Source of the DNA: an uncultured Pseudomonadales bacterium | Lineage (GTDB): Bacteria; Patescibacteriota; Microgenomatia; UBA1400; MFAQ01 | Assembly: GCA_964357975.1 (NCBI GenBank) | Contig: CAYHNG010000002.1 | Location: 4,560-68,559 of the forward strand | DNA length: 64,000 nucleotides | Direction: 5' to 3' | Shown: positions 1 to 64,000 of the stretch, one piece after another | How positions within the stretch are numbered: the stretch's first letter is position 1 | Layout: every line of letters starts with the position of its first letter | Made by a program: the position numbers and the translations under genes | Notes under the pieces: generated by a model | Seen by the model: the letters and a program-made list of their open reading frames with translations, nothing else | Told to the model about the DNA's origin: nothing | The model's database searches: none

Positions 1-1
1 T

Positions 2-250
2 GGCGGAAACATTACTTATAAATCGGCCGGAAATTTGCGTGAAATATTGAAGCAAGTACCTCTTGATCGACTACTTTTGGAGACGGATAGCCCATATTTA
101 CCACCGGAACCTCTCCGGGGAACGGTCAATACCCCCGCTAATGTTAAAATAGTAGCTGAATTCGTAGCCTCCGAACTAAACCTGAATCTCAAGGAGTTGG
201 CAGAAATAACGAGTCAAAACACAAAATGTTTGTATTCCTTAGAAAACTGA
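2..250 (+). CDS. TatD-family metal-dependent hydrolase, C-terminal fragment (5' end lies outside the window)
   Basis: Open frame from position 2 with no stop. C-terminal TatD signature LLLETDSPYL...NTPANV. The track start at 35 is TTG and is only an internal codon. Confidence 0.65.
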   Translation, partial: GGNITYKSAGNLREILKQVPLDRLLLETDSPYLPPEPLRGTVNTPANVKIVAEFVASELNLNLKELAEITSQNTKCLYSLEN

Positions 251-1776
251 TCACCAAATACCCACGTGCCAGCCAAAGAGCCCTGGAGATTCTTCCGGGT
301 TTTACCAGCTGGACCTTTATTCTGTTTCCGGTTTGGGGGTCGATCTTTTGGCCAATCGGAGTTGCCTATTTCATTATCGCTTTTAATGTCTACTGGCTCT
401 ACAGATCAACAACCCTAGCCTGGGCCGGAGTGATGTCGTATTACCGGATAAAAGCCTGGGAGAAGTATGACTGGATGGGTGATGTAACCGGTTTTGCAGA
501 TTGGAAAGAGGTGATCCATGTGATCGTTTTACCGACATACAAAGAACCGGGTGAGATATTGGTAAGAACTTTGGAGGCACTGGCAAAACAAACAATTGGC
601 CCAAAACAAATAATTCCCGTGATTGCAATGGAAGAAAGGGCCGGCGAAGAAATAAATGAAGAGAGAAGAACCTTGCTAACCAAAGAATTCGGAGATAAGT
701 TTGCCGGACTCTTTTTTACTTATCACCCGGCTAATCTGACCGGAGAGGTGGTGGGAAAATCCAGCAATGCGTCATGGGCCGGGAAAGAATTCAAAAAAGT
801 GTTGGCCAAGCGATCAGCTTGGAAGATAGATAAAATGACAATCTCGTCTGTGGACTGCGATGTGGCTCTCCATCCGAATCATTTGGCGGCGATAACATAT
901 ATGTTTCTGGACGACCCAAATAGATATCGGAAAATCTGGCAGGGGGCAATCGTTTTTTACAACAACATCGAAAGAATCCCGTGGCCAATGAGAGTATTTA
1001 ACAGGATGAGTAGTGTCATCAACATGGCTCAGCTTTCGCGCCCGGATAGATTAATTAACTTCTCGACTTACACCTTAAGCCTAAAGCTGATGGATGAAAT
1101 CAATTACTGGGATACCGACGTCATTCCGGAAGATTATCGAATATTTTTCAAAACTTATTTTGCTACCAAGGGAGAAGTAGAAGTTGAGCCGATATTCATT
1201 TCCGTCTCGGCCGATGCGGCAGAGGCTAACGGGTTTTGGAGTACTTATACAAATACCTACGAGCAAGTCAAGCGTTGGGCCTGGGGAGCTAGTGATGATG
1301 CCTACATTATCAAAGAATACATTTTGGACACCCAAGCACCTTTTTGGGATAAAACCATCCGTGTGTTCAAAGTAATGGAGGACCACTTTATGTGGCCGGT
1401 TAATTGGTTTATTATTACGGTCGGAGCAAATATGCCACCACTACTGAACACCACCTTTTCTCGAACCGTTATCGGGAGAACGTTGCCTCAAGTATCATCT
1501 GCCATACTAACCTTGTCTTTAATCAGTTTGGCGGCGATGGTATTGATAGACCTGAAGGCAAGACCAAAGGTGGCAGGTCTGTCTGCCTGGAGAAAATTTG
1601 TGGCGCCATTTGAGTTTATCCTTCTGCCGGTAGTAGGGTTCTTCTTTTCGGCTCTGCCCGGACTGGATGCTCACACAAGACTAATGATGGGAAGATACTT
1701 AGAGTACCGGGTAACCGAGAAATCCTTCGGCGGTGCTCAGGACAGGTCCTTCAAGGGGGCTCAGGATAAAAAATAA
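226..1776 (+). CDS. Family-2 glycosyltransferase-like integral membrane protein
   Basis: N-terminal TM helices, a VIVLPTYKEPGE motif (GT2 PTYNE-like) and a DCD (DxD) motif, with further TM helices at the C-terminus. Confidence 0.5.
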   Translation: MFVFLRKLITKYPRASQRALEILPGFTSWTFILFPVWGSIFWPIGVAYFIIAFNVYWLYRSTTLAWAGVMSYYRIKAWEKYDWMGDVTGFADWKEVIHVIVLPTYKEPGEILVRTLEALAKQTIGPKQIIPVIAMEERAGEEINEERRTLLTKEFGDKFAGLFFTYHPANLTGEVVGKSSNASWAGKEFKKVLAKRSAWKIDKMTISSVDCDVALHPNHLAAITYMFLDDPNRYRKIWQGAIVFYNNIERIPWPMRVFNRMSSVINMAQLSRPDRLINFSTYTLSLKLMDEINYWDTDVIPEDYRIFFKTYFATKGEVEVEPIFISVSADAAEANGFWSTYTNTYEQVKRWAWGASDDAYIIKEYILDTQAPFWDKTIRVFKVMEDHFMWPVNWFIITVGANMPPLLNTTFSRTVIGRTLPQVSSAILTLSLISLAAMVLIDLKARPKVAGLSAWRKFVAPFEFILLPVVGFFFSALPGLDAHTRLMMGRYLEYRVTEKSFGGAQDRSFKGAQDKK

Positions 1777-2112
1777 ATGACAAAAAACAAAACAGCGCAG
1801 CAACTACTACTGACCGGATGGGTAATGATTGTGTTTATGGGGATCGTGCTTGCCTGGTTCTGGAAAGTCCTGCCACCTCAACTGCCCTGGTTTTATTCTT
1901 TACCCGGTGGAGAACAACAGCTGATTGGAAAACCGGTTCTGGCGGCAATTTTACTCGGAATGGCAGCTGTGGTGGGAATAACGAGAGTCTTGGCTTCATG
2001 GGCAGGTAAAGGAGATGTTCCGGTGGAGACAACCATTATGGCTGGTTCACTTCTGGTGGTAAGTTTGGTAGCTGCCGGCTTTTTTAGAGTGATACAAATC
2101 TTTGCCTTATGA
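1777..2112 (+). CDS. Small polytopic membrane protein (hypothetical)
   Basis: 111-aa ORF with three hydrophobic helices, translationally coupled to the flanking glycosyltransferase genes. Confidence 0.4.
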   Translation: MTKNKTAQQLLLTGWVMIVFMGIVLAWFWKVLPPQLPWFYSLPGGEQQLIGKPVLAAILLGMAAVVGITRVLASWAGKGDVPVETTIMAGSLLVVSLVAAGFFRVIQIFAL

Positions 2113-3206
2113 TTAACCCGGTAATTACCGTCTTTCCCTTCATCATTTCTTTTTTAATTAGTTTGGTGATTACGCCTCTGACAGTAATCTGGTTTTCCAA
2201 AATGGGATGGGTGATAGACCCAAAAAAGACACCACACCCGGCACACATTCACAAAGAACCCGTTCCCAAAGGTGGTGGTTTACCGATTTTTGTGGCAGTT
2301 GTTTTGACTTTAGCGATTTTTCTAAAGTGGGACAAACATTTAATCGCCATTGGAATTGCATCGCTTCTGGTCTTGGTGACAGGATTGGTTGATGACATCA
2401 AAGGTCTAAACCCCTACTTAAGACTAACGATAAATTTTGTGGCAGTAGGGATAATAGTGGCCTCAGGTATTGGAATTGCCTATGTGTCCAATCCCTTTGG
2501 GGGAATAATTGACTTGTCTCAGCTACGCTGGGGGTTTGAATTATGGGGAAAACATCATGAGATTTGGGTGCTGGCCGATCTGTTCGCTCTCTTGTGGATT
2601 CCGGTGTTGATGAATGCCATCAACTGGTCTTCCGGGGTTGACGGTCAAATTACCGGGGTGGTCTCGATTGCCGCAATAGCCTTAGGAATGATCTCGCTTA
2701 GTTTCAGTTCCGATATTACCCAGTGGCCGGTAGCAACACTGGCCTTTGCACTTTCCGGCGCTTTTGCCGGTTTAACCATTTTTCATTTTTTCCCACAAAA
2801 AATAATGCCGGGTTATTCGGCCACCTCTCTGGCCGGACTACTTCTTGGAGTGATATCAATTCTGGCCACAGCCAAAGTAGGAACCGTGCTGGTGGTGCTA
2901 GGGGTGCCACTGGTAGATTTTATTTACCTGGTAACAAAAAGAATTCTTTCCGGAAAGTCTCCGGTCTGGGGTGATAAAAGCCACCTGCATCACAAGTTGC
3001 TGGAGATAGGCTGGGGGAAGAGGCGGATTGCCTTGTTCTACTGGCTAATTACGGCGATATTGGGAGTGGCGGCAGTGAGAGTTGAGGCTAGAAGTAAGCT
3101 GACGATCATGATAGGATTGGTAATATTAATGTTGGTTTTCGTACTATGGCAATATTCTTGGCATTTCTCAAAGAAATCAGGCCGCGACAGTGGGTCAAAA
3201 ATCTAA
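2109..3206 (+). CDS. GT4 polyprenyl-phosphate sugar-1-phosphate transferase (MraY/WecA family)
   Basis: About 10 TM helices with a VDDIKGLNPYLRL motif typical of MraY/WecA. Confidence 0.5.
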   Translation: MINPVITVFPFIISFLISLVITPLTVIWFSKMGWVIDPKKTPHPAHIHKEPVPKGGGLPIFVAVVLTLAIFLKWDKHLIAIGIASLLVLVTGLVDDIKGLNPYLRLTINFVAVGIIVASGIGIAYVSNPFGGIIDLSQLRWGFELWGKHHEIWVLADLFALLWIPVLMNAINWSSGVDGQITGVVSIAAIALGMISLSFSSDITQWPVATLAFALSGAFAGLTIFHFFPQKIMPGYSATSLAGLLLGVISILATAKVGTVLVVLGVPLVDFIYLVTKRILSGKSPVWGDKSHLHHKLLEIGWGKRRIALFYWLITAILGVAAVRVEARSKLTIMIGLVILMLVFVLWQYSWHFSKKSGRDSGSKI

Positions 3207-4075
3207 GCTTGTTTGCAGCACTGATATTTGCGGGGCTTCTTTTTCAAGAAGGGGCCTTTGGTAAAGTCTTGCAAGCGTTTTTCGTTTTCACTATTTTTAG
3301 TAGTGTCACCTATCTTTTTAACGACTTAGTGGACATCGAAGCAGATCGGAAACACCCTTACAAAAAATTTAGACCGATCGCCAGTGGAGAACTACCGGTA
3401 CCGATAGCGGTAACCGCACTGATAGTAGGGATAATTACCGGTTTGGCTTGGGCCTATGGACTGAACTATTATCTGTTTATCAGCGGGGTGACTTATTTGC
3501 TGATTCAGGTGGCTTATACCAAGTACCTCAAAAATATCCCCATCATAGACGTAATTGTGATTGCTTCCGGATATCTAATTCGAGTTTACGCGGGTGCCCT
3601 CACAATTTCGGCTCATATGGACGTTTGGTTCCTCATGACGGTGATAGCGGCATCCCTGTTCCTGGCTGTCGGTAAAAGAAGAGGAGAGATGACTCTATTG
3701 CTTCACTATAAAGAAACGGAGACCAGAGCGACTCTCAAAAGATACACCGAGCATTTACTGGATATATATACGGCAATGTTTGCTACCGGGACCTGGATCA
3801 CCTACGCCCTGTTTACCTTTAACCAACCCAAGATTGTACCGGACGGCAGAGCTTTACAACTGATTTCGATTTTGCCAAAAACTTTGATATCCGAAAAATG
3901 GATGATGATTACAATTCCGTTTGTGGTGTACGGCATCATGAGATACCTACAATTAATCTACGAAAGGAACGAAGGAGAGAGTCCGGAGAGAGTTCTTTTG
4001 TCCGATAAGCCACTGATGATTACCGGTGTAAGCTGGGCGGTGATGGTGATAGGGGTGCTTTATTACATCGGTTAA
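3146..4075 (+). CDS. UbiA-family prenyltransferase (decaprenyl-phosphate phosphoribosyltransferase-like)
   Basis: RPRQWVKN N-terminus and an NDLVDIEADRKHPYKKFRPIASGEL Asp-rich motif. It overlaps the preceding gene by 61 nt in another frame. Confidence 0.6.
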   Translation: MAIFLAFLKEIRPRQWVKNLSLFAALIFAGLLFQEGAFGKVLQAFFVFTIFSSVTYLFNDLVDIEADRKHPYKKFRPIASGELPVPIAVTALIVGIITGLAWAYGLNYYLFISGVTYLLIQVAYTKYLKNIPIIDVIVIASGYLIRVYAGALTISAHMDVWFLMTVIAASLFLAVGKRRGEMTLLLHYKETETRATLKRYTEHLLDIYTAMFATGTWITYALFTFNQPKIVPDGRALQLISILPKTLISEKWMMITIPFVVYGIMRYLQLIYERNEGESPERVLLSDKPLMITGVSWAVMVIGVLYYIG

Positions 4076-4171
4076 TCTAGCGGACCCAGTTCTTTAAGTT
4101 CTTTTGCGACAGAAACTTCTTCGTCACCGCCAATTTTACCCAAAGAAATGACGAGGGCGTGTCAAGATGAT

Positions 4172-5059
4172 CTATTTTACGATCTTGGCGTATTGAGATG
4201 AGACGAAGCCCCACGATCCCTTGAGATACTCGATACTGTACCAGCCTGCAGTGGATTCTGATTCCTTGTAGGCGAAGGTATCACCGGGATTAACCTTGGC
4301 CAATTCGGTACCGGCGGTTGAAGCGGTCTCGCGGACCTTGAGCCAACCGGTGGGGGTGTTAAGAATCTCGACATAGGGTTTGACAGTGGCGGAAGAAGTG
4401 GCCTGTTTGGGAAGTGGAGTAATGACGACAGTACCGGTAGGCTTGGGAGTAAGAGTGGCAGAGGGCGTCGCCAAAGGTGTGGGTGTGGGAGTTGGCACAA
4501 TTTCCATGGTCGCCATCGTTAGGTTAAGAACCAGTCGATAACCTGTCTGGACAGCGGCATTAACAATTTTGTCCTGAAAGCCAGGTGCCGCAAACGAGAA
4601 AACATGAGGGCCGGGAGCGATATCGGCTGTCACCGGAGTGAAGCCAGCGGGTTTACCATCGATGCTGACTGTCGCATTAGCGGGAAGGCTGATGACGTTT
4701 ACGGAGGAATCTTTGTTGTTGGCCAACTTTTCAAAGGAAAGCGTGTAGCTATGAGATCGGTCCGGAGTGGAACCAAATTCGCGGTGAACGGTGGTGAGAG
4801 TTCCGCTGACCAGGTTGACTTTGGCTTCCCATGATTGGCCGGAGTCGATGGCGGTCATCTGGATGGTAGTAAGGCCGGGCGAGAGGTTCTCGTCGTAAAA
4901 GGGAGTTTTGCTAACCGACTTTCCATTGATGACTATGTTGGCGTCTGGGTGAGAGGTAATTTGGATACCGGATTTCTTGGCAAATGGATTGAGCTGGCAC
5001 CCAGCAAGAAAAATAGAGAATAACAGGATGGGCAGTGTGCGTAAAAGACGTGACCTCAT
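4172..5059 (-). CDS. Secreted lipoprotein with SH3b-like C-terminus
   Basis: Signal peptide with LAGC lipobox, a Pro/Thr-rich linker and a C-terminal GWYSIEYLKGSWGFV segment. Confidence 0.45.
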   Translation of the reverse strand: MRSRLLRTLPILLFSIFLAGCQLNPFAKKSGIQITSHPDANIVINGKSVSKTPFYDENLSPGLTTIQMTAIDSGQSWEAKVNLVSGTLTTVHREFGSTPDRSHSYTLSFEKLANNKDSSVNVISLPANATVSIDGKPAGFTPVTADIAPGPHVFSFAAPGFQDKIVNAAVQTGYRLVLNLTMATMEIVPTPTPTPLATPSATLTPKPTGTVVITPLPKQATSSATVKPYVEILNTPTGWLKVRETASTAGTELAKVNPGDTFAYKESESTAGWYSIEYLKGSWGFVSSQYAKIVK

Positions 5060-5104
5060 ATTATCCTTAGTTTAGCAGAAAATGCTAGAATAGTGCGTGC
5101 AGTT

Positions 5105-5176
5105 GGCCGGATGGCGAAGTGGTAACGCTGAGGTCTGCAAAACCTCCATGCGAGGGTTCGATTCCCTCTCCGGCCT
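5105..5176 (+). tRNA. tRNA-Cys (GCA)
   Basis: Cloverleaf read by eye: acceptor GGCCGGA/TCCGGCC, anticodon stem GAGGT/ACCTC with loop CTGCAAA (GCA anticodon), TPsiC GGTTCGATTCC, U73 discriminator. No encoded CCA. Confidence 0.85.
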
Positions 5177-5721
5177 CAAAGTTTTTCGGTTATTAAATAT
5201 TCGCGCAACTTATTAAGAGCAAGTCTGCGGTGACTGATCCGGTTCTTTTCTTCGATGCTCATTTCGGCGAAGGTTTCAGTGTAACCATCCGGCTGAAAAA
5301 TAGTATCCCAACCGAAGCCGTTAGCCCCTCTTGGTTCGACAATTTGACCAGGAATTTCACCTTCAAAATACTGAATGTCTCTCGTACTATTTAGATATCC
5401 AACAATCACGACGGCTTTGGCGGAGAAGTTGCCAAACCTCTTGGCAATTTGAAAGAGACCATCGTTGCCAATGGTTTTCATAAACCATCTGATGAGAGGG
5501 CCAGGTAGACCGGGTATGGCATCTAGATAAAGAGAGGCGTCGTCGACAATAAAATTGCCGGATTGGTGTCTTTGGGCTTCCACCAACTTGGCTTCGATGA
5601 TTTTTTTGGGATCGACCTCTTGGATTTCAGGTAAATCTATATTTAACTGTTCTATCTCGGGAACAATGAGTTTGGTTTCTTTAAACTTCCCTTCGTTACC
5701 GGTGATATAAAACAGCTTCAT
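5176..5721 (-). CDS. rdgB: Non-canonical purine NTP pyrophosphatase (RdgB/HAM1)
   Basis: [16 protein letters not shown]-terminus and overall Ham1 pattern. Confidence 0.8.
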
Positions 5722-5723
5722 GA

Positions 5724-6812
5724 TTACTCCAACGCCTTACCCACTTTGATGGTCTCTTCCACCAGTCTATTGGCGTAGCCCCATTCGTTGTCGTACCAAG
5801 CTAAGACTTTGACCATAGTTCCGTCAACTACCCGAGTCATATCCAGATCAACGATGCTGTATTCTGACCGGCCAATAATATCGGAAGAGACAATGGGTTC
5901 GTCTGTCACCGCCAAGATGCCGCGATAGCGTGGTGTTCTGGCGGCGTCGATAAAAATTTGATTTACTTCCTCAACGCTAGTGGCGTGTTGAGTAATAAAA
6001 GTAAAATCGGTGATAGAGCCGGTAAGAACGGGAACACGAAGAGAAATACCGTCAAAAAGCCCCTTTAGCTCCGGAATGGCCTGAGTGGCGGCAATGGCGG
6101 CACCGGTACTGGTGGGAACAATGTTCATGGCCGCGGCGCGGGAGCGGCGAAGATCACGGTGAGAGTTGTCCTGAAGATTTTGATCGTCGGTGTAGCCATG
6201 TACTGTAGTCAACATGGCCTTGAGAATACCAAGTTTTTCGTGAAGAATGTCGGCTACCGGAGCAACACTATTGGTGGTACAAGAAGCATTACTGATAACG
6301 GAAATAACATTGACTCTATCTTTATGAAAGATTTCTTTTTCGTTGACTCCCAAAACAGCAGTCGGGACGCCGGCGCCTTTGGCAGGAGCAGAAAGTACGA
6401 CCATCTTCACGCCACCGCAAATATGAAGAATGGCTTTCTCCAGAGAAGTAAACGCTCCGGTAGACTCGATAACAATTTCGGTGCCATATTTGTCCCAGGG
6501 AATCCGTGAAGGATCTCTTTGGGCCAGAACCGGGATACGCAGTTCTTTCTTGGGATGTTTGATGTTTAGATACCCGAGAAGAGGATTTGCGTCCGAGACT
6601 GCATCCGGTTTCTGAACTTCCTCAGCGGAAATTTCATAGGGGAGTGGACCATAGGAGGTGTCGTATTTAAGGAGATAGGCCCAACCGTGAACTCCCTGTG
6701 ACCCGGAAGTATTGATGGCGACAAGATTGGATTCGTCGAGATGGCTGGCGAGCCAGACACGAGTAGCGGAGCGACCGATACGACCAAAACCGTTGATGGA
6801 AAAATTTATCAT
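5724..6812 (-). CDS. gap: Glyceraldehyde-3-phosphate dehydrogenase
   Basis: INGFGRIGR and SNASCTTN active-site motifs. Confidence 0.9.
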
Positions 6813-6856
6813 AGAGGGCAGTAATAGTAACTAATTAAACTGTAGCACAAGACAAC

Positions 6857-7819
6857 TTACTTGAGGATTTCGAGGAGGGGGTGGGTGCCGGTGGCCAGGA
6901 AGTCGAGCATGGCCCCTCCGCCGGTGCTGACAAAGCCAAAATCCGCGTAATCAAAGCCCAATTCGGAAATGGCCGAAAGAGTGTCACCCCCACCCAAAAT
7001 GGTAAAGGCGGGACTATCTTTGAGGGCCTGGAGTACCTCTTTAGTGGCTTTGGCATGGACTCCATCCTCATACAGCCCCAATGGGCCGTTCATAACGATT
7101 GTTTTAGCTTCAGAGATGGCCTGGAGAAAGAGAGCCGTAGTCTCGGCGTTGACATCGAAGCCATCCGGGGTAAGCTCCTGTGGCTGGGCAAATTTACCCC
7201 CAAGAATTACCTGGTCGAAAAGAGGGGAGATGGTGCGAATAATTTCAAGCTTGTCCTGCTTGGCACCCGAGGCCAAGAGGAGAGTGGGGTGGGCGGGAGC
7301 CTCAAGGAGATTCTTTAGGGTGGAAACTTCCCTATCAAACTGAAGGCCGGTGCGTGTAGGGAGAACTTCGGGTATTGTTTGGAGGCTGGTACAAGGGCGG
7401 TAGTTGGCAAAAGCGTCGTAGACATAAATATCGGCACCCTGGCTCAATTCCTCAGCAAATGCCCTATTGATAGATTCTTCTCGGGAATCAAATCTTAAGT
7501 TTTCCATTAAGGATAAGGGGGATTCCCCTGTCCAGCACTCCCCTGTAGAAAAACCCGAAACAATAAAATGAATATCTTGTTTTATCAATCTTTTTAGCTC
7601 CTCTTGAACCGGGAGGAGGCTAAAATGAGCATCTTTCGCTTCCGGACGGCCAAGATGCCCTATCAGACAGGTGCGATGAGCATTTTCCAAGCAAAATCGA
7701 AGAGTCGGTAAGAGAGCCTCCAGGCGATAGGTGTTTCCTACCCGACCTTCCGCCACAGGCACGTCCAGATCGGCTCTAAGCAAAATATTCTTACCTTTGA
7801 TTTCTTCGGCTGTAATCAT
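6857..7819 (-). CDS. pgk: Phosphoglycerate kinase (short form)
   Basis: N-terminal KGK..LLRADLDVP and C-terminal GGGDTL motifs. The ATG at 7819 (MITAEEIKGK) is preferred over the track start at 7855. Confidence 0.75.
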   Translation of the reverse strand: MITAEEIKGKNILLRADLDVPVAEGRVGNTYRLEALLPTLRFCLENAHRTCLIGHLGRPEAKDAHFSLLPVQEELKRLIKQDIHFIVSGFSTGECWTGESPLSLMENLRFDSREESINRAFAEELSQGADIYVYDAFANYRPCTSLQTIPEVLPTRTGLQFDREVSTLKNLLEAPAHPTLLLASGAKQDKLEIIRTISPLFDQVILGGKFAQPQELTPDGFDVNAETTALFLQAISEAKTIVMNGPLGLYEDGVHAKATKEVLQALKDSPAFTILGGGDTLSAISELGFDYADFGFVSTGGGAMLDFLATGTHPLLEILK

Positions 7820-7883
7820 ATAGATTGAGTTTACCACTGACAGATTTAGGCACAACTTAGGCTGATAAGCAAGGTGATAGACT

Positions 7884-7935
7884 TGACTTTAGAGGGTCTG
7901 ACATGGTATGATACCGTTCCGCTTGAGAAGTCAAG
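7884..7935. promoter_or_regulatory. Symmetric divergent promoter pair between pgk and the M23 peptidase gene
   Basis: Inverted repeat CTTGACTT...AAGTCAAG provides a TTGACT -35 on each strand. Plus strand: TTGACT-18-TATGAT. Minus strand: TTGACT-17-TATCAT. Both share the palindromic core GGTATGATACC. Confidence 0.4.
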
Positions 7936-8032
7936 CCTTTTTTGTGCCTTACGCGGGCTTTCGCCCGCATCTATGATACAAATCCTACCTCAAAAAAGAA
8001 CGTCGCACCCCCTCTCCAAACTCTTCAGGCCG

Positions 8033-8563
8033 ATGTTCGAAAAAAGAAATCTTAAAGCCGCCTTGGGCGGTATTATTTCCGTTACCTCTCTCGCCTCAGG
8101 TATGTTTTTTATGCCTGGTGATCAGTCAGTGAGAGCTTCGGCAAACATCCAGCCTTTTGATGAGAATATCGTGATTGAGACCAAAAGAAGCATGGTAACG
8201 GTGATCCCGGAAAACACGGGGGTATCTCAGGAATTTCATTATGGCCACGCCGGCTTAGATATTACTGCCCCACTAGGCTCAAAAATCCACCCATTAAAAG
8301 ATGGTGTAGTCGTTCTCATGAGTTTCACCAGATGGGACTATGGTCGCTCAGTGGTTATTGATCACGGAAACGGTATGCAAACCAGATATGCCCACATGGG
8401 AAAGATTTTTGTAGAAGAAGGCGAAAGGGTCACTACCGACATGGTCGTAGGCGAAGTAGGGCTGACAGGTAGAACAACCGGACCCCATCTGCATATCGAG
8501 GTGCTAAAAAATGGCCGAACAGTAAATCCAAGATCGTATTTGTCTCTAGCGAAGACTAACTAA
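8033..8563 (+). CDS. M23 (LytM) family peptidoglycan endopeptidase
   Basis: HAGLDI, DHGNGMQTRYAHM and TGPHLHIEV motifs. Start moved to 8033 (MFEKRNLKAALGG signal peptide) because the track start at 7874 lies inside the promoter. 7973 is an alternative start. Confidence 0.7.
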   Translation: MFEKRNLKAALGGIISVTSLASGMFFMPGDQSVRASANIQPFDENIVIETKRSMVTVIPENTGVSQEFHYGHAGLDITAPLGSKIHPLKDGVVVLMSFTRWDYGRSVVIDHGNGMQTRYAHMGKIFVEEGERVTTDMVVGEVGLTGRTTGPHLHIEVLKNGRTVNPRSYLSLAKTN

Positions 8564-8721
8564 AAATTTCAACAGTTTTATGTACTGTTTAGCCTGATTT
8601 ATCAATGGTTTTTGTTGTGTGAATAACTGATATATTTTGTGGATATGTTGACTGTGTTCGTCTGTGTGATAAACTATGGGGTTGGATAAAACTCGGAAGG
8701 ACTCTTACAAGGAGGCTTGGG

Positions 8722-8994
8722 ATGGTACTAATTGTTGTTGGTCGGAACGGTGAAGGACGGCAGAGCTTGATTTCACGAGCAATGAGACTGAATGCCGATT
8801 TAGCTCTTGCTCCGCGTGGTGACATGGCAACGATTGTCTATGGTATATCAAGCACTGCAATAAGGTCATTGGAAACCGAGAGTGCGTCAAAAATCGATTC
8901 AAAAGTCTGCGATCATGCATATCTCCGAACCGAAAATGTTCAGAGTATTTTGGATAGATTGAGGGAAGATGCAAATAACATAATAATTGATTAA
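8722..8994 (+). CDS. Small hypothetical protein (90 aa)
   Basis: Good SD (AGGAGG 6 nt upstream), upstream TTGACT-16-TAAACT promoter, and a strong intrinsic terminator immediately downstream. Confidence 0.45.
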   Translation: MVLIVVGRNGEGRQSLISRAMRLNADLALAPRGDMATIVYGISSTAIRSLETESASKIDSKVCDHAYLRTENVQSILDRLREDANNIIID

Positions 8995-8996
8995 CT

Positions 8997-9026
8997 AAAG
9001 TCCCGCCGAAAGGCGGGCTTTTTATT
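8997..9026 (+). terminator. Rho-independent terminator
   Basis: Hairpin CCCGCCGAAAGGCGGG followed by TTTTTATT. Confidence 0.6.
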
Positions 9027-9198
9027 GAGTTTTGGGTGTGAAACAAAGGGCTGATAATTCCCTGAACCCATATCAATTCTTTTGATAGCACTATCCACTT
9101 TAAGTTGATGTTCTAATTCGGCACCTATTTCTATTTGCGTATAGTAATTGTGCAACCAACCGAAGGTAAAGAACATCTTGTGTAGACGGATTATCACA

Positions 9199-9226
9199 AA
9201 AAAGACCCCATGCGGGGTCTTTTTTG
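9199..9226 (-). terminator. Rho-independent terminator downstream of groEL (bidirectional shape)
   Basis: AAAAAAGACCCCATGCGGGGTCTTTTTT. Confidence 0.6.
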
Positions 9227-9237
9227 TGGGTTTTGAT

Positions 9238-9276
9238 GGAGTGAGATTCCTCCACTACGGTCGGAATGACGAGTGG
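9238..9276. repeat. Family-A hairpin repeat, copy A1 (intergenic, 3' of groEL)
   Basis: GGAGTGAGATTCCTCCACTACGGTCGGAATGACGAGTGG, with internal GTGGAG/CTCCAC stem. Confidence 0.7.
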
Positions 9277-10926
<1,650 letters not shown>

Positions 10927-10933
10927 TTAATAG

Positions 10934-11242
10934 TTATTTGACTGTGGCGAGAATGTCATCGAATTTGAGAAATTGATATTCGGTATCACCGATCAGAACC
11001 TCGTTACCACCCCATTTTTTGTAGAGGACAGTGTCCCCTGCTTTGGCAGGAGAGCCTATTTCGACACCTCGATCGTTGATTAACTTACCACCGGCGGCGA
11101 GAACTGTGCCGTATTGAGGTTTCTCCTCGTGTGAGTCAGGAAGATAAAGTCCGGAGGCGGTTTTCTTCTCTTGCTTGGCGGGTTCGACCAAGAGAAAGCC
11201 TGGTGCTGGTTGTAATTTTTTGACGGTAAGGGTATTAACCAT
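10934..11242 (-). CDS. groS: Co-chaperonin GroES
   Basis: Typical 10 kDa chaperonin sequence immediately upstream of groEL. Confidence 0.9.
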   Translation of the reverse strand: MVNTLTVKKLQPAPGFLLVEPAKQEKKTASGLYLPDSHEEKPQYGTVLAAGGKLINDRGVEIGSPAKAGDTVLYKKWGGNEVLIGDTEYQFLKFDDILATVK

Positions 11243-11302
11243 ATTTTGTTAGAGTTAATTGATAAAGATTGATCAAGGAGACTGGTTGAGTATATCAGAA
11301 AA

Positions 11303-11360
11303 ATAGCAATCAACCACCTCGACTGCTATTTTAAAAACTAAATGATTTTTTTGTCAAGAC
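11303..11360 (-). promoter_or_regulatory. groES promoter with CIRCE-like HrcA operator
   Basis: On the minus strand: TTGACA-18-TAAAAT, immediately followed by inverted repeat TAGCAATC-N9-GACTGCTA (CIRCE geometry, 7/9 + 7/9 match to TTAGCACTC-N9-GAGTGCTAA). Confidence 0.45.
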
Positions 11361-11372
11361 CCTCGTCTCGGC

Positions 11373-12410
11373 TTATTTCAAGATGACTATCTTCTCAAGG
11401 ATGAAGTTTATTTCATCAAGAGTCTCAGCATCGACGGCTGTTGGGCTGATGACAGTTAAATAGCCGATCGAAGTCGGGGAAGTGTATTTACCCCCCGAAA
11501 TACTTTCGCAAACATCAAAGATTGAAGATGTATCGTCCGTGACTTTCTTGGCCCACCTCCAGGTGATAATATCTCGCTTAATCAAACTTCGAAAATCAGA
11601 GTAACGAACCGTCATCTCACCCCCGTCTGGGTCAGCCGGAAAAAGACACTCACTGACTTCTCCGGGAGCCTGACGGATGGTCAAAGTTGTGGTGCCTTTT
11701 ATTAGAGTAAGGGTGGAGTTTCCACCATCTTTAGAACTTGGAAAATTTCGATATTCCTTGATAGACCAAATCGTCGGATAATAAAATTGGTAAGAGGTAA
11801 ACAGAGGAAGCGGAGATCTAACCGTCATCATATTCCATCTAAGGTTCAGAAGTGAGGATGGTGTGGCTGTGGGAGCGGGAGGCAGAGTAATTTCGATGAC
11901 AGGTGAAGTCTCAAGTCCAGTTTCAGAAGGATTAACTTCCGGGTTGAGTCCGACATTTTCGGTAAACGGGGCAGAGGGAGACATGGGAAGGAAACGCGAC
12001 GCAAGAACACCAAGCAAGGTACCAAAAAGGATTAGGGCAACACCGGTCAACAAAGTTTTTGTTAGAGAAGGTGAGGATTTTTCAGTAGGTGGAAGGAGGG
12101 GTGGAGTTTCCTGATGACTTGTTTCCGGAGGCGTTATCCACAAGGATGTCGGGCTTGGCGGTGTTGTCGGAACCGAGAGTTGAGGATCCTGGAACGGAAT
12201 TTGAGGGGGTTCGACTCGAGGAGTGCCCACCGGCACTGCTGATTGGTCCCCTCCCCATGACTGAGGTGGAGTGTAACTGACTCCCAATCCGATTGACGGG
12301 TCCGGATCCGAAACTACCGTCCTGGAAGTTTCTGGACTCTCCATCAGGGAATCTTCCGGAGGGATCATTAGTTCTTGATCTTTCTGGTTTTGGTTCTGGT
12401 TCGGATCCAT
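11373..12410 (-). CDS. Pro-rich membrane-anchored hypothetical protein
   Basis: ORF with a central TM helix and Pro/Thr-rich N-terminal half. The 5' end overlaps the upstream gene by 329 nt, so the start is uncertain. Confidence 0.35.
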   Translation of the reverse strand: MDPNQNQNQKDQELMIPPEDSLMESPETSRTVVSDPDPSIGLGVSYTPPQSWGGDQSAVPVGTPRVEPPQIPFQDPQLSVPTTPPSPTSLWITPPETSHQETPPLLPPTEKSSPSLTKTLLTGVALILFGTLLGVLASRFLPMSPSAPFTENVGLNPEVNPSETGLETSPVIEITLPPAPTATPSSLLNLRWNMMTVRSPLPLFTSYQFYYPTIWSIKEYRNFPSSKDGGNSTLTLIKGTTTLTIRQAPGEVSECLFPADPDGGEMTVRYSDFRSLIKRDIITWRWAKKVTDDTSSIFDVCESISGGKYTSPTSIGYLTVISPTAVDAETLDEINFILEKIVILK

Positions 12411-15400
12411 GTTTGGTAGATTGATTGGTAGATAGAAGACCTTTTTCCATGAGCAATCGGAGGAGACTGGTGATCATTCTTAACCGGCCTCCGGAATTGG
12501 TCTCTTTTATTAGTTTATACGCTTCGTCGTAATTTAGCCATTTGACGTCGTCAAACTCTGTGGCGCCGATGGTGATATCGGTAGTGTTGGCTTCTGAAGT
12601 GTAAAAGTAATAATATTTTCCTTTCATCACTACCGGATCTCCCGAATCAGTCACCAAATCTCTTAGTCCTTGTTTTGAAGGAGGAAATTCTATTTTGTCG
12701 ACGGATATCAATTTAATATCCTGACTGCATTTTTTTACAAAATCCTCCGTAACCTCTTCTCCCATTTCCTGAAAGAAGGTTTCCTTGATTGTTTTTTTGT
12801 TGTCCACTCCTCCCTGAGGAAGAGTCCATTGATTAAACGATTTCTGATAAGTCAGAAGAATTTTTTTATCATGCAAGAAACAGCCAACAACACTTGGACG
12901 AAGTCCTTGATTCCTTAGGGCATCAAGATCCCCGAGAGTGGGTTCCTTGAGAGGGGTTGGTGAAACAACTGATGGAGGGAGATTTCTCGACTCCGCTCGA
13001 AATGACGAATCGGTCGGAGATTGCTTCGTTGTTTCACTTCTTCCGCCAGAGGCGGACTGATGCGCAATGACGGGTGTTGATTTTGTGGAAATAGTTTGTC
13101 CGGTGGTTTGAATGGCGGGTGTTGATGGCGGTTTGGAGATAGAGGGAATGACATCCGGAGTAGACACTGTCGATGACGATGGAGGGATTTTGAAAGGGTT
13201 GGGTTTGGATAAGGCCGGAGTGGGAGGAAGTTGGGGGGTGTATGGCGCCTTTGGTGGTGTGGGGGCTGTGGGAGCAGGTGAATTATCAGGGGTTCTAAGT
13301 GCCTTCGGAATATATGGGGGTTCGGTGTATCGTTTGGGAGCCGGGGTCATAATGGCGGTAACTTGAGACATATCCATGGGCTCGATTTTCCGATAGTACT
13401 TCTCATAAGTGGCTTCGAGAACTTTTTCTTTCTGATGAGTGCGAGTATCGGGTAAAGGTAAACCGTAGGATGAAAAAGGTTGTGTCATCTGAGAATCGAC
13501 AGACATTTTCATGGCCAATTGATATTTACCCAACCCAACGAGATCATCTGCGGTGTACAGATTGTTTAACTCTTTCATGATTCGGTCAGCATCTGAAGCT
13601 CCCACCACGTAGCTCATGACCGTACCAACGTTGCCAAAAATGGCGTTTTGAATCTCTTCAGGTAGTTGGGCGATATACTGGTTGGCAAGGACCAGGCCCA
13701 ATTTATATTTTCTGGCCTCAGAAAGTATTTTGACAAAAGAGGAGGTGGCGAAGTTTTGGAACTCATCGACATAGAGAAAAAATTCACGACGTTCCTCCTC
13801 CTTAATGTGGGCGCGATTCATGGCGGCAATTTGAATCTGAGAGATAAACATGGCGCCAAGTAAGGCCGCGTTGTCTTCTCCAATCTTACCTTGCGGAAGA
13901 TTGAGAATAATGATTTTGCCGGCATTCATCATATCCTCAAAATCGACAGTGCTTTTGGGATGGTTGATGATATCTCGGATGGTGGGTGAGGTGACGAATT
14001 GACCAACCTTGTTAAGAATTGGGGCAATTGCTTCCGTTTGGAATTTCTCCGAGTATTTGTCGTATTCATCACGCCAAAAGTTGACAAGTATAGGATCGGT
14101 AACATGAATAAGGCATTCTTTTTCTCGAAAATCTTTATTGGTTAGAATACGAGGGACATCGGCAAGGGTGGTTTCCGGTTTGTAGACTAACGTAAGTAAG
14201 GTGTTTCTGAGGATATACTCAAGACGAGGGCCCCAGGAATTGCCGTAGAGTTTACTAAAGATCGAGACAATACTGGAGGCGACCATTTCGCCTTGTGTCG
14301 GGTTTTTGACATACAGAGGGTTCATCCAAAATGATATCCCAGGTACTGAAGGATCCAGATAAGCAACGTCATTAATACGACTCTCCGGAATGTATTCAAG
14401 AAGAACTTCGGCCGCGTCACCGTGTGGATCAACAAAAGCAACCCCTTCCCCGTGTTGGATGTCATTAATGGCCATGCGACCAATAAGAGTTGACTTTCCT
14501 GTTCCTGACTTCCCCAAAATGTAGGTATGACGGAGGCGGTCGATCCCCTTCTTCATACCGAAGACGGCCAGATGGTTTTTATATTCCGTCTTGGCGAAGA
14601 AATTATAGAGATGCTTTTCACTATCAGGAATTCCCTCATCAACCGGTAAATTGGTGGGCGCTTCACCTTTGAGAGTTTTTCCCCAGGCAATCCCCTTGAT
14701 CGGAGCAAGTAAGACTCCCGGAAGGTGATACATGGCAGCGATCTCACCGTAATTAAGATATTGATACTGATTTGAATATTTCGCGGAGCGATCAAGCATC
14801 ATCTGACGGAGTTTCGTCAGAGAACCGGAGAATTTGTGTTTTTTTAAAGCTAAACTGTTTCCTTCAGACAAGGAATAAGTTCCAAAAGAAGCGGCCAATT
14901 GTGATAATAGCTGTTTTGAGGTGGCTTGATCGGGGGTAATTGCCGCAAGTCGAATATCACAACTAAAAGCTTGGAATAATAATTTTTTTTCGATAATGGA
15001 CTTGTAAGGACTTGGTTTACTTTTGGCCGGATCCGTAGCGGTTGCCGGAGTAACGGTCTCGAGAGAAGACCGAACTGATTTCTGCCAATTTTTGGGGGCA
15101 GCGAACAGACAAATTTGAATAATAGCGGCCTGGCCCGCCGGGACTCTTGCCAAACTGCCCAAGATGGAAGCCATCTGGTCCACCTTATCATCCAAAGTAC
15201 TATTCAGAGAAAGGTTGGATGGTCCGGTGAGAGCCAGCTGGCCAATAGCAGGTTGTCCATAATTCAACCAATCTGGAAGATAATCCTTCATGGGGGTGAT
15301 AAGGGCGGTGGGATACTGGGCGGCTATCTGGGCGCGAACAAGGTGTTCCAGTCGCTCGGGGCAGGCTATGATAAAGAACGTGGTTTGATTAAGGTTGACG

Positions 15401-15561
15401 ATCTCCAAACAAATAGTTTCATGGGTGCCCAACAGACGGTCCATAAAACCGGCCTTGAGTGAAGTTCTCAGAGAGGAAAGAAATTCGATGAAGGCTGCCT
15501 GCCCGGTAAGGGAGTCTTTCGCTGGACGAACCTGCAAAACAGAGTATTTGGGCAAGGCCAT
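12082..15561 (-). CDS. Soluble VirD4/TraD-family (T4CP-like, HerA/FtsK-related) P-loop ATPase with Pro-rich linker and C-terminal degenerate Nudix-like domain
   Basis: Walker A ILGKSGTGKSTLI, VDPHGD, Walker B YVDEFQNF, ARKYKLGLVLANQ C-terminal block. Long P/S/T linker, then WTLPQGGVDNKKTIKETFFQEMGEEV (Nudix-like box with R to Q). No N-terminal TM helices. Confidence 0.55.
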   Translation of the reverse strand: MALPKYSVLQVRPAKDSLTGQAAFIEFLSSLRTSLKAGFMDRLLGTHETICLEIVNLNQTTFFIIACPERLEHLVRAQIAAQYPTALITPMKDYLPDWLNYGQPAIGQLALTGPSNLSLNSTLDDKVDQMASILGSLARVPAGQAAIIQICLFAAPKNWQKSVRSSLETVTPATATDPAKSKPSPYKSIIEKKLLFQAFSCDIRLAAITPDQATSKQLLSQLAASFGTYSLSEGNSLALKKHKFSGSLTKLRQMMLDRSAKYSNQYQYLNYGEIAAMYHLPGVLLAPIKGIAWGKTLKGEAPTNLPVDEGIPDSEKHLYNFFAKTEYKNHLAVFGMKKGIDRLRHTYILGKSGTGKSTLIGRMAINDIQHGEGVAFVDPHGDAAEVLLEYIPESRINDVAYLDPSVPGISFWMNPLYVKNPTQGEMVASSIVSIFSKLYGNSWGPRLEYILRNTLLTLVYKPETTLADVPRILTNKDFREKECLIHVTDPILVNFWRDEYDKYSEKFQTEAIAPILNKVGQFVTSPTIRDIINHPKSTVDFEDMMNAGKIIILNLPQGKIGEDNAALLGAMFISQIQIAAMNRAHIKEEERREFFLYVDEFQNFATSSFVKILSEARKYKLGLVLANQYIAQLPEEIQNAIFGNVGTVMSYVVGASDADRIMKELNNLYTADDLVGLGKYQLAMKMSVDSQMTQPFSSYGLPLPDTRTHQKEKVLEATYEKYYRKIEPMDMSQVTAIMTPAPKRYTEPPYIPKALRTPDNSPAPTAPTPPKAPYTPQLPPTPALSKPNPFKIPPSSSTVSTPDVIPSISKPPSTPAIQTTGQTISTKSTPVIAHQSASGGRSETTKQSPTDSSFRAESRNLPPSVVSPTPLKEPTLGDLDALRNQGLRPSVVGCFLHDKKILLTYQKSFNQWTLPQGGVDNKKTIKETFFQEMGEEVTEDFVKKCSQDIKLISVDKIEFPPSKQGLRDLVTDSGDPVVMKGKYYYFYTSEANTTDITIGATEFDDVKWLNYDEAYKLIKETNSGGRLRMITSLLRLLMEKGLLSTNQSTKHGSEPEPKPERSRTNDPSGRFPDGESRNFQDGSFGSGPVNRIGSQLHSTSVMGRGPISSAGGHSSSRTPSNSVPGSSTLGSDNTAKPDILVDNASGNKSSGNSTPPSTY

Positions 15562-15582
15562 GAGTTAAGTATATAAAATAAA

Positions 15583-16194
15583 CTAGACAGTGGGAGTAGC
15601 AGAAAGAATACTCTGCCCGGAACGTCGAGCGTCAGACTCGATCACTTTGACTTCGGAAAACAGAACATTTTCGATAATCAAGGCACTAGTGTGAAAGAGA
15701 TCGTTTAATTCAGCTTTAAGCTGTGATTCGATTTTAGAGCGCTCGGCTCCGATTTCTTTAGAATCGTGCTTGCTAAAGGCTGAGGCGATCCGGCTCCGAG
15801 AGTATGGCCGGATGACTTTTGAGACAAAATTGTCACCAATATTTTCCCATAGAAGAGGAGCATTGGCTTTGTCCAAACGGAAAAGTATGGAGCCTTCGAT
15901 GGAGATGGTTTTGTTGTCTTTGGTGGTGGCAATGACCGGTTCGTCACCAAGAGCTTCCTTAATCGAAAGATCGAAGCCGTGCCTAATGGTATATTCCAGA
16001 ACCTGAGCGTTGAAGAGTTTAGCAATTTGCCAAAAGGGAATTTTGAGATGAAGACCAGGTCCCCAGACACGTTTAAGGACACCCGCTCCCCGATCGTAAA
16101 CACAAGCTACATGTCCGGGTGGAACGGAGATAAAGAAGCCACCAACGACTTCATCGACAAGAAAAGATACTACTAATTTATCAAAATCAGCCAT
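15583..16194 (-). CDS. SPFH/band-7 domain protein (stomatin/prohibitin-like)
   Basis: Domain-like pattern only; no catalytic motifs. Confidence 0.4.
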   Translation of the reverse strand: MADFDKLVVSFLVDEVVGGFFISVPPGHVACVYDRGAGVLKRVWGPGLHLKIPFWQIAKLFNAQVLEYTIRHGFDLSIKEALGDEPVIATTKDNKTISIEGSILFRLDKANAPLLWENIGDNFVSKVIRPYSRSRIASAFSKHDSKEIGAERSKIESQLKAELNDLFHTSALIIENVLFSEVKVIESDARRSGQSILSATPTV

Positions 16195-16217
16195 AACTTG
16201 GTCTATTATAACCTTTT

Positions 16218-17021
16218 TTACGCTGTCGGAGGAGTGCTTGTGGGGGGAGGAGTGCCCGGAGAGGTGGTGGTGGCTGCCGTTGAAGGCTGACTTGCGACGT
16301 CTTGGTGCCTGAAGGAGTAAGTAAGGTACAAAATCTGTCTGATGATTTTGAGGGCAATACCAAAGGCTAGAGAGGTGATAATAAAGACCTTTTTGCCGGC
16401 CGGAAGAAACATGAAAATCAGAAAGCTAACCACCGGAAGGATAATCACCAAAGAGATGAAATCCTTACGAGAAGGCTTGACAGGCTCAAAATAGAGGTGG
16501 ACTATTTCGCTTAGACAAATCATAAGAGACTGAAGCAGGTTTAGAGCGCTGTTGGTATGGGAAAGATCGTATTTCCCGAGAAACATTAAATTGATGGGTT
16601 GATGAACGGAAGGCATAAACTTATATAGCAAGTGCATGTCGGCTCCCTCGAGGCCGGTAGTAAAGATGCGATAAAGAATCAAAATGATTAACACCTGAAT
16701 GGTAATAGTAAAAATTTCAGAAAAAATAGCACCAGGACTTTGGCGCATTAGCTTCCTGATTTCTTCTTTCTGCTTGACAGGATCATAAGCCAGATCTTTT
16801 TTTACCTGCTTAACCATGAGCGAGATCTGAAGTTTTTCTTCGTCGGACTGTTCACCAACGAAATCGATGGGAAGAAGAATGAGGCGGACGGCTACCGCAA
16901 AAAGAATAACTGCAATGCCCATATCCGGGGCGGTAAAGACTTGCCCGACCAGCCAATAGAGGCCAACCAAAATATTGAAGAAAGGCTGATAAATGTAGAG
17001 AGTAAAGAAATCCATATTCAA
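16218..17021 (-). CDS. Polytopic membrane protein with Pro/Thr-rich tail (hypothetical)
   Basis: Multiple hydrophobic helices and a TPGTPPPTSTPP tail. Confidence 0.4.
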   Translation of the reverse strand: MNMDFFTLYIYQPFFNILVGLYWLVGQVFTAPDMGIAVILFAVAVRLILLPIDFVGEQSDEEKLQISLMVKQVKKDLAYDPVKQKEEIRKLMRQSPGAIFSEIFTITIQVLIILILYRIFTTGLEGADMHLLYKFMPSVHQPINLMFLGKYDLSHTNSALNLLQSLMICLSEIVHLYFEPVKPSRKDFISLVIILPVVSFLIFMFLPAGKKVFIITSLAFGIALKIIRQILYLTYSFRHQDVASQPSTAATTTSPGTPPPTSTPPTA

Positions 17022-17036
17022 AGGTAATTATATGTC

Positions 17037-17879
17037 CTAAGAAGTTTTTAGGTGGTGGCTGATTGCTCCGGCGAAGTCGGTGGTGTGCAGAAAAGCAGCG
17101 TGAAGATGAACAGTTTCACCGGTTTTTTTAGGAGACATATACAGGAGCTGTATGAGGTAAAAAAGATAATTTAGAGGGGCGAGGACATAAAATATGAGCA
17201 TGGAGTGAGATTTCTCCACTCGTTTCACTCGGTCGAAATGACGAGGACCTTTTTGTAATATCAGGGAAGTGTAGGCGTTGGCTAGATACTTTTTGGTCCA
17301 CCGATTTTCATAAAGAAAAGTCCGATAAGTGTCCCCCCTGTCCAAAAGAGGTACCACCTGGAGTACTTCGTGAGCCGTATATAAATTTCGTTTGTCTATG
17401 GGAACCGAAAGAGACAAGGAATCGAGCCAGAGATTGGGGCAGAAGGCATCAACCGCCGTCGAGTGGTCCTCCCCCGGATGACGCCGACGAAAAAATAGGG
17501 ACATGAGAATGATTACAACCGGGCGGACAAGCCAAAGACAATATGGAGAGGTCACAAAAAGGAGATCTATATCATCATGGGGGTGAGAGTTGCCGGCGGC
17601 CACCGATCCGGTAAGGGCAACCAGCCGAAGGCCGGGAAGAAATCTAAGAGTTTTGACCAGTTTCCGGGCATGTAAGGTTTTCAATTTTGAGGAGTGCGAA
17701 ACGGCCGAACGAAGCCTTTTCTGTGATGAAGTCATGGACGGAGGAAGTAGGCCTTTGATGGACCTAAATGGGACCGACATGGTGGTAACTAGCCAATAAT
17801 GAATCTCCTCAGGCGACAAGGGAAAATGAAAATAATCGGCGTATCTGATGGTTTTCGAAACGGCTCGACGAAGATCCAT
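17037..17879 (-). CDS. Nucleotidyltransferase-domain protein (pol-beta-like) carrying an in-frame family-A repeat
   Basis: LTGSVAAGNSHPHDDIDLLFV motif. The segment PRHFDRVKRVEKSHS is encoded by repeat copy A2. Confidence 0.4.
   Translation of the reverse strand: MDLRRAVSKTIRYADYFHFPLSPEEIHYWLVTTMSVPFRSIKGLLPPSMTSSQKRLRSAVSHSSKLKTLHARKLVKTLRFLPGLRLVALTGSVAAGNSHPHDDIDLLFVTSPYCLWLVRPVVIILMSLFFRRRHPGEDHSTAVDAFCPNLWLDSLSLSVPIDKRNLYTAHEVLQVVPLLDRGDTYRTFLYENRWTKKYLANAYTSLILQKGPRHFDRVKRVEKSHSMLIFYVLAPLNYLFYLIQLLYMSPKKTGETVHLHAAFLHTTDFAGAISHHLKTS
17201..17244. repeat. Family-A repeat, copy A2 (in frame inside the 17037-17879 CDS)
   Basis: GGAGTGAGATTTCTCCACTCGTTTCACTCGGTCGAAATGACGAG. Confidence 0.7.
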
Positions 17880-17881
17880 AA

Positions 17882-19390
17882 TTATGGCGTAGGCGTGAGA
17901 GTGGGGGCAGCAACCAAACCATACTGAGACAAAACCTGTGTGAAACCGTTATTTAAAGTCTCGATAATTTTGACATCTTCTTGATTGGTGGCAGTACTAT
18001 TGACTGCGTCCTCCAAATACTTTATGAGACGAGAATTGAGTGCCGTTTTGGAATCCTGAGTTTTGGAGGCCGTGTAAAAAGTCCGAGCGGTATTGAGACT
18101 GGAGATAAAGGGGGCGAGGATGGGATTTTTGGAAGCAATTTCGGCAACGGCCTTGTTTGCCGGAGGCTGAGGAAAACCCCGGTCTTGAGTGGCGGAATCA
18201 AAAAGTATTTGTTGGGCATTGGCTGAAGCCAAGAAACTAACAAATTTCCAGGCCTCTTGTGGGTGAAGACTATTCCTGGCAACACCTTCAAACCAAATGG
18301 AGGTCCAATTTATCGGATCGATATCCGGAAGTTGAGGAACAGGGACAACCTGCCAAGAGAGTGATGGGTTGATGGCTTTAATATCTTTGGCAACCCAACT
18401 GGGAGCAATAATCATGGCCACTTTCTCATTGGCGAAAGCTACCGTAGAAGGAGGCAAAGTATCATCCCAAACTTGATGTTTGGTGACAAAATCGGTGTAA
18501 TACTTAAGAGTAATTCCCACCTCGGATCCTTTGATGTCGGTGAGGGAAACTCCGGCTTGAAGAAGCATCATGGAAACAATGTCCGGCCAATATTCGACAT
18601 TGGTGGTGTTTCCGAGCGCTACTCCGGCTCGCCTAATTTTACCGGTAATGGGCTCCAGTTCTCTCACCGTTTTTGCTGCCGTGAGAAGATCTTCCCAAGT
18701 TTTAGGAGGTTGGAGTTGTTTTTGTTGAAGAATGGCAGTGTTGACAAATAGACCGAGTGTTTCAGCTGTCATGGGAGCACCGTAAACCTGATTACCGGAG
18801 ACGAGAAGCTTACTGATAATGGGATAAAAATTGGTTGATAGTTCGGTGGCAGAGAGAGTGTTAGGGGGAGCAGGAAGCAAATCGGCGGCAAAAAGAGGAA
18901 GCCAAGTTGTGTGCAAACGAACCACGTCCGGGGGTGTTTGAGCGGATAAGGCGGTCTTGACGCGATCTTGATAATCTTGTGGAGATTGCAACTGATAGTC
19001 AATTTTAATGTTGGGATTTTGTCTCTCGAAAGCGTCGATAACCGGTTTCATAACGGAGGATGGTTCCCATAAACCGAAATAGGTTAAGGTAACAGAATTG
19101 GTGGGAGACACGGATTGGGTTTTGCTGCCAACAGACTTCCCAAGAATCCGAAATAAGAGGAAGGCCACGAGGCCAATAACAAGAACACCGATAGCTATGG
19201 GGGCAATAACCTTTAGAGGCGAGGAATTACCCGAAGGAGGGTTGGCCGAAGCGGGAGGTTGGTAACCGGGTGGAGGAGGCGCCGCTTCTTCCGGACTAGG
19301 TAAAGGAGAGGCTTCCACCACCGGAGGAAGAAAATTCGAAGGTTCGGGAACGGTAGAAACGGGACCGGGTAGTGGAAATTGATTATCCAT
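17882..19390 (-). CDS. ABC transporter extracellular solute-binding protein (family 1, sugar-type), orphan
   Basis: N-terminal TM/signal anchor and SBP_bac_1-like pattern. No adjacent permease genes. Confidence 0.55.
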   Translation of the reverse strand: MDNQFPLPGPVSTVPEPSNFLPPVVEASPLPSPEEAAPPPPGYQPPASANPPSGNSSPLKVIAPIAIGVLVIGLVAFLLFRILGKSVGSKTQSVSPTNSVTLTYFGLWEPSSVMKPVIDAFERQNPNIKIDYQLQSPQDYQDRVKTALSAQTPPDVVRLHTTWLPLFAADLLPAPPNTLSATELSTNFYPIISKLLVSGNQVYGAPMTAETLGLFVNTAILQQKQLQPPKTWEDLLTAAKTVRELEPITGKIRRAGVALGNTTNVEYWPDIVSMMLLQAGVSLTDIKGSEVGITLKYYTDFVTKHQVWDDTLPPSTVAFANEKVAMIIAPSWVAKDIKAINPSLSWQVVPVPQLPDIDPINWTSIWFEGVARNSLHPQEAWKFVSFLASANAQQILFDSATQDRGFPQPPANKAVAEIASKNPILAPFISSLNTARTFYTASKTQDSKTALNSRLIKYLEDAVNSTATNQEDVKIIETLNNGFTQVLSQYGLVAAPTLTPTP

Positions 19391-19455
19391 AAATTAAATA
19401 GTCAAGTTAGAATATATAAACGGGGACTACCGATTACAGTTAAAGTATATCAAGA

Positions 19456-21183
19456 ATGGAAAAATTTAAATACCTCTTGGGTTCGTTGATGATGGTTATA
19501 TTGTTGACCATGACGATATATGTTGGCTTCAGGTTGGCCTTTAGAAAATTGATATTCCCCAAAGTAGATATCGCAGGAGTGGAAATGACTGGCTTAGATA
19601 AAGCTACCGCTTTAAAACTGATGACCTCCTATTTTGAAACAAATCCCAGTGAGGTATTGTTGGAAGCCGATGGAAAAGTTGTCTCAAAACTGACAGGGAT
19701 TAAAGTGGAGTACGATCTGGTGTGGGCGGTCGATCAAGCAATGGGGGTAGGCAGAAACGGAAATATTCTGACTCAAATTACCGAAACAGTAAAGGTGTTG
19801 CTTTATGGTAGAACTATTACCCTACCCGTCAGCTATAACAAGGATGATATCTTAGGCTTGGCAGATCAGATGTCGGAAAAGTTAAATCAGAAACCGGTAT
19901 GGCCAAAACTAGTGGGCGATAACAAAAAATTTAAGTTGGTACCCGGAAAAAATGGAGTGGAGGTAAAAACAAACGATCTGATCGGTGATATTATCAAACA
20001 GTTTGGTTTACCCGGTAGACACGTAATTCAGGTGCCCACCAATTTGGTTGAGACCAAAGAGAACAAGGAGTTAGTCCGACTGGCCACAGGAAGCTTAGAA
20101 AAGTGGGGTGACAGTATATTAACTCTTCGTTTTAGAGAGTTTGAAAAACAAGTGGGTAGTGAGGAGATGGCTGCCTTGTTTGGATTGATTAATGACCGGA
20201 TTGATGCCAATAGATTTGAATTACTGGTAAATGAAATCAAGCCTCTGGTTGAAACTGCGCCGAGAGATGCAATTTTTGTCTTTGAAAACAATAAGGTTAA
20301 TGAGTTCAAACCCGAAATTATCGGAGCCACGATCGATATTCCACAGTTCCAATCCAAACTGGCTGAAGCTCTTGTTTCCCCGGAAGAAAAAACCTTCGAA
20401 ATTCCGATGATTCTGACCTACCCAAAGGTAAAAACCGGTGATATCAACAACCTAGGAATCAAAGAACTGATCGGGTCAGGAAAATCTACCTTTTTTCATT
20501 CAATTCCCGGTAGAGTCTTTAATGTAAACTTGGCTGCTTCAAGGGTAAGTGGAACGTTGGTAGCACCCGGAGATGAGTTTTCCTTTGTAAATGCGGTAGG
20601 AGATATTTCCAAAGCCACCGGATATCAAACCGCTTATATAATAAGTGCAGGAAGAACTGTTTTGGGCGATGGTGGTGGTGTTTGCCAAGTATCAACAACC
20701 ACTTTTCGAGCCGCACTGGACGCAGGGTTGCCGATTACGGAAAGAAAAGCCCATGCTTATCGCGTCGGATATTACGAACAAGATAGCCCTCCCGGTATTG
20801 ATGCGACGGTCTATTATCCCACGGCCGATCTAAAGTTCTTAAACGATACAGGTAGCTATATTTTGATTCAAGAAACGGTAGACACCAAAAAATTATCCAT
20901 GCAGGTAGATATCTATGGCACGAGTGATGGGAGAAAATCAATCATTTCCAAACCGAGAATTTCAAACCAGACTCCTCCTCCACCCACAATGTATGTGGAT
21001 GACCCTACCCTACCTCTGGGAACCATGAAGCAGATTGACTGGTCGGCATGGGGGGCAAGGGTGGCTTTCGACTACAAGGTCGAACGAAACGGTGAAAGTA
21101 TTTATGAAAAAACCTTTGTAAGCAATTACCAACCTTGGCAGGCGATATATTTGAAGGGCACCGGAGATTTGGCAGTGAGGTAA
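19456..21183 (+). CDS. VanW-family protein
   Basis: N-terminal TM helix and the VanW core GDGGGVCQVSTTTFRAALDAGLPITERKAHAY. Confidence 0.7.
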   Translation: MEKFKYLLGSLMMVILLTMTIYVGFRLAFRKLIFPKVDIAGVEMTGLDKATALKLMTSYFETNPSEVLLEADGKVVSKLTGIKVEYDLVWAVDQAMGVGRNGNILTQITETVKVLLYGRTITLPVSYNKDDILGLADQMSEKLNQKPVWPKLVGDNKKFKLVPGKNGVEVKTNDLIGDIIKQFGLPGRHVIQVPTNLVETKENKELVRLATGSLEKWGDSILTLRFREFEKQVGSEEMAALFGLINDRIDANRFELLVNEIKPLVETAPRDAIFVFENNKVNEFKPEIIGATIDIPQFQSKLAEALVSPEEKTFEIPMILTYPKVKTGDINNLGIKELIGSGKSTFFHSIPGRVFNVNLAASRVSGTLVAPGDEFSFVNAVGDISKATGYQTAYIISAGRTVLGDGGGVCQVSTTTFRAALDAGLPITERKAHAYRVGYYEQDSPPGIDATVYYPTADLKFLNDTGSYILIQETVDTKKLSMQVDIYGTSDGRKSIISKPRISNQTPPPPTMYVDDPTLPLGTMKQIDWSAWGARVAFDYKVERNGESIYEKTFVSNYQPWQAIYLKGTGDLAVR

Positions 21184-21186
21184 CTA

Positions 21187-21220
21187 CAGATCTCGGATGT
21201 CAGATATCAGTTCTCAGATT
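21187..21220. repeat. Family-B CAGATNT heptamer tract, copy B1 (intergenic, upstream of tsaD)
   Basis: CAGATCTCGGATGTCAGATATCAGTTCTCAGATT. Confidence 0.6.
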
Positions 21221-21231
21221 AGAATATAAGG

Positions 21232-22296
21232 ATGAAGATATTAGCGATTGAGAGCACGTGTGATGAAACGGCGGCGGCTGTAGTGGAGAACTTTGGCGAG
21301 GGAGTCAAGGTGATAAAAAGTGTGGTGGCAAGCTCGGTGGAGATGCACGAAAAATATGGTGGAATTGTCCCTGAAGTAGCCGCAAGGGAACAAATTAAAA
21401 GTATGATTCCGGTAATTATGGAAGCAATCGGCGATGATAAGGTCGAGGCGGTAGCCGTAAGTTATGGACCGGGCCTAATGGGAAGTTTGCTCGTGGGAGT
21501 GGAAACCGCCAAGGTTCTGGCGTGGGCATGGAAAAAACCATTACTTAAAGTAAATCACATGGCGGCCCACGTGCTGGCAAATTGGATCACTAAGGAAGGA
21601 TCTCAGATGTCAGATGTCAGATCTCAGATTCCGGAGATGCCGGCCGTTGGTTTGGTAGTTAGTGGAGGGCACACTGATCTGATACTAATGGAGAGTTTGA
21701 GTAAGTGGACTTGGATTGGAGGGACACGTGACGATGCGGTAGGAGAGGCTTTTGATAAAGTAGCGAGAATCTTAGGACTTCCCTATCCCGGTGGACCGGA
21801 AGTGGACAAAGCGGCAAGTAAGGTAACAGAGAAAGAATGGGAAACAAACAAAAATGAATTTAAATTACCTAGACCCTTGATCCATGATCCTGGATTAGAA
21901 ATGAGTTTCTCGGGAATTAAAGCGGCAGTGGCGAGAGTGGTAGAAACAAGATCTCAGATGTCAGATCTCAGATTTCAGATGTCGGATGAGACTTTTAGGA
22001 ATCTGGTGGCGAGAGAATTTAGTGAAGCGGTAACAGAGGTTCTGGTGAAGAAAACCATGATGGCAGTTGAACAATTTTTACCAAGAAGTGTTGTTCTGGC
22101 TGGTGGAGTGGCGGCAAACAAAAAACTCAGAGAAAGGTTGAGAGCTGAAGTAGAGAAGACAGAAGAAACAAAGTTTTTTGTACCTGAACTTAAATATTGC
22201 GGAGACAACGCCGCAATGGTTGGTGCAGTAGCTATACTACGCCGTGAAGAAGCGGAGTTAGACCTAAAACCGGAGCCAAGTCTGGCGACGGTCTAA
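21232..22296 (+). CDS. tsaD: tRNA N6-adenosine threonylcarbamoyltransferase TsaD, with two in-frame heptamer-repeat insertions
   Basis: MKILAIESTCDETAAAVV N-terminus and VSGGHT. Inserted peptides SQMSDVRSQIPE and RSQMSDLRFQMSDE are encoded by copies B2 and B3. Confidence 0.85.
   Translation: MKILAIESTCDETAAAVVENFGEGVKVIKSVVASSVEMHEKYGGIVPEVAAREQIKSMIPVIMEAIGDDKVEAVAVSYGPGLMGSLLVGVETAKVLAWAWKKPLLKVNHMAAHVLANWITKEGSQMSDVRSQIPEMPAVGLVVSGGHTDLILMESLSKWTWIGGTRDDAVGEAFDKVARILGLPYPGGPEVDKAASKVTEKEWETNKNEFKLPRPLIHDPGLEMSFSGIKAAVARVVETRSQMSDLRFQMSDETFRNLVAREFSEAVTEVLVKKTMMAVEQFLPRSVVLAGGVAANKKLRERLRAEVEKTEETKFFVPELKYCGDNAAMVGAVAILRREEAELDLKPEPSLATV
21601..21634. repeat. Family-B heptamer tract, copy B2 (inside tsaD, in frame)
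   Basis: TCTCAGATGTCAGATGTCAGATCTCAGATTCCGG. Confidence 0.6.
21949..21988. repeat. Family-B heptamer tract, copy B3 (inside tsaD, in frame)
   Basis: AGATCTCAGATGTCAGATCTCAGATTTCAGATGTCGGATG. Confidence 0.6.
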
Positions 22297-22312
22297 TCGA
22301 AATAAATAAAAA

Positions 22313-22332
22313 AACCCGCCGGCAAAAGCGGG
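22313..22332 (-). terminator. Intrinsic terminator for the small minus-strand gene (weakly bidirectional for tsaD)
   Basis: ACCCGCCGGCAAAAGCGGGT, flanked by an A-run on the plus strand (a T-run on the minus strand). Confidence 0.5.
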
Positions 22333-22351
22333 TAATAAAGAGACAATTTTT

Positions 22352-22558
22352 CTATAGAGCAAGGAGCGCCAGACCTATGACAGCGAGTATGCCTGCTACG
22401 CCGTATGGCTTGTTCCCCTCGAAGAAGACTTCTTTCTCAGGTCCTCGATAAACACTCTCCCTGATCGAACTTCTTGGTCTCGGTCTGTAAAAAAGTTTCA
22501 CCAGAACAAGAAGTACAGCAAATACTATAAAAACGATCCCAAGAATATTTAGGAACAT
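22352..22558 (-). CDS. Small two-TM membrane protein (68 aa), paralog of 23333-23590
   Basis: Consensus promoter and GAGGAG SD upstream, terminator downstream. Confidence 0.5.
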   Translation of the reverse strand: MFLNILGIVFIVFAVLLVLVKLFYRPRPRSSIRESVYRGPEKEVFFEGNKPYGVAGILAVIGLALLAL

Positions 22559-22601
22559 CTCTCTCTCCTCTCGGTCTGTTAAAGAATGTTAGTTATGGGA
22601 T

Positions 22602-22630
22602 ATTATAGTATCCCTTAGGGTCCCCGTCAA
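22602..22630 (-). promoter_or_regulatory. Consensus sigma70-type promoter TTGACG-17-TATAAT
   Basis: Minus-strand sequence cTTGACGgggaccctaagggatacTATAATatccc. Duplicated at 23622-23650. Confidence 0.6.
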
Positions 22631-22668
22631 GGGATGAGTTTCAAGCCTGAGCCAAGTCTGGTGACAGT

Positions 22669-23283
22669 TTAGGGGTTTTTAATAAAGCAACAAATAAAGG
22701 GGTGGTCTTTTTCTTCATGTAGGGTAATATCCAACAAATTAAAACCTGCCTCGACCAGACATTTGGCCATTTCCTCAACCGAATAATATGAATAAAAACG
22801 ACCTTTATTGTCGACTTCAGTACCAACACCTTCTTTGAGGGTTATAAGACCGATGCCACCCTGACGAAGTTGATCTCTTAACACCGCGAGAGAAGAAACG
22901 ATTTCGGCCTTATCCAGATGAAGAAGCGAGGCAATGGCCAGAAGACCATCAAATTTTGGTGAAAGACCGGGAACTCGAAGATCCTGACAGGCAAAATTTC
23001 CCTCCGGATAGCGGGACTTGGCAATCGACAGCATCCCCAAAGAAATATCGGTCCCTACGTAGCCATAGCCCATTTCTCTCAAAAGTAAGGCCTCATTGCC
23101 GATACCACAACCAACTTCCAAAACAGTTCCATCGGGCAATAGTTTTTGAAAGAGGGCTAATTCCTTTGACCAGTAGTGACTGACCCCCTCTCCCCTAAAA
23201 GAATTAAACTCTCGAGCGTGGTGATCATAATATGCAAGGGTGTTCTTTTCATGTTCATTTTTGTCCATGTCGGAGCATACCAT
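22669..23283 (-). CDS. Class I SAM-dependent methyltransferase
   Basis: VLEVGCGIGNEALLL motif I and DGLLAIASLLH motif. Confidence 0.75.
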   Translation of the reverse strand: MVCSDMDKNEHEKNTLAYYDHHAREFNSFRGEGVSHYWSKELALFQKLLPDGTVLEVGCGIGNEALLLREMGYGYVGTDISLGMLSIAKSRYPEGNFACQDLRVPGLSPKFDGLLAIASLLHLDKAEIVSSLAVLRDQLRQGGIGLITLKEGVGTEVDNKGRFYSYYSVEEMAKCLVEAGFNLLDITLHEEKDHPFICCFIKNP

Positions 23284-23287
23284 GATC

Positions 23288-23322
23288 CAAAAAAAAAGAA
23301 AAACCCACCGGTAAGGGTGGGC
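23288..23322 (-). terminator. Intrinsic terminator or attenuator between the small membrane gene and the methyltransferase
   Basis: CCCACCCTTACCGGTGGG hairpin followed by T9 on the minus strand. Confidence 0.5.
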
Positions 23323-23332
23323 GGTGCAATGT

Positions 23333-23590
23333 CTATTTCTTCAGAGTGGTTGTTTCCGAGACCACCTTCCGACGAAAAAGATTGAGATAGTAGTAGTCCG
23401 AGAATGATTGTATTGAAAGAGCAAAAACAAGCAACCCGTCGGAGTAGATTGCGAAGATCACAATGAGCACGATGCTTGCAAAGAAAAAGAAGTAATCGAT
23501 CTTCTTGGGGACGTAGTTGGCCGGCTTGAGCATGTTGGCCACGATGATGAAGGCACTTAATAGCACCAAAATGAGTGTTGGTGTGGGCAT
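23333..23590 (-). CDS. Small two-TM membrane protein (85 aa), paralog of 22352-22558
   Basis: Shares a homologous promoter and 5'UTR (CTATAATAyCCCATAA...GGAG) with its paralog. Confidence 0.5.
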   Translation of the reverse strand: MPTPTLILVLLSAFIIVANMLKPANYVPKKIDYFFFFASIVLIVIFAIYSDGLLVFALSIQSFSDYYYLNLFRRKVVSETTTLKK

Positions 23591-23621
23591 GGGGGTTCTC
23601 CTCGTATGTCAGGGTATGTTT

Positions 23622-23650
23622 CTTATGGGGTATTATAGTGCCCCTTAAGG
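23622..23650 (-). promoter_or_regulatory. Consensus sigma70-type promoter TTGACG-17-TATAAT (second copy)
   Basis: Minus-strand sequence cacTTGACGaaagccttaaggggcacTATAATacccc. Confidence 0.6.
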
Positions 23651-23673
23651 CTTTCGTCAAGTGATGAGGTAAA

Positions 23674-25830
23674 ATGAGGGTGATGGAAAAGAATTACGAT
23701 CACAAAGAATACGAAGAGAAGATATATCGCGAGTGGGAGGCTAGTGGAGCCTTTACTCCCCCTACTGGAGCTGGGGTAGCAAAAACCGGACAGAAGACTT
23801 TAACGATCATTATGCCACCTCCAAACGCCAATGATCCGTTACATGTGGGACATGCGATGTTTGTGACGATCGAGGATATTCTGGTTAGATTCCACAGAAT
23901 GCGAGGTGAAGCGACTCTGTGGCTTCCGGGTACTGATCATGCCGGAATCGAAACGCAGTTTGTCTTTGAAAAGAAATTAGCTAAACAGAAAAAGAGTCGA
24001 TTTGATTTTGATAGGGACACTCTATATCAAATGATCTGGGATTATGTACAAGAAAACTCCGGAGTAGCGATCGAACAAATGAAAAAATTGGGAGCAAGTG
24101 CCGATTGGAGCAGATATAAGTTCACCCTCGACCAGGAGGTGGTCACAGAGGTTATCAAAACCTTTGTAAAGCTACACGAAGACGGATTGGTCTACAGAGG
24201 TGTCAAACTAGTCAATTACTGCACCCGATGTGGGACCGCCTATTCGGAACTGGAAGTGGATCATGAGGATCGAGAGGACAAGCTCTACAAAATAAATTAC
24301 GGAAAAATTATGGTGGCGACTACCAGACCGGAAACCATGCTCGGAGATGTGGCAGTGGCCGTTAATCCGGATGACCCCAGATACAAGAAGCTGATTGGCG
24401 AGAAGGTTGCCTTGCCACTCGTAGGGAGAGAAATACCCATTGTCGGGGACTCAATGGTGGACATGGAGTTTGGAACCGGTGCCGTAAAGATTACTCCGAC
24501 TCACGATCAAAATGATTGGGAGGTAGCGGTAAGGCAAGGGTGGAATATGGAAGAGATTGTCAGAGACTATCAGGTAATCGGAAATAACGGCAAGATGACC
24601 CAGAATGCCGGGAAATATGAGGGGTTGAACACAGTAGAGGCGAGAGAGAAGGTAGTGACTGATTTGGGAGAAGCTTTAATAGAAACGAAACCTTATCTTC
24701 ACAGCGTGGGTACTTGTTATCGATGCCATCGAATAATTGAGCCTTTGCCGATGAAACAATTCTTTATCAAGGTTAAAACTCTTGCAGATAAAGCTCTGAA
24801 AGCTCTCGATCAAGGAGAGACGGAGATTATGGGATCCGGTCATGACAAAATCTTACGTCACTGGCTAAGCAACTTACGAGATTGGAATATCAGCCGGCAG
24901 ATTGTTTGGGGAATAAGAATACCGGTGTGGTATCCACCAAAAGAACTCAAGGAATCAAGAACTCAAGGAATCAAGACAGAAAATGAGGAGTATGTGGTGA
25001 GTGAGAAGAGCCCGGGTGAAGGGTGGATTCAGGAAACAGATACGTTTGATACCTGGTTTTCTTCCGGCCAATGGCCAGTGGTGACACTAAAAACCGGTAA
25101 ACCGGGAGACTTTGAGGCATATTATCCAACGAGCGTAATGGAAACAGCCTATGACATTCTCCCCTTTTGGGTGATGAGGATGATGATGCTCGGCATATAT
25201 ATGACAGGAAAATCTCCCTTTAGAACGGTGTATTTACACGGATTGGTGCGAGATGAAAAGGGAGAAAAGATGAGCAAAAGTAAAGGCAACGTGATCAATC
25301 CTTTGGACTTGACCGAAAAATATGGAGCGGATTCTCTGAGGATGGCCCTGGTCATGAGCACGACGCCAGGACAAGATAGCAACACGGGAGAGAACAAAGT
25401 ACGGGGTATGAGAAATTTCGGGAATAAGATTTGGAATGCGGGAAGATATGTGTTGGAACTTGGATCAATAATGTCAGATGGAGTGAGATTGCCACGTCAC
25501 TCCGTTCCTCGCAATGACGGCGTTGGAGGAGAGAAAGATGATGACTTTGAAAAGAAGATGGAGGTAATAAAAAAGGAATTAACCAGATTGTTGGAGGATA
25601 ACCGTGTCGGACTGGCGGCGGAGTATATTTACAATGAATTTTGGCACTGGTTTTGTGATGAGCAGATTGAAGAAAATAAACAAGGAAGGATTAGTGACGA
25701 GGTCCTCAAAGCTGGATTTGAATCATTTTTGAAAATGCTTCACCCGTTCGTCCCCTTTGTGACGGAAGCGGTGTGGAAAGAGGCGTTTCCGGAGGAAGGA
25801 TTGATTATTAGTCAGAAGTGGCCGATTTAA
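23674..25830 (+). CDS. valS: Valine--tRNA ligase (short form lacking C-terminal coiled coil), with an in-frame family-A repeat
   Basis: PPPNANDPLHVGHA (HIGH) and KMSKSKGN. The peptide GVRLPRHSVPRNDG is encoded by repeat copy A3. Confidence 0.9.
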   Translation: MRVMEKNYDHKEYEEKIYREWEASGAFTPPTGAGVAKTGQKTLTIIMPPPNANDPLHVGHAMFVTIEDILVRFHRMRGEATLWLPGTDHAGIETQFVFEKKLAKQKKSRFDFDRDTLYQMIWDYVQENSGVAIEQMKKLGASADWSRYKFTLDQEVVTEVIKTFVKLHEDGLVYRGVKLVNYCTRCGTAYSELEVDHEDREDKLYKINYGKIMVATTRPETMLGDVAVAVNPDDPRYKKLIGEKVALPLVGREIPIVGDSMVDMEFGTGAVKITPTHDQNDWEVAVRQGWNMEEIVRDYQVIGNNGKMTQNAGKYEGLNTVEAREKVVTDLGEALIETKPYLHSVGTCYRCHRIIEPLPMKQFFIKVKTLADKALKALDQGETEIMGSGHDKILRHWLSNLRDWNISRQIVWGIRIPVWYPPKELKESRTQGIKTENEEYVVSEKSPGEGWIQETDTFDTWFSSGQWPVVTLKTGKPGDFEAYYPTSVMETAYDILPFWVMRMMMLGIYMTGKSPFRTVYLHGLVRDEKGEKMSKSKGNVINPLDLTEKYGADSLRMALVMSTTPGQDSNTGENKVRGMRNFGNKIWNAGRYVLELGSIMSDGVRLPRHSVPRNDGVGGEKDDDFEKKMEVIKKELTRLLEDNRVGLAAEYIYNEFWHWFCDEQIEENKQGRISDEVLKAGFESFLKMLHPFVPFVTEAVWKEAFPEEGLIISQKWPI
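25490..25520. repeat. Family-A repeat, copy A3 (in frame inside valS)
   Basis: GGAGTGAGATTGCCACGTCACTCCGTTCCTCGCAATGACGG, with a 7 bp GGAGTGA/TCACTCC stem. Confidence 0.7.
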
Positions 25831-25838
25831 ATAACAAT

Positions 25839-25862
25839 AGCCCGTCTCTTTAGAAACGGGCT
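25839..25862. terminator. Terminator-like hairpin between valS and the rplY region
   Basis: AGCCCGTCTCTTTAGAAACGGGCT. The U-tract is imperfect on both strands. Confidence 0.35.
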
Positions 25863-26038
25863 ATGCAAAAAAATAGTTAACCTTCGTCTTCTTCGAACCA
25901 TGTTCCTTTTGTCTCAAACCAGGGGTCGGTTCCTTTGTAAGCCATGAAGCCACAGATTGTGGCAATAATGAGCACACCGGCAGTACCAATCCATGCCGTA
26001 ACACCGGTGAAGGAAAGCCACAGCTAGTGTCAAGTGAG

Positions 26039-26716
26039 TTATTCGGCTTTTGGCACTTCTGCCGGCTTCTCGCCTTCTTTAGCCTCACCTTCAGCAGGAA
26101 CGGCACCGGTAACCTCAGCCTCTGCCGGAGCTTCTTCAACCAGAGGAGCTTCTTCCTTCTGTGGGGCGCCTAAGGCGACAATAATTGTCTCAAGATCGGT
26201 AAGAACGGTGACCTCGGAAGGAAGTTTGACATCGGAAAGCTTAAGACTGTCACCAATCTCCTTGAGGGCAGAGATATCGAAAATGACGCTTTCGGGAATA
26301 TCGGTAGGTAGAGCTTCGACTTCGATTTCGTGTAAATTGATATCAAGTACAGCCAAACCATCCTTAACCATCTGAGCCTCTCCGACAACTTCGACAGGCA
26401 CATTGGCGGTAACCTTTTCTTTAAGGTTCACTTGATGAAAATCGACGTGGTACTTCTTGCCGGTAGTGGGATTGTTGGTTAAACCCTTGATAAGAGTAGG
26501 TCTTTCTTTATCCTCGCCTTCGACTTTAAGCCAGATGAGACTGGTTTCTCCCGCATCTTTATAAATCCGATTGAATTCAACTTCCGAGACTTGGATGGCT
26601 TGACTTTTGATAGTGTGGCCAAAAACGTTGGCCGGGATAACGCCTTGTCGGCGTAATTTCTTAACCTTACTACCTGTAAGGAGGCGCTTATCTGCTTTTA
26701 AGATATATTTGTTCAT
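26039..26716 (-). CDS. rplY: 50S ribosomal protein bL25 (Ctc form) with acidic Ala/Glu-rich C-terminal tail
   Basis: MNKYILKADKRLLTGSKVKKLRRQGVIPANVFGH. Confidence 0.85.
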   Translation of the reverse strand: MNKYILKADKRLLTGSKVKKLRRQGVIPANVFGHTIKSQAIQVSEVEFNRIYKDAGETSLIWLKVEGEDKERPTLIKGLTNNPTTGKKYHVDFHQVNLKEKVTANVPVEVVGEAQMVKDGLAVLDINLHEIEVEALPTDIPESVIFDISALKEIGDSLKLSDVKLPSEVTVLTDLETIIVALGAPQKEEAPLVEEAPAEAEVTGAVPAEGEAKEGEKPAEVPKAE

Positions 26717-26755
26717 GATTGGTATTGTATCTTAGAAAGCCAGGCTTCTCAACTT

Positions 26756-29479
26756 TTATTGACTGCCCAAGACAAAACTAACGCCAAAGGTGGAAGTTCT
26801 GGGAGGTAAGACAATCCCCAGATTGTTCTGGCCGGAAGTGACCTGCTCGGTAATGACTGCAGGTCTGGCCTTGTCGGGTATTTTAATATTGAGTTCAGAA
26901 GACTGATTGAGAAGACCCGGTTGACGATATTCGGTAAGGGAATAGGCAAAGGGTACTAAGATAGGTTTGTCTAAGAAGGTAATGAATTTGATTACTAGGC
27001 TATGCGGTTGATTGGCGGTAAGGGAGATGGGGATCTGGAACCTTTCCAAATCATTATCCCTCTGTTGAGTGACCAACCTTATGGAAATACTTTTATCATC
27101 CAATAGAATTTGGTCCAAGACCGAGCCAGCCGGAGCGTAGAGCTGAATTATCTCGTTTAGAGTTCGGTTTACATCGGTAAGATTTTCCGTGAATTGATAC
27201 TGGACCAGATACTCGTGGAGAACACGATTTGGTTCCAGCCAAGCAGAATGAAGTATTTTTCGTTGGAGAATATTCGACAAGGGTAGAAAGGAAAAATTGG
27301 AGACATTTAAGTAGGTAGTCTGAGATAAACAGTTGGCGACACTTGATAACCCCCCGTGGCAGACATGAGGGTATACAGACCCGGCATAAGAACGACCAAT
27401 AAAGGATTTTTCGATATCGGAATCCGAAGTCCAGAAATACAATTGATCTTCTTCCGATTGTTTGGCAAGGACCCTCCCAAAGAAGACGAGAGACCTCTCG
27501 TGACCAAAGAAAGCGTCGAGATAGTAGTCGATAAGTTTTTGATAAATTGTGCTTGGAGAGTTCGTGGCTAGTTCCTTTTGAAACGATTCAGCGGTAATAT
27601 TTTGCCCATCGAGCAGAAGACCTTTGTCCTCCACGAGCAAACTCTCGATAAGCCGGTCGTTGACTGCGAGAATAATGTCCGGCTTGAATTTGAGTGTTTT
27701 TTCAATAAACCACGAGATATTAGTGGCTGTTTGGGGAAAATCAGGGTTGTAGTTTAGATCCCTGACTTTCCAATCAACCTGACCGGTGAAGCGACTAACA
27801 AACGGCGGAGCCGCAACCACGCCGGTAGCCAAAGAATCCAACTCGTCACTCCGATAGATATTTCTGGAGACAAGACGACCCTGCTCCAAAACTAACACCA
27901 GAACATAGTCGATGGCTCCTCCGGTACTTCTTATCTCTTGGCTGTTTTGGAAGAGAACGACAATATTTTTGGCCGAGTCCCCTGCCAAAAATACAGGTAT
28001 AAGTTCGGAGGTTTTTAGAAGGTCCGAAATTTGTAGCTCGACTAATTTTAAATTTTTGAATTCAGGGTTGGAATTGATTTTTTCCTGCAAAACTAAGGGC
28101 AACTTGTTCTGATTACTTAAAAGTTCAATTTGATTAAGATTTTCATAGACCTGACTAAGATTCGACCGGAGAGCGAGGATCGTGTCTCCATAGAACTGCC
28201 CGGTGGACGGGCCTCCAATGGTTTGATAAATTTTCTCGGCCAATTGGTAGGTTTGTTGGAGACTAGCCAGACTCTCTTGTGAGTATTTAAGAAATATGAA
28301 GAGATTGAAATTTTTTTCATGAATATCACTGGCCACTATCGAGACGACAGGCGAGACGACAGAGTAGGAGTATTCCCCTATCTGTGAGTAGAATTTCGAT
28401 CGGCCGAGATCTTTGACCGATAAGGCAATATTGCCTTTTCTCATGTCAAAAAGAGTGGTCTCCAGACTTTTTAAAGAAAGTGCCGTAAAGTAGATATAGC
28501 CGAGAGTTAAAATTAAATAAACAGCGGCAACCGAGACAATGATGTATTCGAGGGTTTTGGTGACTAATTGACGAGCGGTTTCAATATTTTTTACACTCCC
28601 CTTTTTTATTTTGAAGCTGACGATAATTCCGGAAAGTGATTGAAGCCAGGAGCTTAGCCTCTTCAGTTTCAGGTGCTGGTTTTGCTTGTGAGCATAATGA
28701 AGTTTTGTCAGTAGTAAGGTGCGATCTTCCGAAAGACGACGTACAGCGTCTTTCAGTTTGGAGGCGAAATCGTCTTGAGGCTCCCAATTTAGTAGAGCTC
28801 TGGTTTGATTGCCCAAGCTGCTTAGGTCCATGTCGAAACTTTGATCCACTCCCCCCGCATCGATTTCAAACTCAGGTCCCTCAGAATCTTCCAGATTTTT
28901 TTTGATCAAATAGGCAATCTCGAGATCGGTGATAGGATCTCCTACAACCCAAAAACTTTTTCCGGCAGTATTATGTAAAAAGAAGATTTTTTGGAGACAG
29001 CCGGTGAGATCGCCAAAGGAAACAGGATAAAAATTATTTTCACCTTTTTTGGATATTGAGATCTTTCTCTCCGCTATAGCCTCGAGAACATATTTTTCCA
29101 AATAGGTCTCAGAGTATAGAAGAGTGGATTGAAATAAATCTCTAAGGTACACCAAGCGATGTAGCGGACGGTCACCTCCAAGCTTGTTAAGTAGTTCTTG
29201 GAAATAGAGGTTTTTCTCGGAATCAATTTGTTCACCATGGAGAATCAAGACGGTTAATTTTTGGTTTCTTTTTTTGACTTGATCGTAGATTTCAATAATT
29301 TTTTGGCTGATGTGACTTAGGTCTTGCGAAAGGTCAATTAACGCCAAAACATAAGGAAGCTGGATGATGTCCTTGAGAGGCCGAAAGTTTATTTCCGGTG
29401 AGTCAATTTGACCAAGAAAACTTTCCTCAAGAAATGAGTTGTTGCTCCAGACAGCAATTTTGATAACACCTTCCGCCAT
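26756..29479 (-). CDS. Large membrane protein, DUF4012-like (N-terminal Rossmann-like domain, TM, C-terminal domain)
   Basis: 907 aa with a central TM helix and a C-terminal FLAGDSAKNIVVLFQNSQEIRSTGG block reminiscent of DUF4012. Tentative. Confidence 0.35.
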   Translation of the reverse strand: MAEGVIKIAVWSNNSFLEESFLGQIDSPEINFRPLKDIIQLPYVLALIDLSQDLSHISQKIIEIYDQVKKRNQKLTVLILHGEQIDSEKNLYFQELLNKLGGDRPLHRLVYLRDLFQSTLLYSETYLEKYVLEAIAERKISISKKGENNFYPVSFGDLTGCLQKIFFLHNTAGKSFWVVGDPITDLEIAYLIKKNLEDSEGPEFEIDAGGVDQSFDMDLSSLGNQTRALLNWEPQDDFASKLKDAVRRLSEDRTLLLTKLHYAHKQNQHLKLKRLSSWLQSLSGIIVSFKIKKGSVKNIETARQLVTKTLEYIIVSVAAVYLILTLGYIYFTALSLKSLETTLFDMRKGNIALSVKDLGRSKFYSQIGEYSYSVVSPVVSIVASDIHEKNFNLFIFLKYSQESLASLQQTYQLAEKIYQTIGGPSTGQFYGDTILALRSNLSQVYENLNQIELLSNQNKLPLVLQEKINSNPEFKNLKLVELQISDLLKTSELIPVFLAGDSAKNIVVLFQNSQEIRSTGGAIDYVLVLVLEQGRLVSRNIYRSDELDSLATGVVAAPPFVSRFTGQVDWKVRDLNYNPDFPQTATNISWFIEKTLKFKPDIILAVNDRLIESLLVEDKGLLLDGQNITAESFQKELATNSPSTIYQKLIDYYLDAFFGHERSLVFFGRVLAKQSEEDQLYFWTSDSDIEKSFIGRSYAGSVYPHVCHGGLSSVANCLSQTTYLNVSNFSFLPLSNILQRKILHSAWLEPNRVLHEYLVQYQFTENLTDVNRTLNEIIQLYAPAGSVLDQILLDDKSISIRLVTQQRDNDLERFQIPISLTANQPHSLVIKFITFLDKPILVPFAYSLTEYRQPGLLNQSSELNIKIPDKARPAVITEQVTSGQNNLGIVLPPRTSTFGVSFVLGSQ

Positions 29480-29718
29480 TAATTTAGTATAGATGATTTG
29501 TACTTTTACCTTTTTGTTTATTTCTGTATATACGTTTCTTTCTATTGTTTTCTGGCCTTGTTAACTTTTTTACTCTGTGCCTATTTTATCTACTATTCTG
29601 TTATTACTTTCTACATGTGAAAATTATTGGCTGCGATTGATTAGACTTATTCACATTCGTTTTTGACCACAAGATCATCAATAGTATTGCTTTGAAATCC
29701 GTGAAAATTTATGGAAAG

Positions 29719-30156
29719 TTATTTATTGAGAGCGTCGTTAACCAACTGGTCGGCTTCTTTGTTTTTGTCTCTAAGCACATTAACAAAGGACATTAGTTTT
29801 ATTTGATCATTGTCTCTGAGTTTTTTGATCAGACTAACAATGGACTTTCGTAACTCTTGGAGATGTAGTTGTTTAACTTTATAGAGACCGGTGATTTGTT
29901 TGACAATCAGTTCGGAGTCAAGAATAAAGCGAATTTTTTCGGTAGAGATGTCCCGGATTTCAATTTCTTCTAAAGCTCTGAGGACGGCGGTATATTCGGC
30001 CACGTTGTTGGTCGTCTCACCAATTTTTTCCGAGAGAGTAAAGACAACATGACCATCGGCTTTGGCGACGACACCAATGGCGGCCTGGCCCGGATTACCC
30101 CGGGAACCTCCATCGGTATTTATTTCCAGTAAATCTAGGGTTTTCGACATAGGCAT
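29719..30156 (-). CDS. RNase HI-like protein
   Basis: NTDGGSRGNPGQAA...NNVAEYTAVLRALE. Confidence 0.7.
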   Translation of the reverse strand: MPMSKTLDLLEINTDGGSRGNPGQAAIGVVAKADGHVVFTLSEKIGETTNNVAEYTAVLRALEEIEIRDISTEKIRFILDSELIVKQITGLYKVKQLHLQELRKSIVSLIKKLRDNDQIKLMSFVNVLRDKNKEADQLVNDALNK

Positions 30157-30159
30157 AGT

Positions 30160-31299
30160 CTACAGTAAAATCGCTCCGGCGAGAAGAAGAATGAGTTTGT
30201 TTTGAGGAAGTGTCCACCAGTAATGATCAAAAGAACCGGTAATGATGACGATGACTACAAGCGTGAGAAATTGGGGATTGAGAATTTTTCGGTAATTTTG
30301 GTGAAGAAGAAGAACGATAAGAGCTAACCCGACAAAGCCAATCTCTGACACAAGCAGAACCGGCAGGTTGTGAACCGGCTGTAATTTCTCCGAGAGCAAG
30401 AATGAGCCGGGAAGAAACCGGACAAGAGAGGGGATGAAGTTTCCAAGCCCAACACCCAAGAGCGGAGACTGGAAAATAATATACCGAGAAGGAACCAGAA
30501 GAAAAAAGCGGTCGGAAACGAATTGAAGACTAGGCAGAAGGTTAGGTAGTACCGGTTGAAGCAGAGAAAATGTAAGAAACGAAACAATAGGAAAGAAGGA
30601 ATTAAGTGGAAAAGTGAAGACCAGAAGAAAGGCGAGGAGAGCCCCTTTGGAGAAAGTAAGAAGTAGTCCGAGAAACACAAAAAGACGGTGCCAGAGTGCA
30701 CTTCGGTGAAGATGAAGAAGATAGTAAACAATAAGAAGATAGCCGGCAAGAGAGTTGGGGTGAGAAAAGAGGGAAGGAGGCCGAACAAAATCTAACCCTC
30801 CGAGAGAGAGTCTGGCGAGACCGGAGGTAGAGGAAGTAAAGGCCCTTTCCCCAAGCCAGTAGAGGAGACCGCCGAGGGAGGATTGGCGGAACAATTGAAA
30901 CATCTCCAATGAAACCACCAAAAGGGTGGAGATTATAAGAGGTTGTCTCACTTGAGACCAAGTGACTTTCCTAAGACGAAGGGTAAGAAAAAAGAGGAGA
31001 TAAAGTAAAACTCGCCCCCACCAAAAAACAGAGTTAGGAGGCGAGACCCCGTAAAAGGAGTTAAGGAAAACATATACCAAGAAGGAACCAACTTTAAACT
31101 TATGGTTTTTGAGCCAAGTGATAATAATCTTGAGATTTAGGGCAATGAAAGCGATGAGTGGGAGGTCGGTGAAGTAAAGAGTGGGGGAGAGATAGTCGAT
31201 TTTGATGCCGGCCGCACGAGAGAACTCGGGCCAAAAATGAAGTCCGAGTTGGGATGGAAGAAAGAAGACAATTAGTTGGAGAAGGATGATTGAAAACAC
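30160..31299 (-). CDS. O-antigen ligase/Wzy-like polytopic membrane protein
   Basis: About 10 TM helices with FSHPNSLAGYL and VHNLPVLLVSEIGFVGL (Wzy_C-like). Confidence 0.45.
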   Translation of the reverse strand: MFSIILLQLIVFFLPSQLGLHFWPEFSRAAGIKIDYLSPTLYFTDLPLIAFIALNLKIIITWLKNHKFKVGSFLVYVFLNSFYGVSPPNSVFWWGRVLLYLLFFLTLRLRKVTWSQVRQPLIISTLLVVSLEMFQLFRQSSLGGLLYWLGERAFTSSTSGLARLSLGGLDFVRPPSLFSHPNSLAGYLLIVYYLLHLHRSALWHRLFVFLGLLLTFSKGALLAFLLVFTFPLNSFFPIVSFLTFSLLQPVLPNLLPSLQFVSDRFFLLVPSRYIIFQSPLLGVGLGNFIPSLVRFLPGSFLLSEKLQPVHNLPVLLVSEIGFVGLALIVLLLHQNYRKILNPQFLTLVVIVIITGSFDHYWWTLPQNKLILLLAGAILL

Positions 31300-31317
31300 T
31301 AAGGAGATTGTACCCCC

Positions 31318-31779
31318 TTATTCTGCGGTGGGAATGATTACCATTTGACGATAGGGGGCTTCACCACGTGATTCGGTCCGGACGCCTTTGTATTCTTCCA
31401 AAAAGAGATGGATAATGCGGCGTTCGAAGGAACTGAGATTGGGGAGAATTATTTCCTTTTGGAGGGAGACGGCCCTGTCGGCGGCATTCTGAGCCAATTC
31501 TTTGAGGGAGTCCTCGCGTCGTTCCTGATAGTCATTTACATTAAGATGAAGTTTGGGCCAGACACCAAAGCGCTGATAGATCATGAGAGAGAAGATCATA
31601 CGGAGAGAAGCCAAACCTTCACCATGATGTCCCACAAAAATACCGGCGGCGTCTGTAGAGGGGGTCAGGAGAATATTGATATTGTCCTCGTCGGCAACCT
31701 CGATTTTGATTTGATCTTCGTTAAGCTCCAGTTGAGTCAAAACGTTGGAGAGTATTTCGGTAACCTTTGATTGGTCCAT
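31318..31779 (-). CDS. jag: Jag/KhpB-like RNA-binding protein (KH + R3H)
   Basis: R3H-like SFERRIIHLFLEEYKGVRTESRGEAPYRQMVI, located directly downstream of yidC. Confidence 0.6.
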   Translation of the reverse strand: MDQSKVTEILSNVLTQLELNEDQIKIEVADEDNINILLTPSTDAAGIFVGHHGEGLASLRMIFSLMIYQRFGVWPKLHLNVNDYQERREDSLKELAQNAADRAVSLQKEIILPNLSSFERRIIHLFLEEYKGVRTESRGEAPYRQMVIIPTAE

Positions 31780-31784
31780 GTTAA

Positions 31785-32522
31785 TTATTGTTTGATAACC
31801 CTTAGTTTAAGAAGGATGGGTTTTAAGCCACCCAGACCGGAGAAGTAGTATTGTTGAACAATAGAAAAGATGGTAGAAACTACCCAGTAAAGAATGAGAC
31901 CGGATTGAAAGTTAAGAGAGATCAAAACAGTCATAATCGGCATCATGTAGAGCATTTGCTGCTGCATGCTGGCGGCCATCTCCAGATTATCTTCTTCCTT
32001 TTTCTTTTCGTCTTTTTGTTTTGGATTCTGGACGTGAGATTCAACTCCGGACTGCATCATGAGGGAGAAAATTAGCTGAGAAACTCCGGCGAGAACCGGC
32101 ATGATATAGGTATGGTCGGGCTTGGTAAGGTCTAAGTAAAGAAAGTGGGGGTTGACGAGAAGCCCTCCAATGGAAGGTTGTTTGATAAATTCCATGAAGA
32201 CTTGATACAGAGAAATGAGAATAATGATTTGAACTATTTGGGGAAGACAGCCGGCGGCAGGGTTGATGCCTTGCTCTTTGTAGAGAGCCATTTGGGCCAC
32301 TTGAAGCTCTTTTTTGTCTTTGTGTTTTTCCTTGAGCCTGTCTAAAGCAGGTTTGAGTTCCTGCATTTTTTTGGCTGACTTCATGGAGGGAAGAACAAGA
32401 GGAATAAGGATAAATTTGGTGATAAGGGTGATAGCGATGATGGGTAAACCAAGATTGCCGCCAAAAAGACGATAGAAAAAGACAAGGACTTGATAGAGGA
32501 TGTAGTTGATTGGTGCGAGCAT
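31785..32522 (-). CDS. yidC: Membrane protein insertase YidC (short form)
   Basis: Five-TM core with QMALYKEQGINPAAGCLPQIVQ, in the conserved rpmH-rnpA-yidD-yidC-jag context. Confidence 0.7.
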   Translation of the reverse strand: MLAPINYILYQVLVFFYRLFGGNLGLPIIAITLITKFILIPLVLPSMKSAKKMQELKPALDRLKEKHKDKKELQVAQMALYKEQGINPAAGCLPQIVQIIILISLYQVFMEFIKQPSIGGLLVNPHFLYLDLTKPDHTYIMPVLAGVSQLIFSLMMQSGVESHVQNPKQKDEKKKEEDNLEMAASMQQQMLYMMPIMTVLISLNFQSGLILYWVVSTIFSIVQQYYFSGLGGLKPILLKLRVIKQ

Positions 32523-32545
32523 AGTTACTTCGGTATTACTCAGTA

Positions 32546-32800
32546 TTAATATTTGATTTTAGCAGGCCTCGCCGTTCGGCGGGGTGGTACCGGGTCTACC
32601 CCGCCTTTGGAGAAAGGTTGACAGCGGAGAAAGCGACCTATGGAGAGTTTTGTCCCGGTAATGATACCATGAAGGCGAAAGGATTCTTTGGCGTATTCCG
32701 AACAGGTAGGGGAGAAGCGGCAAGCAAAGGAAGAGCCAAACAGAGCGTGGCCGAGTGCGTGGTAGTAAGGTGAGATGTATTTTTGGTAAAAAGAAATCAT
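32546..32800 (-). CDS. yidD: Membrane protein insertion efficiency factor YidD
   Basis: CRFSPTCSEYA...RCQPFSKGGVDPVP. Confidence 0.8.
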   Translation of the reverse strand: MISFYQKYISPYYHALGHALFGSSFACRFSPTCSEYAKESFRLHGIITGTKLSIGRFLRCQPFSKGGVDPVPPRRTARPAKIKY

Positions 32801-32837
32801 ACAAGGGGATTATATCTTGTACTGATAAAATTGACCT

Positions 32838-33311
32838 ATGTATAACCATGCGCCGGAAAACTATGTTTGCCCGATCTGTTTGGCGGTAGAGGGAGTGGAA
32901 AATGAAAGTACGATGATTAAACAGCCGGATATCTTCTACAAAGATGAGGTTGTAATGGCCTTTATTAGTAGCAAGTTTGACAAGAATGGAGGACATCCAC
33001 TGATAGTACCCGTCAAGCACTATGAGAACTTGTATGACTTGCCGGAGGACATCGGCAGTCGTATTTTATCTCTCTCAAAGAAAGTGGCACGGGCGATGAA
33101 GGAAGCGACCAATTGTGATGGAGTTACCGTAATGCAAAATAACGAGCCGGCGGGAGATCAGCATGCCTTTCACTATCACCTCCATATATACCCTAGATAT
33201 CTCGGAGACGAGCTTCACAAGAGTATTTTGGACACCAGAGTTTCCTTGCCGGAAGAACGAGCTACTTTGGCAGACAGTTTGAGAAGTTGTTTAGAAACAG
33301 GGAACGATTAA
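32838..33311 (+). CDS. HIT-family hydrolase
   Basis: Histidine triad FHYHLHIYP. Confidence 0.8.
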   Translation: MYNHAPENYVCPICLAVEGVENESTMIKQPDIFYKDEVVMAFISSKFDKNGGHPLIVPVKHYENLYDLPEDIGSRILSLSKKVARAMKEATNCDGVTVMQNNEPAGDQHAFHYHLHIYPRYLGDELHKSILDTRVSLPEERATLADSLRSCLETGND

Positions 33312-33471
33312 GAAGAGAAACAAAGAATCTGACCGGATCTTTTATTTCAGGTTTTTGTTTGTGCTTGCTTTTGAAAGGAAGTTTTTGGGTGTGACAACAC
33401 TCTGGCCGATTTCTTTTTCCAGGTTTACCCGAGCATTTCCGGCGATCTTTCCACCTCGACGAGAGACCTTT

Positions 33472-34185
33472 TTATTTTCGGTGAAACCTTTGGGGGTGTT
33501 CGGTCTTGGTAATGGCGGTAGTGGAAGCTTCCCCTAGCATGGAGAAGAGTAGTTCCAGGTCGGACATGTGATCCCGGAGATTTTGTCTTTCCAATCCCTT
33601 TATCTGTTTGTGCTGTGAGGGAGTGACTCCAAAAGCGGCTTGGGAGATTTCGGCCGTAAGAATGGCATATTCCTTTTGGAGCTTGACTCCGTGAATTTCC
33701 CATTGTTCGGTGAGATCTTCACGAATAGCGATTGACCTTATGCGTTTTTCTATCCAACTATCGGGGTAGCCTTTGGCTTTGTAAATGGCTCTGGCTCTTT
33801 TTTGGGCGAGTTCCGGATCTTCTATTTCTTGAATTCTTTCGTAGCCGACTTTGGCCAGCCAACGCTTGAATGGTTCGGCTTTGGGAGAGGGGATCGATTG
33901 GATGATTCGGAAGATTGTTTCCGTGTTGGCACAATCTGTTTTGTACAGTTTTCCATCAGTGGAGGTTAGTTTCAGTTGTACGATTTTTTCGTACAACTCA
34001 GAATTACCTTCTTTGATAATTTTTATTTTTAAGTCACTCCAATATCTTCTCGGAATACTACTACCTGTAAGAGCGGTTATGACATCTGTGATGGAGAAGT
34101 ACCATTCATTTTTGTAAATGGTTTTGCGGATTTCTTTCTTCTGAAAAATAACGATCTTGGTAGGATCAATTACTTTTTTGGGCAT
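33472..34185 (-). CDS. DinD/Bro-N-like (phage antirepressor-type) protein
   Basis: EIRKTIYKNEWYFSITDVITALT...RYWSDLK pattern resembling Bro-N/DinD. Tentative. Confidence 0.45.
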   Translation of the reverse strand: MPKKVIDPTKIVIFQKKEIRKTIYKNEWYFSITDVITALTGSSIPRRYWSDLKIKIIKEGNSELYEKIVQLKLTSTDGKLYKTDCANTETIFRIIQSIPSPKAEPFKRWLAKVGYERIQEIEDPELAQKRARAIYKAKGYPDSWIEKRIRSIAIREDLTEQWEIHGVKLQKEYAILTAEISQAAFGVTPSQHKQIKGLERQNLRDHMSDLELLFSMLGEASTTAITKTEHPQRFHRK

Positions 34186-34255
34186 ATATTTAATTTATGC
34201 CATAAAATACCCGAAGTCAATAATTAGCATTATTGGAGTTAAGTATTATTTATTT

Positions 34256-34288
34256 GTCATCTCGAGCGTAGTCGAGAGATCTTACTCC
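34256..34288. repeat. Family-A repeat, copy A4a (inverted orientation)
   Basis: GTCATCTCGAGCGTAGTCGAGAGATCTTACTCC, the reverse complement of the family consensus. It forms a head-to-head pair with A4b. Confidence 0.6.
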
Positions 34289-34306
34289 ATTTTGATGCGA
34301 ATACTT

Positions 34307-34336
34307 TGAGATTTCTCCACTTCGGTCGAAATGACG
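34307..34336. repeat. Family-A repeat, copy A4b
   Basis: GAGATTTCTCCACTTCGGTCGAAATGACGGG. Confidence 0.6.
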
Positions 34337-34380
34337 GGTTCTTGACAATAAAAAACAGGGTGGTAAAACCCTGTTGGCAA

Positions 34381-34899
34381 TTACTTTTGTTCGGAAAAAA
34401 TTTGGACGAGCCAGGCTTTGATCTGGGCTTCGACTTCGGGGGCAGTGATGGTGGGCTTGTAAATAACAACTCCATTATTCCACCAGTTCTTACCTTTGCA
34501 GTGCCATAGCCCCATTGATATTCGAATTGATGCATTCTTACTTTGTTCTGTAATAGTCCAGGAAGCACCATAATGGGTATACACTGTTCCACCCGCCAAT
34601 GGGTTTGTGTCGTCTGATTCATAAGTGTAAGACACCCATAGATCCCCAGAGATTCCTCTTTCGGGACCTTCGAACATCTCAGATACCTGCAACCCTTGTC
34701 TTTTTGCTTTGTCAAGAACGATACAGATATCTCTAATTGCTTTCGCAGAATTCTGCCGAAAGACCTTTCTGACGTATGCCAACCGTTTTGGTCCTTCAGC
34801 CTCAATTTCTATTTTTTGCAATTCAAGCCTTGTTCTTTCTTCATCTTTTTTCTTAATCTCAAGGGCTCTTTGCCGGGCTTCGTTAATCCAATTTGACAT
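34381..34899 (-). CDS. Hypothetical protein (172 aa)
   Basis: Long ORF followed on the minus strand by a terminator (hairpin ACAGGGTTTTACCACCCTGT then T6). Preferred over the overlapping ORF at 34257-34805. Confidence 0.4.
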   Translation of the reverse strand: MSNWINEARQRALEIKKKDEERTRLELQKIEIEAEGPKRLAYVRKVFRQNSAKAIRDICIVLDKAKRQGLQVSEMFEGPERGISGDLWVSYTYESDDTNPLAGGTVYTHYGASWTITEQSKNASIRISMGLWHCKGKNWWNNGVVIYKPTITAPEVEAQIKAWLVQIFSEQK

Positions 34900-34995
34900 T
34901 GGTTGTTCTCCTTTTTAGGGTGCCGGTGTGTTCTAAGAGGGTATTGTACCTTCAAATCGGGCAAAATGATAGTTCTGGGAGAATCGGAGGAGAGA

Positions 34996-35448
34996 TTATT
35001 TGAGTTTGGGGAGGAGGGAGGAGAGATCGGCAAGAAGGTCGGGGTGAGGGGTGTCGAGGACGGAGCGCTTGGGGATGACCAGGTAATCGGCGGGGAGGAA
35101 TTGGGGGAGTAGTTCGGCTAAGAGGGCGGAGGTGACACGTTTGATGCGGTTGCGGTCGACGGCGAGACGGGCGGTTTTTTTGGACAATAGAATGGAAAAT
35201 CTAGGGACGAGGGGATTTGTCGTATGGAGACCTGCAAGGACTCTCCTTGCAGGAATGACGGAGGTTTGGGTGGAGTGAGATCTACCCCTTCGGGTACCAT
35301 CGGCCCCGACTGCGCTCGGGATGACAGAAGAGAGGGGGGTGGGGGCAGTGACGATGGTGAAGTGGCGGGTGTGGAAGGATCGGCCTTCACGGGTGAGACG
35401 ATCACGCTCTTTGCGTAGGGGAAGCCGGTTTGTGGCCGGAAGTGGCAT
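34996..35448 (-). CDS. rnpA: RNase P protein component, carrying about 33 aa of in-frame repeat-derived insertion
   Basis: LSKKTARLAVDRNRIKRV core. The extra segment SSVIPSAVGADGTRRGRSHSTQTSVIPARRVLAG is encoded by the composite family-A element A5. Confidence 0.75.
   Translation of the reverse strand: MPLPATNRLPLRKERDRLTREGRSFHTRHFTIVTAPTPLSSVIPSAVGADGTRRGRSHSTQTSVIPARRVLAGLHTTNPLVPRFSILLSKKTARLAVDRNRIKRVTSALLAELLPQFLPADYLVIPKRSVLDTPHPDLLADLSSLLPKLK
35231..35327. repeat. Family-A composite (long) element A5, inside rnpA
   Basis: CCTGCAAGGActcTCCTTGCAGG hairpin plus AATGACGG, then GGAGTGAGATCTACCCCTTCGGGTACCATCGGCCCCGACTGCGCTCGGGATGACAG. Confidence 0.65.
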
Positions 35449-35449
35449 T

Positions 35450-35587
35450 TTAGAGCGCTAACTTGGTTCGGCCCTTAGCTCGGCGACGTTTGATGACATT
35501 ACGACCGGAGGCACTGGCCATCTTAATACGGAAACCGTGTTTTCTGATACGTTTGACTTTTTTGGGTTGGTAGACTCTTTTGGGCAT
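35450..35587 (-). CDS. rpmH: 50S ribosomal protein bL34
   Basis: Translates to [45 protein letters not shown]. Absent from the ORF track because it is under 60 aa. Confidence 0.9.
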
Positions 35588-35610
35588 ATAGGGTGATTGT
35601 TGTTTAATTC

Positions 35611-35648
35611 GTGGAGTGAGATTCCTCGACTACGCTCGGAATGACATG
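35611..35648. repeat. Family-A repeat, copy A6 (intergenic between rpmH and dnaA)
   Basis: GTGGAGTGAGATTCCTCGACTACGCTCGGAATGACATG. Confidence 0.7.
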
Positions 35649-35852
35649 ACACGTGACTGGTGAGTATTATACCTGATAAATGTCCGGAGCGAATGGATGG
35701 TAATTTTGATGGAGACCAATAAGGAACCTCCTCGCAGGACTACCTACAAGGAAGATCCTTGTAGGGGAGCTGGATTTGTGATGTGGATAGTATTATTCTT
35801 TTTGGGTAATTTGGGGGTTGTAAAAATGTGGATAAGTAGTGAGAATGGGCGT

Positions 35853-37235
35853 ATGGACAGTGAGAAGTTATGGCATAGCATTTGCGGTGAGTTGGGCGTT
35901 TCGATGTCTCCCGCCAGTTTTGCAGGCTTTATCAAGCCTTGTTTCTTGCGATCGGTAACTCCGATTGATGATCAACGACTGCTTTTGGAGTTGGCGGCTT
36001 CATCTGTTTTTTTGAGTCACACCATCGAGACCAAGTATTACAGTCTCATCAAACAAGCCGCCGAAAAAATTTCCGAAAAGAAGTGTGATATCGCTTTGAT
36101 TGTGGTTGAAGCTACCAAAGAAGTTAAGTTGAGTAAAAAGGAAATCAATAAGATGGGGGAGGTAAATGAGACCAGCATTGGACTATTTACCCCACAGGAG
36201 GAGAATAAACAAACCGGAACCAATCTGAATCCCCGTTATGTTTTTGAGTCATACATGGTGGGAAGTTCGAATAGACTGGCTTTCGCCGCCGCCAAAGCAG
36301 TGGTCGACTATCCCGGCACCAGACACAACCCACTATTTATCTATGGGGGAGTCGGGGTTGGAAAGACTCATTTGATGCATGCGGTAGGACATGAACTGGT
36401 CAAAAAAGGAGTGGGTAAAGTAGTCTGTGTGACAAGTGAACAGTTTACGAACGATTTGGTCGGTTCGTTTAAATCCAAAATGACGGATGCTTTTAAGAAA
36501 AAATATCGACAGGTAGGAGCATTGCTGGTAGATGATGTGCAGTTTTTTGGGGGAAAAGATTCAACACAAGAAGAGTTCTTCCATACCTTTAACGAACTGA
36601 CAAATAAACAAGCGCAGATTATCATGACGAGTGACCGAAAACCACAAGAGATCGTCGGTTTGGAGGATAGACTACGAAGCCGCTTCTTGGGTGGCATGAT
36701 GGTGGATATTGGTTTACCGGACTACGAGATGAGACTGGCGATTTTGCGGCAGCGAGCACTAGATATTAAAGCAGAAGTAGAAGATAGTGCCTTTGAACTA
36801 ATTGCCAATAGCTATCCAACAAATGCCCGCGAGCTGGAAGGAACTTTCGTCAGGCTAGCCACAGGTGCCAGTATTGACGGGGGAGTCTTAACCAGAGAAA
36901 TGGTACAGCAAACAATGGGACTTCCGGCCAATACTGTGAAAGACATTAAAGTGCGACCGATCAAGGTGATCTCGACAGTCGCCAAGTATTTTGATTTCAG
37001 AAACAAAGATCTCTTGGGGGAGAGTAGGAAGGCCGACTTGGTAGTGGCGAGACACATTGCCATGTATATTCTGAGAGAAACACTAAAGCTTAATCTGACT
37101 GAAGTCGCGGAGTTGATGGGAGGCCGAGATCATACTACAGTGATGCATGCATGCGAGAAAATGGAGCTAGAAATTGAGAAAAATATGGATATCAGGCGTA
37201 AAGTAATGGCTCTGAAACAGGCGTTATACACCTAA
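35853..37235 (+). CDS. dnaA: Chromosomal replication initiator DnaA
   Basis: Walker A GGVGVGKTHLMHAVG and C-terminal DNA-binding domain. Start set at MDSEKLW (35853) because the longer track ORF from 35697 contains DnaA boxes TGTGGATAG and TGTGGATAA and odd hydrophobic sequence. Confidence 0.8.
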   Translation: MDSEKLWHSICGELGVSMSPASFAGFIKPCFLRSVTPIDDQRLLLELAASSVFLSHTIETKYYSLIKQAAEKISEKKCDIALIVVEATKEVKLSKKEINKMGEVNETSIGLFTPQEENKQTGTNLNPRYVFESYMVGSSNRLAFAAAKAVVDYPGTRHNPLFIYGGVGVGKTHLMHAVGHELVKKGVGKVVCVTSEQFTNDLVGSFKSKMTDAFKKKYRQVGALLVDDVQFFGGKDSTQEEFFHTFNELTNKQAQIIMTSDRKPQEIVGLEDRLRSRFLGGMMVDIGLPDYEMRLAILRQRALDIKAEVEDSAFELIANSYPTNARELEGTFVRLATGASIDGGVLTREMVQQTMGLPANTVKDIKVRPIKVISTVAKYFDFRNKDLLGESRKADLVVARHIAMYILRETLKLNLTEVAELMGGRDHTTVMHACEKMELEIEKNMDIRRKVMALKQALYT

Positions 37236-37550
37236 CTATCCACAACTTATCCACGCTCTGTGGATATCTTAAGAAACTGTGTAGAAGTTTTAAATTTTCA
37301 GGAAACGGGTGGATAAACGACCAAGTTATTCAGAAAAGAATCCACAGAAAACAAAGGTTGTTAGTGCAAGGTGCGAGGTGTGGGACAGTAATTTTGATAT
37401 TAAAAGGGTGGATGTAAGAGTCAAAAAAATATTAATAACAGAGAATGTAGGCAAGGGGCAAAGCTACTATCCACTTGTCCACCGCTTCTATTACTACTCA
37501 CTACTATTTTTATTTAAGATAAATATATTATTTATAACAAAGAGAGATGA
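37236..37550. promoter_or_regulatory. Putative oriC: DnaA-box cluster plus AT-rich unwinding element between dnaA and dnaN
   Basis: At least six 9-mers matching TTATCCACA in both orientations (CTATCCACA, TTATCCACG, TGTGGATAT, GGTGGATAA, AATCCACAG, CTATCCACT), then AT-rich CTATTTTTATTTAAGATAAATATATTATTTATAACAAAG. Confidence 0.55.
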
Positions 37551-37759
37551 TAATGGAGGCCGATAAGGATTCACCTCGCATGGTTACATACAAGGAGAAT
37601 CCTTTGGTAAGGGAATCGAGATGAATGAGGTTATAGAATAAAAATACATATACAATAGGGAACTGATAAGAGCTTGCTCGTCTTCTTTTCAATAACCTTG
37701 TTATTGAAATATCCAGACTGTGCTTCCTCTTATATTCGCTTACAACTTCGTTATAATGC

Positions 37760-38878
37760 TTGAATATGAAGATAACTGTATTGTCAACCGACTTAAAGAA
37801 ATATCTAGGAATTGTAAATCGAGGTATTGGGGTAAGACCTCAGCTGCCTATTTTGTCGGGTGTTCTTTTGAAAGTGACAAAGGAGGAAGTAAATTTGGTG
37901 TCGACTGACTTGGAAGTAAGTTTTTGGGTGAAACTACCGGCCAAGATAGATGAGGAAGGAGAGATGGTAGTACCGGCAAAGCTTTTTGGAGAATTGGTGG
38001 CCAGTTTGCCGGCTGGAAATGTAACTCTTTCGGCAGAAAAAAACACTTTAACAGTTTCCGCCAAAGGTATTAACGCAGAAGTTGTAGGACAAGGGGTGGA
38101 GGATTTTCCAAGTATTCCTAGAGCCAAAAAACCTCAAATTACCTTAAAGAGTGGAGATTTTAGACAAAAGATGGATCGGGTGTGTATTTCGGCGGCACGT
38201 GATGATACAAGACCGGTCTTGACCGGTGTCTTGTGGGAGTTGGAAGAGAATAAGACTATTTTGGCGGCGACAGATGGATACAGATTGGGAGTTGATAAAT
38301 TAAATGTTGGCAAAACAACTATTGAGAAGAACACCCGTTTTATTTTACCGGCACGATCTCTTCAGGAAATATCCAAAGTCCTGGCTGAGACAGGTGAGGA
38401 TAATTTTGGTATTGAATTTGACAAAGAAAATCAACAGGTGATCTTTACCATTGCCGATATGGAAGTCTCCTCCCGCCTGATTGCAGGCGAGTTTCCGCCC
38501 TATCAACAAATTATGCCGAATACTTACTCAACAAAGGCGGTATTTAACAGGGAAGAGCTACTAGAAGCGGTCAAGAGGGCCAATTTGTTTGCAAGGGACA
38601 ATGCCAATATTGTAAAAATGACCATCGAAGGTGAAAGACTAATTGTGAAAGCGGAAAGTAGTCAGCTTGGAAGCAATTCGACAGAGATCGAAACGGAAAT
38701 TGAAGGAGAAGGTTTGACCGTCGCTTTTAATGCCAGATATCTATTAGATTATCTGGGAGTGAACAATGCGGAGAGAGTGGTTTGGGAGACGGAAGGGGAA
38801 CTCAAACCAAGCGTCTTCAAGAGAGAGGATGATGACGGCTGGATTCAGGTAGTAATGCCGGTTAGGGTGCAGAATTAG
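37760..38878 (+). CDS. dnaN: DNA polymerase III beta sliding clamp
   Basis: MNMKITVLSTDLKKYLGIVNRGIGVRPQLPILSGVLLKV. Confidence 0.85.
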   Translation: MNMKITVLSTDLKKYLGIVNRGIGVRPQLPILSGVLLKVTKEEVNLVSTDLEVSFWVKLPAKIDEEGEMVVPAKLFGELVASLPAGNVTLSAEKNTLTVSAKGINAEVVGQGVEDFPSIPRAKKPQITLKSGDFRQKMDRVCISAARDDTRPVLTGVLWELEENKTILAATDGYRLGVDKLNVGKTTIEKNTRFILPARSLQEISKVLAETGEDNFGIEFDKENQQVIFTIADMEVSSRLIAGEFPPYQQIMPNTYSTKAVFNREELLEAVKRANLFARDNANIVKMTIEGERLIVKAESSQLGSNSTEIETEIEGEGLTVAFNARYLLDYLGVNNAERVVWETEGELKPSVFKREDDDGWIQVVMPVRVQN

Positions 38879-39875
38879 ACCAGGCTTCCGGTGGTAACTG
38901 TAACTGTGGGTAGATCCTGGTGATGGCCTGATCTTTTGAAAGTATCCAAACCAGACCTTTATTTTCCGAGAAAAGCACCATGTCGTTTTTTTGATTTACT
39001 GACGGTTTTATTTTCAGATTTAGTCTATTGATTTGTGAAGAGCTGGTGATAATTTGTTTGAATTGCTGTTTGCCGATATCGACCAACATGATGAAGTCGA
39101 GTAACCTTGGTTTGGTGACTTTTTCGACTAGATATAATTCGTCTTTTAGCCAAAAAGTGATAGATTCTTTGGTCGTATCGTCGAGCTTTATTTTGTTTAA
39201 TCCTTCGATATAAAGATACAAATACTCATTGTCTGTTGCGACGACGACCTTATTGTTTGAAGTGATTGAGATCGGATTGAACTGATTGGCTGTTTTAGCT
39301 ATCTCCGATTTTTGATTAGTGAGAAGGTTAACTACGTATAGTGATTTCTTGTCCTCAGACAAGGCGATAATCGAATTTGGTTTTTCGTACCAAATATAAC
39401 TAAAATACTCTCTTTCTTTTTGAGTGATGTCTTTTTCGACTAGAGTTTTCAAATTTAAAATTTTTTCTTTTTCAGGGGAGATTACCAAAGCCTCGCCATT
39501 GCTATTCAGGAGAGCAACTTCATTATTAGCAAGTTTTTTTATGGCTGTATTTGTGTAGGGGTTAAATATTTGTTGGTCCTTTATGACAATAGGAATATCA
39601 CCCATCCAACCTAATGATATGCTTTTATCTGAATTTGGAAGATGCCAAAACATAAACTGATACTGTTTCATGAACTTTTCAAACTCTGATTCGATTTGCA
39701 TAGTTGGTTGGACGGTAGGTTGCGTTTTTGTAGGTTCTAGAGGCTGGGGCGATGATGAAAATGGTTTGCGACTTTTGGTGAGGGTGTTTTGAGCGAATAG
39801 AATTAGTATGAGGAAGATAATTCCAATTACGATTATTAGCGTGGTTTTTTTGATTCGAGCTAGATTTAAGGACAT
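38862..39875 (-). CDS. Membrane-anchored extracytoplasmic protein; by position a PrgL/VirB8-like candidate
   Basis: N-terminal TM anchor, Pro-rich linker and beta-rich body. Translationally coupled (10-nt overlap) to the upstream hydrolase gene. No diagnostic motif. Confidence 0.35.
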   Translation of the reverse strand: MSLNLARIKKTTLIIVIGIIFLILILFAQNTLTKSRKPFSSSPQPLEPTKTQPTVQPTMQIESEFEKFMKQYQFMFWHLPNSDKSISLGWMGDIPIVIKDQQIFNPYTNTAIKKLANNEVALLNSNGEALVISPEKEKILNLKTLVEKDITQKEREYFSYIWYEKPNSIIALSEDKKSLYVVNLLTNQKSEIAKTANQFNPISITSNNKVVVATDNEYLYLYIEGLNKIKLDDTTKESITFWLKDELYLVEKVTKPRLLDFIMLVDIGKQQFKQIITSSSQINRLNLKIKPSVNQKNDMVLFSENKGLVWILSKDQAITRIYPQLQLPPEAWSNSAP

Positions 39876-42607
39876 TGTTGTTTGACTCGATTAATAAAAT
39901 AATCCAAAAATTCTACACCAGGATCATTCTTTCCCGGTCGTAATTCGTAATGCCCAAAGATCTGAGTGTAGGGAATATGGTACTGCTTCATCATAAAACA
40001 AGTAGAATTGACGGAAGACTGAATTTCTGCTTCACTGGGTGATTTTTCCTCCGGTTTGGTGGGAGATGTTCCGGGCGGAATAAACCAAGCTCCTACCATT
40101 TCATTGTTGAGACAGTAGTTATTTTCATTCCCCCCAACACAGTAGGCGAGCTCCGCCTTCTTTTCCCACATTTGTTGCCATTGCTGAACCGAGCCGTCTT
40201 GGTCGGTGCCAATTTGGCAAGAGAGACCCCTTTCTACAAGGGTATTGTAGGTGACATCATTGTTGGTCCAACCGCCACTCCAGTGGATGGTGATTTTGGT
40301 GGGGATGATACAGTAGCCGGATCTTCCTGGTCCAGTCAGAAGTTTTTTAACTACAGGGAATGATCCTGCCTGTACCATAATTTCGGCACCAGAGTCTTCT
40401 CCACAGTCCAGATTGTATACTCCACCACCAGGTTCTGTTCCTGGTCCCGGTCCACCACCCGGCCCTCCACCACCGCCATATTCTGCATAATCGACCTTAC
40501 TAAGACTATCGAATTGAACAATGGTGGAGAGGATGGGAGCAATTAAATAAGATATGGCAACATAAAGTCCTACGACAATGATAGCTCCGATAATGATACC
40601 TATGGCAGAAATCACGGCAATCTGGACAGATCTTCTGAGAATGATTAGTCCACGTATAAAAGTGGTCCCTGCGGTGACGGCGACCGCTCCTGCAGCAACG
40701 ACGGGAATAATCAAATCTCTAGATCTGAATTTGTCTCCCCAGCCCAGTTCTCTCCAAGTATTATCTAATCCTTTTTTGGCTAGACCGATGGTTTGTTCAG
40801 CAACAAAAATGATGGCTTGAATGGCAACATCAACGATGACTCCTAGTCCGGGAATAATGGCATTGAGAGACTCGGCCGTCACACTAATACCAAGCTTGAC
40901 AGCGGCCCAGGTAACGACTTTGACAGCCGCTTTGGAAAGAGCTTGAGAAGCTAGCTTTTTGACTCCATCTTTAAGACCCTCCCTCAACAACAGGTTAGGG
41001 GCATTTTTGAGAGCCTCACTCCCGAATCTTTCAACCAACCTCTTGGCTATTTGTTCGCCGGCTTTTTTACCGGCCCATTGTTTGAGAGATCCAACCGGGT
41101 TCGTAACTATACCGATGATTTGGTTGCCTTTACTTACAGCCTGAAGAACATCTTTGCCGAGTTTGGAGTTTTCTATCTCACGGATAGAGCGTCTGGCGGC
41201 TTGAAAAACTTTGGTATTGTTGGCGAGAAACTTAGCGGTAGCCGAATTGGGGTTGGTGGTGGCGTATTTTTCGGCTTGGCGAAGAACACTACCGGAAACT
41301 CCTTTGGAATAGGCCAGTATGGCCTGACCTTGACCTCCTCCAATGATGGCGGCGGCTTGGGCACCTTCATAACTGGCATACTGGTGAATTCCGGGAATGT
41401 CTTTTTGAATAACAGTGATCAGTCCGGCGATTTTGTCCAGATCCGAAAAACCTCTGGGTTCGATTCCTTTGCTCTTGAAGGCATTATCGTATAGATTCTC
41501 CTGGATCTTAAAAACTTTGTCGTTAGCAGCATTAGAGAATTCCAAGAGATCCTGGTCTTTTTTTTGATGATCGGCTATTGCCGAAGTGTGTTGTTTGTAT
41601 CTCTCTGATTGGGAGTCAACAAAATCAGTAAACCGGGTGGATGTTTTGTTGAGACTAGAGGTGAGACTAGAGTTGACTTTGAGCAATTCAGCAAGTTGTT
41701 TCTCTTCGGAAGCAGAAAGGGTGGCTTTTGAATGCAGAATATCGATGGCGGCTTCGTTTTGGGACAACTTATCTTCAATGTCTCTGATTTCCAGTTCGAT
41801 ATCATTAATTTCTTCAACTACTTCCGAGACAAAAGAAGTGGAAATATCTTTCACTCCTAGTTGAAGAGAAACTGTTTGAATAGCAACATCAAGATCGATG
41901 ATACCGATGGTGTTTAGTTCGACTGCCTGCGAAATTATTTGGTTTTGAAGATGTGGTGAGAGTTCTTCAAAACCTTCATAGGTAAAGGCTATACGCTGGA
42001 CAGCTTTGTAAGATGGTGCAAGTGTATTTTTTACTGAGCCATCTTTGGGTGAGCCGAGATCAACAATGGTTTTGTCGATATCACGAAATTTTTCTCCCGC
42101 CTCTTCGCGTTCACGGCGATTGGCCATGATTTGTTCGCGGATATTGGAATGAGCGAGAGCAATCTTGACTTGTTCGGCGACGGTGCGTTGACCACTGGAC
42201 TTAACCTCCTTTTCGTTTAACCGAGCTTGATTTTGACGATATTCTTCGACGAGACCTTCAATTTCCGGGGGAACAGAAGTCTCCTCCTTAACAGATTGTC
42301 TTCCTCCTTCTCCCTCGTCCTGATTTGAAAGCCAACTGTAGAAATTGATAATTTCTTGTATTTCAACAGCATCAGAAACAAACTTTTTAAAATTATTGGT
42401 GTTAACTAAATGATTTTCAACCAGAGAAGTGGGCCATAAAGTGATCTTTTTGTTGATCTTCTTAAGTTGTTTGAAATAGTTGTGGTAATAACCAGAGCCG
42501 ACACTAAACCATTGAAAGATATCATTCTGATTTTTTTCGGTTATTTCGCTTCGGAGTGCCTTTTGAACTTGTCCCAGCTCGTATATTTCTGTCTCGTAAT
42601 TGGCCAT
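39866..42607 (-). CDS. PrgK-like T4SS cell-wall hydrolase: long coiled coil, TM segments, Gly/Pro linker, C-terminal amidase_2/PGRP-like domain
   Basis: Central TM helices (VAAGAVAVTAG...IGIIIGAIIVVGLYVAI), a GGGGPGGGPGPG linker, and C-terminal ITIHWSGG...FGHYELRPGKNDPG (amidase_2-like). Sits immediately downstream of VirB4. Confidence 0.5.
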   Translation of the reverse strand: MANYETEIYELGQVQKALRSEITEKNQNDIFQWFSVGSGYYHNYFKQLKKINKKITLWPTSLVENHLVNTNNFKKFVSDAVEIQEIINFYSWLSNQDEGEGGRQSVKEETSVPPEIEGLVEEYRQNQARLNEKEVKSSGQRTVAEQVKIALAHSNIREQIMANRREREEAGEKFRDIDKTIVDLGSPKDGSVKNTLAPSYKAVQRIAFTYEGFEELSPHLQNQIISQAVELNTIGIIDLDVAIQTVSLQLGVKDISTSFVSEVVEEINDIELEIRDIEDKLSQNEAAIDILHSKATLSASEEKQLAELLKVNSSLTSSLNKTSTRFTDFVDSQSERYKQHTSAIADHQKKDQDLLEFSNAANDKVFKIQENLYDNAFKSKGIEPRGFSDLDKIAGLITVIQKDIPGIHQYASYEGAQAAAIIGGGQGQAILAYSKGVSGSVLRQAEKYATTNPNSATAKFLANNTKVFQAARRSIREIENSKLGKDVLQAVSKGNQIIGIVTNPVGSLKQWAGKKAGEQIAKRLVERFGSEALKNAPNLLLREGLKDGVKKLASQALSKAAVKVVTWAAVKLGISVTAESLNAIIPGLGVIVDVAIQAIIFVAEQTIGLAKKGLDNTWRELGWGDKFRSRDLIIPVVAAGAVAVTAGTTFIRGLIILRRSVQIAVISAIGIIIGAIIVVGLYVAISYLIAPILSTIVQFDSLSKVDYAEYGGGGGPGGGPGPGTEPGGGVYNLDCGEDSGAEIMVQAGSFPVVKKLLTGPGRSGYCIIPTKITIHWSGGWTNNDVTYNTLVERGLSCQIGTDQDGSVQQWQQMWEKKAELAYCVGGNENNYCLNNEMVGAWFIPPGTSPTKPEEKSPSEAEIQSSVNSTCFMMKQYHIPYTQIFGHYELRPGKNDPGVEFLDYFINRVKQQCP

Positions 42608-42609
42608 AG

Positions 42610-44514
42610 TTAGGGATTAGATGGCTCGGCGATTTCTTGGGGTTGGTCCTGAGAAGCGGCTTCGGCGGCGGCACGAAGTTTGTCTTGCTTTTGCCGTTCA
42701 AGAATCTCAGCCGGCTTACTGGTAGCCAGAGCGTGTTCATCAGCAGAGGAAATAATTTTGATGGCCACGTGATTCATGCCAGCAAAGAAGATACCTTCTC
42801 CAACGCCGGCCGAAAGAAGTAATTGTTTCTCCCCTTGAGAGAGATAGAAGACTTCGGAGATTTGATTGATAGCGGCGGATGACTGTTTGAGTAGTAATTT
42901 GAGAGCCGAGTTGGTGATGATGGCTTTGCCGTAGGCTGAACCCAGAAAGTCGTCAACGTTTTGTGAAATGATGGAAACACCGAAGTAATACTTACGTGCG
43001 CGTTTGACAAAGCCTTGAAGGATTTTGGCTGAATCTTCATAGCGCATCAAGTACCAAGCTTCATCAACGACGAGCATTCTTTTGCGAAGATTTTTGCGAA
43101 CTTCGTTCCAAACAAAGTCCAAAATCATAAACATAATGATGGGCCGAATCTCATCGGCGGTATCCCGGAGGGTAAAAACAGTAATGGGAGCATTGATATC
43201 AATATTGCTCTGCTGATCGAAGATACCTTTGACGGCACCCATGACGAAACGTTCAAGCCTGGCGGCTAGTGTTTTACTAACAGCTTCTTCCATACCGATC
43301 AGGGAACGATAAAGATCTTCCATGCGTGGTGGTTCGAGAGTGTGAGTGGATGGGTCTTCGGTAATGCCTTTTTGGCGATAAGTGAGAACAAGAGCGCGGT
43401 TCATGGTAGCTTCTTCAATGGGATCCATTTGACCAATCATGATTTTGAGAAGAGACATGAGGAAAAGGTATTTGTAGCCCATTTCGTCTTCGGTACTCTC
43501 TTTGGGTCGAGCAATTTGGAAGGGATTAATTTTGTGGGAGGCGCTGGCCGAAAAAGAGAGGTAGTTACCACCGACCGATTTGGTGACCATTTCGTACTCG
43601 TTTTCAGGGTCGAGAATAATTACCTGGCAATCGAACATAAGAGATCGAAGAATCTCGAGCTTAACAGCAAAAGATTTTCCGGCACCGGAAGTGGCTAAAA
43701 TGAGCATGTTAGCATTTTCGAGGGAGAAACGGTCGAAAATAACGAGAGAGTCGTTATGGGCGTTGATCCCGTAAAGAATTCCTTGATTATCGGAGAGTTC
43801 GGAGGAAGTAAAAGGGAAAGTCGTGGACAGAGCAGTGGTGTCCATATTTCTTGTGAGCATAAGTTTATCCTTGCAATAGGGAAGAGTGCTTTTGAATGCA
43901 TCTTCCATTGAGAGGGATGCAATCTTGCTGATGATTAAAAGTGACGCCAACATAGATTGAATTTGGGCGGTAGAGGTATCCAATTCTTTTTCGGATTCGG
44001 CGGAGATGCTGACATAGAGTGAGAATTGAAAAAACTTCTCGGCGCCTTTGACAAGCTGAGATTGGAGAACTTTGGCGTCTTCGAGACCGGCTTCGGTAGC
44101 GGCACGAGGAATGCGACCTCGTTCGATATCGGTGTTTATTTCAGCTTCCATCTCGGCAATACGGCGGCGTAAACTATCGAGAGTATCTTTGGAGTCTGAG
44201 GGGTAGATAAACATGGAAATGTCCAAAGAGTGGTTGAAGTTGATTAAAGGAGAGAGCCAGTTGGCGGAAACGTAGCGAGGATAACCGGTGACAAAAAGAG
44301 TACGGATATAAACATCGTCAATTTTGATGTGAGAAAAATCGACTTCAACGGCAGAAGGGGCGATAATATCTTGGATAGATTGACTAGAAGCGGCGGATTT
44401 TTGATCTACAGTTGAGGGAGTAGCTTGCGTGACATTAGAAACCGGCGGGGTGACGGGTGTAGAGGTAGCCGGTACGCTTTGTTTTTTGCCAAGAGAAAAA
44501 AGGTTCAAAGCCAT
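42610..44514 (-). CDS. VirB4/PrgJ/TrbE-family T4SS ATPase
   Basis: Walker A ILATSGAGKSFA, ILDPENEY and Walker B MLVVDEAWYLM (the DEAW hallmark), with a VirB4-like N-terminal domain. Confidence 0.75.
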   Translation of the reverse strand: MALNLFSLGKKQSVPATSTPVTPPVSNVTQATPSTVDQKSAASSQSIQDIIAPSAVEVDFSHIKIDDVYIRTLFVTGYPRYVSANWLSPLINFNHSLDISMFIYPSDSKDTLDSLRRRIAEMEAEINTDIERGRIPRAATEAGLEDAKVLQSQLVKGAEKFFQFSLYVSISAESEKELDTSTAQIQSMLASLLIISKIASLSMEDAFKSTLPYCKDKLMLTRNMDTTALSTTFPFTSSELSDNQGILYGINAHNDSLVIFDRFSLENANMLILATSGAGKSFAVKLEILRSLMFDCQVIILDPENEYEMVTKSVGGNYLSFSASASHKINPFQIARPKESTEDEMGYKYLFLMSLLKIMIGQMDPIEEATMNRALVLTYRQKGITEDPSTHTLEPPRMEDLYRSLIGMEEAVSKTLAARLERFVMGAVKGIFDQQSNIDINAPITVFTLRDTADEIRPIIMFMILDFVWNEVRKNLRKRMLVVDEAWYLMRYEDSAKILQGFVKRARKYYFGVSIISQNVDDFLGSAYGKAIITNSALKLLLKQSSAAINQISEVFYLSQGEKQLLLSAGVGEGIFFAGMNHVAIKIISSADEHALATSKPAEILERQKQDKLRAAAEAASQDQPQEIAEPSNP

Positions 44515-44543
44515 GATTTAAGTATAACTGAAGTTAGGAAGTT

Positions 44544-45194
44544 TTAGGAGGCGTTTGATCTTCCTGGAGTGATTGCCTGAGTAACACTGCCTTGATTGTA
44601 GATAGTATAAAAGAGAGTGACCAATTCACTGGTAGTTAGCTGGTTAGCCTTAAGACCGATCCTGGCGAACTGACGAATAATGTGATCGCGTCTGGGGTAG
44701 AGAGCCATAGAAGCTTTCTCTTCGATATACTGCAGATCGAAAGGAGGTTTTTGGGGTGATTTGGATAGAGGATTGAAGCTGGATTTGGTCAGACCCAGTT
44801 CGACCGCAGAGAAAGAGACGATAACGTAAAACTTTTTTTCGAGGACACGATTTTCTTTGACAAGAGACTTTACAAATTGCCGATAGGAAAGAAGCTGTTC
44901 TTTAACCTTCTGCGAAGGGGTAATCTGGATACGATTATCCAGAAGGTTAATGTAATCGGATATATTTTTGCGCTGTGATCTGATGAGAATTTGAATAGAG
45001 AAAGACAGCGAATTTAACAAACCGGCATAGCCGTAAATGGTAGCATCTTGCTCTTCTTCGGAAAGCAAATTGAAGTTGATGGCAGTGGTTTTGAGAACCA
45101 ATGAACAAGAACCATCTTTCAAAAAAATCAAATGGTTTTTGATGGTGTAGATGTCTAGGCTTTCCTGTGTTGAGGATTTGATGTTTTCGGACAT
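44544..45194 (-). CDS. T4SS-associated hypothetical protein (216 aa)
   Basis: Tightly packed between the PrgI-like gene and VirB4. No motif recognised. Confidence 0.4.
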   Translation of the reverse strand: MSENIKSSTQESLDIYTIKNHLIFLKDGSCSLVLKTTAINFNLLSEEEQDATIYGYAGLLNSLSFSIQILIRSQRKNISDYINLLDNRIQITPSQKVKEQLLSYRQFVKSLVKENRVLEKKFYVIVSFSAVELGLTKSSFNPLSKSPQKPPFDLQYIEEKASMALYPRRDHIIRQFARIGLKANQLTTSELVTLFYTIYNQGSVTQAITPGRSNAS

Positions 45195-45196
45195 GA

Positions 45197-46201
45197 TTAG
45201 ATGGCTTGAATTTTAAGAGGTCGAATAATGGCTCCGGAAAGGTCGAGAGAGTATGGGGAAAAAGTAAAATCTTCTTTTTCGGCCAGGATTTGATAAAGGC
45301 CATTTTCCAAAGGGCGGGCAAACATAAACTGGCCGAGTTTGTTACTTTTGGTAGCTCGGGAGGTGAGTCCGTTGTGTTGAATTTCCACCAGGACTCCGTC
45401 GAGAATTTTTCCTTCCGGGGTCAGAGTCAGGCCGACAAGAGTGTTGGGGGTCGTAGGGGTGAAAGGAATGGGGAGCTGGGCTACTTGGGAAGTTGTTGGT
45501 TCAGGGTTGCTGGTTATTTCAACCACAGGCTGATCTGCCTTTGGCTGAGGTGCGGGTGTGATGGAGGGGGATTTCTCCACTACGGTCGAAATGACGGGAG
45601 TGACTGACGCGGTGGGGGTGGGTGTAACGGATTCCGGTAGAGGAGCATTTGGGGTGATGATGACAGGAGTGATTTGGACAACGGGGGGTGACGTAATAGG
45701 GGTTGTGGAGTGAGATTCCTCCACTCGGGTACCAGCGGCCTCCGCTCCCGCCTGCAAAAGCTGTGCTTTAGTGTCTGCGGGCAAGTCGGTCGGAATGACA
45801 GATGGGGAAGTATCGGTGACACCAGTAGAGAGCTCGATACGAGCGTTAGAGACGGCTTGAGTACCAATATTGGGTCCGGTAGGTAAGGCCATATCCTCAT
45901 CTACTACTTTGGAATGTCTCCAAATATATTGAGTAGGTGAATAAATTGAGCGGATAAAAGCAAGAATCCAGACATCCAAAGAGCGTCCTTGAACCGGGAC
46001 AAAAGCCATACCTACTCCAAGAACAATAAAAAGAAAGGAGAGTGGATACTTAAAGAAGAAAGGCAATGGCAAACTGTAAATTACGATAGCCAGAACAATA
46101 GAGATGCCAAGTGAGGCGAACTGTTTGATGGTCATGTCACCGATCAGGCGGAAGCGGTAGGAACTGATGTCTTGTGGTAGTGGATGTTGTTGGATGGCCA
46201 T
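45197..46201 (-). CDS. PrgI/VirB3-like two-TM protein with long Pro/Thr-rich extracellular tail; contains two in-frame family-A repeats
   Basis: N-terminal FRLIGDMTIKQFASLGISIVLAIVIY...LSFLFIVLGVGMAF (PrgI-like two-TM module). The tail includes the repeat-encoded segments TPVISTVVEKS and SVIPTDLPADTKAQLLQAGAEAAGTRVEESHS. Confidence 0.45.
   Translation of the reverse strand: MAIQQHPLPQDISSYRFRLIGDMTIKQFASLGISIVLAIVIYSLPLPFFFKYPLSFLFIVLGVGMAFVPVQGRSLDVWILAFIRSIYSPTQYIWRHSKVVDEDMALPTGPNIGTQAVSNARIELSTGVTDTSPSVIPTDLPADTKAQLLQAGAEAAGTRVEESHSTTPITSPPVVQITPVIITPNAPLPESVTPTPTASVTPVISTVVEKSPSITPAPQPKADQPVVEITSNPEPTTSQVAQLPIPFTPTTPNTLVGLTLTPEGKILDGVLVEIQHNGLTSRATKSNKLGQFMFARPLENGLYQILAEKEDFTFSPYSLDLSGAIIRPLKIQAI
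45562..45600. repeat. Family-A repeat, copy A7 (in frame inside the PrgI-like gene)
   Basis: GGAGGGGGATTTCTCCACTACGGTCGAAATGACGGGAG. Confidence 0.65.
45705..45800. repeat. Family-A long variant, copy A8 (in frame inside the PrgI-like gene)
   Basis: GTGGAGTGAGATTCCTCCACTCGGGTACCAGCGGCCTCCGCTCCCGCCTGCAAAAGCTGTGCTTTAGTGTCTGCGGGCAAGTCGGTCGGAATGACAG. Confidence 0.7.
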
Positions 46202-46506
46202 GTCGTAGTGCGAAGTGCTTGGTTATTGGTTGCTGGTTCGATGAGTCTAGTTAAGTATATCTTGTCTGGTGGAATTTGGGAAAAATATTCTATATATCTG
46301 CTGAGTTAAAATGTTAAGATGAGAGTGAGATGCAATTTTTGTTGTGCAATTACAGATGGAAAGTTTGGAACAAGTTTTTTTATCGGGAGTTCGATGATGA
46401 TCTGGACTACGATGCATCAATTGATCCTCGCAAACTACATAATAAAAAAAGAACAAAGAAGAAATTTGAGGGGGGGAAAAAGGGAGGAGTTAAACGAGGA
46501 GAAGAG

Positions 46507-48579
46507 ATGCTGGTGATGGACAGTCAAGAACCTGCTGTGGAAGAAGTAAATAAACCTAAGACAAGAAGTGTTGTGCGGTTGGAACAAATGGGGTTTTCAA
46601 GTAGTGAGAGTGGAAGCAGCTTGGAGCGAGCGTTGGCGTTCGACGTTCTTGCTAGAGTATTGGCCTTACCCGAAGGAACAGTTTTGAAGCTGGAAATTCC
46701 AGTAATAAAAGAAGGGGAGAGAGTTGTTGAAACACAGGATATTGAATTGAATTTAGAAGCTTTTCGAGAGGATAAAGATGGTGAAATTTTTAAAGCTCTA
46801 GCGCGCCATTTTTGGCAAGATCTAGCCGCGCACGGGATCGAACAGGCTTCAAAGGAAGTGGGTCAACAACCAAAAATGTTACAGTATTCCGATGCGGACG
46901 GAGAACTTTGCTTGAGGTTTATGAGGGAAGCTGGGATAAAAAGTCCAGGTATCGAGTATGTAAAAAAAGGTGATCATGCCACTGGAAAAGTCACGGTGGA
47001 CAGTGGAGGTAAAAACGGTATCTTTGTCGAACTAAATTGGGTTGGAAATCCTGGAGAAGAAAGATGGGTGGTAACGACAAGGGTTGATCACCACGGTGAA
47101 GGTGACGACGCTAGTCCAAGCGCCGCGGAGATTATTTACAAGGCGCTAGTAGGTTTGGGTCTGTTGGAGAGTAAGGTCAGCTACGAAAAAGCGGTTGAAT
47201 TTTTGAACGCTACAGATAGTGGAAATATTCCTGGAGTTTTGAGTAAAGAAGAGATGCCAAATTATTTTAAGAATAAGTTTGCAAAATCTTTGTATGGCTT
47301 GCAAGAATTCTTAACAGGAGAAGACATAATAACAGTATTTAAAATGAACGGAAAGCCTCTTGAAGAGTTATCTCCAAAACAGAAGGAGGCTATTAAGACA
47401 AAAGGTTTTACCAAAGCAAAAGAAGGTGAAACAAAAATTGACAAAAGAATTGCGCAAGTCCAAGAGAAGGTTAATAAATCAATTACGGCAATAGAGAAGT
47501 TGATTGCAGAAGGTTGTGTGCTGGAGACGGAAAAGTACGGACGCATTCTAGTGGATATTGGAGGAACGGTTCCTTTGACAGCTAGAGCGGCGAGACTAAT
47601 GGGATTTGATGGATATATAAATTGGAAGCCGGAAGATAAGTTTTTTATGGTAGTGGCTGATAATAAAATTGATTTTGATTTAAAAGATGGTATTAAAGTC
47701 AGAAATATGTGGATCAAGAAAGATGGTGCCGGGTTGGAGATTGGCTTGGGAGATATTGTGAAGGAAATGAAAGGTGAAAAGGGAAGGCTTGGAAAAGGCT
47801 TGGAAACTTATTTGGGTGTGACTGCTGCGACAGAAGAGACTAAAGCTAAGGAAAGACTGGTTTGGTATGACGAGATTTTGGAGGATTTGGATAAGATTAC
47901 ACTGTTGGACGATGAAATGGTCGTTAATGGAGAAAGGCTACGAGAGGGTATGTATTCTGGTCAAGAGGATGCATTAATAATAAAAATGGATGAAGTCCGC
48001 CGTGATACAGCCGCGAAACTCAGAAAGAAGGGGATTAAACTGGAAACACTTTCGATAGATCCGAACAGAGTAAAAGAATACAAACTTCGAAGAGACTTAC
48101 GGGCGGCGGTGGAGTATTTGAGAGAGGAAAATGTTTCACAGGAGGCGAGGGAAGTTTGGAAGACTAGGGCAGAAGCTGTTGTGTTTTTGAATGGAATTGG
48201 CATAGGGGATCGTGTTGGAGTGGATTACTTGCCGGATTCTGAGGATGCGAAGGAGGTGAAAGAGGCAGTGTCCGTGCCTGTGACTGAAAATAAAGAGGAG
48301 AGAAAGGCTAGGATTGAAAATATGTTAATCCAACTATCCGAGCTGGGTGATGCAGGTGGGGAAAGGGAGGCTATTTTAGCCTCGTTGGAAGCTGAAGGGA
48401 TAAAGGTAAGGAAGTTCTTGGCGGATATGGAGAAAGCCGCACCTGGTAAATCTAAGGACTTGATGCTGCAACTTAGAGCCGTAGTAGAGGTTTGGAGGAT
48501 GAGTGAAGTAAAAAAAGCCGAGTTTCCCGCCATGACGAAGATTGCTGGTGCCTACGCACGCTTGTTGGGTCTTGGGTGA
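46507..48579 (+). CDS. Large charged hypothetical protein (about 690 aa from the preferred start), T4SS-linked orphan
   Basis: Long ORF with high coding quality. The ATG at 46507 is preceded by GGAGGAG...GAGGAG. The track start at 46330 gives a Lys-rich, unlikely N-terminus. Confidence 0.5.
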   Translation: MLVMDSQEPAVEEVNKPKTRSVVRLEQMGFSSSESGSSLERALAFDVLARVLALPEGTVLKLEIPVIKEGERVVETQDIELNLEAFREDKDGEIFKALARHFWQDLAAHGIEQASKEVGQQPKMLQYSDADGELCLRFMREAGIKSPGIEYVKKGDHATGKVTVDSGGKNGIFVELNWVGNPGEERWVVTTRVDHHGEGDDASPSAAEIIYKALVGLGLLESKVSYEKAVEFLNATDSGNIPGVLSKEEMPNYFKNKFAKSLYGLQEFLTGEDIITVFKMNGKPLEELSPKQKEAIKTKGFTKAKEGETKIDKRIAQVQEKVNKSITAIEKLIAEGCVLETEKYGRILVDIGGTVPLTARAARLMGFDGYINWKPEDKFFMVVADNKIDFDLKDGIKVRNMWIKKDGAGLEIGLGDIVKEMKGEKGRLGKGLETYLGVTAATEETKAKERLVWYDEILEDLDKITLLDDEMVVNGERLREGMYSGQEDALIIKMDEVRRDTAAKLRKKGIKLETLSIDPNRVKEYKLRRDLRAAVEYLREENVSQEAREVWKTRAEAVVFLNGIGIGDRVGVDYLPDSEDAKEVKEAVSVPVTENKEERKARIENMLIQLSELGDAGGEREAILASLEAEGIKVRKFLADMEKAAPGKSKDLMLQLRAVVEVWRMSEVKKAEFPAMTKIAGAYARLLGLG

Positions 48580-48615
48580 TATAATTGAGGCTGAGATTAG
48601 ATATATTTTTCAAAA

Positions 48616-50886
48616 ATGACTGAACACAATGAAGCCACGAACGAACATGAAGAGGAGAGAATTGCGGAGAGTTTGGCTGATCCGGCCGCACAGGCAGAGG
48701 CGACAAGGATAATAGGTCAGGTGAATGTGGTGCCGGAGGCTCGTAAGAAATCTTATATAGACAAAGTATTGGATATGCCAGCAGGTGAAAAGCGTGACGC
48801 GTTGTTGGCAGGATGGCTGGATAAACACGGGGAGGAGGCCGATGAAGGCCTGCAGGGGCGGGTGTTCGCGGCCATAGGGCAGAGAGAGGCGGCTCTTCCT
48901 CCAGTGATTGACTGGTCCAGAGCAGAAGAAAGTTTTGAAAAGTTAATAAGCCCCACTTCATACGGTGGTAACCCAGAACAAAAGAAAGCTGCGGCAGATA
49001 GATGGTTGGATTTATACGGTCGACATGAAAGTGTTACAGTTGAGATGCGCGAGCAGTTGGAGAAAATAATTAATCCAGAAACCGAATTTTCGGATGATCT
49101 AAAAGAATGGATTAGAAATTATTGTCTGGAAAGTGTTTTTGAAAGAGGTGAAAGAAACTATCGAACAATATTAGGTTCACTTGTAAATATGGGTGGCGCC
49201 CTTGATGCTGAACGTAATATTCCTTTAGATAAAATTAATCTTCTGAAACCGCAAATTCAAGAGCTAGTGGAAGCTTTGGGTTTGGATAATTTTATTAGTA
49301 TTCGAGGAGTTGTAAGTGAGTGGGACGGCCTGAAGAAACTGGAGGAAATTACCTCTTCAACATTGAAATCAGCTTTGTTTGTACCAGAATATACAGAACG
49401 TTGGGTTGAGGGTGACTATGATAAGGATGACAACCGAATCGGTGATCGGATGGTCACCTTGCCGGGTGAGAATGGAGTGGCAAAAAACATGCAAGAAGAG
49501 GTAAGTAAAGGTATCTTGGCCCTTAAAAACTTTTTTGACAACAATGAATATTGGGATTTTGTGGGTGTGTCAGCAGACAAAAGGACAAAACTCTATAAAC
49601 AATTAGGATTAAATAAATATGTCGGTGAGGTGGCGTTTGCAATGGGAATGTCAAATTTAATCTTTACCGAAACTAAAGGTACAAGTTTGGATCCGTTTTT
49701 GTTTATGGTTCACGGAGATACCAAAAGGAGAAAATCCAGAGAGGTTGCTGTGGACAGAGAGGTAACAGCAATGGCTTATGTGCAATTTCAAATGGCAAAC
49801 AAAGACAAAAGCCCTAGCCCGGATGAAATTGAGGTTTGGCTTTCCCAACACTTTCCTAGCCATCTGATTCCCACTGGACTCTCGGCGGGAGGAATGGCGG
49901 CATTGGAGAATGGAAACTGGTTGAAATGGAGGGTACAAGAGAACCTTTTTTCAGCATCTCAGAGAGCGATAGATATTACTTATGAAACAAATAAAGATTA
50001 TTGGATAGCCATTGCAAATGCAGGATTTGACGTTGGTGGGGTGATTGTAAAATGGACGGCGGATGAAGTTCAGTTAGAGTACGATAGAAAGAAAAGAAGA
50101 ACAGTAATTGGAGCCAAGGGGAGATTGACAGAGGATGAGGGAAAGATGAAGGGCCAAAAAGCGATTGAGAAACAAAAAGATAAGGAGTGGAAGGCATTAG
50201 TCAATGCTGTTTCCGAGTCGCCAGAAGTGCAGATAGCAACAGATACTGAATCAAGAATAGAAGAAATGAAAACGGCTTTGGATTTACTTGTAGCTTTGAA
50301 GGAGGCCTTAAGACCAGAATCGGATATAGATAAATTGGCCGCTCTAAAGTCCAAGAGTCTTATTCACTGGAAAACATCCATGAAAGCAGCTGGACGAGTC
50401 GATGTAAAAGATATGGTAAGCGAAGAATTTTCTTTTATTCCGGGACAAAAACAGAGTGTAGATGAATGGGTGTCAACAGCAATGTTAACTTCATGCCAAT
50501 CATGGTTGCATGCACATTCGATTGCAAACTTCAAGAACCCTAAGCCACTCGATATGAAGACACTGGCGGAGAAAATGGAACAAATATTAGCTACGGATGT
50601 ACAAACTCCAGACATACAGGCTTATATTTGGACCGGAAAAGATACTGAGAAAACAGAACCTCTGTTGGCAAACAAAAGAGCGTACATTGATTACGCTACA
50701 GATCTCTGGGAGGACTGTTTCGACGTGATCGATAAAATAACGAGGAATGTCACGCCAGATAAATATCCAAAATGGTGGCGTTCTGGTGTGAGTGCAGCAT
50801 CAGGGATAGCAGATCTGGCTGCTAAATCATCCCCATTCTATCCACTGTGGAATACTATAGCGAAAAGACTAAGAAACAGAGCATAG
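48616..50886 (+). CDS. Large acidic hypothetical protein (756 aa), T4SS-linked orphan
   Basis: Long ORF with no TM helices or recognisable motif. Co-directional with 46507-48579. Confidence 0.5.
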   Translation: MTEHNEATNEHEEERIAESLADPAAQAEATRIIGQVNVVPEARKKSYIDKVLDMPAGEKRDALLAGWLDKHGEEADEGLQGRVFAAIGQREAALPPVIDWSRAEESFEKLISPTSYGGNPEQKKAAADRWLDLYGRHESVTVEMREQLEKIINPETEFSDDLKEWIRNYCLESVFERGERNYRTILGSLVNMGGALDAERNIPLDKINLLKPQIQELVEALGLDNFISIRGVVSEWDGLKKLEEITSSTLKSALFVPEYTERWVEGDYDKDDNRIGDRMVTLPGENGVAKNMQEEVSKGILALKNFFDNNEYWDFVGVSADKRTKLYKQLGLNKYVGEVAFAMGMSNLIFTETKGTSLDPFLFMVHGDTKRRKSREVAVDREVTAMAYVQFQMANKDKSPSPDEIEVWLSQHFPSHLIPTGLSAGGMAALENGNWLKWRVQENLFSASQRAIDITYETNKDYWIAIANAGFDVGGVIVKWTADEVQLEYDRKKRRTVIGAKGRLTEDEGKMKGQKAIEKQKDKEWKALVNAVSESPEVQIATDTESRIEEMKTALDLLVALKEALRPESDIDKLAALKSKSLIHWKTSMKAAGRVDVKDMVSEEFSFIPGQKQSVDEWVSTAMLTSCQSWLHAHSIANFKNPKPLDMKTLAEKMEQILATDVQTPDIQAYIWTGKDTEKTEPLLANKRAYIDYATDLWEDCFDVIDKITRNVTPDKYPKWWRSGVSAASGIADLAAKSSPFYPLWNTIAKRLRNRA

Positions 50887-50892
50887 TTGTTT

Positions 50893-52731
50893 TTAGTTGC
50901 CGGAAACTGTCTTCTGGGCTTCTGGGATATTAATATTAGTTCCACCGATTACTGGTCTGGTTGAGGCGGAAGGTCCACCATATGCCCCACCAAGACTGTT
51001 TCTTAGACTACGAGGCAAGCCGGAGTATCCTGTTTTTGCCCATGATTCGTTAACATTAACTCCTGTTTTGAGGGCTTCGCCAATGGCGGCGCCGTAGGGG
51101 AATGGAGGTGTCTTGAGGGCTTTTTCGACCATTTCGCAGTACTTGCTGGACATCATTAGTAATCCAAAACCAATGGTAGCAAGCATAAGGCTACCAACTG
51201 AACCGGTCCACGTGCCGGTTGATACGTTTCCGGGAATGGTTAATGGAGGCGTCCAGATATTACTAAGGGTGGATAGCTGATTTACTCCAAGAAGATTTTC
51301 CAGCCCGGAGGTTATCCATCCAGTAAGTGGGCCTCCTGCGGCGGCTAAAGATAGTAGTGGCTGGCACATAAGTGCATATGAAAGAGTGAGAAAGAACATA
51401 GCCACCGGAAAGACGGCGAGGTTGCCGTAGATGCTTCGTAGCCAATCTCCAAAAGAAGTGGAGCCGGGAAACAAGTTACCAAGAAGTAGAATGGGGGCAA
51501 AAATAAGATTAATAATAACTCCAAAATAGGCCTGGAAAAGCTTCATGATTAGTTTGAAATAGGAAATGGCGACGGCAATCATAATAATTATCCCTATGAC
51601 GATCCCAAACCAATTAATCAAATAAACACCAACAAGGGCGGTGATTATTCCGAGAAAACCTCCGATGATTAAGTTGAATAAAACGAAAGGAGACACCATT
51701 ATAGCAACAAGCATGTTTACAAACCACGATCCAAAAGCTCCAAGCACGCCCTGACCACTGACCGTATTGATCATATCCTCTCCGACTCCTGATCCGAAAC
51801 CGCCCGAGTTGAGGATAGCTTCGTTACCTCCAATCCTCAGAATGTTGATGGCCATTGCGCCAGCGATTGTAGAGATATCTACCAAAAAGCCAACGATAGC
51901 ATAGGAGAAAGTAATCATGAGGAGGGTGGCGATGAGCTTGGGAATAGCGAGCTGAATGGTGGCGGCGGTTTTGGAGTCTATCTTGATTCGAAACATAATC
52001 ATTATCCCATAAAGAACGAAACCGATAGCAAAAAGCATGTAAGCAATGTTTCTAAAGGCACGCCAGAGAGGAAGAATCGGGGCGAGAGCGGAGAAACCAT
52101 AACCGGGTCCGGCCGCATAGGTATCGCTGATAATGTGGTGTTTTTGAAGATTAGAGGAAATATAAGTTAAGTAATCATATGTACCGGCAGGCCTAGAAGA
52201 TATAAGGCCGGTGGCGAATTTTCCCAACTTGCCGATTAGACCTCCCGGTGCTGTGGGGCTGTAAGCAAGGTCGCTGATTTTTGTATTAATGGTGACGGGT
52301 TTACTTTTTAGTTGCTCGAACATTTTTAATGAGTTCTTTATGGAATCTAGGAAATTATCATGTGGATTGGTAAACATCAAAGTACTCCACCATTCCATGC
52401 CTTGAAGGATGACAATATCAACAAAACCAACTCCATCACCACTCAGCGAATCGACACCGGGAGCACATTTGCCGGAGTACCAAGTTTCCAGATTCATAAG
52501 GTCTCCGGAACGTTTATCGCAGAATTCTTTGACGTAATCCTGTATGCCTTTTGATCCAGGTATACCAAAAAGATTCGGAGTCGCAGCCGCCGCGTTTGTG
52601 TAGGGAACTATGATAGCGGAAATAGTTATGAATACGGATAGAAATATGAGGCTGAGAGATTTTTGAAGAAGGGACATAGCTAGAAAAATTATACAGGAAA
52701 ATGACACACCTGGGTGGAGTGAGATTGCCAC
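50893..52731 (-). CDS. VirB6/TrbL-like polytopic membrane protein with N-terminal extracytoplasmic domain
   Basis: Signal peptide, roughly 200-aa soluble domain, then at least 7 TM helices rich in Gly/Ile. The location fits a T4SS channel subunit. Confidence 0.45.
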   Translation of the reverse strand: MAISLHPGVSFSCIIFLAMSLLQKSLSLIFLSVFITISAIIVPYTNAAAATPNLFGIPGSKGIQDYVKEFCDKRSGDLMNLETWYSGKCAPGVDSLSGDGVGFVDIVILQGMEWWSTLMFTNPHDNFLDSIKNSLKMFEQLKSKPVTINTKISDLAYSPTAPGGLIGKLGKFATGLISSRPAGTYDYLTYISSNLQKHHIISDTYAAGPGYGFSALAPILPLWRAFRNIAYMLFAIGFVLYGIMIMFRIKIDSKTAATIQLAIPKLIATLLMITFSYAIVGFLVDISTIAGAMAINILRIGGNEAILNSGGFGSGVGEDMINTVSGQGVLGAFGSWFVNMLVAIMVSPFVLFNLIIGGFLGIITALVGVYLINWFGIVIGIIIMIAVAISYFKLIMKLFQAYFGVIINLIFAPILLLGNLFPGSTSFGDWLRSIYGNLAVFPVAMFFLTLSYALMCQPLLSLAAAGGPLTGWITSGLENLLGVNQLSTLSNIWTPPLTIPGNVSTGTWTGSVGSLMLATIGFGLLMMSSKYCEMVEKALKTPPFPYGAAIGEALKTGVNVNESWAKTGYSGLPRSLRNSLGGAYGGPSASTRPVIGGTNINIPEAQKTVSGN

Positions 52732-52797
52732 GTCGACTTGCTCCCCCGCCTGCAGCGCTTGATGCGCAGCATCTGCGGGCAGGTCGCAATGACGAGG
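52724..52797. repeat. Family-A long variant, copy A9 (intergenic)
   Basis: GTGGAGTGAGATTGCCACGTCGACTTGCTCCCCCGCCTGCAGCGCTTGATGCGCAGCATCTGCGGGCAGGTCGCAATGACGAGG. Confidence 0.7.
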
Positions 52798-52799
52798 TG

Positions 52800-53072
52800 T
52801 TATTTGCGGTAGATTTCGTCGTGAGTGCCGATATCGAAGAAATATGCTGAACCGTCAGGAAGTATCTTGTATAACATTCTGATGCTTAAATTTGCCGAAA
52901 CACTGTGAGTGTTTGTTAAATGACCTGATAGTTTGTGACCCCGTAAGGACGGATGTTTAGGATTGACGCTGAATATTTGGAGTTGCTTGAGAACTTTATT
53001 GGATAATTTGGAATCATTTCTTTTGATCCTTTTTAACCCAGCTTTGAACTTGGGAGAGAAGGAAATTTCCAT
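52800..53072 (-). CDS. RelE/ParE-superfamily type II toxin
   Basis: 90 aa with a RelE-like ...RGHKLSG...YFFDIGTHDEIYRK C-terminus. Start overlaps the antitoxin stop (ATGA). Confidence 0.6.
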   Translation of the reverse strand: MEISFSPKFKAGLKRIKRNDSKLSNKVLKQLQIFSVNPKHPSLRGHKLSGHLTNTHSVSANLSIRMLYKILPDGSAYFFDIGTHDEIYRK

Positions 53073-53326
53073 TATAATTTTGCAAAATATTCCTCGAGAT
53101 TGTCGACCCTCTCTGCCTTGTCGATCTCTAACATGGCCTGTTTGTAAGATTCTTCGGTTCTCTCGGATGCCCTGAAGGTGGGGTAGGAATCCGCCTGAGC
53201 TTTCTCAATAATCATATGCTTAACTACTTGAGTGACAGGAATGCCCAATTGACTGGATTGACCCAAGAGAAACTCGTAAAGCTGGCTAGTAAGACTTATT
53301 TTGACCTGTATTTGACCTTTAATCAT
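53072..53326 (-). CDS. RelB/DinJ-like antitoxin
   Basis: 84 aa, resembling DinJ (IKGQIQVKISLTSQLYEF...), upstream of and overlapping the toxin gene. Confidence 0.5.
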   Translation of the reverse strand: MIKGQIQVKISLTSQLYEFLLGQSSQLGIPVTQVVKHMIIEKAQADSYPTFRASERTEESYKQAMLEIDKAERVDNLEEYFAKL

Positions 53327-53332
53327 ACCTGA

Positions 53333-53361
53333 ATGATACCATATCTGGCTTTATTTGTCAA
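53333..53361 (-). promoter_or_regulatory. Promoter of the toxin-antitoxin operon (TTGACA-17-TATCAT), probably leaderless, with direct-repeat operator GGTATCATT/GGTATGATT
   Basis: Minus-strand sequence caaTTGACAaataaagccagatatggTATCATtcaggt, followed by ATG at 53326. Confidence 0.4.
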
Positions 53362-53375
53362 TTGGAAAGAAAGGC

Positions 53376-56300
53376 TTACTGTCCGCAGGAAAAGGTGTGA
53401 TACGGGTCGAGGACGTCTTCTTTGTAAGTATCCAAGGGGGGATATATCCCATTTTTCCCTGTTTCCGGACAATAACCGGCGTAGCTAATGTGACTTTGAA
53501 GAACTGTAGCGTCGGTCCATGCGCTACAAGAACCGGGAATGGAAGTATTGGTCATAGGGAGTTCAAAACAAGTATCGCTGGTAACTGTGGGTGGTAAATA
53601 GGCAGCCCCTCGTGAAAGTGCTTTTGCCGTGGCAGCGGCGGCATCAAGTAAGTTGCATGGAGAGATATTTTCCTTTGTTCTGGTTGGATCGATTTTTTGA
53701 ACGGCGGTCCAATTTGCAATCTCACCTTCTCCTTCCCAAAAGTAATAAGGTCTCCAACCAAATCCGGCTATGGATATATTACATGATCCAGAACTACTGC
53801 AGGCTTCGGCACTATACATAGCCGGGTCACACATTTGTCCGTCTGCAATAGGCATGGCTCCACCGCAGATGGCCCACTCTTTTGCGTTGGCATCGGTCCA
53901 TGTAAGGAATGAACGATTAAAGGCCCCTTCGTGAAGCATGACTGCTAAAACACTAGATGGAGGAACGCTAAAGGTACTTCCTACAGTTTCCAAAATATCT
54001 TGTAAAGTCTTGGGAATTTTTTCAGGAACCTGGCTTTCGTGAACGTAACGAGTGAACTGGGTAATTTTGTCGGTATTACACAACTTGCAGGAACCTCCTT
54101 TGAGAAACGAAAGATCCGTACTACAGACCACTGGCGGAGTGGGAGTAGGGAGGAGGTAACAGCGGGGGGAGTTTTGGAGTTCTTTGGGGACGGTCCAACA
54201 ATTTTGCAGGAGATGCATAGAGTCTTGGGCGAGGTTATTTACTCGATTAATGGGTTCGGCTGGATTGAGGATGTCGGAGTTGCCATTGGGTCCGGTGGAG
54301 GTGGCACCTGCGTCGACACCATCCACACGGTAGGAGACGAAGTGTCTGGCGATGGGAGCGTCGATACTGGCATTGACGGTTTTGTCCACGCCATCCGGGA
54401 GGATCATCTTGTAAAAGGAGTATTGATCGTTGTTGGCAACTGTTTCCTTTATGTCGGTATGTTTGGGATTGTTAAGAACATTTAAGGTTTTACCGTGTGA
54501 AATTCCTTCTACAGTCCATCTCATCCGACAACACTGTCCTGATTTTTGATCTTTATATCTACCCTCCCACTCATTGATGGGACAGACGCCGTACTCGATC
54601 CAACAGTGACCATTATCGTCACATTTTTCTTTTTCGGTTGGTGGATGACATTGGGGGTCGTAGTTCCAGGAAAGTTTGTCGCCCCGAATTGAAAGCACTT
54701 GGTGATGGTCGTCGGCCGGCCTTTGATTTGGATCTCCGCGATCGCCAGCAGCGGTTTTTGGTGCAATTAGATGATAACTGACAGGGAGGGGACAGGTGAT
54801 ATTGGCATAGCCGTCTTTTACTTTTTCATTTAAGTTGTCGATTTCATTTTCGGTATAGCCAACCTTCTTCAATTCGTCGTTGGTAAAGAGATCGGTGACT
54901 TTGTTCCATAGCCAGCCAAAGGGGTTGGTGACGATGGCAATAGTCTCTTCTTTCACTCGTTCCAAAAAGCCTTTCTGGGCAAGTTTTACTTCAGGCAGAG
55001 ACAAAAGAGTGTTTCCGATTCTGTAGTCCGAGATACCACTTGGGCTAGCATATTTATCAACGATCCATTGTGGTTGAAGAGCGGGGAACATGCCAAACTT
55101 GGGTGAAAGTAGCCCTTGGTAGATAGCCCCAACGTAGGGAACACTTTCTCTGGAAACGTTGGTAAGACCAGGTTTATTTGTACCATAACGACCCGCATTG
55201 TCCTCGTCAACCAGATATGGTGCCCAAGGATAATCCCCGTAATACGACTCTTCTTTTTCGTCTTTCTTTTTGACGATGTAACTTCTAGTGCCGTTGAAGT
55301 CTAATGGTACGAAAGCGGCGTATGGACCGTCGAGATCATTGCCAAAGGCACTGATGGCGGCCTCGTAAGCCAAGATTGCAGTGTCGGCAAGAAACCCCAA
55401 GTCCAAATCAAGAGCCAGCTCTCGGAGTTCCTGAAACATGGGCTTCAGAGATTCGGTGGCCTGGGCGTATTCGGGACAGACGGGATAGTCGACAAGACAG
55501 CCAACACGGATAAATGGCCAATGCCAAAAGAGAATTACTTGTTTACTTAGGGCATTGTAGAGTTTTTTAAAGTCGGTTTTCTTCTTGAGACCATTTCGAT
55601 CGACAAAATCGAAGTTAATGTTGTCGATTTGATCTTTGTTGGCCATGTTTAGGACAAATGATCGAAGATTGGCTTGGTTGGAGGCCGGGAGTAGCCGCCA
55701 GTAGGTCCGATAGGCCTCGCGAGTAGGATGACCATCGTTACCGGCATTGTTTTGTGGATCGTAGCTGTCTGAAAGATCCATGGGGCGACCAAAAAGTGAA
55801 GTATAGAGATAATTTTGAGCAATAAAATCAGCTGAGTAACTAGCTTCGGTGTCTGGGCTGGGACCGTAACTGCCGGTTTCGGCTTCGCGGACGTCGGTGT
55901 AGACGAGCATGGCGATGAGACATTCAGGATCTGTTCCTCCTGGTGCAGGTGTTCCGTCCGGCGCTGCCCCACCAACACCGCATTTAGTAAATGGCTGGTC
56001 TATACTTGGAGATAAAGAGTTCTTATATCTCTTGGCAGTGTAATGGGCAATAGGTTCGTAAATACAAGTTCGCTCATACTGCATAATATCTACTTGAGTA
56101 TTTTGAAAGTGATTCCAACAGCTACTGTTTGGTGGAAAAATACCGTTTTGAGACCCCAACTGTTTCCAGCAGTCTTCTGGAACATCTGGGTTGTCTCCGA
56201 TAGGAGTAATGGGGTCGTCAATGATGGATTGAGGTACGCAGTGGAGATCGAGATCCATGGGATACTTGATGCAAACTTCTCCCGCAAGACACATGGTGTT

Positions 56301-56465
56301 GCCACAGGTGACACCAACCGGCGGGCCGGGATTTGGTTCCGATGGAGATGAGGATGGTGAGGGTGATGGTGTAGGTGGTGGTGGAGGGGGGGCGGCTAGA
56401 ATGACCTTATCCAGAAAGAAATATAGAAAAATAAATATTGAGACAATAAAAACAAATTTCTTCAC
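53376..56465 (-). CDS. Large secreted Cys-rich protein (about 1030 aa): poly-Pro linker, Cys-rich domains, C-terminal lysozyme/SLT-like segment (tentative)
   Basis: Start preferred at the GTG at 56465, giving MKKFVFIVSIFIFLYFFLDKVILAA signal peptide then PPPPPPTPSPSPSSSP. The track TTG start at 56561 would overlap pilin gene 1 by 64 nt. C-terminal VLAVMLHEGAFNRSF...GGAMPIADGQ has a weak SLT-like look. Confidence 0.45.
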   Translation of the reverse strand: MKKFVFIVSIFIFLYFFLDKVILAAPPPPPPTPSPSPSSSPSEPNPGPPVGVTCGNTMCLAGEVCIKYPMDLDLHCVPQSIIDDPITPIGDNPDVPEDCWKQLGSQNGIFPPNSSCWNHFQNTQVDIMQYERTCIYEPIAHYTAKRYKNSLSPSIDQPFTKCGVGGAAPDGTPAPGGTDPECLIAMLVYTDVREAETGSYGPSPDTEASYSADFIAQNYLYTSLFGRPMDLSDSYDPQNNAGNDGHPTREAYRTYWRLLPASNQANLRSFVLNMANKDQIDNINFDFVDRNGLKKKTDFKKLYNALSKQVILFWHWPFIRVGCLVDYPVCPEYAQATESLKPMFQELRELALDLDLGFLADTAILAYEAAISAFGNDLDGPYAAFVPLDFNGTRSYIVKKKDEKEESYYGDYPWAPYLVDEDNAGRYGTNKPGLTNVSRESVPYVGAIYQGLLSPKFGMFPALQPQWIVDKYASPSGISDYRIGNTLLSLPEVKLAQKGFLERVKEETIAIVTNPFGWLWNKVTDLFTNDELKKVGYTENEIDNLNEKVKDGYANITCPLPVSYHLIAPKTAAGDRGDPNQRPADDHHQVLSIRGDKLSWNYDPQCHPPTEKEKCDDNGHCWIEYGVCPINEWEGRYKDQKSGQCCRMRWTVEGISHGKTLNVLNNPKHTDIKETVANNDQYSFYKMILPDGVDKTVNASIDAPIARHFVSYRVDGVDAGATSTGPNGNSDILNPAEPINRVNNLAQDSMHLLQNCWTVPKELQNSPRCYLLPTPTPPVVCSTDLSFLKGGSCKLCNTDKITQFTRYVHESQVPEKIPKTLQDILETVGSTFSVPPSSVLAVMLHEGAFNRSFLTWTDANAKEWAICGGAMPIADGQMCDPAMYSAEACSSSGSCNISIAGFGWRPYYFWEGEGEIANWTAVQKIDPTRTKENISPCNLLDAAAATAKALSRGAAYLPPTVTSDTCFELPMTNTSIPGSCSAWTDATVLQSHISYAGYCPETGKNGIYPPLDTYKEDVLDPYHTFSCGQ

Positions 56466-56497
56466 TGAAACTATTATACTTTGTATCGGGTGAGAGT

Positions 56498-56854
56498 TTA
56501 GGTGCCAAATTGGGTAACCTTGGCACCGGTAAAGTTCTCGATGAGAACTAAGGCCAGCCAAACCACCGCGAGGAGAATCAAGCCAATAACGGCCCAGGTA
56601 AACATGGAATAGGCACTGGCGACTGCTTTGGGTTCGGCGCCGGCGGAGATCAAACGAATTCCGGCCATAATGATTATTCCGACAGCAACGAGAGCCAATA
56701 GGGCAGGGATGGGTTGAAGAATGTTTTTAAAGAGACAGGTGATACCTTGTATCGAAGCGACATCGGTAGCATCGACTCCAGCAACATTTTGACCAACACA
56801 TTCTCCAGTCCAATTACTGGCGGCATAGACTTGGGAGACGAGTTGGAAGGACAT
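56498..56854 (-). CDS. VirB2/TrbC-like pilin paralog 1 (divergent, 2 Cys)
   Basis: Leader MSFQLVSQVYAA|S, two hydrophobic helices, loop ISAGAEPKAV. Confidence 0.5.
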   Translation of the reverse strand: MSFQLVSQVYAASNWTGECVGQNVAGVDATDVASIQGITCLFKNILQPIPALLALVAVGIIIMAGIRLISAGAEPKAVASAYSMFTWAVIGLILLAVVWLALVLIENFTGAKVTQFGT

Positions 56855-56903
56855 AAATATATTTTACATTGAATATTTCGGATTGTATATTTTTTTCTTG
56901 GAT

Positions 56904-56997
56904 GGTTCGAAGTGCGCAAAATATCGTACTCGACCTCCGTCCCTCGAGTACGAGTGCGGATCCGCTCCGTGCGAAATTTTGCTTGCCCTTCTGCACC
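56904..56997. repeat. Family-C direct repeat, copy C1 (about 95 bp, nested palindromes)
   Basis: GGTTCGAAGTGCGCAAAATATCGTACTCGACCTCCGTCCCTCGAGTACGAGTGCGGATCCGCTCCGTGCGAAATTTTGCTTGCCCTTCTGCACC, about 93% identical to C2. Contains GTACTCGA...TCGAGTAC and GCAAAAT...ATTTTGC stems. Confidence 0.75.
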
Positions 56998-57027
56998 ATT
57001 TGGTAGTCATAACAAAAACCGCCTGAC

Positions 57028-57086
57028 GGTGGAGTTTTTGTATGAGATTGCTTCAGCTCGAATACGAGATTCGCAATGACGAAGTG
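57028..57086. repeat. Family-A-like repeat, copy A10, with adjacent weak terminator hairpin (3' of pilin gene 2)
   Basis: CCGCCTGACGGTGGAGTTTTTG then GAGATTGCTTCAGCTCGAATACGAGATTCGCAATGACGAAGTG. Confidence 0.5.
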
Positions 57087-57087
57087 C

Positions 57088-57429
57088 TTAGTAAGGTTTG
57101 GGGATGTTGATATTTCCCTCGAAGACGTCGACACCGAAGAAGTAGGCGATGAGTTTCATGAGAGCCCAAGAGGCAGCGACGATAGCGAGACCAACGACGG
57201 CGGCGGTGATACGATTTCTGGCTTGTTCTGTTTTACCTTTATCTCCACCGGAGGTAAGCCATTCAATACCTCCCATGACTAGAAAGGCAAAGGTAAGAAT
57301 ACCGGCTACGATGAAGGCGAGAGAAATGACTCTACTAATAAGAACACCAATGTCGGTGATCTTCATTCCGGTTGGTTGGGGAACTCCAATGGTTCCGGCG
57401 GCGGCATAAGCTTGAGAAATTAGGGACAT
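57088..57429 (-). CDS. VirB2/TrbC-like pilin paralog 2
   Basis: Leader MSLISQAYAAA|G, TM1, loop LTSGGDKGKTEQ, TM2. Confidence 0.55.
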   Translation of the reverse strand: MSLISQAYAAAGTIGVPQPTGMKITDIGVLISRVISLAFIVAGILTFAFLVMGGIEWLTSGGDKGKTEQARNRITAAVVGLAIVAASWALMKLIAYFFGVDVFEGNINIPKPY

Positions 57430-57496
57430 ATTTTTTGGTTTTTTAATAATTATTTATTCTATTACTAATTTAGTATTATACCCGTTATTGAGTTTG

Positions 57497-57856
57497 TCAA
57501 TTGCCGAGAGGATTTTCGGTACACAGAGCATCCAAATTAATTCCGAAAAACTCAAGCACAATCATATAGACCGCATAACTGGAGGCAACGATGGTGAGGC
57601 CAATAAGGGCGGCCGATATCATCTTTTGGGAGGATTCGATCTTACTTTTGTCTCCACCGGAAGTGAGCCACTGGACTCCACCCATGACGAGGTAGACGAA
57701 GAAGGCGACTCCAGAAATAATGAAGGCAGCACTGACTAGATTACTGACGAGATGGCCGATACAGGTATAACCAAAGAAATTATTTTTAGTGGCCATTTCT
57801 CCGATGGGAAGAGTAATATCAGCAGCCAATACCTTAGGAATTATTTTTGGGATCAT
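57497..57856 (-). CDS. VirB2/TrbC-like pilin paralog 3
   Basis: Leader MIPKIIPKVLAA|D, loop LTSGGDKSKIE, 2 Cys. Confidence 0.55.
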   Translation of the reverse strand: MIPKIIPKVLAADITLPIGEMATKNNFFGYTCIGHLVSNLVSAAFIISGVAFFVYLVMGGVQWLTSGGDKSKIESSQKMISAALIGLTIVASSYAVYMIVLEFFGINLDALCTENPLGN

Positions 57857-58203
57857 AAGGCGCTTGGAAATACCGGTTTAAGAATATTAATTTTGAAGAC
57901 TTGTTGGATAAAGTAGGTGACCGCATAAGAGCCGACCAGTATTCCAATGCCGATGACAGAGCTGGTGATTTTTTTTTGAGCATCATCAATTTTGGCCTTG
58001 TCACCTCCGGAGGTAAGATATTCTATACCTCCCCAGACAAGATAAATAATGAAGGCGACTCCTCCAACGGTGATGACTGTCTGCCAAAGAGTGGCAATAT
58101 AAAAGGCAAGACCGCCTCCTGGGTCCTGAGGTATTTTGGGCGACAGTGCCTTATTGACAATTTCGTTGGCGGCAAAAGCAGTAGGTATTATTTGAAAGGC
58201 CAT
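57853..58203 (-). CDS. VirB2/TrbC-like pilin paralog 4
   Basis: Leader MAFQIIPTAFAA|N, loop LTSGGDKAKID. ATGA overlap with paralog 3. Confidence 0.55.
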   Translation of the reverse strand: MAFQIIPTAFAANEIVNKALSPKIPQDPGGGLAFYIATLWQTVITVGGVAFIIYLVWGGIEYLTSGGDKAKIDDAQKKITSSVIGIGILVGSYAVTYFIQQVFKINILKPVFPSAL

Positions 58204-58208
58204 TTTGT

Positions 58209-58577
58209 TTAGAGTTTTAGTGCATCAAATGGATTAAGAATGTCGAGACCGAGAACGGCTCCGACGATGCCAATAATAAAGAAGGAGGCGACGATAGCGA
58301 TAAGGCCAATAGCCGCTTGGGTCATTGAGGTTTGAGCTTCCGAGACCTTTGCCTTGTCTCCACCAGCTGTAATCCATTTTAGACCACCCATGGTGAAATA
58401 GATGACAAAGGCCAAACTGCCGACAACGGTAATGGTGGTGATTAAATTAGAAAGAAATGTTCCCAAACCACTTTGGACACCTCCACTGATGCCTGTTTGA
58501 AAAGGGCCAATTCCTCCAACTTCACTGCCTAGTGGGATATCGGCGGCGGCAAGGGCTGAGGAAATAAATGTCATCAT
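58209..58577 (-). CDS. VirB2/TrbC-like pilin paralog 5
   Basis: Leader MMTFISSALAAA|D, loop ITAGGDKAKVSE. Confidence 0.55.
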   Translation of the reverse strand: MMTFISSALAAADIPLGSEVGGIGPFQTGISGGVQSGLGTFLSNLITTITVVGSLAFVIYFTMGGLKWITAGGDKAKVSEAQTSMTQAAIGLIAIVASFFIIGIVGAVLGLDILNPFDALKL

Positions 58578-58580
58578 AAT

Positions 58581-58946
58581 TTAGATAGATTTTAATTTAG
58601 GAGCCAAGATTGCTCCAAAGTCTCCAAAGAGGACCTTGCTGACGATGGCAATAATTAGGAAACTAGCGGCAATAATGACTAGCCCCACAAGACTCATGGT
58701 GATTTTATTTTGAGCTTCAGTTAGTTTACCTTTGTCTCCACCGGAGGCAATATAGGCAAGTCCACCAGTGAGGAGTTGCCAGAGAGCGAAGACTCCGGCA
58801 ATAACTACAATGAAGCGAACTAGGGCAGAGATGATATCTGTGGTCTGAGTGGTTTCCTTTGGGATGCCTGCGGGAAGGTCGATGGTACCTATTACATTCG
58901 CGGCTAGGGCTGACTTGGCGAATAATGTGTTTAGTATATTGATCAT
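58581..58946 (-). CDS. VirB2/TrbC-like pilin paralog 6
   Basis: Leader MINILNTLFAKSALAA|N, loop IASGGDKGKLTE. Confidence 0.55.
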   Translation of the reverse strand: MINILNTLFAKSALAANVIGTIDLPAGIPKETTQTTDIISALVRFIVVIAGVFALWQLLTGGLAYIASGGDKGKLTEAQNKITMSLVGLVIIAASFLIIAIVSKVLFGDFGAILAPKLKSI

Positions 58947-58949
58947 AAA

Positions 58950-59273
58950 TTAAAAGAATTTAAAGCCAATAATTGCCCCCATAACTCGGGTGATTAGGAA
59001 AGCGAGAACAATGAGGATCAGACCAAGTATTCCATAGTTTAGCATGTTCTGAGCTTGTTCGGTTTTGCCTTTGTCACCACTTGCAGTGATATAGTTGAAA
59101 CCAGCCAGGATAATGACGATAAAGGCCATGACGCCGGAAATTATTAGCACATTGGAGATTAGAGGGTTAATAAGGTTGGCCAATGTGGCCCCACTACCGC
59201 CGACATTCAAGGCTTTGCCTGGAGCATAGAGATTTTCCAACGATTCTGCCGCAAGGACAGTTTTGATAACCAT
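58950..59273 (-). CDS. VirB2/TrbC-like pilin paralog 7
   Basis: Leader MVIKTVLAA|E, loop ITASGDKGKTEQ. Confidence 0.55.
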   Translation of the reverse strand: MVIKTVLAAESLENLYAPGKALNVGGSGATLANLINPLISNVLIISGVMAFIVIILAGFNYITASGDKGKTEQAQNMLNYGILGLILIVLAFLITRVMGAIIGFKFF

Positions 59274-59302
59274 ACTGCCATTTTACAGTAAAATTAGACA
59301 CT

Positions 59303-60415
59303 ATGGAAACAAACAAGCTTGGGCGGTGGGCAAAAGAAAAATTAATCGAACTGGCATCCGAAACAGATGCGAGACTGGAAAAATATTGGGATAAGGAGAT
59401 AAAGAAGGACTTTGGTTTTAACAAAACGCAAAAAGAATTGGTGAGAAAAATGCTTTTGCATGCCAGAGAACACAACCTCAGATCGGCCAAAAGAGCAAGG
59501 GCGGGATTCGTAATTTATGGATATCAGCTGGGCAAAGAACCTGATCACTTAAGGAAGCAAGAACTCAAGACAGAAAAAGAAAAAGTGTGGAGGGCGGCGG
59601 AAGGGATAGAGTTGATTCACACGGCTCTTTTAATGCACGATGATTTTATGGATGGGGATAGGGTAAGGAGAGGAGGTCCGACGACTCAGGAATTTTTTGG
59701 TAAGGTAGACACACATTATGGAGATACGATGGCCATAAATGTCGGTGATGCAATTCTGTGTATGGGGTTTGACAGACTATTGGAGTGTAGCTCCGAGGGA
59801 GAAAAGACCAGACAGGTTATGAAACAGGTGTTCAACGGAATAACTCATACAGCCTTTGGGCAGGCGTATGATCTGAGTTTGCCAAAATTGGGAGAGATGA
59901 CGGAAGAAAAGGTGATGAGTTTGCACAGAGCAAAAACAGCTATTTATACTTACGAGAACCCATTATTGATTGGTGGAATTCTGGCTGGATTAACAAAAGA
60001 GGTTTTGGAAATCTTGCGAGATTATGCCACCGATGGAGGAATTGCGTTCCAGCTGCAAGACGACATTTTAGGTGTTTATGGGAACGAGGAAAAAACCGGA
60101 AAATCAATTAACTCGGATTTATTGCAGGGCAAGGTAACCCTTTTGGTAGTTAAAGTGATGGAAACGGGGACAAGGCAACAAAAAGAAAACTTGTTGAGAA
60201 TATGGGGAAAAAAGCAGGCGGAGACAAAAGATATCGATGCGGCGAAAGAAGCAATCAGAGATAGTGGGGCATATATGTATTCGGTAAAGGTGGCGAGAGA
60301 GTTGGCCGAGAAATCGGCTCGGACAACAAACAGATTGCGGGGGAAAGGATTAAACGATGAAGCAATTAACTATTTGGAAGGGATTGCGAGGTATATGGTG
60401 GAGAGAGAGGTTTAG
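59303..60415 (+). CDS. trans-Isoprenyl diphosphate synthase (polyprenyl synthetase family)
   Basis: FARM LMHDDFMDGDRVRRG and second Asp-rich region FQLQDDILGVYG. Confidence 0.8.
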   Translation: METNKLGRWAKEKLIELASETDARLEKYWDKEIKKDFGFNKTQKELVRKMLLHAREHNLRSAKRARAGFVIYGYQLGKEPDHLRKQELKTEKEKVWRAAEGIELIHTALLMHDDFMDGDRVRRGGPTTQEFFGKVDTHYGDTMAINVGDAILCMGFDRLLECSSEGEKTRQVMKQVFNGITHTAFGQAYDLSLPKLGEMTEEKVMSLHRAKTAIYTYENPLLIGGILAGLTKEVLEILRDYATDGGIAFQLQDDILGVYGNEEKTGKSINSDLLQGKVTLLVVKVMETGTRQQKENLLRIWGKKQAETKDIDAAKEAIRDSGAYMYSVKVARELAEKSARTTNRLRGKGLNDEAINYLEGIARYMVEREV

Positions 60416-60428
60416 AGTCTCACTTTTC

Positions 60429-60523
60429 GGTTCGAAGTGCGCAAAATGTTGTGCTCGACCTCCGTCCCTCGAGTACGAGTGCGGATCCGCTCCGCGCGAC
60501 ATTTTGCTTGCCCTTCTGTACCG
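60429..60523. repeat. Family-C direct repeat, copy C2
   Basis: GGTTCGAAGTGCGCAAAATGTTGTGCTCGACCTCCGTCCCTCGAGTACGAGTGCGGATCCGCTCCGCGCGACATTTTGCTTGCCCTTCTGTACC. Confidence 0.75.
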
Positions 60524-60784
60524 TCGTTCGACAATACCTAATGTGACAAAGGTGAGAGTGTTTGGGAGAAAGGGTGTCCTAAGATTTATTTTATGGAAAT
60601 ACCCAGACATTGGCGCGAACAGCCAACGAGGATGAGATTTGATGGATCAGAGAAAAACTTAAAAGATTCAGAAATGAGAGTGTTTAAGTATCCCGGGGGG
60701 TCTATCCCATTAGTAGGTGATTATCAGCAGATTCGACAGCGATTTGAGAAAAGAGGTTTTAGTGAAGAAGCAACAGAGGAAATT

Positions 60785-61495
60785 TTATTTCGACTTTGGG
60801 GTGGAATCCCCGCCGAAGCGGCGATCTCTTTGGGTGAAGTCGTCAATAGCTTTCATGAATTGGTCGGGAGTGAAATCGGGGAATAAGGTAGGAGTGAAGT
60901 AAAGTTCCGAGTAGACACTTTGCCAGGGTAGGTAACCCGAGGTACGGCGTTCTCCACCGGTACGGATAACTAGGTCGGGGTCGGGCATACCGGCGGTGTC
61001 CAGGTAAGATGAAAAAATTTCTTCATTTATATTGTTTGCGGGAATCTGGTCGTTGATGATTTTTTTGATTGCACGAATGATTTCGTCCCGACCACCATAA
61101 TTAAGAGCAAAGGAGACAGTAATTTTATTGTTTTTGGAGGACTTAGAGATCATTTCCATTGATTTTTTGGCAATATCTTCAGGGAAACGGCTCATGTCAC
61201 CTAATATTTGTAGCTTTGCTCCTCGCTTAATAAATCTGAGAGCAAGGGCTCCAAAGGCAATTCGAAATATATCTAAAATCCCCCTGACTTCTTTTTCGTC
61301 TCTTTTCCAATTTTCGGTAGAGAAGGCCCAAAAGGTCACATAGGGGATACCCAGATCGACACATTTTTCGATCAGAGGTTCAATGGTGTGGTTGGCGGCG
61401 TATTCGTGACCTTTGACAGGTTCCAAACCTTGTTTTTTTGCCCAACGACGGTTGCCATCCATCATGATCGCAATATGTTTTAGTGGAAGTTCCAT
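60785..61495 (-). CDS. uppS: Undecaprenyl diphosphate synthase (cis-prenyltransferase)
   Basis: MMDGNRRWA and YVTFWAFSTENWKR motifs. Confidence 0.85.
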   Translation of the reverse strand: MELPLKHIAIMMDGNRRWAKKQGLEPVKGHEYAANHTIEPLIEKCVDLGIPYVTFWAFSTENWKRDEKEVRGILDIFRIAFGALALRFIKRGAKLQILGDMSRFPEDIAKKSMEMISKSSKNNKITVSFALNYGGRDEIIRAIKKIINDQIPANNINEEIFSSYLDTAGMPDPDLVIRTGGERRTSGYLPWQSVYSELYFTPTLFPDFTPDQFMKAIDDFTQRDRRFGGDSTPKSK

Positions 61496-61521
61496 GCAGG
61501 TATAAATTATACCAAAAGAGG

Positions 61522-61860
61522 CTAAACAATATTGCCCAGTCCTAAAAAGTTGGTAATGACACGTACAACTAGATAAGCGGTAAATACCATAATGAGACCG
61601 ATAAAGCTGTTTAATAGTCTTGTTGTAGCACTAGCTACCCTTTTCGGGTCCCCTGAGCTCATCATGTATTCCCAGCCGGCCATGACGAGATTAGCAAAAA
61701 AGAGAAGACCAACAATGACGAAAACAAGGGTGAGAAGGTCTTTTGATAATACACTACCAAGATCGGTGAATTTGTTGATTCCAACGACCTGGTTGATACT
61801 GTTTTCTAACCCCGTAATGTCTACTTCGTCAGCTGCCAGAACCAGATTGATTAATGACAT
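61522..61860 (-). CDS. VirB2/TrbC-like pilin paralog 8
   Basis: Leader MSLINLVLAA|DE, loop MMSSGDPKRVAS. Confidence 0.5.
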   Translation of the reverse strand: MSLINLVLAADEVDITGLENSINQVVGINKFTDLGSVLSKDLLTLVFVIVGLLFFANLVMAGWEYMMSSGDPKRVASATTRLLNSFIGLIMVFTAYLVVRVITNFLGLGNIV

Positions 61861-61863
61861 AGT

Positions 61864-62280
61864 TTATTTTAGACCGGGAAGGCTAAGAATGTTAACTCCA
61901 ATAAGTCTTAATAAAAAGACGGAAAGGATAATAAAAATTAGACCGGAAATGGCGGAAGTGATAATCTCTTGACCCTCTTTCAGCTTATCGGGAATGCCGG
62001 CTGAGGTAGTGATGATAAAGACTCCAAAGAGCATGAGAATAAGAGCTAGTCCACCCCCAAGACCAACGGCGATCTTGAAGACTGAAGTAAAAAATGACGC
62101 CCCACCGGTTTCGACTGAAGTTGATATGCAACCAAGAGCAGTATTCACTTCGTCAGTACCACATCCTGTGCTTGGACCAACAAAAGCAGCGTGTGTGGAA
62201 TGTGGGGATAGAACAATCAGTGAAACAAGAAATATGAATATGAAGTATACGAGGCTTCTCATGTAGGGTAATTTTAACAT
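61864..62280 (-). CDS. VirB2/TrbC-like pilin paralog 9 (divergent: classical signal peptide, Cys pair)
   Basis: Signal peptide ...LSPHSTHA|AF, GCGTDEVNTALGC, two hydrophobic helices with loop TTSAGIPDKLKEGQE. Confidence 0.45.
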   Translation of the reverse strand: MLKLPYMRSLVYFIFIFLVSLIVLSPHSTHAAFVGPSTGCGTDEVNTALGCISTSVETGGASFFTSVFKIAVGLGGGLALILMLFGVFIITTSAGIPDKLKEGQEIITSAISGLIFIILSVFLLRLIGVNILSLPGLK

Positions 62281-62300
62281 GATAGGGTAAACTTAGAGAG

Positions 62301-64000
62301 ATGAAGTGGAGATATTTTTTATTGTTGGTGATAATGCTATCTTTGGGTGCCGGTATGCGGTCGGTGGCGGCGATCGATTGTTCTGATGGGAATATCAACA
62401 ATCTGGACATTGGTCAGCTCGAAATCTGTAAAAATGAGTCACAAAAAGAACTAGACATGTCACTGGCGGCGACGGCGCCTTTGGAAACTGAGGTCAAAAA
62501 ACTAGGAGCCAGGATAGCGACTCTACAAAAAGGGATCAATACGGCTTTGGCAAAACTAAAAACCACCGAAACTGGAATTAAAGAAAGAAGTGAAAAAGTG
62601 TCGACACAATACCTGGTATTGGCGGTGAAGATAAGAGGAATGTATATCCGACTCCGATCCGAACCGTTGTGGGTGAGTTTGCTTTCTAGCACGAGCATGG
62701 GACAAACCAGGAGGGAACTGGCTTATAGACAAGAGAGTAATGATAAAGATAAGCAGGTAATTGTGAGCTTGGTGCAAGAAATTGGCCAACTGGAAGAAGA
62801 TAAAAAAACTTTGGAAAAACAAAAAGAGCAACTTAGTAAATTGCAGGCGGAACTGGATAAACAAAACCTTTTTTTCCAGGCTGAGGTAAAAAAAGCAAAG
62901 GCCTTTCAGAGTGATTTGTCGGGAAAGATTGCGGCGCTATCGGCCAAGCAGGCGGCGATCTTGGCCGAGAAACAAGGAACATTTACGACAACAGTAGGCG
63001 ATGTACCTTTGGCTGATGACGTAAACGCCAGACCGGATTACAATCCCGGATTTTCACCGGCTTTCGCAGCCTTTTCATTTGGGGCTCCTCACTTCAAAGG
63101 TCTGAGCCAATATGGTGCTTTTGGCAGGGCAAAATCAGGACAAAATGCAGAAACTATTTTGCATGCATATTATGGAGGAATCGAAATTAAGAAAGATTAT
63201 CCAAGAGATAAAAAAATTAAAGTTCAGGGATATGGGGAAATGGAGATTGAAACTTATATGAAGCGGATTTATGAAGTTCCTAATACATGGGGGGACAATG
63301 GTGGCTTTGAGGCACTAAAAGCGCAAGCCGTCGCCGCCAGAAGTTACGCATTGGCTTGGACTGATGAAGGAAGAGGTGGTGCAATTTGTACAACACAGTC
63401 GTGCCAAGTGTTTAAGAATTCGGATAAAGGAGGTAACTGGGAGAGAGCGGTAAACGAAACAAAAGGATGGGTGTTGTGGAATAATGGAAAACCATTTAAG
63501 GCCTGGTACGCATCAACATCGGGGGGTTATCAGGAATCATATACAGATAGTTATAGTGGGTACACAACACCTTCCCTTTGGGACACATCGGATGGAAGAG
63601 GTGGTTGGACGTCTCTGGCATATGAAAAAAAGGGAGAAAGCCCTTGGTTTTATAAGGGTTGGTACAAAGGGACGTCAGGGGACACCTGCGGTCGATCACA
63701 CCCTTGGCTCAATAGTGAAGAGATGGCGGACATCTTGAATGCTTGGATAGTATTGAAAAATGGTTCAGATGATAGAGTTTCGCCAGTTGGAAGTTGCTGG
63801 GGAGGGAATCCATATTCATTATCTGAGTTGAGATCAAAAGCTGGAGGAAGCAGTTACTCAAGCGTGAGCGGAGTAACCGTGTCATATTCCGACGGAGGAT
63901 ATACCTCAAAAGTACATTTTGATACCGATCGAGGTGGAGTAGATATTAGTGGAGCAGATTTTAAGAAGATATTTAATTTGAGAGCACCGGGGAGAATTTC
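62301..64000 (+). CDS. SpoIID/LytB-domain protein with N-terminal signal peptide and coiled coil (3' end beyond the window)
   Basis: Uninterrupted frame from the ATG at 62301 to the window end. MKWRYFLLLVIMLSLGAG signal peptide, coiled coil, then YMKRIYEVPNTWGDNGGFEALKAQAVAARSYALAWT (SpoIID hallmark). Not in the ORF track because there is no stop within the window. Confidence 0.7.
   Translation, partial: MKWRYFLLLVIMLSLGAGMRSVAAIDCSDGNINNLDIGQLEICKNESQKELDMSLAATAPLETEVKKLGARIATLQKGINTALAKLKTTETGIKERSEKVSTQYLVLAVKIRGMYIRLRSEPLWVSLLSSTSMGQTRRELAYRQESNDKDKQVIVSLVQEIGQLEEDKKTLEKQKEQLSKLQAELDKQNLFFQAEVKKAKAFQSDLSGKIAALSAKQAAILAEKQGTFTTTVGDVPLADDVNARPDYNPGFSPAFAAFSFGAPHFKGLSQYGAFGRAKSGQNAETILHAYYGGIEIKKDYPRDKKIKVQGYGEMEIETYMKRIYEVPNTWGDNGGFEALKAQAVAARSYALAWTDEGRGGAICTTQSCQVFKNSDKGGNWERAVNETKGWVLWNNGKPFKAWYASTSGGYQESYTDSYSGYTTPSLWDTSDGRGGWTSLAYEKKGESPWFYKGWYKGTSGDTCGRSHPWLNSEEMADILNAWIVLKNGSDDRVSPVGSCWGGNPYSLSELRSKAGGSSYSSVSGVTVSYSDGGYTSKVHFDTDRGGVDISGADFKKIFNLRAPGRI

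Follow-up and report, generated by a model that had tools for sequence, protein, structure and literature searches.

[quoted passage not shown] An array of seven VirB2-like pilin genes is followed by a gene for a large protein predicted to be secreted, by a putative toxin–antitoxin pair, and by a gene for a polytopic membrane protein that is a VirB6-like candidate (Table 1); a 913-aa Amidase_2 protein is encoded directly after virB4. Homologs of the large protein number approximately 40, all of them unannotated and all from Collierbacteria.

A preliminary description of this DNA had given the gene order as pilins, this gene, toxin–antitoxin pair, VirB6-like gene. That order is correct, but the toxin–antitoxin pair, which has its own promoter-like site at 53361–53333, is absent from the orthologous loci L003, L005 and L012. 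Its absence rules it out as a component of the system, and by sequence comparison it is a window-specific insertion inside the cassette site described below. The remaining order (seven pilins, this gene, the VirB6-like gene and, further along, PrgI, TrsD/TraC-like and VirB4) persists even in P0040, at 26% identity, and homologs of only 24–26% identity still have the pilin array and the VirB6-like gene as neighbours, in agreement with the link to the T4SS/pilin locus that had been proposed.

Table 1 Features of the locus, in window coordinates
Feature	Position	Strand	Remarks
Revised gene	53376..56465	(-)	1029 codons plus stop (53376-53378); Collierbacteria-specific T4SS-locus protein, predicted secreted
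5' extension from TTG, rejected	56466..56561	(-)	3' end of pilin gene plus 32-nt spacer; non-coding for the secreted protein
Perfect TATAAT hexamer	56473..56478	(-)	7 nt 5' of the GTG start; probable -10 box
Putative signal peptide, residues 1-25	56391..56465	(-)	MKK, 15-residue hydrophobic core, VILAA; pattern conserved in homologs
Pro/Ser/Thr-rich linker, residues 26-49	56319..56390	(-)	Composition differs among homologs
Conserved core, residues 50-769	54159..56318	(-)	20 Cys; mixed alpha/beta; no Foldseek PDB neighbour
Junction motif NRVNNLAQDSMHLLQNCWTVPKELQNSPRC, residues 740-769	54159..54248	(-)	Most invariant stretch of the family; directly before the variable cassette
C-terminal cassette type A, residues 770-1029	53379..54158	(-)	12 Cys; predicted divergent lysozyme/SLT-like domain
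H845-E846-G847	53925..53933	(-)	E846 is the predicted catalytic Glu
Replaceable segment (cassette and everything up to the VirB6-like gene)	52703..54139	(-)	blastn homology with close relatives breaks off at one end and picks up again at the other
Array of seven VirB2-like T4SS pilin genes	56498..59273	(-)	PF18895 matches; same array in L001, L003 and L021; conserved upstream neighbour
Pilin 'pil9'	61864..62280	(-)	Ortholog of the pilin domain fused to type C in sister lineages
Putative toxin–antitoxin pair	52800..53326	(-)	YafQ/ParE-like toxin 52800-53072, antitoxin 53072-53326; weak Pfam matches, below threshold
Polytopic membrane protein, VirB6-like candidate	50893..52731	(-)	At least 7 hydrophobic segments; predicted 180-aa extracytoplasmic loop; no Pfam match; conserved downstream in every locus

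Start codon and architecture of the protein

As had been pointed out, the open reading frame that begins at TTG 56561 (53376..56561, minus strand) overlaps the first pilin gene (56498..56854) by 64 nt. The revision of the start to GTG 56465, made in the same description, is strongly supported by comparison with orthologs. In the 94%-identical L005 the TTG is replaced by CTG and an in-frame TGA shuts the upstream frame, and all homologs start at the same site as the revised gene, sharing an N-terminus of (M/V)KK and a hydrophobic stretch, which together rule out the TTG. Across 13 distinct orthologous loci the gene opens with GTG in the context GTGAAGAAA. It is a real gene with a product of 1029 aa; the earlier figure of 1030 was off by one because the stop codon had been counted. 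Upstream, the spacing of the TATAAT hexamer to the start is kept in 11 of these 13 loci, among them L019 at 24% identity; Shine–Dalgarno motifs are absent from the genome, and other first genes are arranged likewise. The hexamer is therefore a probable −10 box of a leaderless transcript. A consensus scan for promoters and terminators gave background-level results and did not flag it, because it has no −35 partner.

Translation from the GTG gives MKKFVFIVSIFIFLYFFLDKVILAA, then PPPPPPTPSPSPSSSPSEPNPGPP. The n-, h- and c-region anatomy of the N-terminus and its conservation in homologs point to a signal peptide, as anticipated for the revised start, and this stretch is the sole hydrophobic segment of the protein. 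A lipoprotein signal is ruled out, there being no Cys near the cleavage region, and no sortase or other C-terminal anchor is present (the C-terminus reads ...HTFSCGQ). The linker and the Cys richness that had been described are likewise borne out. The protein has 32 Cys, none of them in the signal peptide, and counts are even in nearly every member of the family (mostly 18 or 20 in the core, and 8, 10, 12 or 14 in the C-terminal domain), with odd totals traced to a few cores with 17, 19 or 21 Cys.

The 720-aa core combines a confidently predicted structure (AF2 model of residues 44–770, pLDDT 81.8, pTM 0.82) with the lack of a PDB neighbour by Foldseek, the best match (E 1.4, ~60 columns) being ribosomal-protein noise. 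Searches of Pfam, NCBIfam, PHROG and PDB (phmmer and profile) with the whole protein, the core and the four cassette types described below yielded no usable match; Pfam gave nothing at E ≤ 0.1 for the whole protein, and nothing for ten distant relatives of the core. The core ends in the junction motif, in which R741, N744, Q747, D748, H751, Q754, C756, W757, P760, Q764, S766 and C769 are invariant columns; its family form, ..AQDSMHLLQNCWTVPxxLQNSPRC, is followed by a short PTPTP linker and then by the cassette.

Exchange of C-terminal cassettes among relatives

By sequence comparison the C-terminal domain is a swappable cassette, a property that the preliminary description had missed. It occurs in four types (A, B, C and D) that are mutually unrelated by BLAST, and relatives with 77–81% identical cores and flanks carry type B or C in place of the type A of the window. 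At the protein level, the flanks around these unrelated cassettes are 76–83% identical. In blastn comparisons of the window with L004 (type B) and L006 (type C) the breakpoints were sharp and identical, one lying 20–23 nt past the Cys769 codon and the other where the VirB6-like gene begins.

Type C is the commonest cassette, and in all 16 loci that carry it, it is followed by a gene for an N-terminally anchored protein of 172–191 aa, which starts −4 to +12 nt past the type-C stop codon in the 11 loci with measured spacing. No such gene was found in any of six type-A or type-B loci or across the whole 64-kb window. The anchored protein may be an immunity or partner protein of type C; alternatively, it could be an assembly partner. 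The type-A module also stands in the unrelated 453-aa protein P0045, outside any T4SS locus, and a search for an immunity-like gene of type A detected no homolog shared between the neighbours of P0045 and the window or any of the loci. As the type-A cassette of the window has no immunity-like neighbour, the case for an effector/immunity logic comes from type C.

More than 100 other architectures contain the type-C module, among them pilin fusions and proteins with GH5 or NAGPA domains. In Microgenomates other than Collierbacteria, the same slot is occupied by a 960-aa protein in which a type-C domain stands between an unrelated N-region and a VirB2-like pilin domain (E ~1e-15); here, too, the gene for the small protein comes next. 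The window pilin pil9 aligns with the C-termini of the 960-aa protein of L023, P0097 and P0136 at 40–46% identity (blastp, E 1e-15 to 1e-19). This fusion bears indirectly on the window protein, because it has a type-C domain and a different N-region.

The predicted lysozyme-like domain

Residues 770–1029 are predicted, from sequence and model, to form a lysozyme-like domain, which is probably cell-wall cutting. A lysozyme/SLT-like segment centred on HEG had been suspected from the start, and profile searches divided over it: Pfam, NCBIfam and PHROG were negative (neither PF01464, the SLT family, nor the rest of Pfam matched any of the four cassette types at E ≤ 10), but hhalign against E. coli SLT domains was positive. 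Aligned with Slt70, MltD, EmtA and MltC, type A gave a probability of 80% and an E-value of 1.4e-5 over 124 columns, with E846 placed on the catalytic Glu; the score was 40.5, compared with 15.3 for the reversed control and 28.1 for the best of 40 column shuffles. Structural comparison by Foldseek pointed in the same direction, with matches that were each individually non-significant (E ≥ 0.26) and a C-terminal model of moderate quality (pLDDT 63). The top four matches in PDB were the T6SS muramidase Tse3 (E 0.26–0.56), and at least 20 of approximately 33 named matches in BFVD were transglycosylases (including phage lytic transglycosylases), SLT, GEWL-like or GH19 proteins.

E846 is present in each of the nine type-A sequences. 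It lies in the context VLAVMLH-E-G-A-F-N, at the C-terminal end of model helix 67–76, and occupies the Glu position of the SLT motif helix-E-S-x-F-(N/D)-P, with the Ser replaced by Gly. Further downstream, the GLMQ and AYNAG motifs of SLT are not conserved (type A has NISIAGF/NNIVPFF and PMTNTS/PLNxGS instead), and the LLD(P) helix, as CNLLD, is the sole SLT element kept. Initial hhalign comparisons between small alignments of the cassettes were weak (5% for A versus C, nothing for A versus B or C versus B), and usable signal came only from a deeper type-C alignment and real SLT sequences. With these, types B, C and D aligned in register on the same Glu motif as type A, each retaining Glu in the catalytic position.

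Candidate functions and comparison with known systems

The reading that we favour, and consider moderately probable, is that of a Sec-exported, T4SS/pilus-associated polymorphic muralytic factor of Candidatus Collierbacteria. It would be a disulfide-stabilised accessory protein of the chromosomal T4SS/VirB2-pilin locus, built like a polymorphic effector, in which a 720-aa carrier core leads through the junction motif and the PTPTP linker to an exchangeable 'warhead'. Glu846 would act as a single general acid cutting the MurNAc–GlcNAc glycan strand of peptidoglycan. Action would take place outside the cell, together with the pilus, and the most likely substrate would be the wall of the partner cell (host or target) where the two cells touch, not that of the producer; an enzyme acting from outside would need help to reach the wall of a diderm host. 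More speculatively, and in our view doubtfully, the VirB2-type pilus of Microgenomatia may be 'armed' with a lysozyme-like warhead, attached covalently in sister lineages, where it extends the N-terminus of a pil9-type pilin, and non-covalently, via the novel-fold 720-aa core, in Collierbacteria. Such a pilus would open the host wall for T4SS-dependent uptake or delivery, and the cassettes (type C with immunity proteins) would be swapped to track host wall chemistry.

An unlikely alternative is a VirB1-like housekeeping hydrolase that locally opens the producer's own peptidoglycan for assembly of the T4SS channel or the VirB2 pilus. VirB1 belongs to the SLT-like fold class, as the C-terminal domain appears to, and the gene lies inside a T4SS/pilin locus, as virB1 does, apparently co-oriented with the pilins. 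The likeness to SLT (GH23) and goose-type lysozymes consists of the Glu alignment over ~124 columns and the helical model; the differences are 'EG' in place of 'ES', 12 Cys, an unrelated 720-aa core in front, exchangeability and the missing PF01464 match. VirB1 homologs are rare in Patescibacteria, where other glycosidases may substitute (PMC12102498). However, the 913-aa Amidase_2 protein after virB4 already fits the VirB1-like slot, and it parallels the hydrolases downstream of virB4 in Southlakia (PMC12102498). Moreover, a constant self substrate leaves unexplained why four unrelated cassettes are swapped among 77–94% identical relatives, and neither the cassette-specific membrane-anchored partner gene nor the conserved 720-aa extra domain is accounted for.

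It is less probable still that the protein is an adhesin of the pilus tip or cell surface and does the work of VirB5, its core binding the pilus and its variable C-termini being catalytically dead, lysozyme-like lectins for host wall glycans. In classical operons (Agrobacterium virB), virB5 sits between the virB2 and virB6 slots; this gene takes the equivalent position, and its product appears to be Sec-exported, as VirB5 is. Sister lineages have, in this slot, a protein that is covalently joined to a pilin, and variable C-termini would suit determinants of host range. The VirB5/tip-adhesin part of the preliminary description nevertheless fares poorly, gene position being its sole support: VirB5 proteins are helical and ~220 aa long, approximately one-fifth the size of this protein, and neither Pfam nor Foldseek (PDB, for the core) shows likeness to VirB5/TraC/TrwJ, despite structures of these being in PDB. 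Catalysis is favoured by the Glu at the catalytic position, which type A keeps without exception and types B, C and D also retain, and the presence of an immunity-like partner beside type C suggests that the activity is harmful. Finally, a general cell-envelope or S-layer-associated protein, a mere neighbour of the T4SS, would agree with the separate transcription that its own −10-like box may allow and with a core that has no recognisable T4SS domain, but is very improbable given the synteny conserved down to 24–26% identity and the same-slot fusion of a type-C cassette to a T4SS pilin.

Among the close parallels of the polymorphic muralytic factor favoured here are polymorphic toxins (CdiA-CT, Rhs, LXG), with which it shares a conserved core, an invariant motif, a fixed-breakpoint swap of the C-terminus together with the downstream gene, and reuse of modules. 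It differs from them in having no homology to known pre-toxin domains, an immunity-like gene for one cassette type only, and four cassettes that apparently vary one lysozyme-like theme, in contrast to the diverse nucleases and deaminases of polymorphic toxins. Tse3/Tsi3 of Pseudomonas are a T6SS muramidase effector and its immunity protein, and the X-Tfe/X-Tfi pairs of the Xanthomonas X-T4SS are peptidoglycan hydrolase effectors with lipoprotein immunity proteins. The logic shared with both would be a wall-degrading domain aimed, as proposed here, at a neighbouring bacterium, and type C likewise comes with an envelope-anchored protein encoded directly downstream. However, the window protein carries a putative N-terminal Sec signal, whereas Tse3 travels through the T6SS and X-Tfe proteins carry a C-terminal XVIPCD read by VirD4; the Tse3 likeness is statistically weak, and the window's type A has no immunity gene.

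The window system itself matches the description of Patescibacteria T4SSs with VirB2-like pilin arrays (Wang et al. 2023, PMC10633639; Quinonero-Coronel et al. 2025, PMC12102498), whose component sets include no adhesin or counterpart of this protein family. In the single Patescibacterium tested genetically, the T4SS and pilin array are essential for epibiotic growth (PMC10633639), and for Patescibacteria T4SSs an adhesin, effector or substrate has yet to be found (PMC12102498, PMC12857230), a gap that would also leave room for the adhesin reading. In one large CPR lineage, this conserved family of proteins predicted to be exported offers a concrete candidate for the host-facing component that is missing. 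Its assets (the predicted catalytic E846, the exchangeable warheads, a candidate immunity partner and the pilin fusion in sister lineages) are testable by heterologous expression without culturing the organism. If the pilus is indeed 'armed', it would represent a new mode of polymorphic-effector delivery, Sec-exported and pilus-docked, and a first insight into the mechanism by which CPR epibionts break into host cells.

The T4SS locus and the start of the large gene

The window comes from a Candidatus Collierbacteria genome (Microgenomatia, Patescibacteria/CPR) and carries the chromosomal Gram-positive-type T4SS known for Patescibacteria, with a gene set that agrees with the systems of Wang et al. 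2023 (PMC10633639) and Quinonero-Coronel et al. 2025 (PMC12102498). All loci examined, among them that of the 26%-identical homolog P0040, place the large gene between a seven-gene pilin array and the gene for a polytopic protein of ~580–610 aa with at least seven hydrophobic segments, which had no match in Pfam and is a VirB6-like candidate. The Amidase_2 (N-acetylmuramoyl-L-alanine amidase) domain of the protein encoded after virB4 is C-terminal, its first ~770 aa being unannotated, and this protein is likely the VirB1-like wall hydrolase of the T4SS. Two divergent genes between the VirB6-like gene and prgI encode proteins without a Pfam family match above threshold, the 756-aa one having counterparts 54–71% identical in three compared loci (L001, L004 and L008); both are probably additional components of the locus. 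NUDIX occurs as the C-terminal domain of the coupling-protein-like protein, and in L023 and L024 genes of the NUDIX type stand on the flanks of the pilin arrays. Polyprenyl synthase and UppS genes separate the two pilin clusters, a placement shared with L001 and L003 and even with the distant L021, which links lipid-carrier synthesis by position to the pilin genes.

Coordinates of the large gene, its neighbours and related genes in other loci (window positions unless a locus is named)
Feature	Coordinates	Remark
Coupling-protein-like protein, 1159 aa	12082-15561 (-)	TrwB_AAD_bind and TraG-D_C domains
Amidase_2 protein, 913 aa	39866-42607 (-)	directly after virB4
VirB4	42610-44514	
TrsD/TraC-like	44544-45194	
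PrgI/VirB3-like	45197-46201	
749-aa protein	46330-48579 (+)	
756-aa protein	48616-50886 (+)	
Putative TA pair	52800-53326 (-)	
TA promoter-like site	53361-53333	sigma70-like
Large gene, GTG start	53376-56465 (-)	
Large gene, ORF as listed	53376-56561 (-)	TTG start
Junction motif	54159-54248 (-)	residues 740-769
TATAAT	56473-56478 (-)	
Nine VirB2-like pilins	56498-59273 and 61522-62280	PF18895
Polyprenyl synthase	59303-60415 (+)	
UppS (undecaprenyl-diphosphate synthase)	60785-61495 (-)	
dnaA, dnaN		near the T4SS genes
Candidate type-C partner family	L001 12939-13505; L006 4771-5343; L021 8856-9374; L023 8001-8519	outside the window
Giant pilins	L023 5117-7999; L024 5099-7999	P0094, P0096, P0097, P0102, P0103, P0131, P0132, P0136, P0138

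As listed, the large gene is a 1061-aa ORF that overlaps the upstream pilin gene (56498..56854, minus strand) by 64 nt. The preliminary description had moved its start 32 codons inwards to a GTG, and three independent lines bear this out. All full-length homologs begin with an (M/V)KK plus hydrophobic pattern; the GTG stands within the context GTGAAGAAA in 13 distinct orthologous loci; and in the 94%-identical ortholog of L005 (Ca. Collierbacteria UBA12020) a CTG replaces the TTG and an in-frame TGA follows, so that the 5' extension is untranslatable there. The TTG start was rejected on these grounds. Translation from the GTG gives MKKFVFIVSIFIFLYFFLDKVILAA, then PPPPPPTPSPSPSSSPSEPNPGPP, in a product of 1029 aa; the ORF is present as first described, but the length then given, 1030 aa, had included the stop codon.

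A perfect TATAAT lies 7 nt 5' of the GTG in the window, and the hexamer is kept 7–8 nt before the GTG in 11 of the 13 orthologous loci, one of which encodes a protein just 24% identical. Similar -10-like hexamers precede the starts of pilin 1 (56854), pilin 7 (59273), the polyprenyl synthase (59303) and the antitoxin (53326) by 6–8 nt, and no Shine-Dalgarno motifs were found in the genome, nor before any gene of the region. Together, these features indicate that the mRNA of the large gene is probably leaderless, a condition that would require the GTG start, and they suggest that such mRNAs are widespread in this genome.

The N-terminal segment, the sole hydrophobic stretch of the protein, has the n/h/c anatomy of a predicted Sec signal peptide, in line with what had been proposed for the GTG start. 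Cleavage is probably at VILA↓AP, preferred over LAA↓PP because Pro at +1 disfavours cleavage. All 32 Cys fall within the mature part, and Cys counts are even in nearly all family members (mostly 18 or 20 in the core; 8, 10, 12 or 14 in the C-terminal domain), as expected if every Cys were disulfide-paired.

A conserved core with exchangeable cassettes

A word-indexed search retrieved 40 family proteins of 836–1115 aa, none with a name or Pfam domain, and a genome scan found 17 loci, all in Collierbacteria or mislabelled bins. Exhaustive profile searching extended this to 291 representatives, comprising more distant core relatives (700–930 aa) and many proteins sharing a single C-terminal domain type only. 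In the family alignment a variable linker is followed by a conserved core (residues 50–769) with 16 near-invariant Cys, the very end of which, NRxNNxAQDxxHLLQNCWxVPxxLQNSPRC, is the most invariant stretch of the family. Directly ahead of the cassette, this junction motif contains Asp748, His751 and Cys756; it could be a structural disulfide loop (C756–C769) or an autoprocessing site that frees the cassette. One member, P0039, bears in residues 1–200 an N-terminal extension of ~200 aa whose repeated CxxxxC-type motifs supply 24 additional cysteines.

Past Cys769, the family falls into four types between which BLAST detects no similarity: type A (the window, loci L003, L005, L012 and L018, and proteins P0007, P0014 and P0018), type B (six members), the predominant type C (29 members) and type D (P0039 alone, GPMQI-containing and the most SLT-like). 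The closest core relatives of the window bear other types: L004 (type B) is 77% identical in the core, 81% in the pilin and 83% in the VirB6-like protein, and L006 (type C) 81%, 81% and 76%, respectively. Nucleotide homology to both ends 20–23 nt past the Cys769 codon, within a common LPTPTP linker (~54136–54139), and restarts ~27 nt inside the VirB6-like ORF (~52703); the exchanged unit thus comprises the C-terminal domain and all sequence as far as the VirB6-like gene. P0045, a 453-aa protein with a different N-terminus whose gene adjoins secE/nusG, contains the type-A module on its own, similarity beginning exactly at Cys769 (49% identity, E 1e-70), and type C is also paired with GH5 and NAGPA domains. 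Compared with its 94%-identical large gene, the adjacent VirB6-like gene of L005 is only 61% and pilin 1 only 78% identical to the window; these values indicate a mosaic locus, with recombination beyond the cassette.

Exactly at the cassette site, between the large and VirB6-like genes, the window carries a putative toxin-antitoxin pair, its toxin weakly YafQ/ParE-like and its antitoxin unannotated, served by a strong promoter-like site of its own (11/12 matches). Because the orthologous loci L003, L005 and L012 lack this pair, we regard it as an insertion and reject it as a component of the system. Other inserts occupy this site elsewhere; L001, for example, has an AbiEii-like gene.

Relation of the type-A cassette to lysozyme-like enzymes

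Profile libraries returned no match for any cassette type, even at E ≤ 10. The AF2 model of residues 770–1029 is helical and of moderate quality (pLDDT 63, pTM 0.74), its best-predicted part being a helix that ends at Glu846. Foldseek found no significant match to it in PDB or BFVD. Among the individually non-significant PDB matches, the top four were the T6SS muramidase Tse3 (E 0.26–0.56), and GH73 autolysins, MltF, Slt, SltB2 and a GH23 chitinase came next. Of ~33 named BFVD matches, at least 20 were tail lysins or proteins of the lytic transglycosylase, SLT, GEWL-like or GH19 kinds.

When a nine-sequence type-A alignment was compared by hhalign with the SLT domains of E. coli Slt70, MltD, EmtA and MltC (MltF being left out by an ES-motif filter), 124 columns aligned with a probability of 80%, E 1.4e-5 and a score of 40.5, with Glu846 opposite the catalytic Glu and the CNLLD helix opposite the 'LLDP..N' helix of the SLT domains. 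The reversed alignment scored 15.3 and the best of 40 column shuffles 28.1 (0/40 reached 40.5), while pilin alignments gave E 0.3–0.75. Types C, B and D likewise aligned in register at this Glu (E 0.019, 0.048 and 0.0085), and type A matched a deep type-C alignment with 50% probability (E 1.6e-4). The aligned glutamate and the structural neighbours support the lysozyme/SLT-like segment with an HEG motif (residues 845–847) that had been proposed earlier. The SLT motifs GLMQ and AYNAG are lost in type A, and the Ser after the Glu is Gly. The fold evidence is convergent and weak match by match. The cassette is not a Pfam SLT member as defined; judged from alignment and model, it quite probably belongs to the lysozyme-like superfamily as a divergent form in which Glu846 is the likely catalytic acid.

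Candidate partner gene, pilin fusions and proposed function

Directly downstream in 16/16 type-C loci, and starting -4 to +12 nt from the stop codon (spacing measured in 11 loci), is a gene for a 172–191 aa protein that is membrane-anchored at its N-terminus and has a conserved extracytoplasmic domain of 110 aa. It was found in 0/6 type-A or type-B loci and nowhere in the 64-kb window. Its 39 homologs, without a Pfam match, all belong to the same lineages and always directly follow a type-C cassette, never occurring elsewhere. The protein may serve type C as immunity or partner protein; this cassette type is accompanied by a dedicated envelope protein in the manner of effector-immunity pairs. 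No immunity-like gene accompanies the type-A cassette of the window.

Microgenomates outside Collierbacteria have the same arrangement, small protein included, with a large protein (960 aa) built otherwise: it opens with an unrelated N-region, continues with a type-C domain (38% identity) and closes with a VirB2-like pilin domain. This last domain matches a pilin HMM built from window and L023 pilins (E ~1e-15) and is closest to the window pilin 61864–62280 (40–46% identity, E 1e-15 to 1e-19). The fusion recurs in at least nine independent representatives. These giant pilins have a signal peptide and a ~600-aa region ahead of the lysozyme-like domain, and their pilin domain is orthologous to 61864–62280.

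Overall, we consider a Sec-exported, pilus-associated protein with an exchangeable muralytic cassette the best explanation, and a moderately probable one. Exported by Sec as predicted, the protein would fold with about 16 disulfides and act extracellularly in concert with the VirB2-type pilus; its core may be a carrier or docking part, and the lysozyme-like domain would cut peptidoglycan glycan strands, with a host or target wall as the favoured substrate. A pilus-borne muralytic warhead is a tentative and somewhat doubtful proposal. VirB1-like remodelling of the cell's own wall accords with the resemblance of the type-A domain to SLT/GH23 enzymes and VirB1, and is unlikely. The host or target wall is favoured over it because self-wall housekeeping leaves four unrelated cassettes swapped among near-identical genomes unexplained, because type C is accompanied by an anchored partner of its own, and because the Amidase_2 protein beside virB4 already occupies the VirB1-like slot. 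Still less likely is an adhesin at the pilus tip whose lysozyme domains are dead and lectin-like. A survey of Patescibacteria T4SSs states explicitly that it detected no adhesin, and describes VirB1 homologs as rare (PMC12102498). An unrelated envelope protein is very improbable; conserved synteny and pilin fusion in sister lineages tie the cassette slot to the T4SS pilus.

Component lists of published Patescibacteria T4SS surveys do not contain the large protein. Its proposed logic is like that of T6SS Tse3/Tsi3, of the polymorphic toxins CdiA, Rhs and LXG and of the Xanthomonas X-T4SS peptidoglycan-hydrolase effectors with lipoprotein immunity. From all of these, as from SLT/GH23 enzymes and VirB1, it differs in its predicted export by a Sec signal peptide, in a core without detectable relative or PDB match, in cassettes that apparently all follow one enzymatic theme, and in the fusion of the cassette to a pilin in sister lineages.

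Follow-up and report, generated by a model that had tools for sequence, protein, structure and literature searches.

On the chromosome of a Candidatus Collierbacteria bacterium (CPR/Patescibacteria), an array of small pilin-like genes lies near oriC in a T4SS locus of the monoderm type. The array was analysed within a 64,000-nucleotide stretch of DNA, the window. Nine minus-strand open reading frames of 107-138 aa had been predicted, and all of them are present, each at its given coordinates. When the window was translated in six frames and searched with a profile HMM of the nine paralogs, exactly these nine were recovered; the next match had E=0.011. Their order is P9-P8-(uppS)-P7-P6-P5-P4-P3-P2-P1, and the array with the genes inside it is as follows.

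61864-62280, minus strand: P9, divergent paralog of the pilin domain; true Sec signal peptide (…HSTHA↓AF); short ectodomain with two Cys
61522-61860, minus strand: P8, pilin paralog; loop MMSSGDPK; PF18895 41.0 bits; starts 3 nt past the P9 stop
60785-61495, minus strand: uppS, undecaprenyl-diphosphate synthase (Pfam Prenyltransf 1.4e-72); non-pilin, between P8 and P7
59303-60415, plus strand: polyprenyl synthase (Pfam polyprenyl_synt 7.4e-53); non-pilin, inside the array on the opposite strand
58950-59273, minus strand: P7, pilin paralog; loop ITASGDK; PF18895 37.4 bits; NF045849 E=7.7e-8; opens the coupled P7-P3 block
58581-58946, minus strand: P6, pilin paralog; loop IASGGDK; PF18895 29.2 bits; 3-nt spacer
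58209-58577, minus strand: P5, pilin paralog; loop ITAGGDK; PF18895 29.9 bits; 3-nt spacer
57853-58203, minus strand: P4, pilin paralog; loop LTSGGDK; PF18895 28.3 bits; weak TrbC match (E=0.59); 5-nt spacer
57497-57856, minus strand: P3, pilin paralog; loop LTSGGDK; PF18895 26.7 bits; ATGA overlap with P4; C32 in the N-tail and C112 in the C-tail
57088-57429, minus strand: P2, most conserved paralog; loop LTSGGDKGK and conserved IPKPY tail; PF18895 37.8 bits
56498-56854, minus strand: P1, divergent pilin paralog; loop ISAGAEPK; two Cys at the N-tail/TM1 start; PF18895 31.2 bits

The genes do not form the single tandem array first described. They fall into blocks of seven and two, and the 2248-nt gap between P8 and P7 holds the polyprenyl synthase and the UPP synthase. 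The translational coupling proposed for P3-P7 holds: the spacers are 3 nt (P7-P6 and P6-P5) and 5 nt (P5-P4), and P4 and P3 share a 4-nt ATGA overlap. The P9-P8 spacer is 3 nt as well. Spacers of 0-5 nt and the ATGA overlap imply co-expression. In-frame TAA or TGA stops lie 2-9 codons upstream of every paralog's ATG, indicating that the short N-termini are real. Near P2, consensus matches alone mark a promoter-like TTGACA-17-AATACT upstream (57500-57472) and, just downstream, a terminator-like G+C hairpin followed by a T-run (57018-57032, minus strand).

Alignment of the nine proteins and an AF2 model of P2 bear out one common architecture of N-tail, hydrophobic helix, polar loop, hydrophobic helix and short tail. 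In the mature paralogs a short polar loop separates two long hydrophobic helices, one of 27 and one of 25 residues, and P2 is modelled as a hairpin with helices at 24-59 and 64-98 (pLDDT 75). The loops carry 2-4 Lys or Arg residues and the N-tails are acidic or neutral. Differences in length among the paralogs lie in the tails.

All nine paralogs independently matched PF18895 (T4SS_pilin; E 2e-10 to 7e-4), as did 128 of 131 diverse relatives. Eight passed the curated cut-off; P9 fell below it (E=7e-4, 20 bits), and it is also recovered by the nine-paralog HMM. The VirB2/TrbC-like assignment of the original prediction therefore stands as to the T4SS pilin family but not as to PF04956 (TrbC/VirB2), whose cut-off was reached by none of the nine (best 10.8 bits versus 27.9). 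Profile-profile comparison to Agrobacterium-type VirB2 was no better than reversed controls, and the TrbC model matched 17 of the 131 relatives (best E 3.6e-07). The Mbov_0395 / MMCAP2_0565 family, a Mycoplasma ICE pilin-like protein (NF045849), matched seven of the nine (E 7.7e-08 to 1e-3) and 108 of the 131 relatives (best E 3.6e-10), at scores below the 40-bit equivalog cut-off, so that the nine are relatives of this family and not members. The similarity is full-length over the 80-position hairpin model, and the Mycoplasma protein also belongs to a monoderm conjugation system; it is described as an ICE conjugal-transfer protein, whereas the nine copies in the window are chromosomal. [quoted passage not shown] Fold searches returned only generic helical hairpins and a weak match to an archaeal conjugation pilin, and profile searches gave scattered weak matches to unrelated membrane families. 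No holin or bacteriocin family was matched among PHROGs or NCBIfam, and T4SS genes are syntenic near the homologs in relatives, so neither outcome named beforehand as refuting the original prediction was observed. Judged from their sequences, the nine genes encode small membrane proteins with two helices that belong to PF18895 (T4SS_pilin).

The loop had been given as [LI]TSGGDK[GAS]K in seven of nine paralogs. The exact motif occurs in three (P2, P3 and P4) and, allowing one mismatch, in six (P5, P6 and P7 added); the loops of P1, P8 and P9 are divergent, as claimed. It is also less unusual than was thought, being a common PF18895 signature: [TS][SA]G[GS]D is found in 41% of 593 relatives. 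Loop variants among these relatives are orthogroup-specific, and the P8 variant MMSSGDPK is kept in its orthologs.

A leader of 9-17 aa, followed by D, N, S or E, does not describe all nine proteins. P9 has an ordinary 32-aa Sec-type signal peptide, and in P2 the leader is followed by A or G. The dedicated Ala-Ala-specific processing once considered is not needed, as the leaders end in the canonical signal-peptidase-I pattern [V/A]-x-A↓[A/Q]. Position -3 is V or A, -1 is A (73% of 243 short leaders and 80% of 63 full signal peptides) and +1 is A or Q, and the position-specific pattern is identical between short and full leaders. In alignments, the short leaders correspond to the C-terminal ~10 residues of the full Sec signal peptides found on orthologs, and the leader is full, short or absent depending on lineage. 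Locus L043 has full signal peptides on P2-P8, most paralogs in loci L001, L030 and L031 have no leader, and the leaders of P1 orthologs are short in 28, absent in nine and full in one. This comparison of sequences identifies the odd short leaders of P1-P8 as worn-down ordinary Sec signal peptides. Direct reading of the nine sequences revealed no G↓F(M)xxxE class-III leader of the kind cut by PilD-type peptidases.

All 26 complete loci contain the same nine orthogroups, 1:1 and identically ordered, with copy number unchanged within Collierbacteria, and truncated loci are consistent with this order. Identity is 0.48-0.73 within orthogroups and 0.21-0.34 between paralogs, exposed tails included. 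The nine paralogs are thus an ancient, individually conserved set and not a recent amplification. Variation between paralogs is spread along the protein (identity 0.21 in the N-tail, 0.25 in TM1, 0.34 in the loop and 0.28 in TM2) and not concentrated in the post-leader segment and C-tail as proposed; within orthogroups, the N-tails are the least conserved region (0.31-0.65). Mature-region identity within the P2 orthogroup is 0.73 versus 0.48-0.64 for the other paralogs and is highest in every locus, a rank perhaps slightly inflated because loci were recruited with P2-derived patterns. This conservation, together with its own promoter-like and terminator-like sites, makes P2 the best candidate for the bulk or major subunit. 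The two Cys of P3 are kept in 93% and 88% of orthologs. P9 orthologs range from 112 to 397 aa, and in them a variable Cys-rich ectodomain (8-34 Cys) separates the signal peptide from the pilin domain. The true signal peptide and this ectodomain make P9 a candidate distal or host-contact subunit.

The T4SS and origin genes in the window are as follows.

53376-56462, minus strand: large secreted protein, ~1028 aa from a GTG start, immediately downstream of P1; signal peptide …VILA↓AP, then a Pro-rich stretch
50893-52677, minus strand: polytopic membrane protein, 594 aa, ~7 hydrophobic segments; VirB6-like candidate
45197-46201, minus strand: PrgI/VirB3-like T4SS membrane protein (Pfam PrgI 1e-08); syntenic in L001 and others
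42610-44514, minus strand: VirB4-like T4SS ATPase (Pfam P-loop_TraG 3.8e-27, AAA_10, CagE_TrbE_VirB 1.5e-05)
39866-42607, minus strand: 913-aa membrane protein with four hydrophobic segments and a C-terminal Amidase_2 domain (8.3e-08); cell-wall hydrolase, VirB1-type role
35697-38878, plus strand: dnaA and dnaN, chromosomal origin region (Bac_DnaA 1.5e-60, three DNA_pol3_beta domains); abut the T4SS genes
12082-15561, minus strand: VirD4-like coupling-protein homolog fused to NUDIX (TrwB_AAD_bind 4e-05, TraG-D_C 3.4e-04, NUDIX 2.7e-08)

The array, the large secreted protein, the polytopic protein, PrgI and VirB4 are syntenic in relatives. The polytopic protein is the array's most conserved partner, found on its downstream side in 60 of 81 related loci; P0392 is 100% identical to it at 594 aa. 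In its AF2 model (pLDDT 67), eight of the nine top Foldseek PDB matches are stalk chains of R388 TrwJ/VirB5-TrwI/VirB6, with probabilities of 0.72-0.98 but weak E values (0.04-0.8) and low TM-scores, and the matched chains are either VirB6 or VirB5. The modelled fold thus suggests a resemblance to VirB6. The large secreted protein has one N-terminal hydrophobic segment and no match in Pfam or PDB, and 34 of the 81 loci have a fast-evolving homolog at this position. In 50 of the 81 a uppS homolog sits within or next to the array, and 35 have a polyprenyl synthase. The ORFs scanned include a VirD4-like gene and yielded no relaxase.

In other lineages several such hairpins are fused in one protein: 149 of the top 150 family representatives are single chains carrying 2-11 hairpin domains (domain E<=1e-3). 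The search table contains up to 17 matched stretches per chain, and one 1775-aa protein has 17 domains. In some fusions the best-matching paralogs follow adjacent-gene order (P6-P5, P5-P4, P3-P2 and P9…P8).

We consider it probable that the nine proteins are expressed together and serve as specialised subunits of a single heteromeric T4SS filament or conduit. Between the two functional ideas of the original prediction, heteropolymeric assembly fits better because of the 1:1 orthology, fixed order, translational coupling and tandem-fusion homologs, and antigenic or host-range variation is less likely. The charge distribution and precedent suggest that each paralog would enter the cytoplasmic membrane as a hairpin whose two ends lie outside and whose Lys/Arg-bearing SGGDK-type loop lies inside. 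A full signal peptide would not be required for this insertion. The short leaders of P1-P8 may still be clipped as Sec remnants that keep only the c-region; signal peptidase I, however, is not known to cut an 11-residue leader that lacks an h-region, which counts against cleavage. A VirB4-powered machine with a VirB6-like platform would then extract the hairpins and co-assemble them into one heteromeric filament or envelope-spanning conduit, as homology, synteny, co-translation and fused homologs suggest, with P2 as the bulk subunit and P9 as the distal or host-contact subunit. Against a filament, we know of no pilus seen on any Collierbacteria cell, and monoderm T4SSs are generally without pili.

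Known systems offer partial parallels. Like the TrbC/VirB2/TraA pilins of diderms (PF04956), the nine are small, with two hydrophobic helices, a short basic loop, both ends predicted outside and an N-terminal A-x-A leader-peptidase site, and they are encoded with VirB3, VirB4 and a VirB6-like gene. They differ in having leaders of 9-16 aa instead of roughly 30-50 aa, in being nine distinct paralogs instead of one and in their monoderm host. F-pilin TraA has been reported to be Sec-independent and LepB-dependent. The small M13 procoat and Pf3 coat proteins are inserted YidC-dependently; they share with the nine a short acidic or neutral N-tail before a hydrophobic helix and an optional cleavable A-x-A leader. 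The window also contains YidC and a second YidC-like gene; the analogy is purely mechanistic. Type IV pili and type II pseudopili, whose family and machinery are unrelated, provide an analogy for one conserved abundant subunit and several low-identity specialised subunits that are co-encoded and build one fibre.

It is possible, if doubtful, that the nine instead form a membrane-embedded ring, channel lining or stator of the T4SS, containing one of each hairpin and never polymerised outside the cell. Single-chain fusions of 2-17 hairpins would be natural for a closed bundle of fixed stoichiometry, and chains with as many as 17 covalently joined hairpins suit a fixed ring in the membrane no less well than they suit an open-ended filament. 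Neither monoderm T4SSs nor the Mycoplasma ICE family resembled by 108 of the 131 relatives are known as pilus makers. In Gram-negative systems the pilin is needed for transfer even when the pilus is absent (review PMC12857230). The TrbC/VirB2 similarity in 17 of the relatives and the weak archaeal pilin match, however, point to pilus-forming relatives, and the adjoining VirB6-like platform and large secreted protein recall the VirB6-VirB5-VirB2 pilus-biogenesis module.

Antigenic or host-range variation, in which the nine would be major pilins able to replace one another, with only one or a few expressed at any time so as to alter surface properties, is unlikely. Such a role has been put forward for the arrays of virB2 paralogs in Bartonella and Anaplasma, which are the cited analogy for Patescibacteria, where it has also been suggested (PMC12102498). 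Those arrays likewise place several divergent virB2-type genes in a row beside a T4SS. The low identity between paralogs (~21-34%), the poorly conserved exposed N-tails and the highly variable length of the P9 ectodomain would all suit such a role. However, nine 1:1 orthologs keep a fixed order and constant copy number, the tails and loop of each paralog are conserved far above the between-paralog level, genes that overlap or lie 3-5 nt apart imply joint translation, and covalent multi-domain fusions cannot be expressed alternately. Orthology, coupling and fusions thus argue for joint use.

It is very improbable that the nine are soluble substrates or toxin-like subunits that are exported through Sec and delivered by the T4SS, a reading proposed from the parallel of the ptx/ptl locus of pertussis toxin (McLean et al. 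2020, PMC7427843). The array does lie beside T4SS genes and some orthologs have Sec signal peptides, but many have none, the proteins belong to pilin families, and two long hydrophobic helices with a short polar loop make an integral membrane hairpin and not a soluble subunit. An unrelated two-TM family (holin, bacteriocin, immunity protein or similar), pilin-like in hydrophobicity only, is largely refuted and scarcely credible: two-TM hairpins are generic, as are the fold matches, and the weak profile matches are scattered, but the PF18895 and NF045849 matches, the lack of any holin or bacteriocin match and a VirB4/PrgI linkage conserved across lineages all oppose it.

The core finding is not new, as pilin arrays were described in 2023-2025 (PMC12102498; PMC10633639). 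Patescibacteria, especially Microgenomatia, carry 2-11 VirB2-like pilin genes per array (PMC12102498; PMC10633639); a survey found 441 arrays in 383 assemblies and noted arrays near dnaA (PMC12102498), and a pilin series in a T4SS cluster is essential in S. epibionticum (ML1) (PMC10633639). The arrays of S. epibionticum ML1 and TM7x (six genes) likewise show PF18895, a PrgI/VirB4 monoderm-type T4SS and dnaA proximity, and the published arrays share the low inter-paralog identity (~25%) and the enrichment in Microgenomatia. The Collierbacteria version has nine members in 7+2 blocks split by two isoprenoid genes. The 2025 survey makes no mention of orthology or signal peptides (PMC12102498); the present analysis shows 1:1 orthology and a fixed order across genomes, and degenerate or absent leaders. 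What our analysis adds is that the nine genes are an ancient fixed-order set and that their short leaders appear to be worn-down signal peptides.

The nine small minus-strand genes, numbered P1 to P9 by rising coordinate, all lie where the original prediction had placed them and encode proteins of 107-138 aa.

Pilin-like genes of the window (coordinates, strand, product)
56498-56854, minus: P1, 118 aa
57088-57429, minus: P2, 113 aa
57497-57856, minus: P3, 119 aa
57853-58203, minus: P4, 116 aa
58209-58577, minus: P5, 122 aa
58581-58946, minus: P6, 121 aa
58950-59273, minus: P7, 107 aa
61522-61860, minus: P8, 112 aa
61864-62280, minus: P9, 138 aa

An HMM built from P1-P9 retrieved exactly those nine from a six-frame translation of the window (runner-up E=0.011), and the alignment agrees with one common architecture. 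All nine independently match the Pfam family PF18895 (T4SS_pilin). Eight exceed its gathering threshold of 26.6 bits, with 31.2, 37.8, 26.7, 28.3, 29.9, 29.2, 37.4 and 41.0 bits for P1 to P8. P9 scores 20.0 bits (E=7e-4), under the cut-off, and is tied in through the nine-paralog HMM. The family trait, two hydrophobic helices and a short polar loop over ~70 residues, is seen in the region maps of all nine. For P2, AF2 gives a helical hairpin (helices 24-59 and 64-98, loop SGGD, pLDDT 75). The pilin interpretation holds at the family level. The TrbC/VirB2 cut-off (PF04956, 27.9 bits) is reached by none of the nine; the top score is that of P4 (10.8 bits, E=0.59).

The observed pattern is genuine and far exceeds chance; several of its details need correction. 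The loop consensus [LI]TSGGDK[GAS]K, put at seven of nine proteins, is exact in P2, P3 and P4 only; P5, P6 and P7 are one position off, giving six, and P1, P8 and P9 are divergent. The view of TSGGDK as an unrecognised motif is not supported. Variation is not confined to the tails, as identity between the paralogs is low throughout (N-tail 0.21, TM1 0.25, loop 0.34, TM2 0.28). The tight coupling from P7 to P3 was described correctly, with spacers of 3 nt (P7-P6), 3 nt (P6-P5) and 5 nt (P5-P4) and a 4-nt ATGA overlap (P4-P3); the further spacers are 3 nt (P9-P8), 67 nt (P3-P2) and 233 nt (P2-P1). Instead of a single tandem array there are two blocks, of seven and two genes, separated by a 2248-nt gap between P8 and P7 that holds a polyprenyl synthase gene on the plus strand and uppS on the minus strand. 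In-frame stops (TAA/TGA) sit 2-9 codons 5' of every P1-P9 ATG, so the short N-termini are no annotation artefact. Recoded stops or alternative starts were rejected as a source of the short leaders, given these stops and the normal reading of other genes in code 11.

The position of these proteins among known pilins was examined in a wider sample. PF18895 is matched by 128 of 131 diverse array members, and TrbC by 17 of them (E<=0.01, best E 3.6e-07), ahead of a next family with only 9. P0120 and the 17-domain P0289, both database proteins, carry TrbC and T4SS_pilin Pfam matches together. An hhalign comparison of 548 CPR array members with 119 Agrobacterium-type VirB2 sequences gave a probability below 1%, the same as reversed-sequence controls; this is no disproof of homology because the VirB2 set is narrow (Neff 3.65). 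Sequence-profile searches of the PDB (A2, A3) found no pilin and one chance match to a viral glycoprotein TM segment. Fold searches with the P2 model were non-specific, the sole pilin retrieved being the Aeropyrum conjugation pilin 8dfu. TrbC and VirB2 also have a long signal peptide removed by leader peptidase, whereas only P9 of the nine has a full one and the remnants on P1-P8 keep A-x-A. Pilins of the TrbC/VirB2 kind form extracellular pili with bound lipid, and those of the P/T types are cyclised. The likeness to NCBIfam NF045849 (the Mbov_0395 family of Mycoplasma ICEs) is far more consistent, with matches in 108 of the 131 relatives (E<=0.01, best E 3.6e-10). In the window, seven of nine paralogs match it at E<=1e-3 over nearly the full model; the best score, 31.9 bits for P7, is under the 40-bit equivalog cut-off, which indicates that the nine may be counted as relatives of this family and not as members. 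The Patescibacteria VirB4 clade relates to the monoderm group that includes the Mycoplasma ICE system, and virB2 homologues have been stated to be absent from Gram-positive T4SS classes (PMC12102498). The NF045849 likeness would call that statement into question.

Two other families were considered and rejected. Type IV (T4P) pilins of class III have a short basic leader ending in G, the pattern F/M-x-x-x-E and just one hydrophobic helix, at the N-terminus; the leaders of P1-P9 end in A-A, a conserved E5 is absent, there are two hydrophobic helices and no T4P Pfam family is matched. The pilin reading also survives comparison with holin, bacteriocin and immunity families: PHROGs gave only weak matches (E>=0.004), mostly of unknown function and none a holin, and NCBIfam and Pfam gave no such family.

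The leaders are short, as originally described, in P1-P8, which carry remnants of 9-16 aa; that of P9 is a normal Sec signal peptide of 32 aa. In more distant P2 orthologs the N-terminus is a textbook Sec signal peptide, such as MKKFAPLASLAGLATMVTPVFA↓QN, and the 'MSLIPQxYAA' leader matches just the last ~10 residues of these peptides. Across 243 short leaders and 63 full signal peptides, the cleavage-type site is alike (position -3, V/A and A/V, respectively; A at -1, 73% and 80%; position +1, A/Q in both). The remainder is not: median length is 11 aa in short leaders versus 26 aa in full signal peptides, mean K+R is 0.6 versus 2.1, and the mean of the maximal 7-residue hydropathy is 1.4 versus 2.8. 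By its residue pattern, the leader ending is that of the classical -3/-1 signal-peptidase-I rule, and the 'second Ala' of the original prediction is most simply residue +1. An …x-A↓A site also follows the full signal peptides of P9 and of a 1028-aa secreted protein encoded beside the array. Leader state differs by lineage and not by paralog: full signal peptides are found on P2-P8 in the genome of the related locus L043 and short remnants on P1-P8 in Collierbacteria, and in the lineage of loci L001, L030 and L031 Met is placed directly on the mature N-terminus of P1, P3, P4, P6, P7 and P8. It follows that the leader is labile in evolution and can be dispensed with, and a dedicated Ala-Ala processing step need not be invoked. 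The 11-residue remnants, which lack an h-region, may still be clipped.

Net charge in the N-tails is acidic or neutral (-4 to 0), and each loop has 2-4 K/R; such charges fit a predicted N-out/C-out hairpin inserted by TM1. Small YidC-dependent proteins are inserted in this way. P3 has one Cys in each external tail, C32 in the N-tail (93% of orthologs) and C112 in the C-tail (88%). A disulfide between them could link both ends, reminiscent of the head-to-tail cyclised TrbC/VirB2. An N-tail Cys pair occurs in P1 and in P9.

The window comes from around the chromosomal origin of a Candidatus Collierbacteria genome (Microgenomates, CPR/Patescibacteria), and P2 homologs come nearly all from Collierbacteria or Microgenomates MAGs. 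Its gene content includes rnpA, yidC, jag, dnaA, dnaN, GAPDH, PGK, TsaD, L25, GroEL and LeuRS. A T4SS locus adjoins dnaN.

Other features of the window (coordinates, strand where noted, description)
12082-15561, minus: VirD4-like coupling-protein homolog, 1159 aa, with a NUDIX hydrolase at residues 889-1019
15583-16194: SPFH/Band-7 protein, with the next gene directly upstream
16218-17021, minus: divergent second YidC-like protein (60KD_IMP, 9.9e-13), beside the VirD4-like gene
29719-30156: RNase H/RVT_3 protein, origin region
31785-32522: housekeeping yidC
33472-34185: Bro-N domain protein, origin region
35697-37235: dnaA; T4SS genes follow from 38862 onward
38862-39875: single-TM protein, T4SS locus
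39866-42607, minus: 913-aa membrane protein with Amidase_2, T4SS locus
42610-44514: VirB4-like ATPase, T4SS locus
44544-45194: 216-aa protein, T4SS locus
45197-46201: PrgI/VirB3-like protein, T4SS locus
46330-50886, plus: two non-membrane proteins of 749 and 756 aa
50893-52677, minus: 594-aa polytopic protein, VirB6-like candidate
53376-56462, minus: 1028-aa secreted protein, directly after P1

This T4SS is monoderm-type. The window ORFs scanned included no relaxase, nor any Peptidase_S26/S24 gene that might encode a dedicated leader peptidase. The VirD4-like/NUDIX fusion is unusual for a T4SS coupling protein. G+C is ~0.45 except for dips at 28001-30000 (0.386) and 36001-40000 (0.395-0.415), the latter covering dnaA-dnaN and the beginning of the T4SS genes. 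The locus matches the published Patescibacteria T4SS, which is MPF-FATA-nested, near dnaA and usually relaxase-free, so the core of the finding was already known. The nine-gene array is of the kind described in 2023-2025 and is in itself no discovery; its traits of ~25% mean identity (here 0.21-0.34 by region) and a T4SS near dnaA are shared with arrays surveyed in 2025 (PMC12102498). That survey defines an array as at least two pilin genes, in tandem or one non-pilin gene apart, in a genome with VirB4. By this definition the seven- and two-gene blocks are strictly two arrays, because two non-pilin genes separate them. Mycoplasma, signal peptides and orthology are not mentioned in the survey.

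Several neighbours may contribute to the machine. The 913-aa protein, beside VirB4, ends in an N-acetylmuramoyl-L-alanine amidase domain, has four hydrophobic segments, and is a candidate cell-wall-opening (VirB1-type) component; VirB1 is absent from most VirB2-bearing Patescibacteria (PMC12102498). In 60 of the 81 loci, the array has the 594-aa protein, with its ~7 hydrophobic segments, on its 3' side. A GTG ORF (50893-52731, minus) begins 18 codons upstream of the public calls (P0392, 100% identical), and the real gene is probably 50893-52677. It has no Pfam, NCBIfam or PDB sequence match. In a Foldseek search of the PDB, eight of its best nine matches were chains of the R388 TrwJ/VirB5-TrwI/VirB6 stalk; these matches are weak (probability 0.72-0.98, E 0.04-0.8, TM 0.17-0.45, with an AF2 pLDDT of 67), and the modelled likeness to VirB6 is suggestive. 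In the solved R388 system, this stalk is the proposed start of pilus biogenesis. The 1028-aa protein, in which a signal peptide (…VILA↓AP) is joined by a stretch of poly-Pro/Ser, is fast-evolving, with a homolog in 34 of 81 loci at 24-93% identity. Its C-terminal '…VLAVMLHEGAFN…' ('…MLHEGAFN…') may resemble lytic-transglycosylase motifs, and it could act in a VirB1- or VirB5-type role. The 1028-, 756-, 749-, 216- and 337-aa neighbours have no credible Pfam match, nor has the 1028-aa protein, the only one of them put to the PDB search, a match there. The 749- and 756-aa proteins, whose genes separate the VirB6-like gene from PrgI, show little conservation (homologs in just 5-6 of 81 loci).

Comparison across genomes shows that the set of nine is stable. 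The distant relative L001 has 1:1 orthologs of all nine paralogs in identical order at 46-73% identity, again with uppS between P8 and P7; beyond the L001 array come two large proteins, PrgI, a TraC-like protein and VirB4. When each GTDB species was scanned through one genome, with loci recruited through P2-derived patterns, 80 loci emerged. Exactly P9-P8-P7-P6-P5-P4-P3-P2-P1 on a single strand is found in 26 fully covered loci, and truncated loci agree. In more distant Microgenomates (Woese-, Beckwith-, Chisholm- and Cerribacteria) the members number 5-10, and their order is approximately kept. Mature-protein identity, tails included, is 0.48-0.73 inside orthogroups versus 0.21-0.34 between paralogs, and the loops are characteristic of orthogroups (P2, [IL]TSGGDK; P5, [IL]TAGGDK; P7, ITASGDK; P8, MMSSGDPK; P9, TTSAG[IM]P). 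By orthology, the nine paralogs are a fixed and ancient set. P2 is the most conserved in every locus, a ranking to be read with the recruitment by P2-derived patterns in mind; on one side of it lies a promoter-like site containing a perfect TTGACA and on the other a terminator-like hairpin (57018-57032), both consensus matches only. P9 orthologs vary from 112 to 397 aa and have, before the pilin domain, an ectodomain that is Cys-rich (8-34 Cys) and itself variable; the remaining orthogroups are length-stable. Its true signal peptide and this ectodomain mark P9 as a distinct class. The uppS gene and, in Collierbacteria, the polyprenyl synthase gene embedded between P8 and P7 occupy 59303-61495. 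Of 81 related loci, 50 have a uppS homolog inside or beside the array (in L001, at 7293-7991); L047, where the nine genes are contiguous, does not. Diderm conjugative pili hold stoichiometric lipid.

Fused homologs point to how the hairpins may be arranged. The nine-paralog profile matched 89,407 clusters among 1.84 billion representatives at E<=1e-3. The best matches (P0241-P0390) are single chains of 2-17 hairpin stretches that begin with one signal peptide and lack Met-leaders further in; 149 of the best 150 of the 89,407 clusters have at least two domains. A six-domain protein (L084:1777-3435) lies within a CPR pilin array, and a 17-domain, 1775-aa protein (L083:10001-15328), matching TrbC and T4SS_pilin, has archaeal-type neighbours (ribosomal L39e, Cas4). 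Since the two ends of a hairpin face one side, the topology permits fusion head to tail. In some fusions, the best-matching paralogs run in adjacent-gene order (P6-P5, P5-P4, P3-P2, P9…P8). Such 'Rosetta-stone' fusions argue that different hairpins may be adjacent within one assembly. The leader as a conserved processing site at fusion junctions was rejected as a general rule (20 of 311 junctions, versus 19.4±4.2 in shuffles); '…P-x-x-A-x-A↓' is retained at some P9→P8-type junctions.

We favour, with somewhat better than even confidence, the view that the nine proteins are co-expressed, specialised subunits of one heteromeric T4SS filament or envelope-spanning conduit. P1-P9 would enter the membrane as N-out/C-out hairpins and be taken up by a VirB4/VirB3/VirB6-like machine into that one heteromeric structure. 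P2 would make up the bulk of it, and P9 is a candidate for the subunit at its distal end or in contact with the host. A stricter version, in which the nine are obligate, non-redundant subunits of a single monoderm T4SS filament or conduit whose neighbour order mirrors gene order, is proposed tentatively. It draws on the ability of subunits with vestigial or no leader to reach the membrane, on a VirB2-like component inherited with a monoderm (Mycoplasma-ICE-like) T4SS and not borrowed from diderms, and on other lineages, including the contig with archaeal-type neighbours, that encode the assembly as a polyprotein of up to 17 hairpins. A fixed membrane ring instead of a filament is favoured by the long fusions and by the monoderm systems, which are not known to make pili; we hold such a ring to be unlikely, though a serious alternative. 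Antigenic or host-range variation, raised originally alongside the heteromeric assembly, is disfavoured by the orthology, the coupling and the fusions, and appears improbable. Secreted Ptx-like cargo, first proposed for TM7x, is very improbable, and an unrelated two-TM family scarcely credible.

The favoured reading, specialised subunits of one heteromeric structure, concerns a system whose function in Patescibacteria has been called 'completely unknown' (PMC11665869) and which has been discussed as possibly the first pilus-forming T4SS of a monoderm (2025 FEMS review, PMC12857230). The pilin series in the T4SS cluster is essential in the Saccharibacterium Southlakia epibionticum, the sole species tested, in which the T4SS including this series is needed for epibiotic growth (PMC10633639). 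The value of the present analysis rests on its refinements and on the biology of that essential T4SS. The Mycoplasma ICE link bears on the origin of Patescibacteria pilins and on the reported lack of VirB2 homologues in monoderm T4SS classes. With its degenerate leaders, the family offers a natural experiment on the minimal signal sequence for a small hairpin protein, and the fused multi-hairpin homologs provide ready-made structural constructs and a source of neighbour relationships. If the paralogs are fixed, co-expressed and individually conserved, the target would be a heteromeric structure of major and specialised subunits, not phase or antigenic variation.

Follow-up and report, generated by a model that had tools for sequence, protein, structure and literature searches.

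The repeats and their gene context

The locus carries a series of small pilin-type genes, a polyprenyl synthase gene and uppS, interspersed with short repeats (Table 1). In the window, that is the whole 64 kb stretch of DNA analysed, a repeat search identified C1 and C2 as direct repeats of 94 nt, identical in 88 of 94 positions (94% identity) and separated by six substitutions at element positions 20, 22, 25, 67, 72 and 91. The first-pass annotation had reported same-orientation repeats of approximately 95 bp and about 93% identity, and this was borne out as one two-copy family, here called family C. Its boundaries for C1 were correct, while the end of C2 had been set at 60523, one base too far. 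The palindromes it named were seen in both copies. When the whole 64 kb was scanned by covariance model R1 with filters off, C1 (123 bits) and C2 (122 bits) were the only copies. A third copy, C3, is located at 5318-5427 of the source contig (L001), 51-160 nt beyond the end of the window. The spacing of C1 and C2 is 3.5 kb and the third copy follows 3.6 kb further on, so that three copies sit within 7.3 kb, 20-27 kb downstream of dnaA.

Table 1. Coordinates of the repeat copies, their parts and the neighbouring features in the window.
Feature	Position	Strand	Remarks
Pilin 1	56498-56854	-	from the ORF map
C1 left flank, CTTGGAT	56897-56903	+	pairs with 56998-57003, mostly by G-U and A-U, extending the hairpin
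C1, 94-nt repeat core	56904-56997	+	between pilin 1 and pilin 2, antisense to both
TTCG, C1 5′ edge	56906-56909	+	invariant in 27/27 aligned copies
C1 tip mini-hairpin, CUCG-AGUA-CGAG	56943-56954	+	
C1 right flank, ATTTGG	56998-57003	+	complementary to C1 left flank
Terminator-like hairpin	57019-57043		T-runs on both strands; outside the repeat; kept in relatives without the repeat
Family-A repeat	57040-57085	+	distinct interspersed repeat family; context
Six tandem T4SS-type pilin genes (PF18895)	57088-59273	-	bracketed by C1 and C2; context
Polyprenyl synthase gene (PF00348)	59303-60415	+	C2 in its 3′ untranslated region; context
C2, repeat core	60429-60522	+	14 nt past the polyprenyl synthase stop codon, same strand
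TTCG, C2 5′ edge	60431-60434	+	
C2 tip mini-hairpin	60468-60479	+	
uppS	60785-61495	-	
Two further pilin-like ORFs	61522-62280		

The ORF map agreed with the gene context described earlier, in which C1 and C2 bracket six small ORFs and the polyprenyl synthase. These ORFs are pilin-type genes as annotated, but Pfam assigned them to T4SS_pilin (VirB2-like), hence they are not type IV pilins. A weak terminator hairpin and a family-A element had also been placed after C1 and both are present there, the hairpin at 57019-57032 being followed by a T-run. Just upstream of C1, at 56863-56891, lies TTTACA-17-TATATT, the region's best sigma-70-like match. Relatives that have lost the element still carry this promoter-like site and the terminator-like one. 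An intrinsic terminator was rejected as an identity for the repeat itself: no T-run follows C2, and the one beside C1 belongs to the separate hairpin at 57019-57032, a hairpin that relatives keep without the element. Some ORFs were called through the element, for example the small ORFs P0121 and P0123 and one of 92 aa that covers C2.

Fold and sequence conservation

Both copies folded far better than shuffled sequences, with z = -4.4 and -4.5 as RNA and about -4.6 as DNA. As RNA the + strand folded slightly better than the - strand. As single-stranded DNA both strands folded about equally well, so that the strand polarity described below is not explained by folding energy. The minimum-energy fold of C1 runs on into both flanks. 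Among 27 distinct copies, a rod form displayed compensatory double changes at 14 base pairs and a covariation score of 0.212, compared to 0.081 in shuffles, a level reached by 0 of 500 shuffles. The Y-shape that represents the energy minimum had zero double changes in either inner helix, and in tip-variant copies the rod is itself the minimum-energy fold. The covariation thus supports one long rod-shaped imperfect hairpin, not the Y-shape, as the probable structure. The earlier suggestion of structured elements for the pilin and uppS transcripts therefore stands as regards conserved structure (the 14 compensated pairs), but not as regards specificity to these transcripts.

The inner approximately 45 nt are almost invariant and the outer stem co-varies. 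Tip variants found elsewhere are compensated (CCAG...CUGG and CCGG...CCGG, pairs 51/60 and 52/59), and the copies combine tip and stem variants in mosaic fashion. Flank arms with at least 8 nt of perfect complementarity were present at 15 of 26 sites, compared to 5% of mismatched-site controls, and the arms of orthologous sites also covary. Even diverged copies retain the ends GGTTCG... and ...CTGCACC, which complement each other in part. The C1 core is identical in 94/94 positions to copies at two other sites (in L018 and L152), and the orthologous copy of C2 in L028 is 95.7% identical within flanking DNA of 74-77% identity. Overall, orthologous copies were 89-100% identical and their mostly coding flanks 63-85%, figures biased by exact-match searches, which favour conserved copies. 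Conservation above that of the flanks suggests that the sequence is under selection or that its copies are corrected; a purely selfish relic would be expected to decay faster. Searching Rfam at gathering thresholds with the whole window returned tRNA-Cys alone. The two copies, scanned up to E = 10, matched nothing beyond snoRNA, miRNA and lncRNA models, all by chance and far under the gathering scores.

Distribution of family C

A search for more copies, suggested in the first-pass annotation, revealed the element in other genomes at about 24 sites of unrelated context, some of them inside ORFs in both orientations. Approximately 60 copies at these approximately 24 distinct sites were recovered from Collierbacteria-type contigs of the Candidate Phyla Radiation (CPR), most of them intergenic. 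An 18-mer scan of species-representative genomes gave 12 true copies, nine in 5 Collierbacteria MAGs and three in Pseudomonadales-labelled bins carrying Collierbacteria-type genes; the remaining 15 hits, close to the number expected, arose by chance in GC-rich genomes. A metagenome scan yielded 118 loci, among them 61 true copies representing 33 distinct sequences. No match to the family was found in the phages, plasmids and viral contigs searched. As far as these collections reach, the family appears confined to Collierbacteria-type CPR bacteria, a group of ultra-small bacteria from groundwater. Its copy number seems low, with one exact-pattern match per contig in two contigs of approximately 1.09 Mb, unlike typical MITE or REP families. 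Many copies lie 13-29 nt past a stop codon, and of the 21 sites readable in simple ORF maps, 16 were sense to the neighbouring or host gene. Since the family is dispersed between and inside unrelated genes, C1 and C2 are copies of a scattered hairpin repeat and have no special link to the pilin genes that they bracket.

Host genes with an in-frame copy are mnmA, dus and two membrane-protein genes, and the copies run either with or against the gene. The insertions in dus (PF01207) and in a PMT_2 protein gene are sense, and those in the gene of a 545-617-aa membrane protein are antisense and occupy two different positions. MnmA with a copy is 33 residues longer than the version in L018; insert-free homologues were identified in L018 and L045 (MnmA) and in L111 (Dus). 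The insertions use three different reading frames. Nineteen of 27 copies were stop-free in all six frames, compared to 3 of 20,000 composition-matched shuffles, and the element can thus survive both between genes and in frame inside them. Family C is not alone in inserting in frame: together with family A and an 8-nt tandem unit, at least three repeat families do so, and one surface loop of MnmA holds a different repeat family in each of three genomes.

Strand polarity

The element strand was the G-rich strand in 34 of 34 copies (24 distinct sites, skew +0.15 to +0.37), regardless of gene direction and including five sites antisense to genes. In the window, dnaA and dnaN lie on the G-rich strand and the GC skew does not reverse across them. 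Collierbacteria have been described as having a single G-rich strand genome-wide (PMC7143001). Based on that description and on the strand of dnaA and dnaN, the G-rich strand was taken as the lagging-strand template, and all 34 copies accordingly have the orientation expected of a single-stranded DNA element. Family A, an unrelated repeat, displays the same polarity, which suggests that polarity is general to the way in which repeats enter these genomes or persist there.

Gain and loss of copies

Relatives with a 68-73% identical polyprenyl synthase have the same order of pilin 1, pilins 2-7, synthase and uppS. Three relatives of this gene order have a cleanly empty C2 site, and the C1 site of same-order relatives carries only remnants or nothing (a 3′ remnant of 17 nt in L134, a 5′ remnant in L004). 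L002 has an empty C3 site, and decayed copies were found in L004, L049 and L016. Two 'empty' sites contain GGTTCG but look like deletion remnants, as the C1 site shows that such sites can be; the cleanly empty C2 and C3 sites contain no TTCG. On this ground the invariant TTCG is at most a candidate insertion target. The comparison of filled and empty C2 and C3 sites revealed no target-site duplication, which speaks against a classical MITE.

The first-pass annotation had proposed that recombination between the repeats could excise or duplicate the pilin block, in the manner of cassette shuffling, and had named near-identical strains with the same gene order but without the repeats among the observations that would speak against it. 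An arrangement of this kind was found in the relatives. Because the block keeps its order without C2 and without an intact C1, the repeats do not define it.

Comparison with known elements

Rickettsia palindromic elements (RPEs) are palindromic interspersed repeats found between genes and in frame in housekeeping genes, to whose products they add a peptide (PMC10969869). Family C shares with them the short length (about 100-150 bp in both), the palindromy, the lack of a gene and the unusually frequent in-frame position inside unrelated housekeeping genes with the ORF left intact, and no transposase is known for either. It occurs in CPR, another phylum, and the likeness is meant as one of behaviour. 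Further differences are that family C is open in six frames and is read in three frames and both orientations, giving no single conserved peptide, and that it is strictly strand-polar, with a constant core, site-specific arms and a low copy number.

With IS200/IS605-derived non-autonomous elements (PATEs) and the REP/REPIN elements that RAYT, like the IS200/IS605 enzyme a tyrosine HUH protein, mobilises, family C shares the formation of hairpins without classical terminal inverted repeats or target-site duplication, and a fixed short edge motif, in family C the TTCG. The orientation bias of IS200/IS605, reportedly analysed by Ton-Hoang et al. in 2010, likewise places the hairpin strand on the lagging-strand template. 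In contrast, family C forms one rod of approximately 45 bp instead of two subterminal hairpins or a 20-40-nt REP, has a low copy number, and has in TTCG no more than a candidate target. Nor was a Y1 transposase or RAYT gene detected: Pfam identified no transposase in the 64-kb window, and tblastn of approximate IS200 TnpA and E. coli RAYT queries against approximately 1.1 Mb of collected loci returned nothing, a weak negative.

The ERIC or IRU sequences of enterobacteria are imperfect palindromes of approximately 100-130 bp that occupy transcribed intergenic regions in few to moderate copies, are highly conserved between species, and fill sites in one species that are empty in another. Compared by description, family C resembles ERIC in size, palindromy, location, copy number, conservation and the filled and empty sites. 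ERICs are not known to be strand-polar or to insert frequently into ORFs in frame, and these two features distinguish family C.

Classical MITEs derived from DDE transposases, such as the Correia elements, are small, non-coding and dispersed, have inverted-repeat ends and can affect neighbouring transcripts (PMC10969869). All of this also describes family C. Its ends are variable and its centre conserved, the reverse of a typical MITE, and its orientation is strictly polar. The collected loci contained neither an autonomous partner nor a solo end beside a gene. An integron attC site was rejected, as the 5′ GTTCGAA departs from GTTRRRY and the 3′ end from RYYYAAC, and Pfam identified no integrase family in the window. 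A diversity-generating retroelement was rejected as well, with only three of the six C1-C2 differences at A and both copies non-coding; the sole RVT_3 match of the window (Pfam) co-occurs with an RNase H match and is probably an RNase H-type protein.

Interpretation of family C

We favour, with a probability of roughly 60%, the explanation that family C is a non-autonomous palindromic interspersed repeat of RPE-like behaviour, probably spreading as single-stranded DNA in a manner linked to replication. Each copy, as single-stranded DNA or RNA, would form one long imperfect hairpin, and the element carries no gene. Lying on the lagging-strand template, the element strand would be exposed single-stranded at the replication fork. 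Since it is always the same strand that lies there, we infer from this polarity that the element may spread, or its copies be corrected, as a single-stranded hairpin in step with replication. This would be in the style of IS200/IS605-derived or REP/RAYT elements, with a tyrosine HUH enzyme supplied in trans. The copies at the pilin locus would be passengers, neither C1 nor C2 defining a pilin cassette; C2 gives the polyprenyl synthase transcript a strong hairpin at its 3′ end. Weighing against this explanation are the failure to detect a transposase in the window and in the loci searched, the copy number that seems low, the conservation of orthologous copies beyond that of their flanks, the doubtful standing of TTCG as a target, and the about equal folding of both strands as DNA. 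Tentatively, and with considerable doubt, one may go further and propose that the element is no decaying selfish relic but that the constant core of the strand-polar hairpin is actively maintained, by selection or copy correction, and that the arms are built by hairpin-templated synthesis; they would then be made at or after insertion, in genomes apparently replicating in one direction.

That family C is instead a functional structured RNA, whether a family of small RNA genes or a cis-acting mRNA element, is rather unlikely. In cis, it might for example stabilise the 3′ end of an mRNA, serve as a processing site or bind a protein, with the long stem and the conserved C-rich internal loops as working parts. 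The strong covariation, extending to the flank arms of orthologous sites, the inner sequence conserved beyond neighbouring coding DNA, the excess of sense sites, the frequent position shortly after a stop codon, and the slightly better RNA fold of the + strand are all in line with an RNA. The orientation, however, tracks the G-rich DNA strand in every copy and not gene direction, and the in-ORF copies, in both orientations and stop-free in six frames, have a property needless for an RNA gene. The sigma-70-like match and the terminator-like hairpin that frame C1 would suit a transcription unit, but persist where the element has been lost; syntenic relatives do without C2, no U-tract follows its hairpin, and Rfam holds no match. 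The polarity would suit a DNA element that the host keeps because its hairpin, extruded on the lagging-strand template, helps to replicate or handle the chromosome, perhaps by signalling priming, pausing or loading; these genomes seem to replicate in one direction. The genome-wide G excess on one strand in this lineage (PMC7143001), the constant skew across dnaA and dnaN, the three copies downstream of dnaA, the conservation above coding flanks, and the indifference to genes, with six-frame openness permitting placement in ORFs, are consistent with such a role. We nevertheless regard it as improbable, as the copies are unevenly spread (three in 7.3 kb against one exact match in each of the two large contigs), sites have disappeared or decayed in close relatives and were not replaced, and the equal polarity of the unrelated family A speaks for a general property of repeats.

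Recombination between C1 and C2 that excises, duplicates or shuffles the pilin block is very improbable. Direct repeats 3.5 kb apart with another copy 3.6 kb on would provide substrates, and the mosaic tip and stem variants are compatible with exchange between copies. One metagenome contig of 1.2 kb (L063) is chimeric, switching within the element from one site, which supplies its left flank, to another, which supplies its right flank; this could be incidental recombination between copies or, equally, misassembly, a short chimeric contig at a repeat being a common assembly artefact. Against the shuffling of the block stand the unchanged order and content of pilin, synthase and uppS genes in relatives without C2 and with only remnants of C1, the unrelated genes flanked by the family elsewhere, and the single orientation of all copies for reasons unrelated to pilins. 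Zero contigs with a C1/C2 hybrid junction were found in the collections searched.

In-frame palindromic repeats in housekeeping genes are best known from Rickettsia, and the literature searched gave no description of them in the Candidate Phyla Radiation. The insertions of repeats represent a concrete source of lineage-specific protein insertions in these bacteria. For annotation, gene callers run ORFs through the six-frame-open element, and assemblers may misjoin contigs at it. Being strictly polar, the repeats offer a separate way to approach the one-directional strand asymmetry that has been reported for Collierbacteria, and could serve to test how these chromosomes replicate. If family C is actively maintained, it would be either a replication-linked cis-element or an undescribed form of transposase-free mobility, with a constant core and locally templated arms.

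Copies in the window and their gene context

The first-pass annotation had described a direct repeat in two copies around a block of pilin genes, and this was confirmed. The copies of family C in the window, C1 and C2, measure 94 nt each, agree at 88 of these positions and are oriented alike. A search of the 64-kb window with R1, the covariance model of the family, found C1 and C2 as the only copies, and both folded much better than shuffled controls. The bracketed genes are laid out as first described, but the "pilins" are T4SS-type pilins (PF18895), and VirB4, TraG and PrgI-like genes are found in their neighbourhood. C1 lies on the opposite strand to its two neighbouring pilin genes, and C2 contributes a hairpin of about −40 kcal/mol to the polyprenyl synthase message, at its 3′-end.

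Since all six reading frames of the repeat are open, short spurious ORFs are called mechanically through its intergenic copies, evidently by public callers too. The 97-aa ORF near C2 has no Pfam match, and part of it coincides with the 3′-end of the convergent uppS. Three relatives (L002, L004 and L006) have the ORF in conserved form and as a gene call, and conservation between genomes is high in the region upstream of it. The locations of all features are listed in the table, in which L-numbers denote the genome or metagenome loci compared and L001 is the source contig.

Locations of family C copies, other repeats and associated features
Feature	Location	Strand	Remarks
C1	window 56904-56997	+	between pilin 1 and pilin 2
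C2	window 60429-60522	+	3′ of polyprenyl synthase gene
C3	L001 5318-5427		51-160 nt past window position 64000; canonical copy, 96.8% identical to C2
Family C in mnmA	L016, about 3490-3633	−	33 extra residues after GHYAKL relative to L018
Family C in dus	L094		Pfam Dus match split in two
Family C in PMT_2/TPR protein	L045	sense	insertion
Family C in 545-617-aa membrane protein	L033 and L107 (one position); L021 (another)	antisense	
Repeat at split ComEC	L032 4746-4855; L101 6034-6143; L056 676-785		three species
Chimeric copy	L063 (Ga0210024_1073102, 1195 nt) 54-163		
Composite copy	L054 1622-1751		27-nt GC hairpin inserted in 3′ half
Fused copy	L021, about 2207-2390	+ (of locus)	5′-end of family C fused to family-A-like element; second site in membrane-protein gene
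Family A (GAGATT...AATGACG)	window 57040-57085; about 9229, 12965, 17193, 34294, 35263, 35604, 45554, 45698	+ (all)	
Tandem 8-nt units AAGAACTC / AAGGAATC	window 24937-24990, 59539-59592		within ORFs; KNSRTQELK-like peptides
dnaA, dnaN	window 35697-38878		replication-origin gene neighbourhood
ORF block	window 29719-32522		rnpA, yidC and jag matches probably lie in this block
Short spurious ORFs	window 60357-60635, 56912-57079; P0121, P0123	+	called through intergenic copies
97-aa ORF	window 60593-60886	+	

Dispersal and copy number

When one genome per species was scanned with an exact 18-mer from the core, 27 loci were obtained. Nine were in five Collierbacteria MAGs and three in Pseudomonadales-labelled bins with Collierbacteria-type genes; the other 15 were chance matches in GC-rich genomes, about as many as expected, and none of these matched the covariance model. 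Scanning of metagenome contigs with a gapped pattern gave 118 loci, of which 61 were true copies with 33 distinct sequences. With orthologues counted once, the family occupies about 24 distinct genomic sites. The copy number seems low: each of two contigs of about 1.09 Mb held one exact match, and other genomes contained three to five copies, often grouped within a few kb. No match was found in viral contigs or in phage and plasmid collections. An Rfam search returned nothing relevant to the repeat, whether gathering thresholds were applied or E-values up to 10 were allowed, and a literature search found no description of such repeats in CPR bacteria.

Three contigs come from MAGs titled "uncultured Pseudomonadales" (L018, CAZGSP010000065.1; L021 and L023, CAZUFH010000054.1 and CAZUFH010000048.1). 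They carry Collierbacteria-type genes together with the repeat, with an MnmA 75% identical to that of L016, and their bins are probably mislabelled or contaminated.

A conserved rod-shaped hairpin with site-specific arms

At minimum energy, C1 and C2 fold into a Y-shaped three-way junction. As a conserved structure this fold was rejected, because among 27 distinct copies its two inner helices showed no compensatory change and several broken pairs. The alternative rod, one long hairpin, gains the tip pairs and the perfectly co-varying pair 35/77, which 17 copies form as G-C, 9 as A-U and 1 as G-U. Over the same 27 copies, 14 pairs of the rod were changed on both sides (74 such cells), and none of 500 shuffles attained its covariation score. 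Among the copies the tip helix reads CUCG/CGAG, CCAG/CUGG or CCGG/CCGG. In C1 and C2 the two forms lie within 1-2 kcal/mol of each other, and in the tip variants the rod has the lowest energy. The single rod-shaped hairpin is thus better supported as the conserved fold. Almost no variation was seen in the inner roughly 45 nt; in diverged copies found with the model the ends are kept (GGTTCG..., CGTACTC/GYGTGCG, ...CTGCACC) and the tip varies. In long palindromes, templated "quasi-palindrome" mutation can yield paired changes without selection, and the covariation therefore shows that a hairpin matters to the history of the sequence, which is no proof of function.

The sequences flanking the constant 94 nt differ from site to site, yet the two flanks of a site are complementary to each other. 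Perfectly complementary arms of at least 8 nt were present at 15 of 26 sites and of at least 10 nt at 12 of 26, against 5% and 0.3%, respectively, when flanks were paired across different sites. The copies C1, L018 and L152 have identical cores and wholly different arms, and between orthologous sites (L018/L120, C2/L028 and C3/L131) the arms co-vary. In C3, the third copy on the source contig, the arms are perfect over 10 nt, AGAAAATTTA and TAAATTTTCT, and both are missing where this site is empty. Origin of the arms by simple fold-back copying of the left flank conflicts with that empty site, and also with the constant small internal loop separating proximal and distal stems. Two aberrant copies, one composite and one fused to a family-A-like element, were also seen.

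Placement in genes

Most copies occupy short intergenic spacers, often 13-29 nt past a stop codon, and several are found within long ORFs with the frame preserved. The insertions fall in three different reading frames and in either orientation, and hence deliver no single peptide. The sequence was stop-free in all six frames in 19 of 27 copies, as compared with 3 of 20,000 composition-matched shuffles. A protein search for ORF-embedded copies with a six-frame concatenated peptide gave no match at E up to 10, and a 31-aa query against 1.84 billion representatives matched nothing but two small spurious ORFs and one repetitive protein that is unrelated.

ComEC was split at the repeat in three species. 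The stop codon of its 372-aa membrane part lies 1-3 nt ahead of the element, and on the other side there is a separate ORF of about 212-259 aa, which in L032 was shown to be the metallo-beta-lactamase part.

Other repeats use similar places. One surface loop of MnmA, just past GHYA, harbours a different repeat in each of three genomes: L016 has family C there, L045 the 8-nt tandem repeat and L120 family A, a separate interspersed family, of which a 34/36-identical copy is read in frame as RHCESRIRAEAI; in L018 the loop holds only GGTTCG. The second 8-nt tandem array of the window lies inside the polyprenyl synthase gene, and further instances of this 8-nt repeat are found in dus of L111 and, in L002, in the spacer at the C1 site.

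Strand polarity

With all copies oriented as C1, GC skew was calculated over up to 5 kb per side with the element excluded. All 34 copies, five gene-antisense sites included, were on the G-rich strand (skew +0.15 to +0.37). The shared orientation of C1 and C2 therefore follows a rule that holds across the genome and is no peculiarity of this locus. The element is itself richer in C than in G (skew about −0.1), with 56-58% GC as compared with 44.7% in the window. The family-A repeats obey the same polarity, every match in the window being on the + strand. The window contains rnpA, yidC, jag, dnaA and dnaN, and the skew is positive on both sides of these genes, matching the single G-rich strand along the whole Collierbacteria chromosome that was read as one-directional replication (PMC7143001). 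Since dnaA and dnaN are on the G-rich strand, this strand is the lagging-strand template. Folding energies of single-stranded DNA showed no asymmetry between the strands.

Gain, loss and conservation at orthologous sites

The polyprenyl synthase of the window is encoded on a Hainich groundwater contig, and its closest relatives are Candidatus Collierbacteria proteins (identity up to 73%). The gene order pilin 1, pilins 2-7, synthase, small ORF and uppS is the same in three relatives (L002/3, L004/5 and L006/7). In alignments the C2 site was cleanly empty in all three, and C2 was also present in L028. At the C1 site the same relatives have other sequence in place of the element, L004 keeping the left flank and GGTTCG; in L134, which comes from the population of L028, 17 nt from the 3′-end of the element remain. 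Both copies were at first taken for fresh insertions in the window lineage, and these remnants led us to withdraw this for C1, which is ancestral and was lost by different deletions. TTCG/GGTTCG was considered as an insertion target from two "empty" sites, but the C1-site remnants show that such sites can be deletion products. C3 lies between a SpoIID-domain gene and a bPH_2 gene; its site is empty in L002 (8-nt spacer), is occupied by a good copy in L131 and has in L004/5 one that has diverged strongly.

Orthologous copies were 89-100% identical, whereas the 250 nt on each side, mostly coding, were 63-85% identical. The exact-match searches are biased toward conserved copies, and decayed orthologues exist, C3 and its counterpart in L004 sharing 65%. 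As neutral decay cannot leave 95-100% identity at such divergence, either selection on the sequence or copy correction is indicated. Tip and stem variants occur in mosaic combinations among copies, and the chimeric copy in L063 joins the left flank and 5′ half from the L033 site to the 3′ half and right flank from the C2-orthologous L028 site, either by recombination between copies or by misassembly at the repeat. The mosaics and the chimera hint at exchange between copies.

The nature of family C

Family C is a dispersed, gene-less, hairpin-forming and strictly strand-polar repeat that is tolerated in ORFs, is gained or lost at syntenic sites and is unrelated to pilin function. A recombination cassette of the pilin block, as first proposed, is not supported, relatives keeping the same gene order without C2. 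The structured element put forward as the alternative was right in its form, a co-varying hairpin, but its link to the pilin and uppS genes was not borne out; relatives of the window locus manage without both C1 and C2. A functional RNA is a rival reading, favoured by the rod and its paired changes and disfavoured by the placement in both orientations within ORFs. Another is a DNA element kept by the host and linked to replication, favoured by the polarity of all 34 copies and their conservation above neighbouring genes and disfavoured by the loss or decay of sites in relatives. Readings as attC, as a DGR or as an intrinsic terminator were rejected from the repeat sequence itself.

Family C probably spreads or persists in the form of single-stranded DNA at the replication fork, in a manner resembling that of IS200/IS605-derived or REP/RAYT elements. 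A Pfam scan of the window showed no transposase, and tblastn of about 1.1 Mb of the compared loci with approximate IS200 TnpA and RAYT query sequences found nothing. Solo element ends, sought as a sign of a possible autonomous partner beside them, turned up nothing beyond the known copies, one remnant and some chance matches. Family C is a new family that behaves like the Rickettsia palindromic elements, and it is unusual in its strict strand polarity, in its constant core with variable complementary arms and in its conservation above that of the neighbouring genes.
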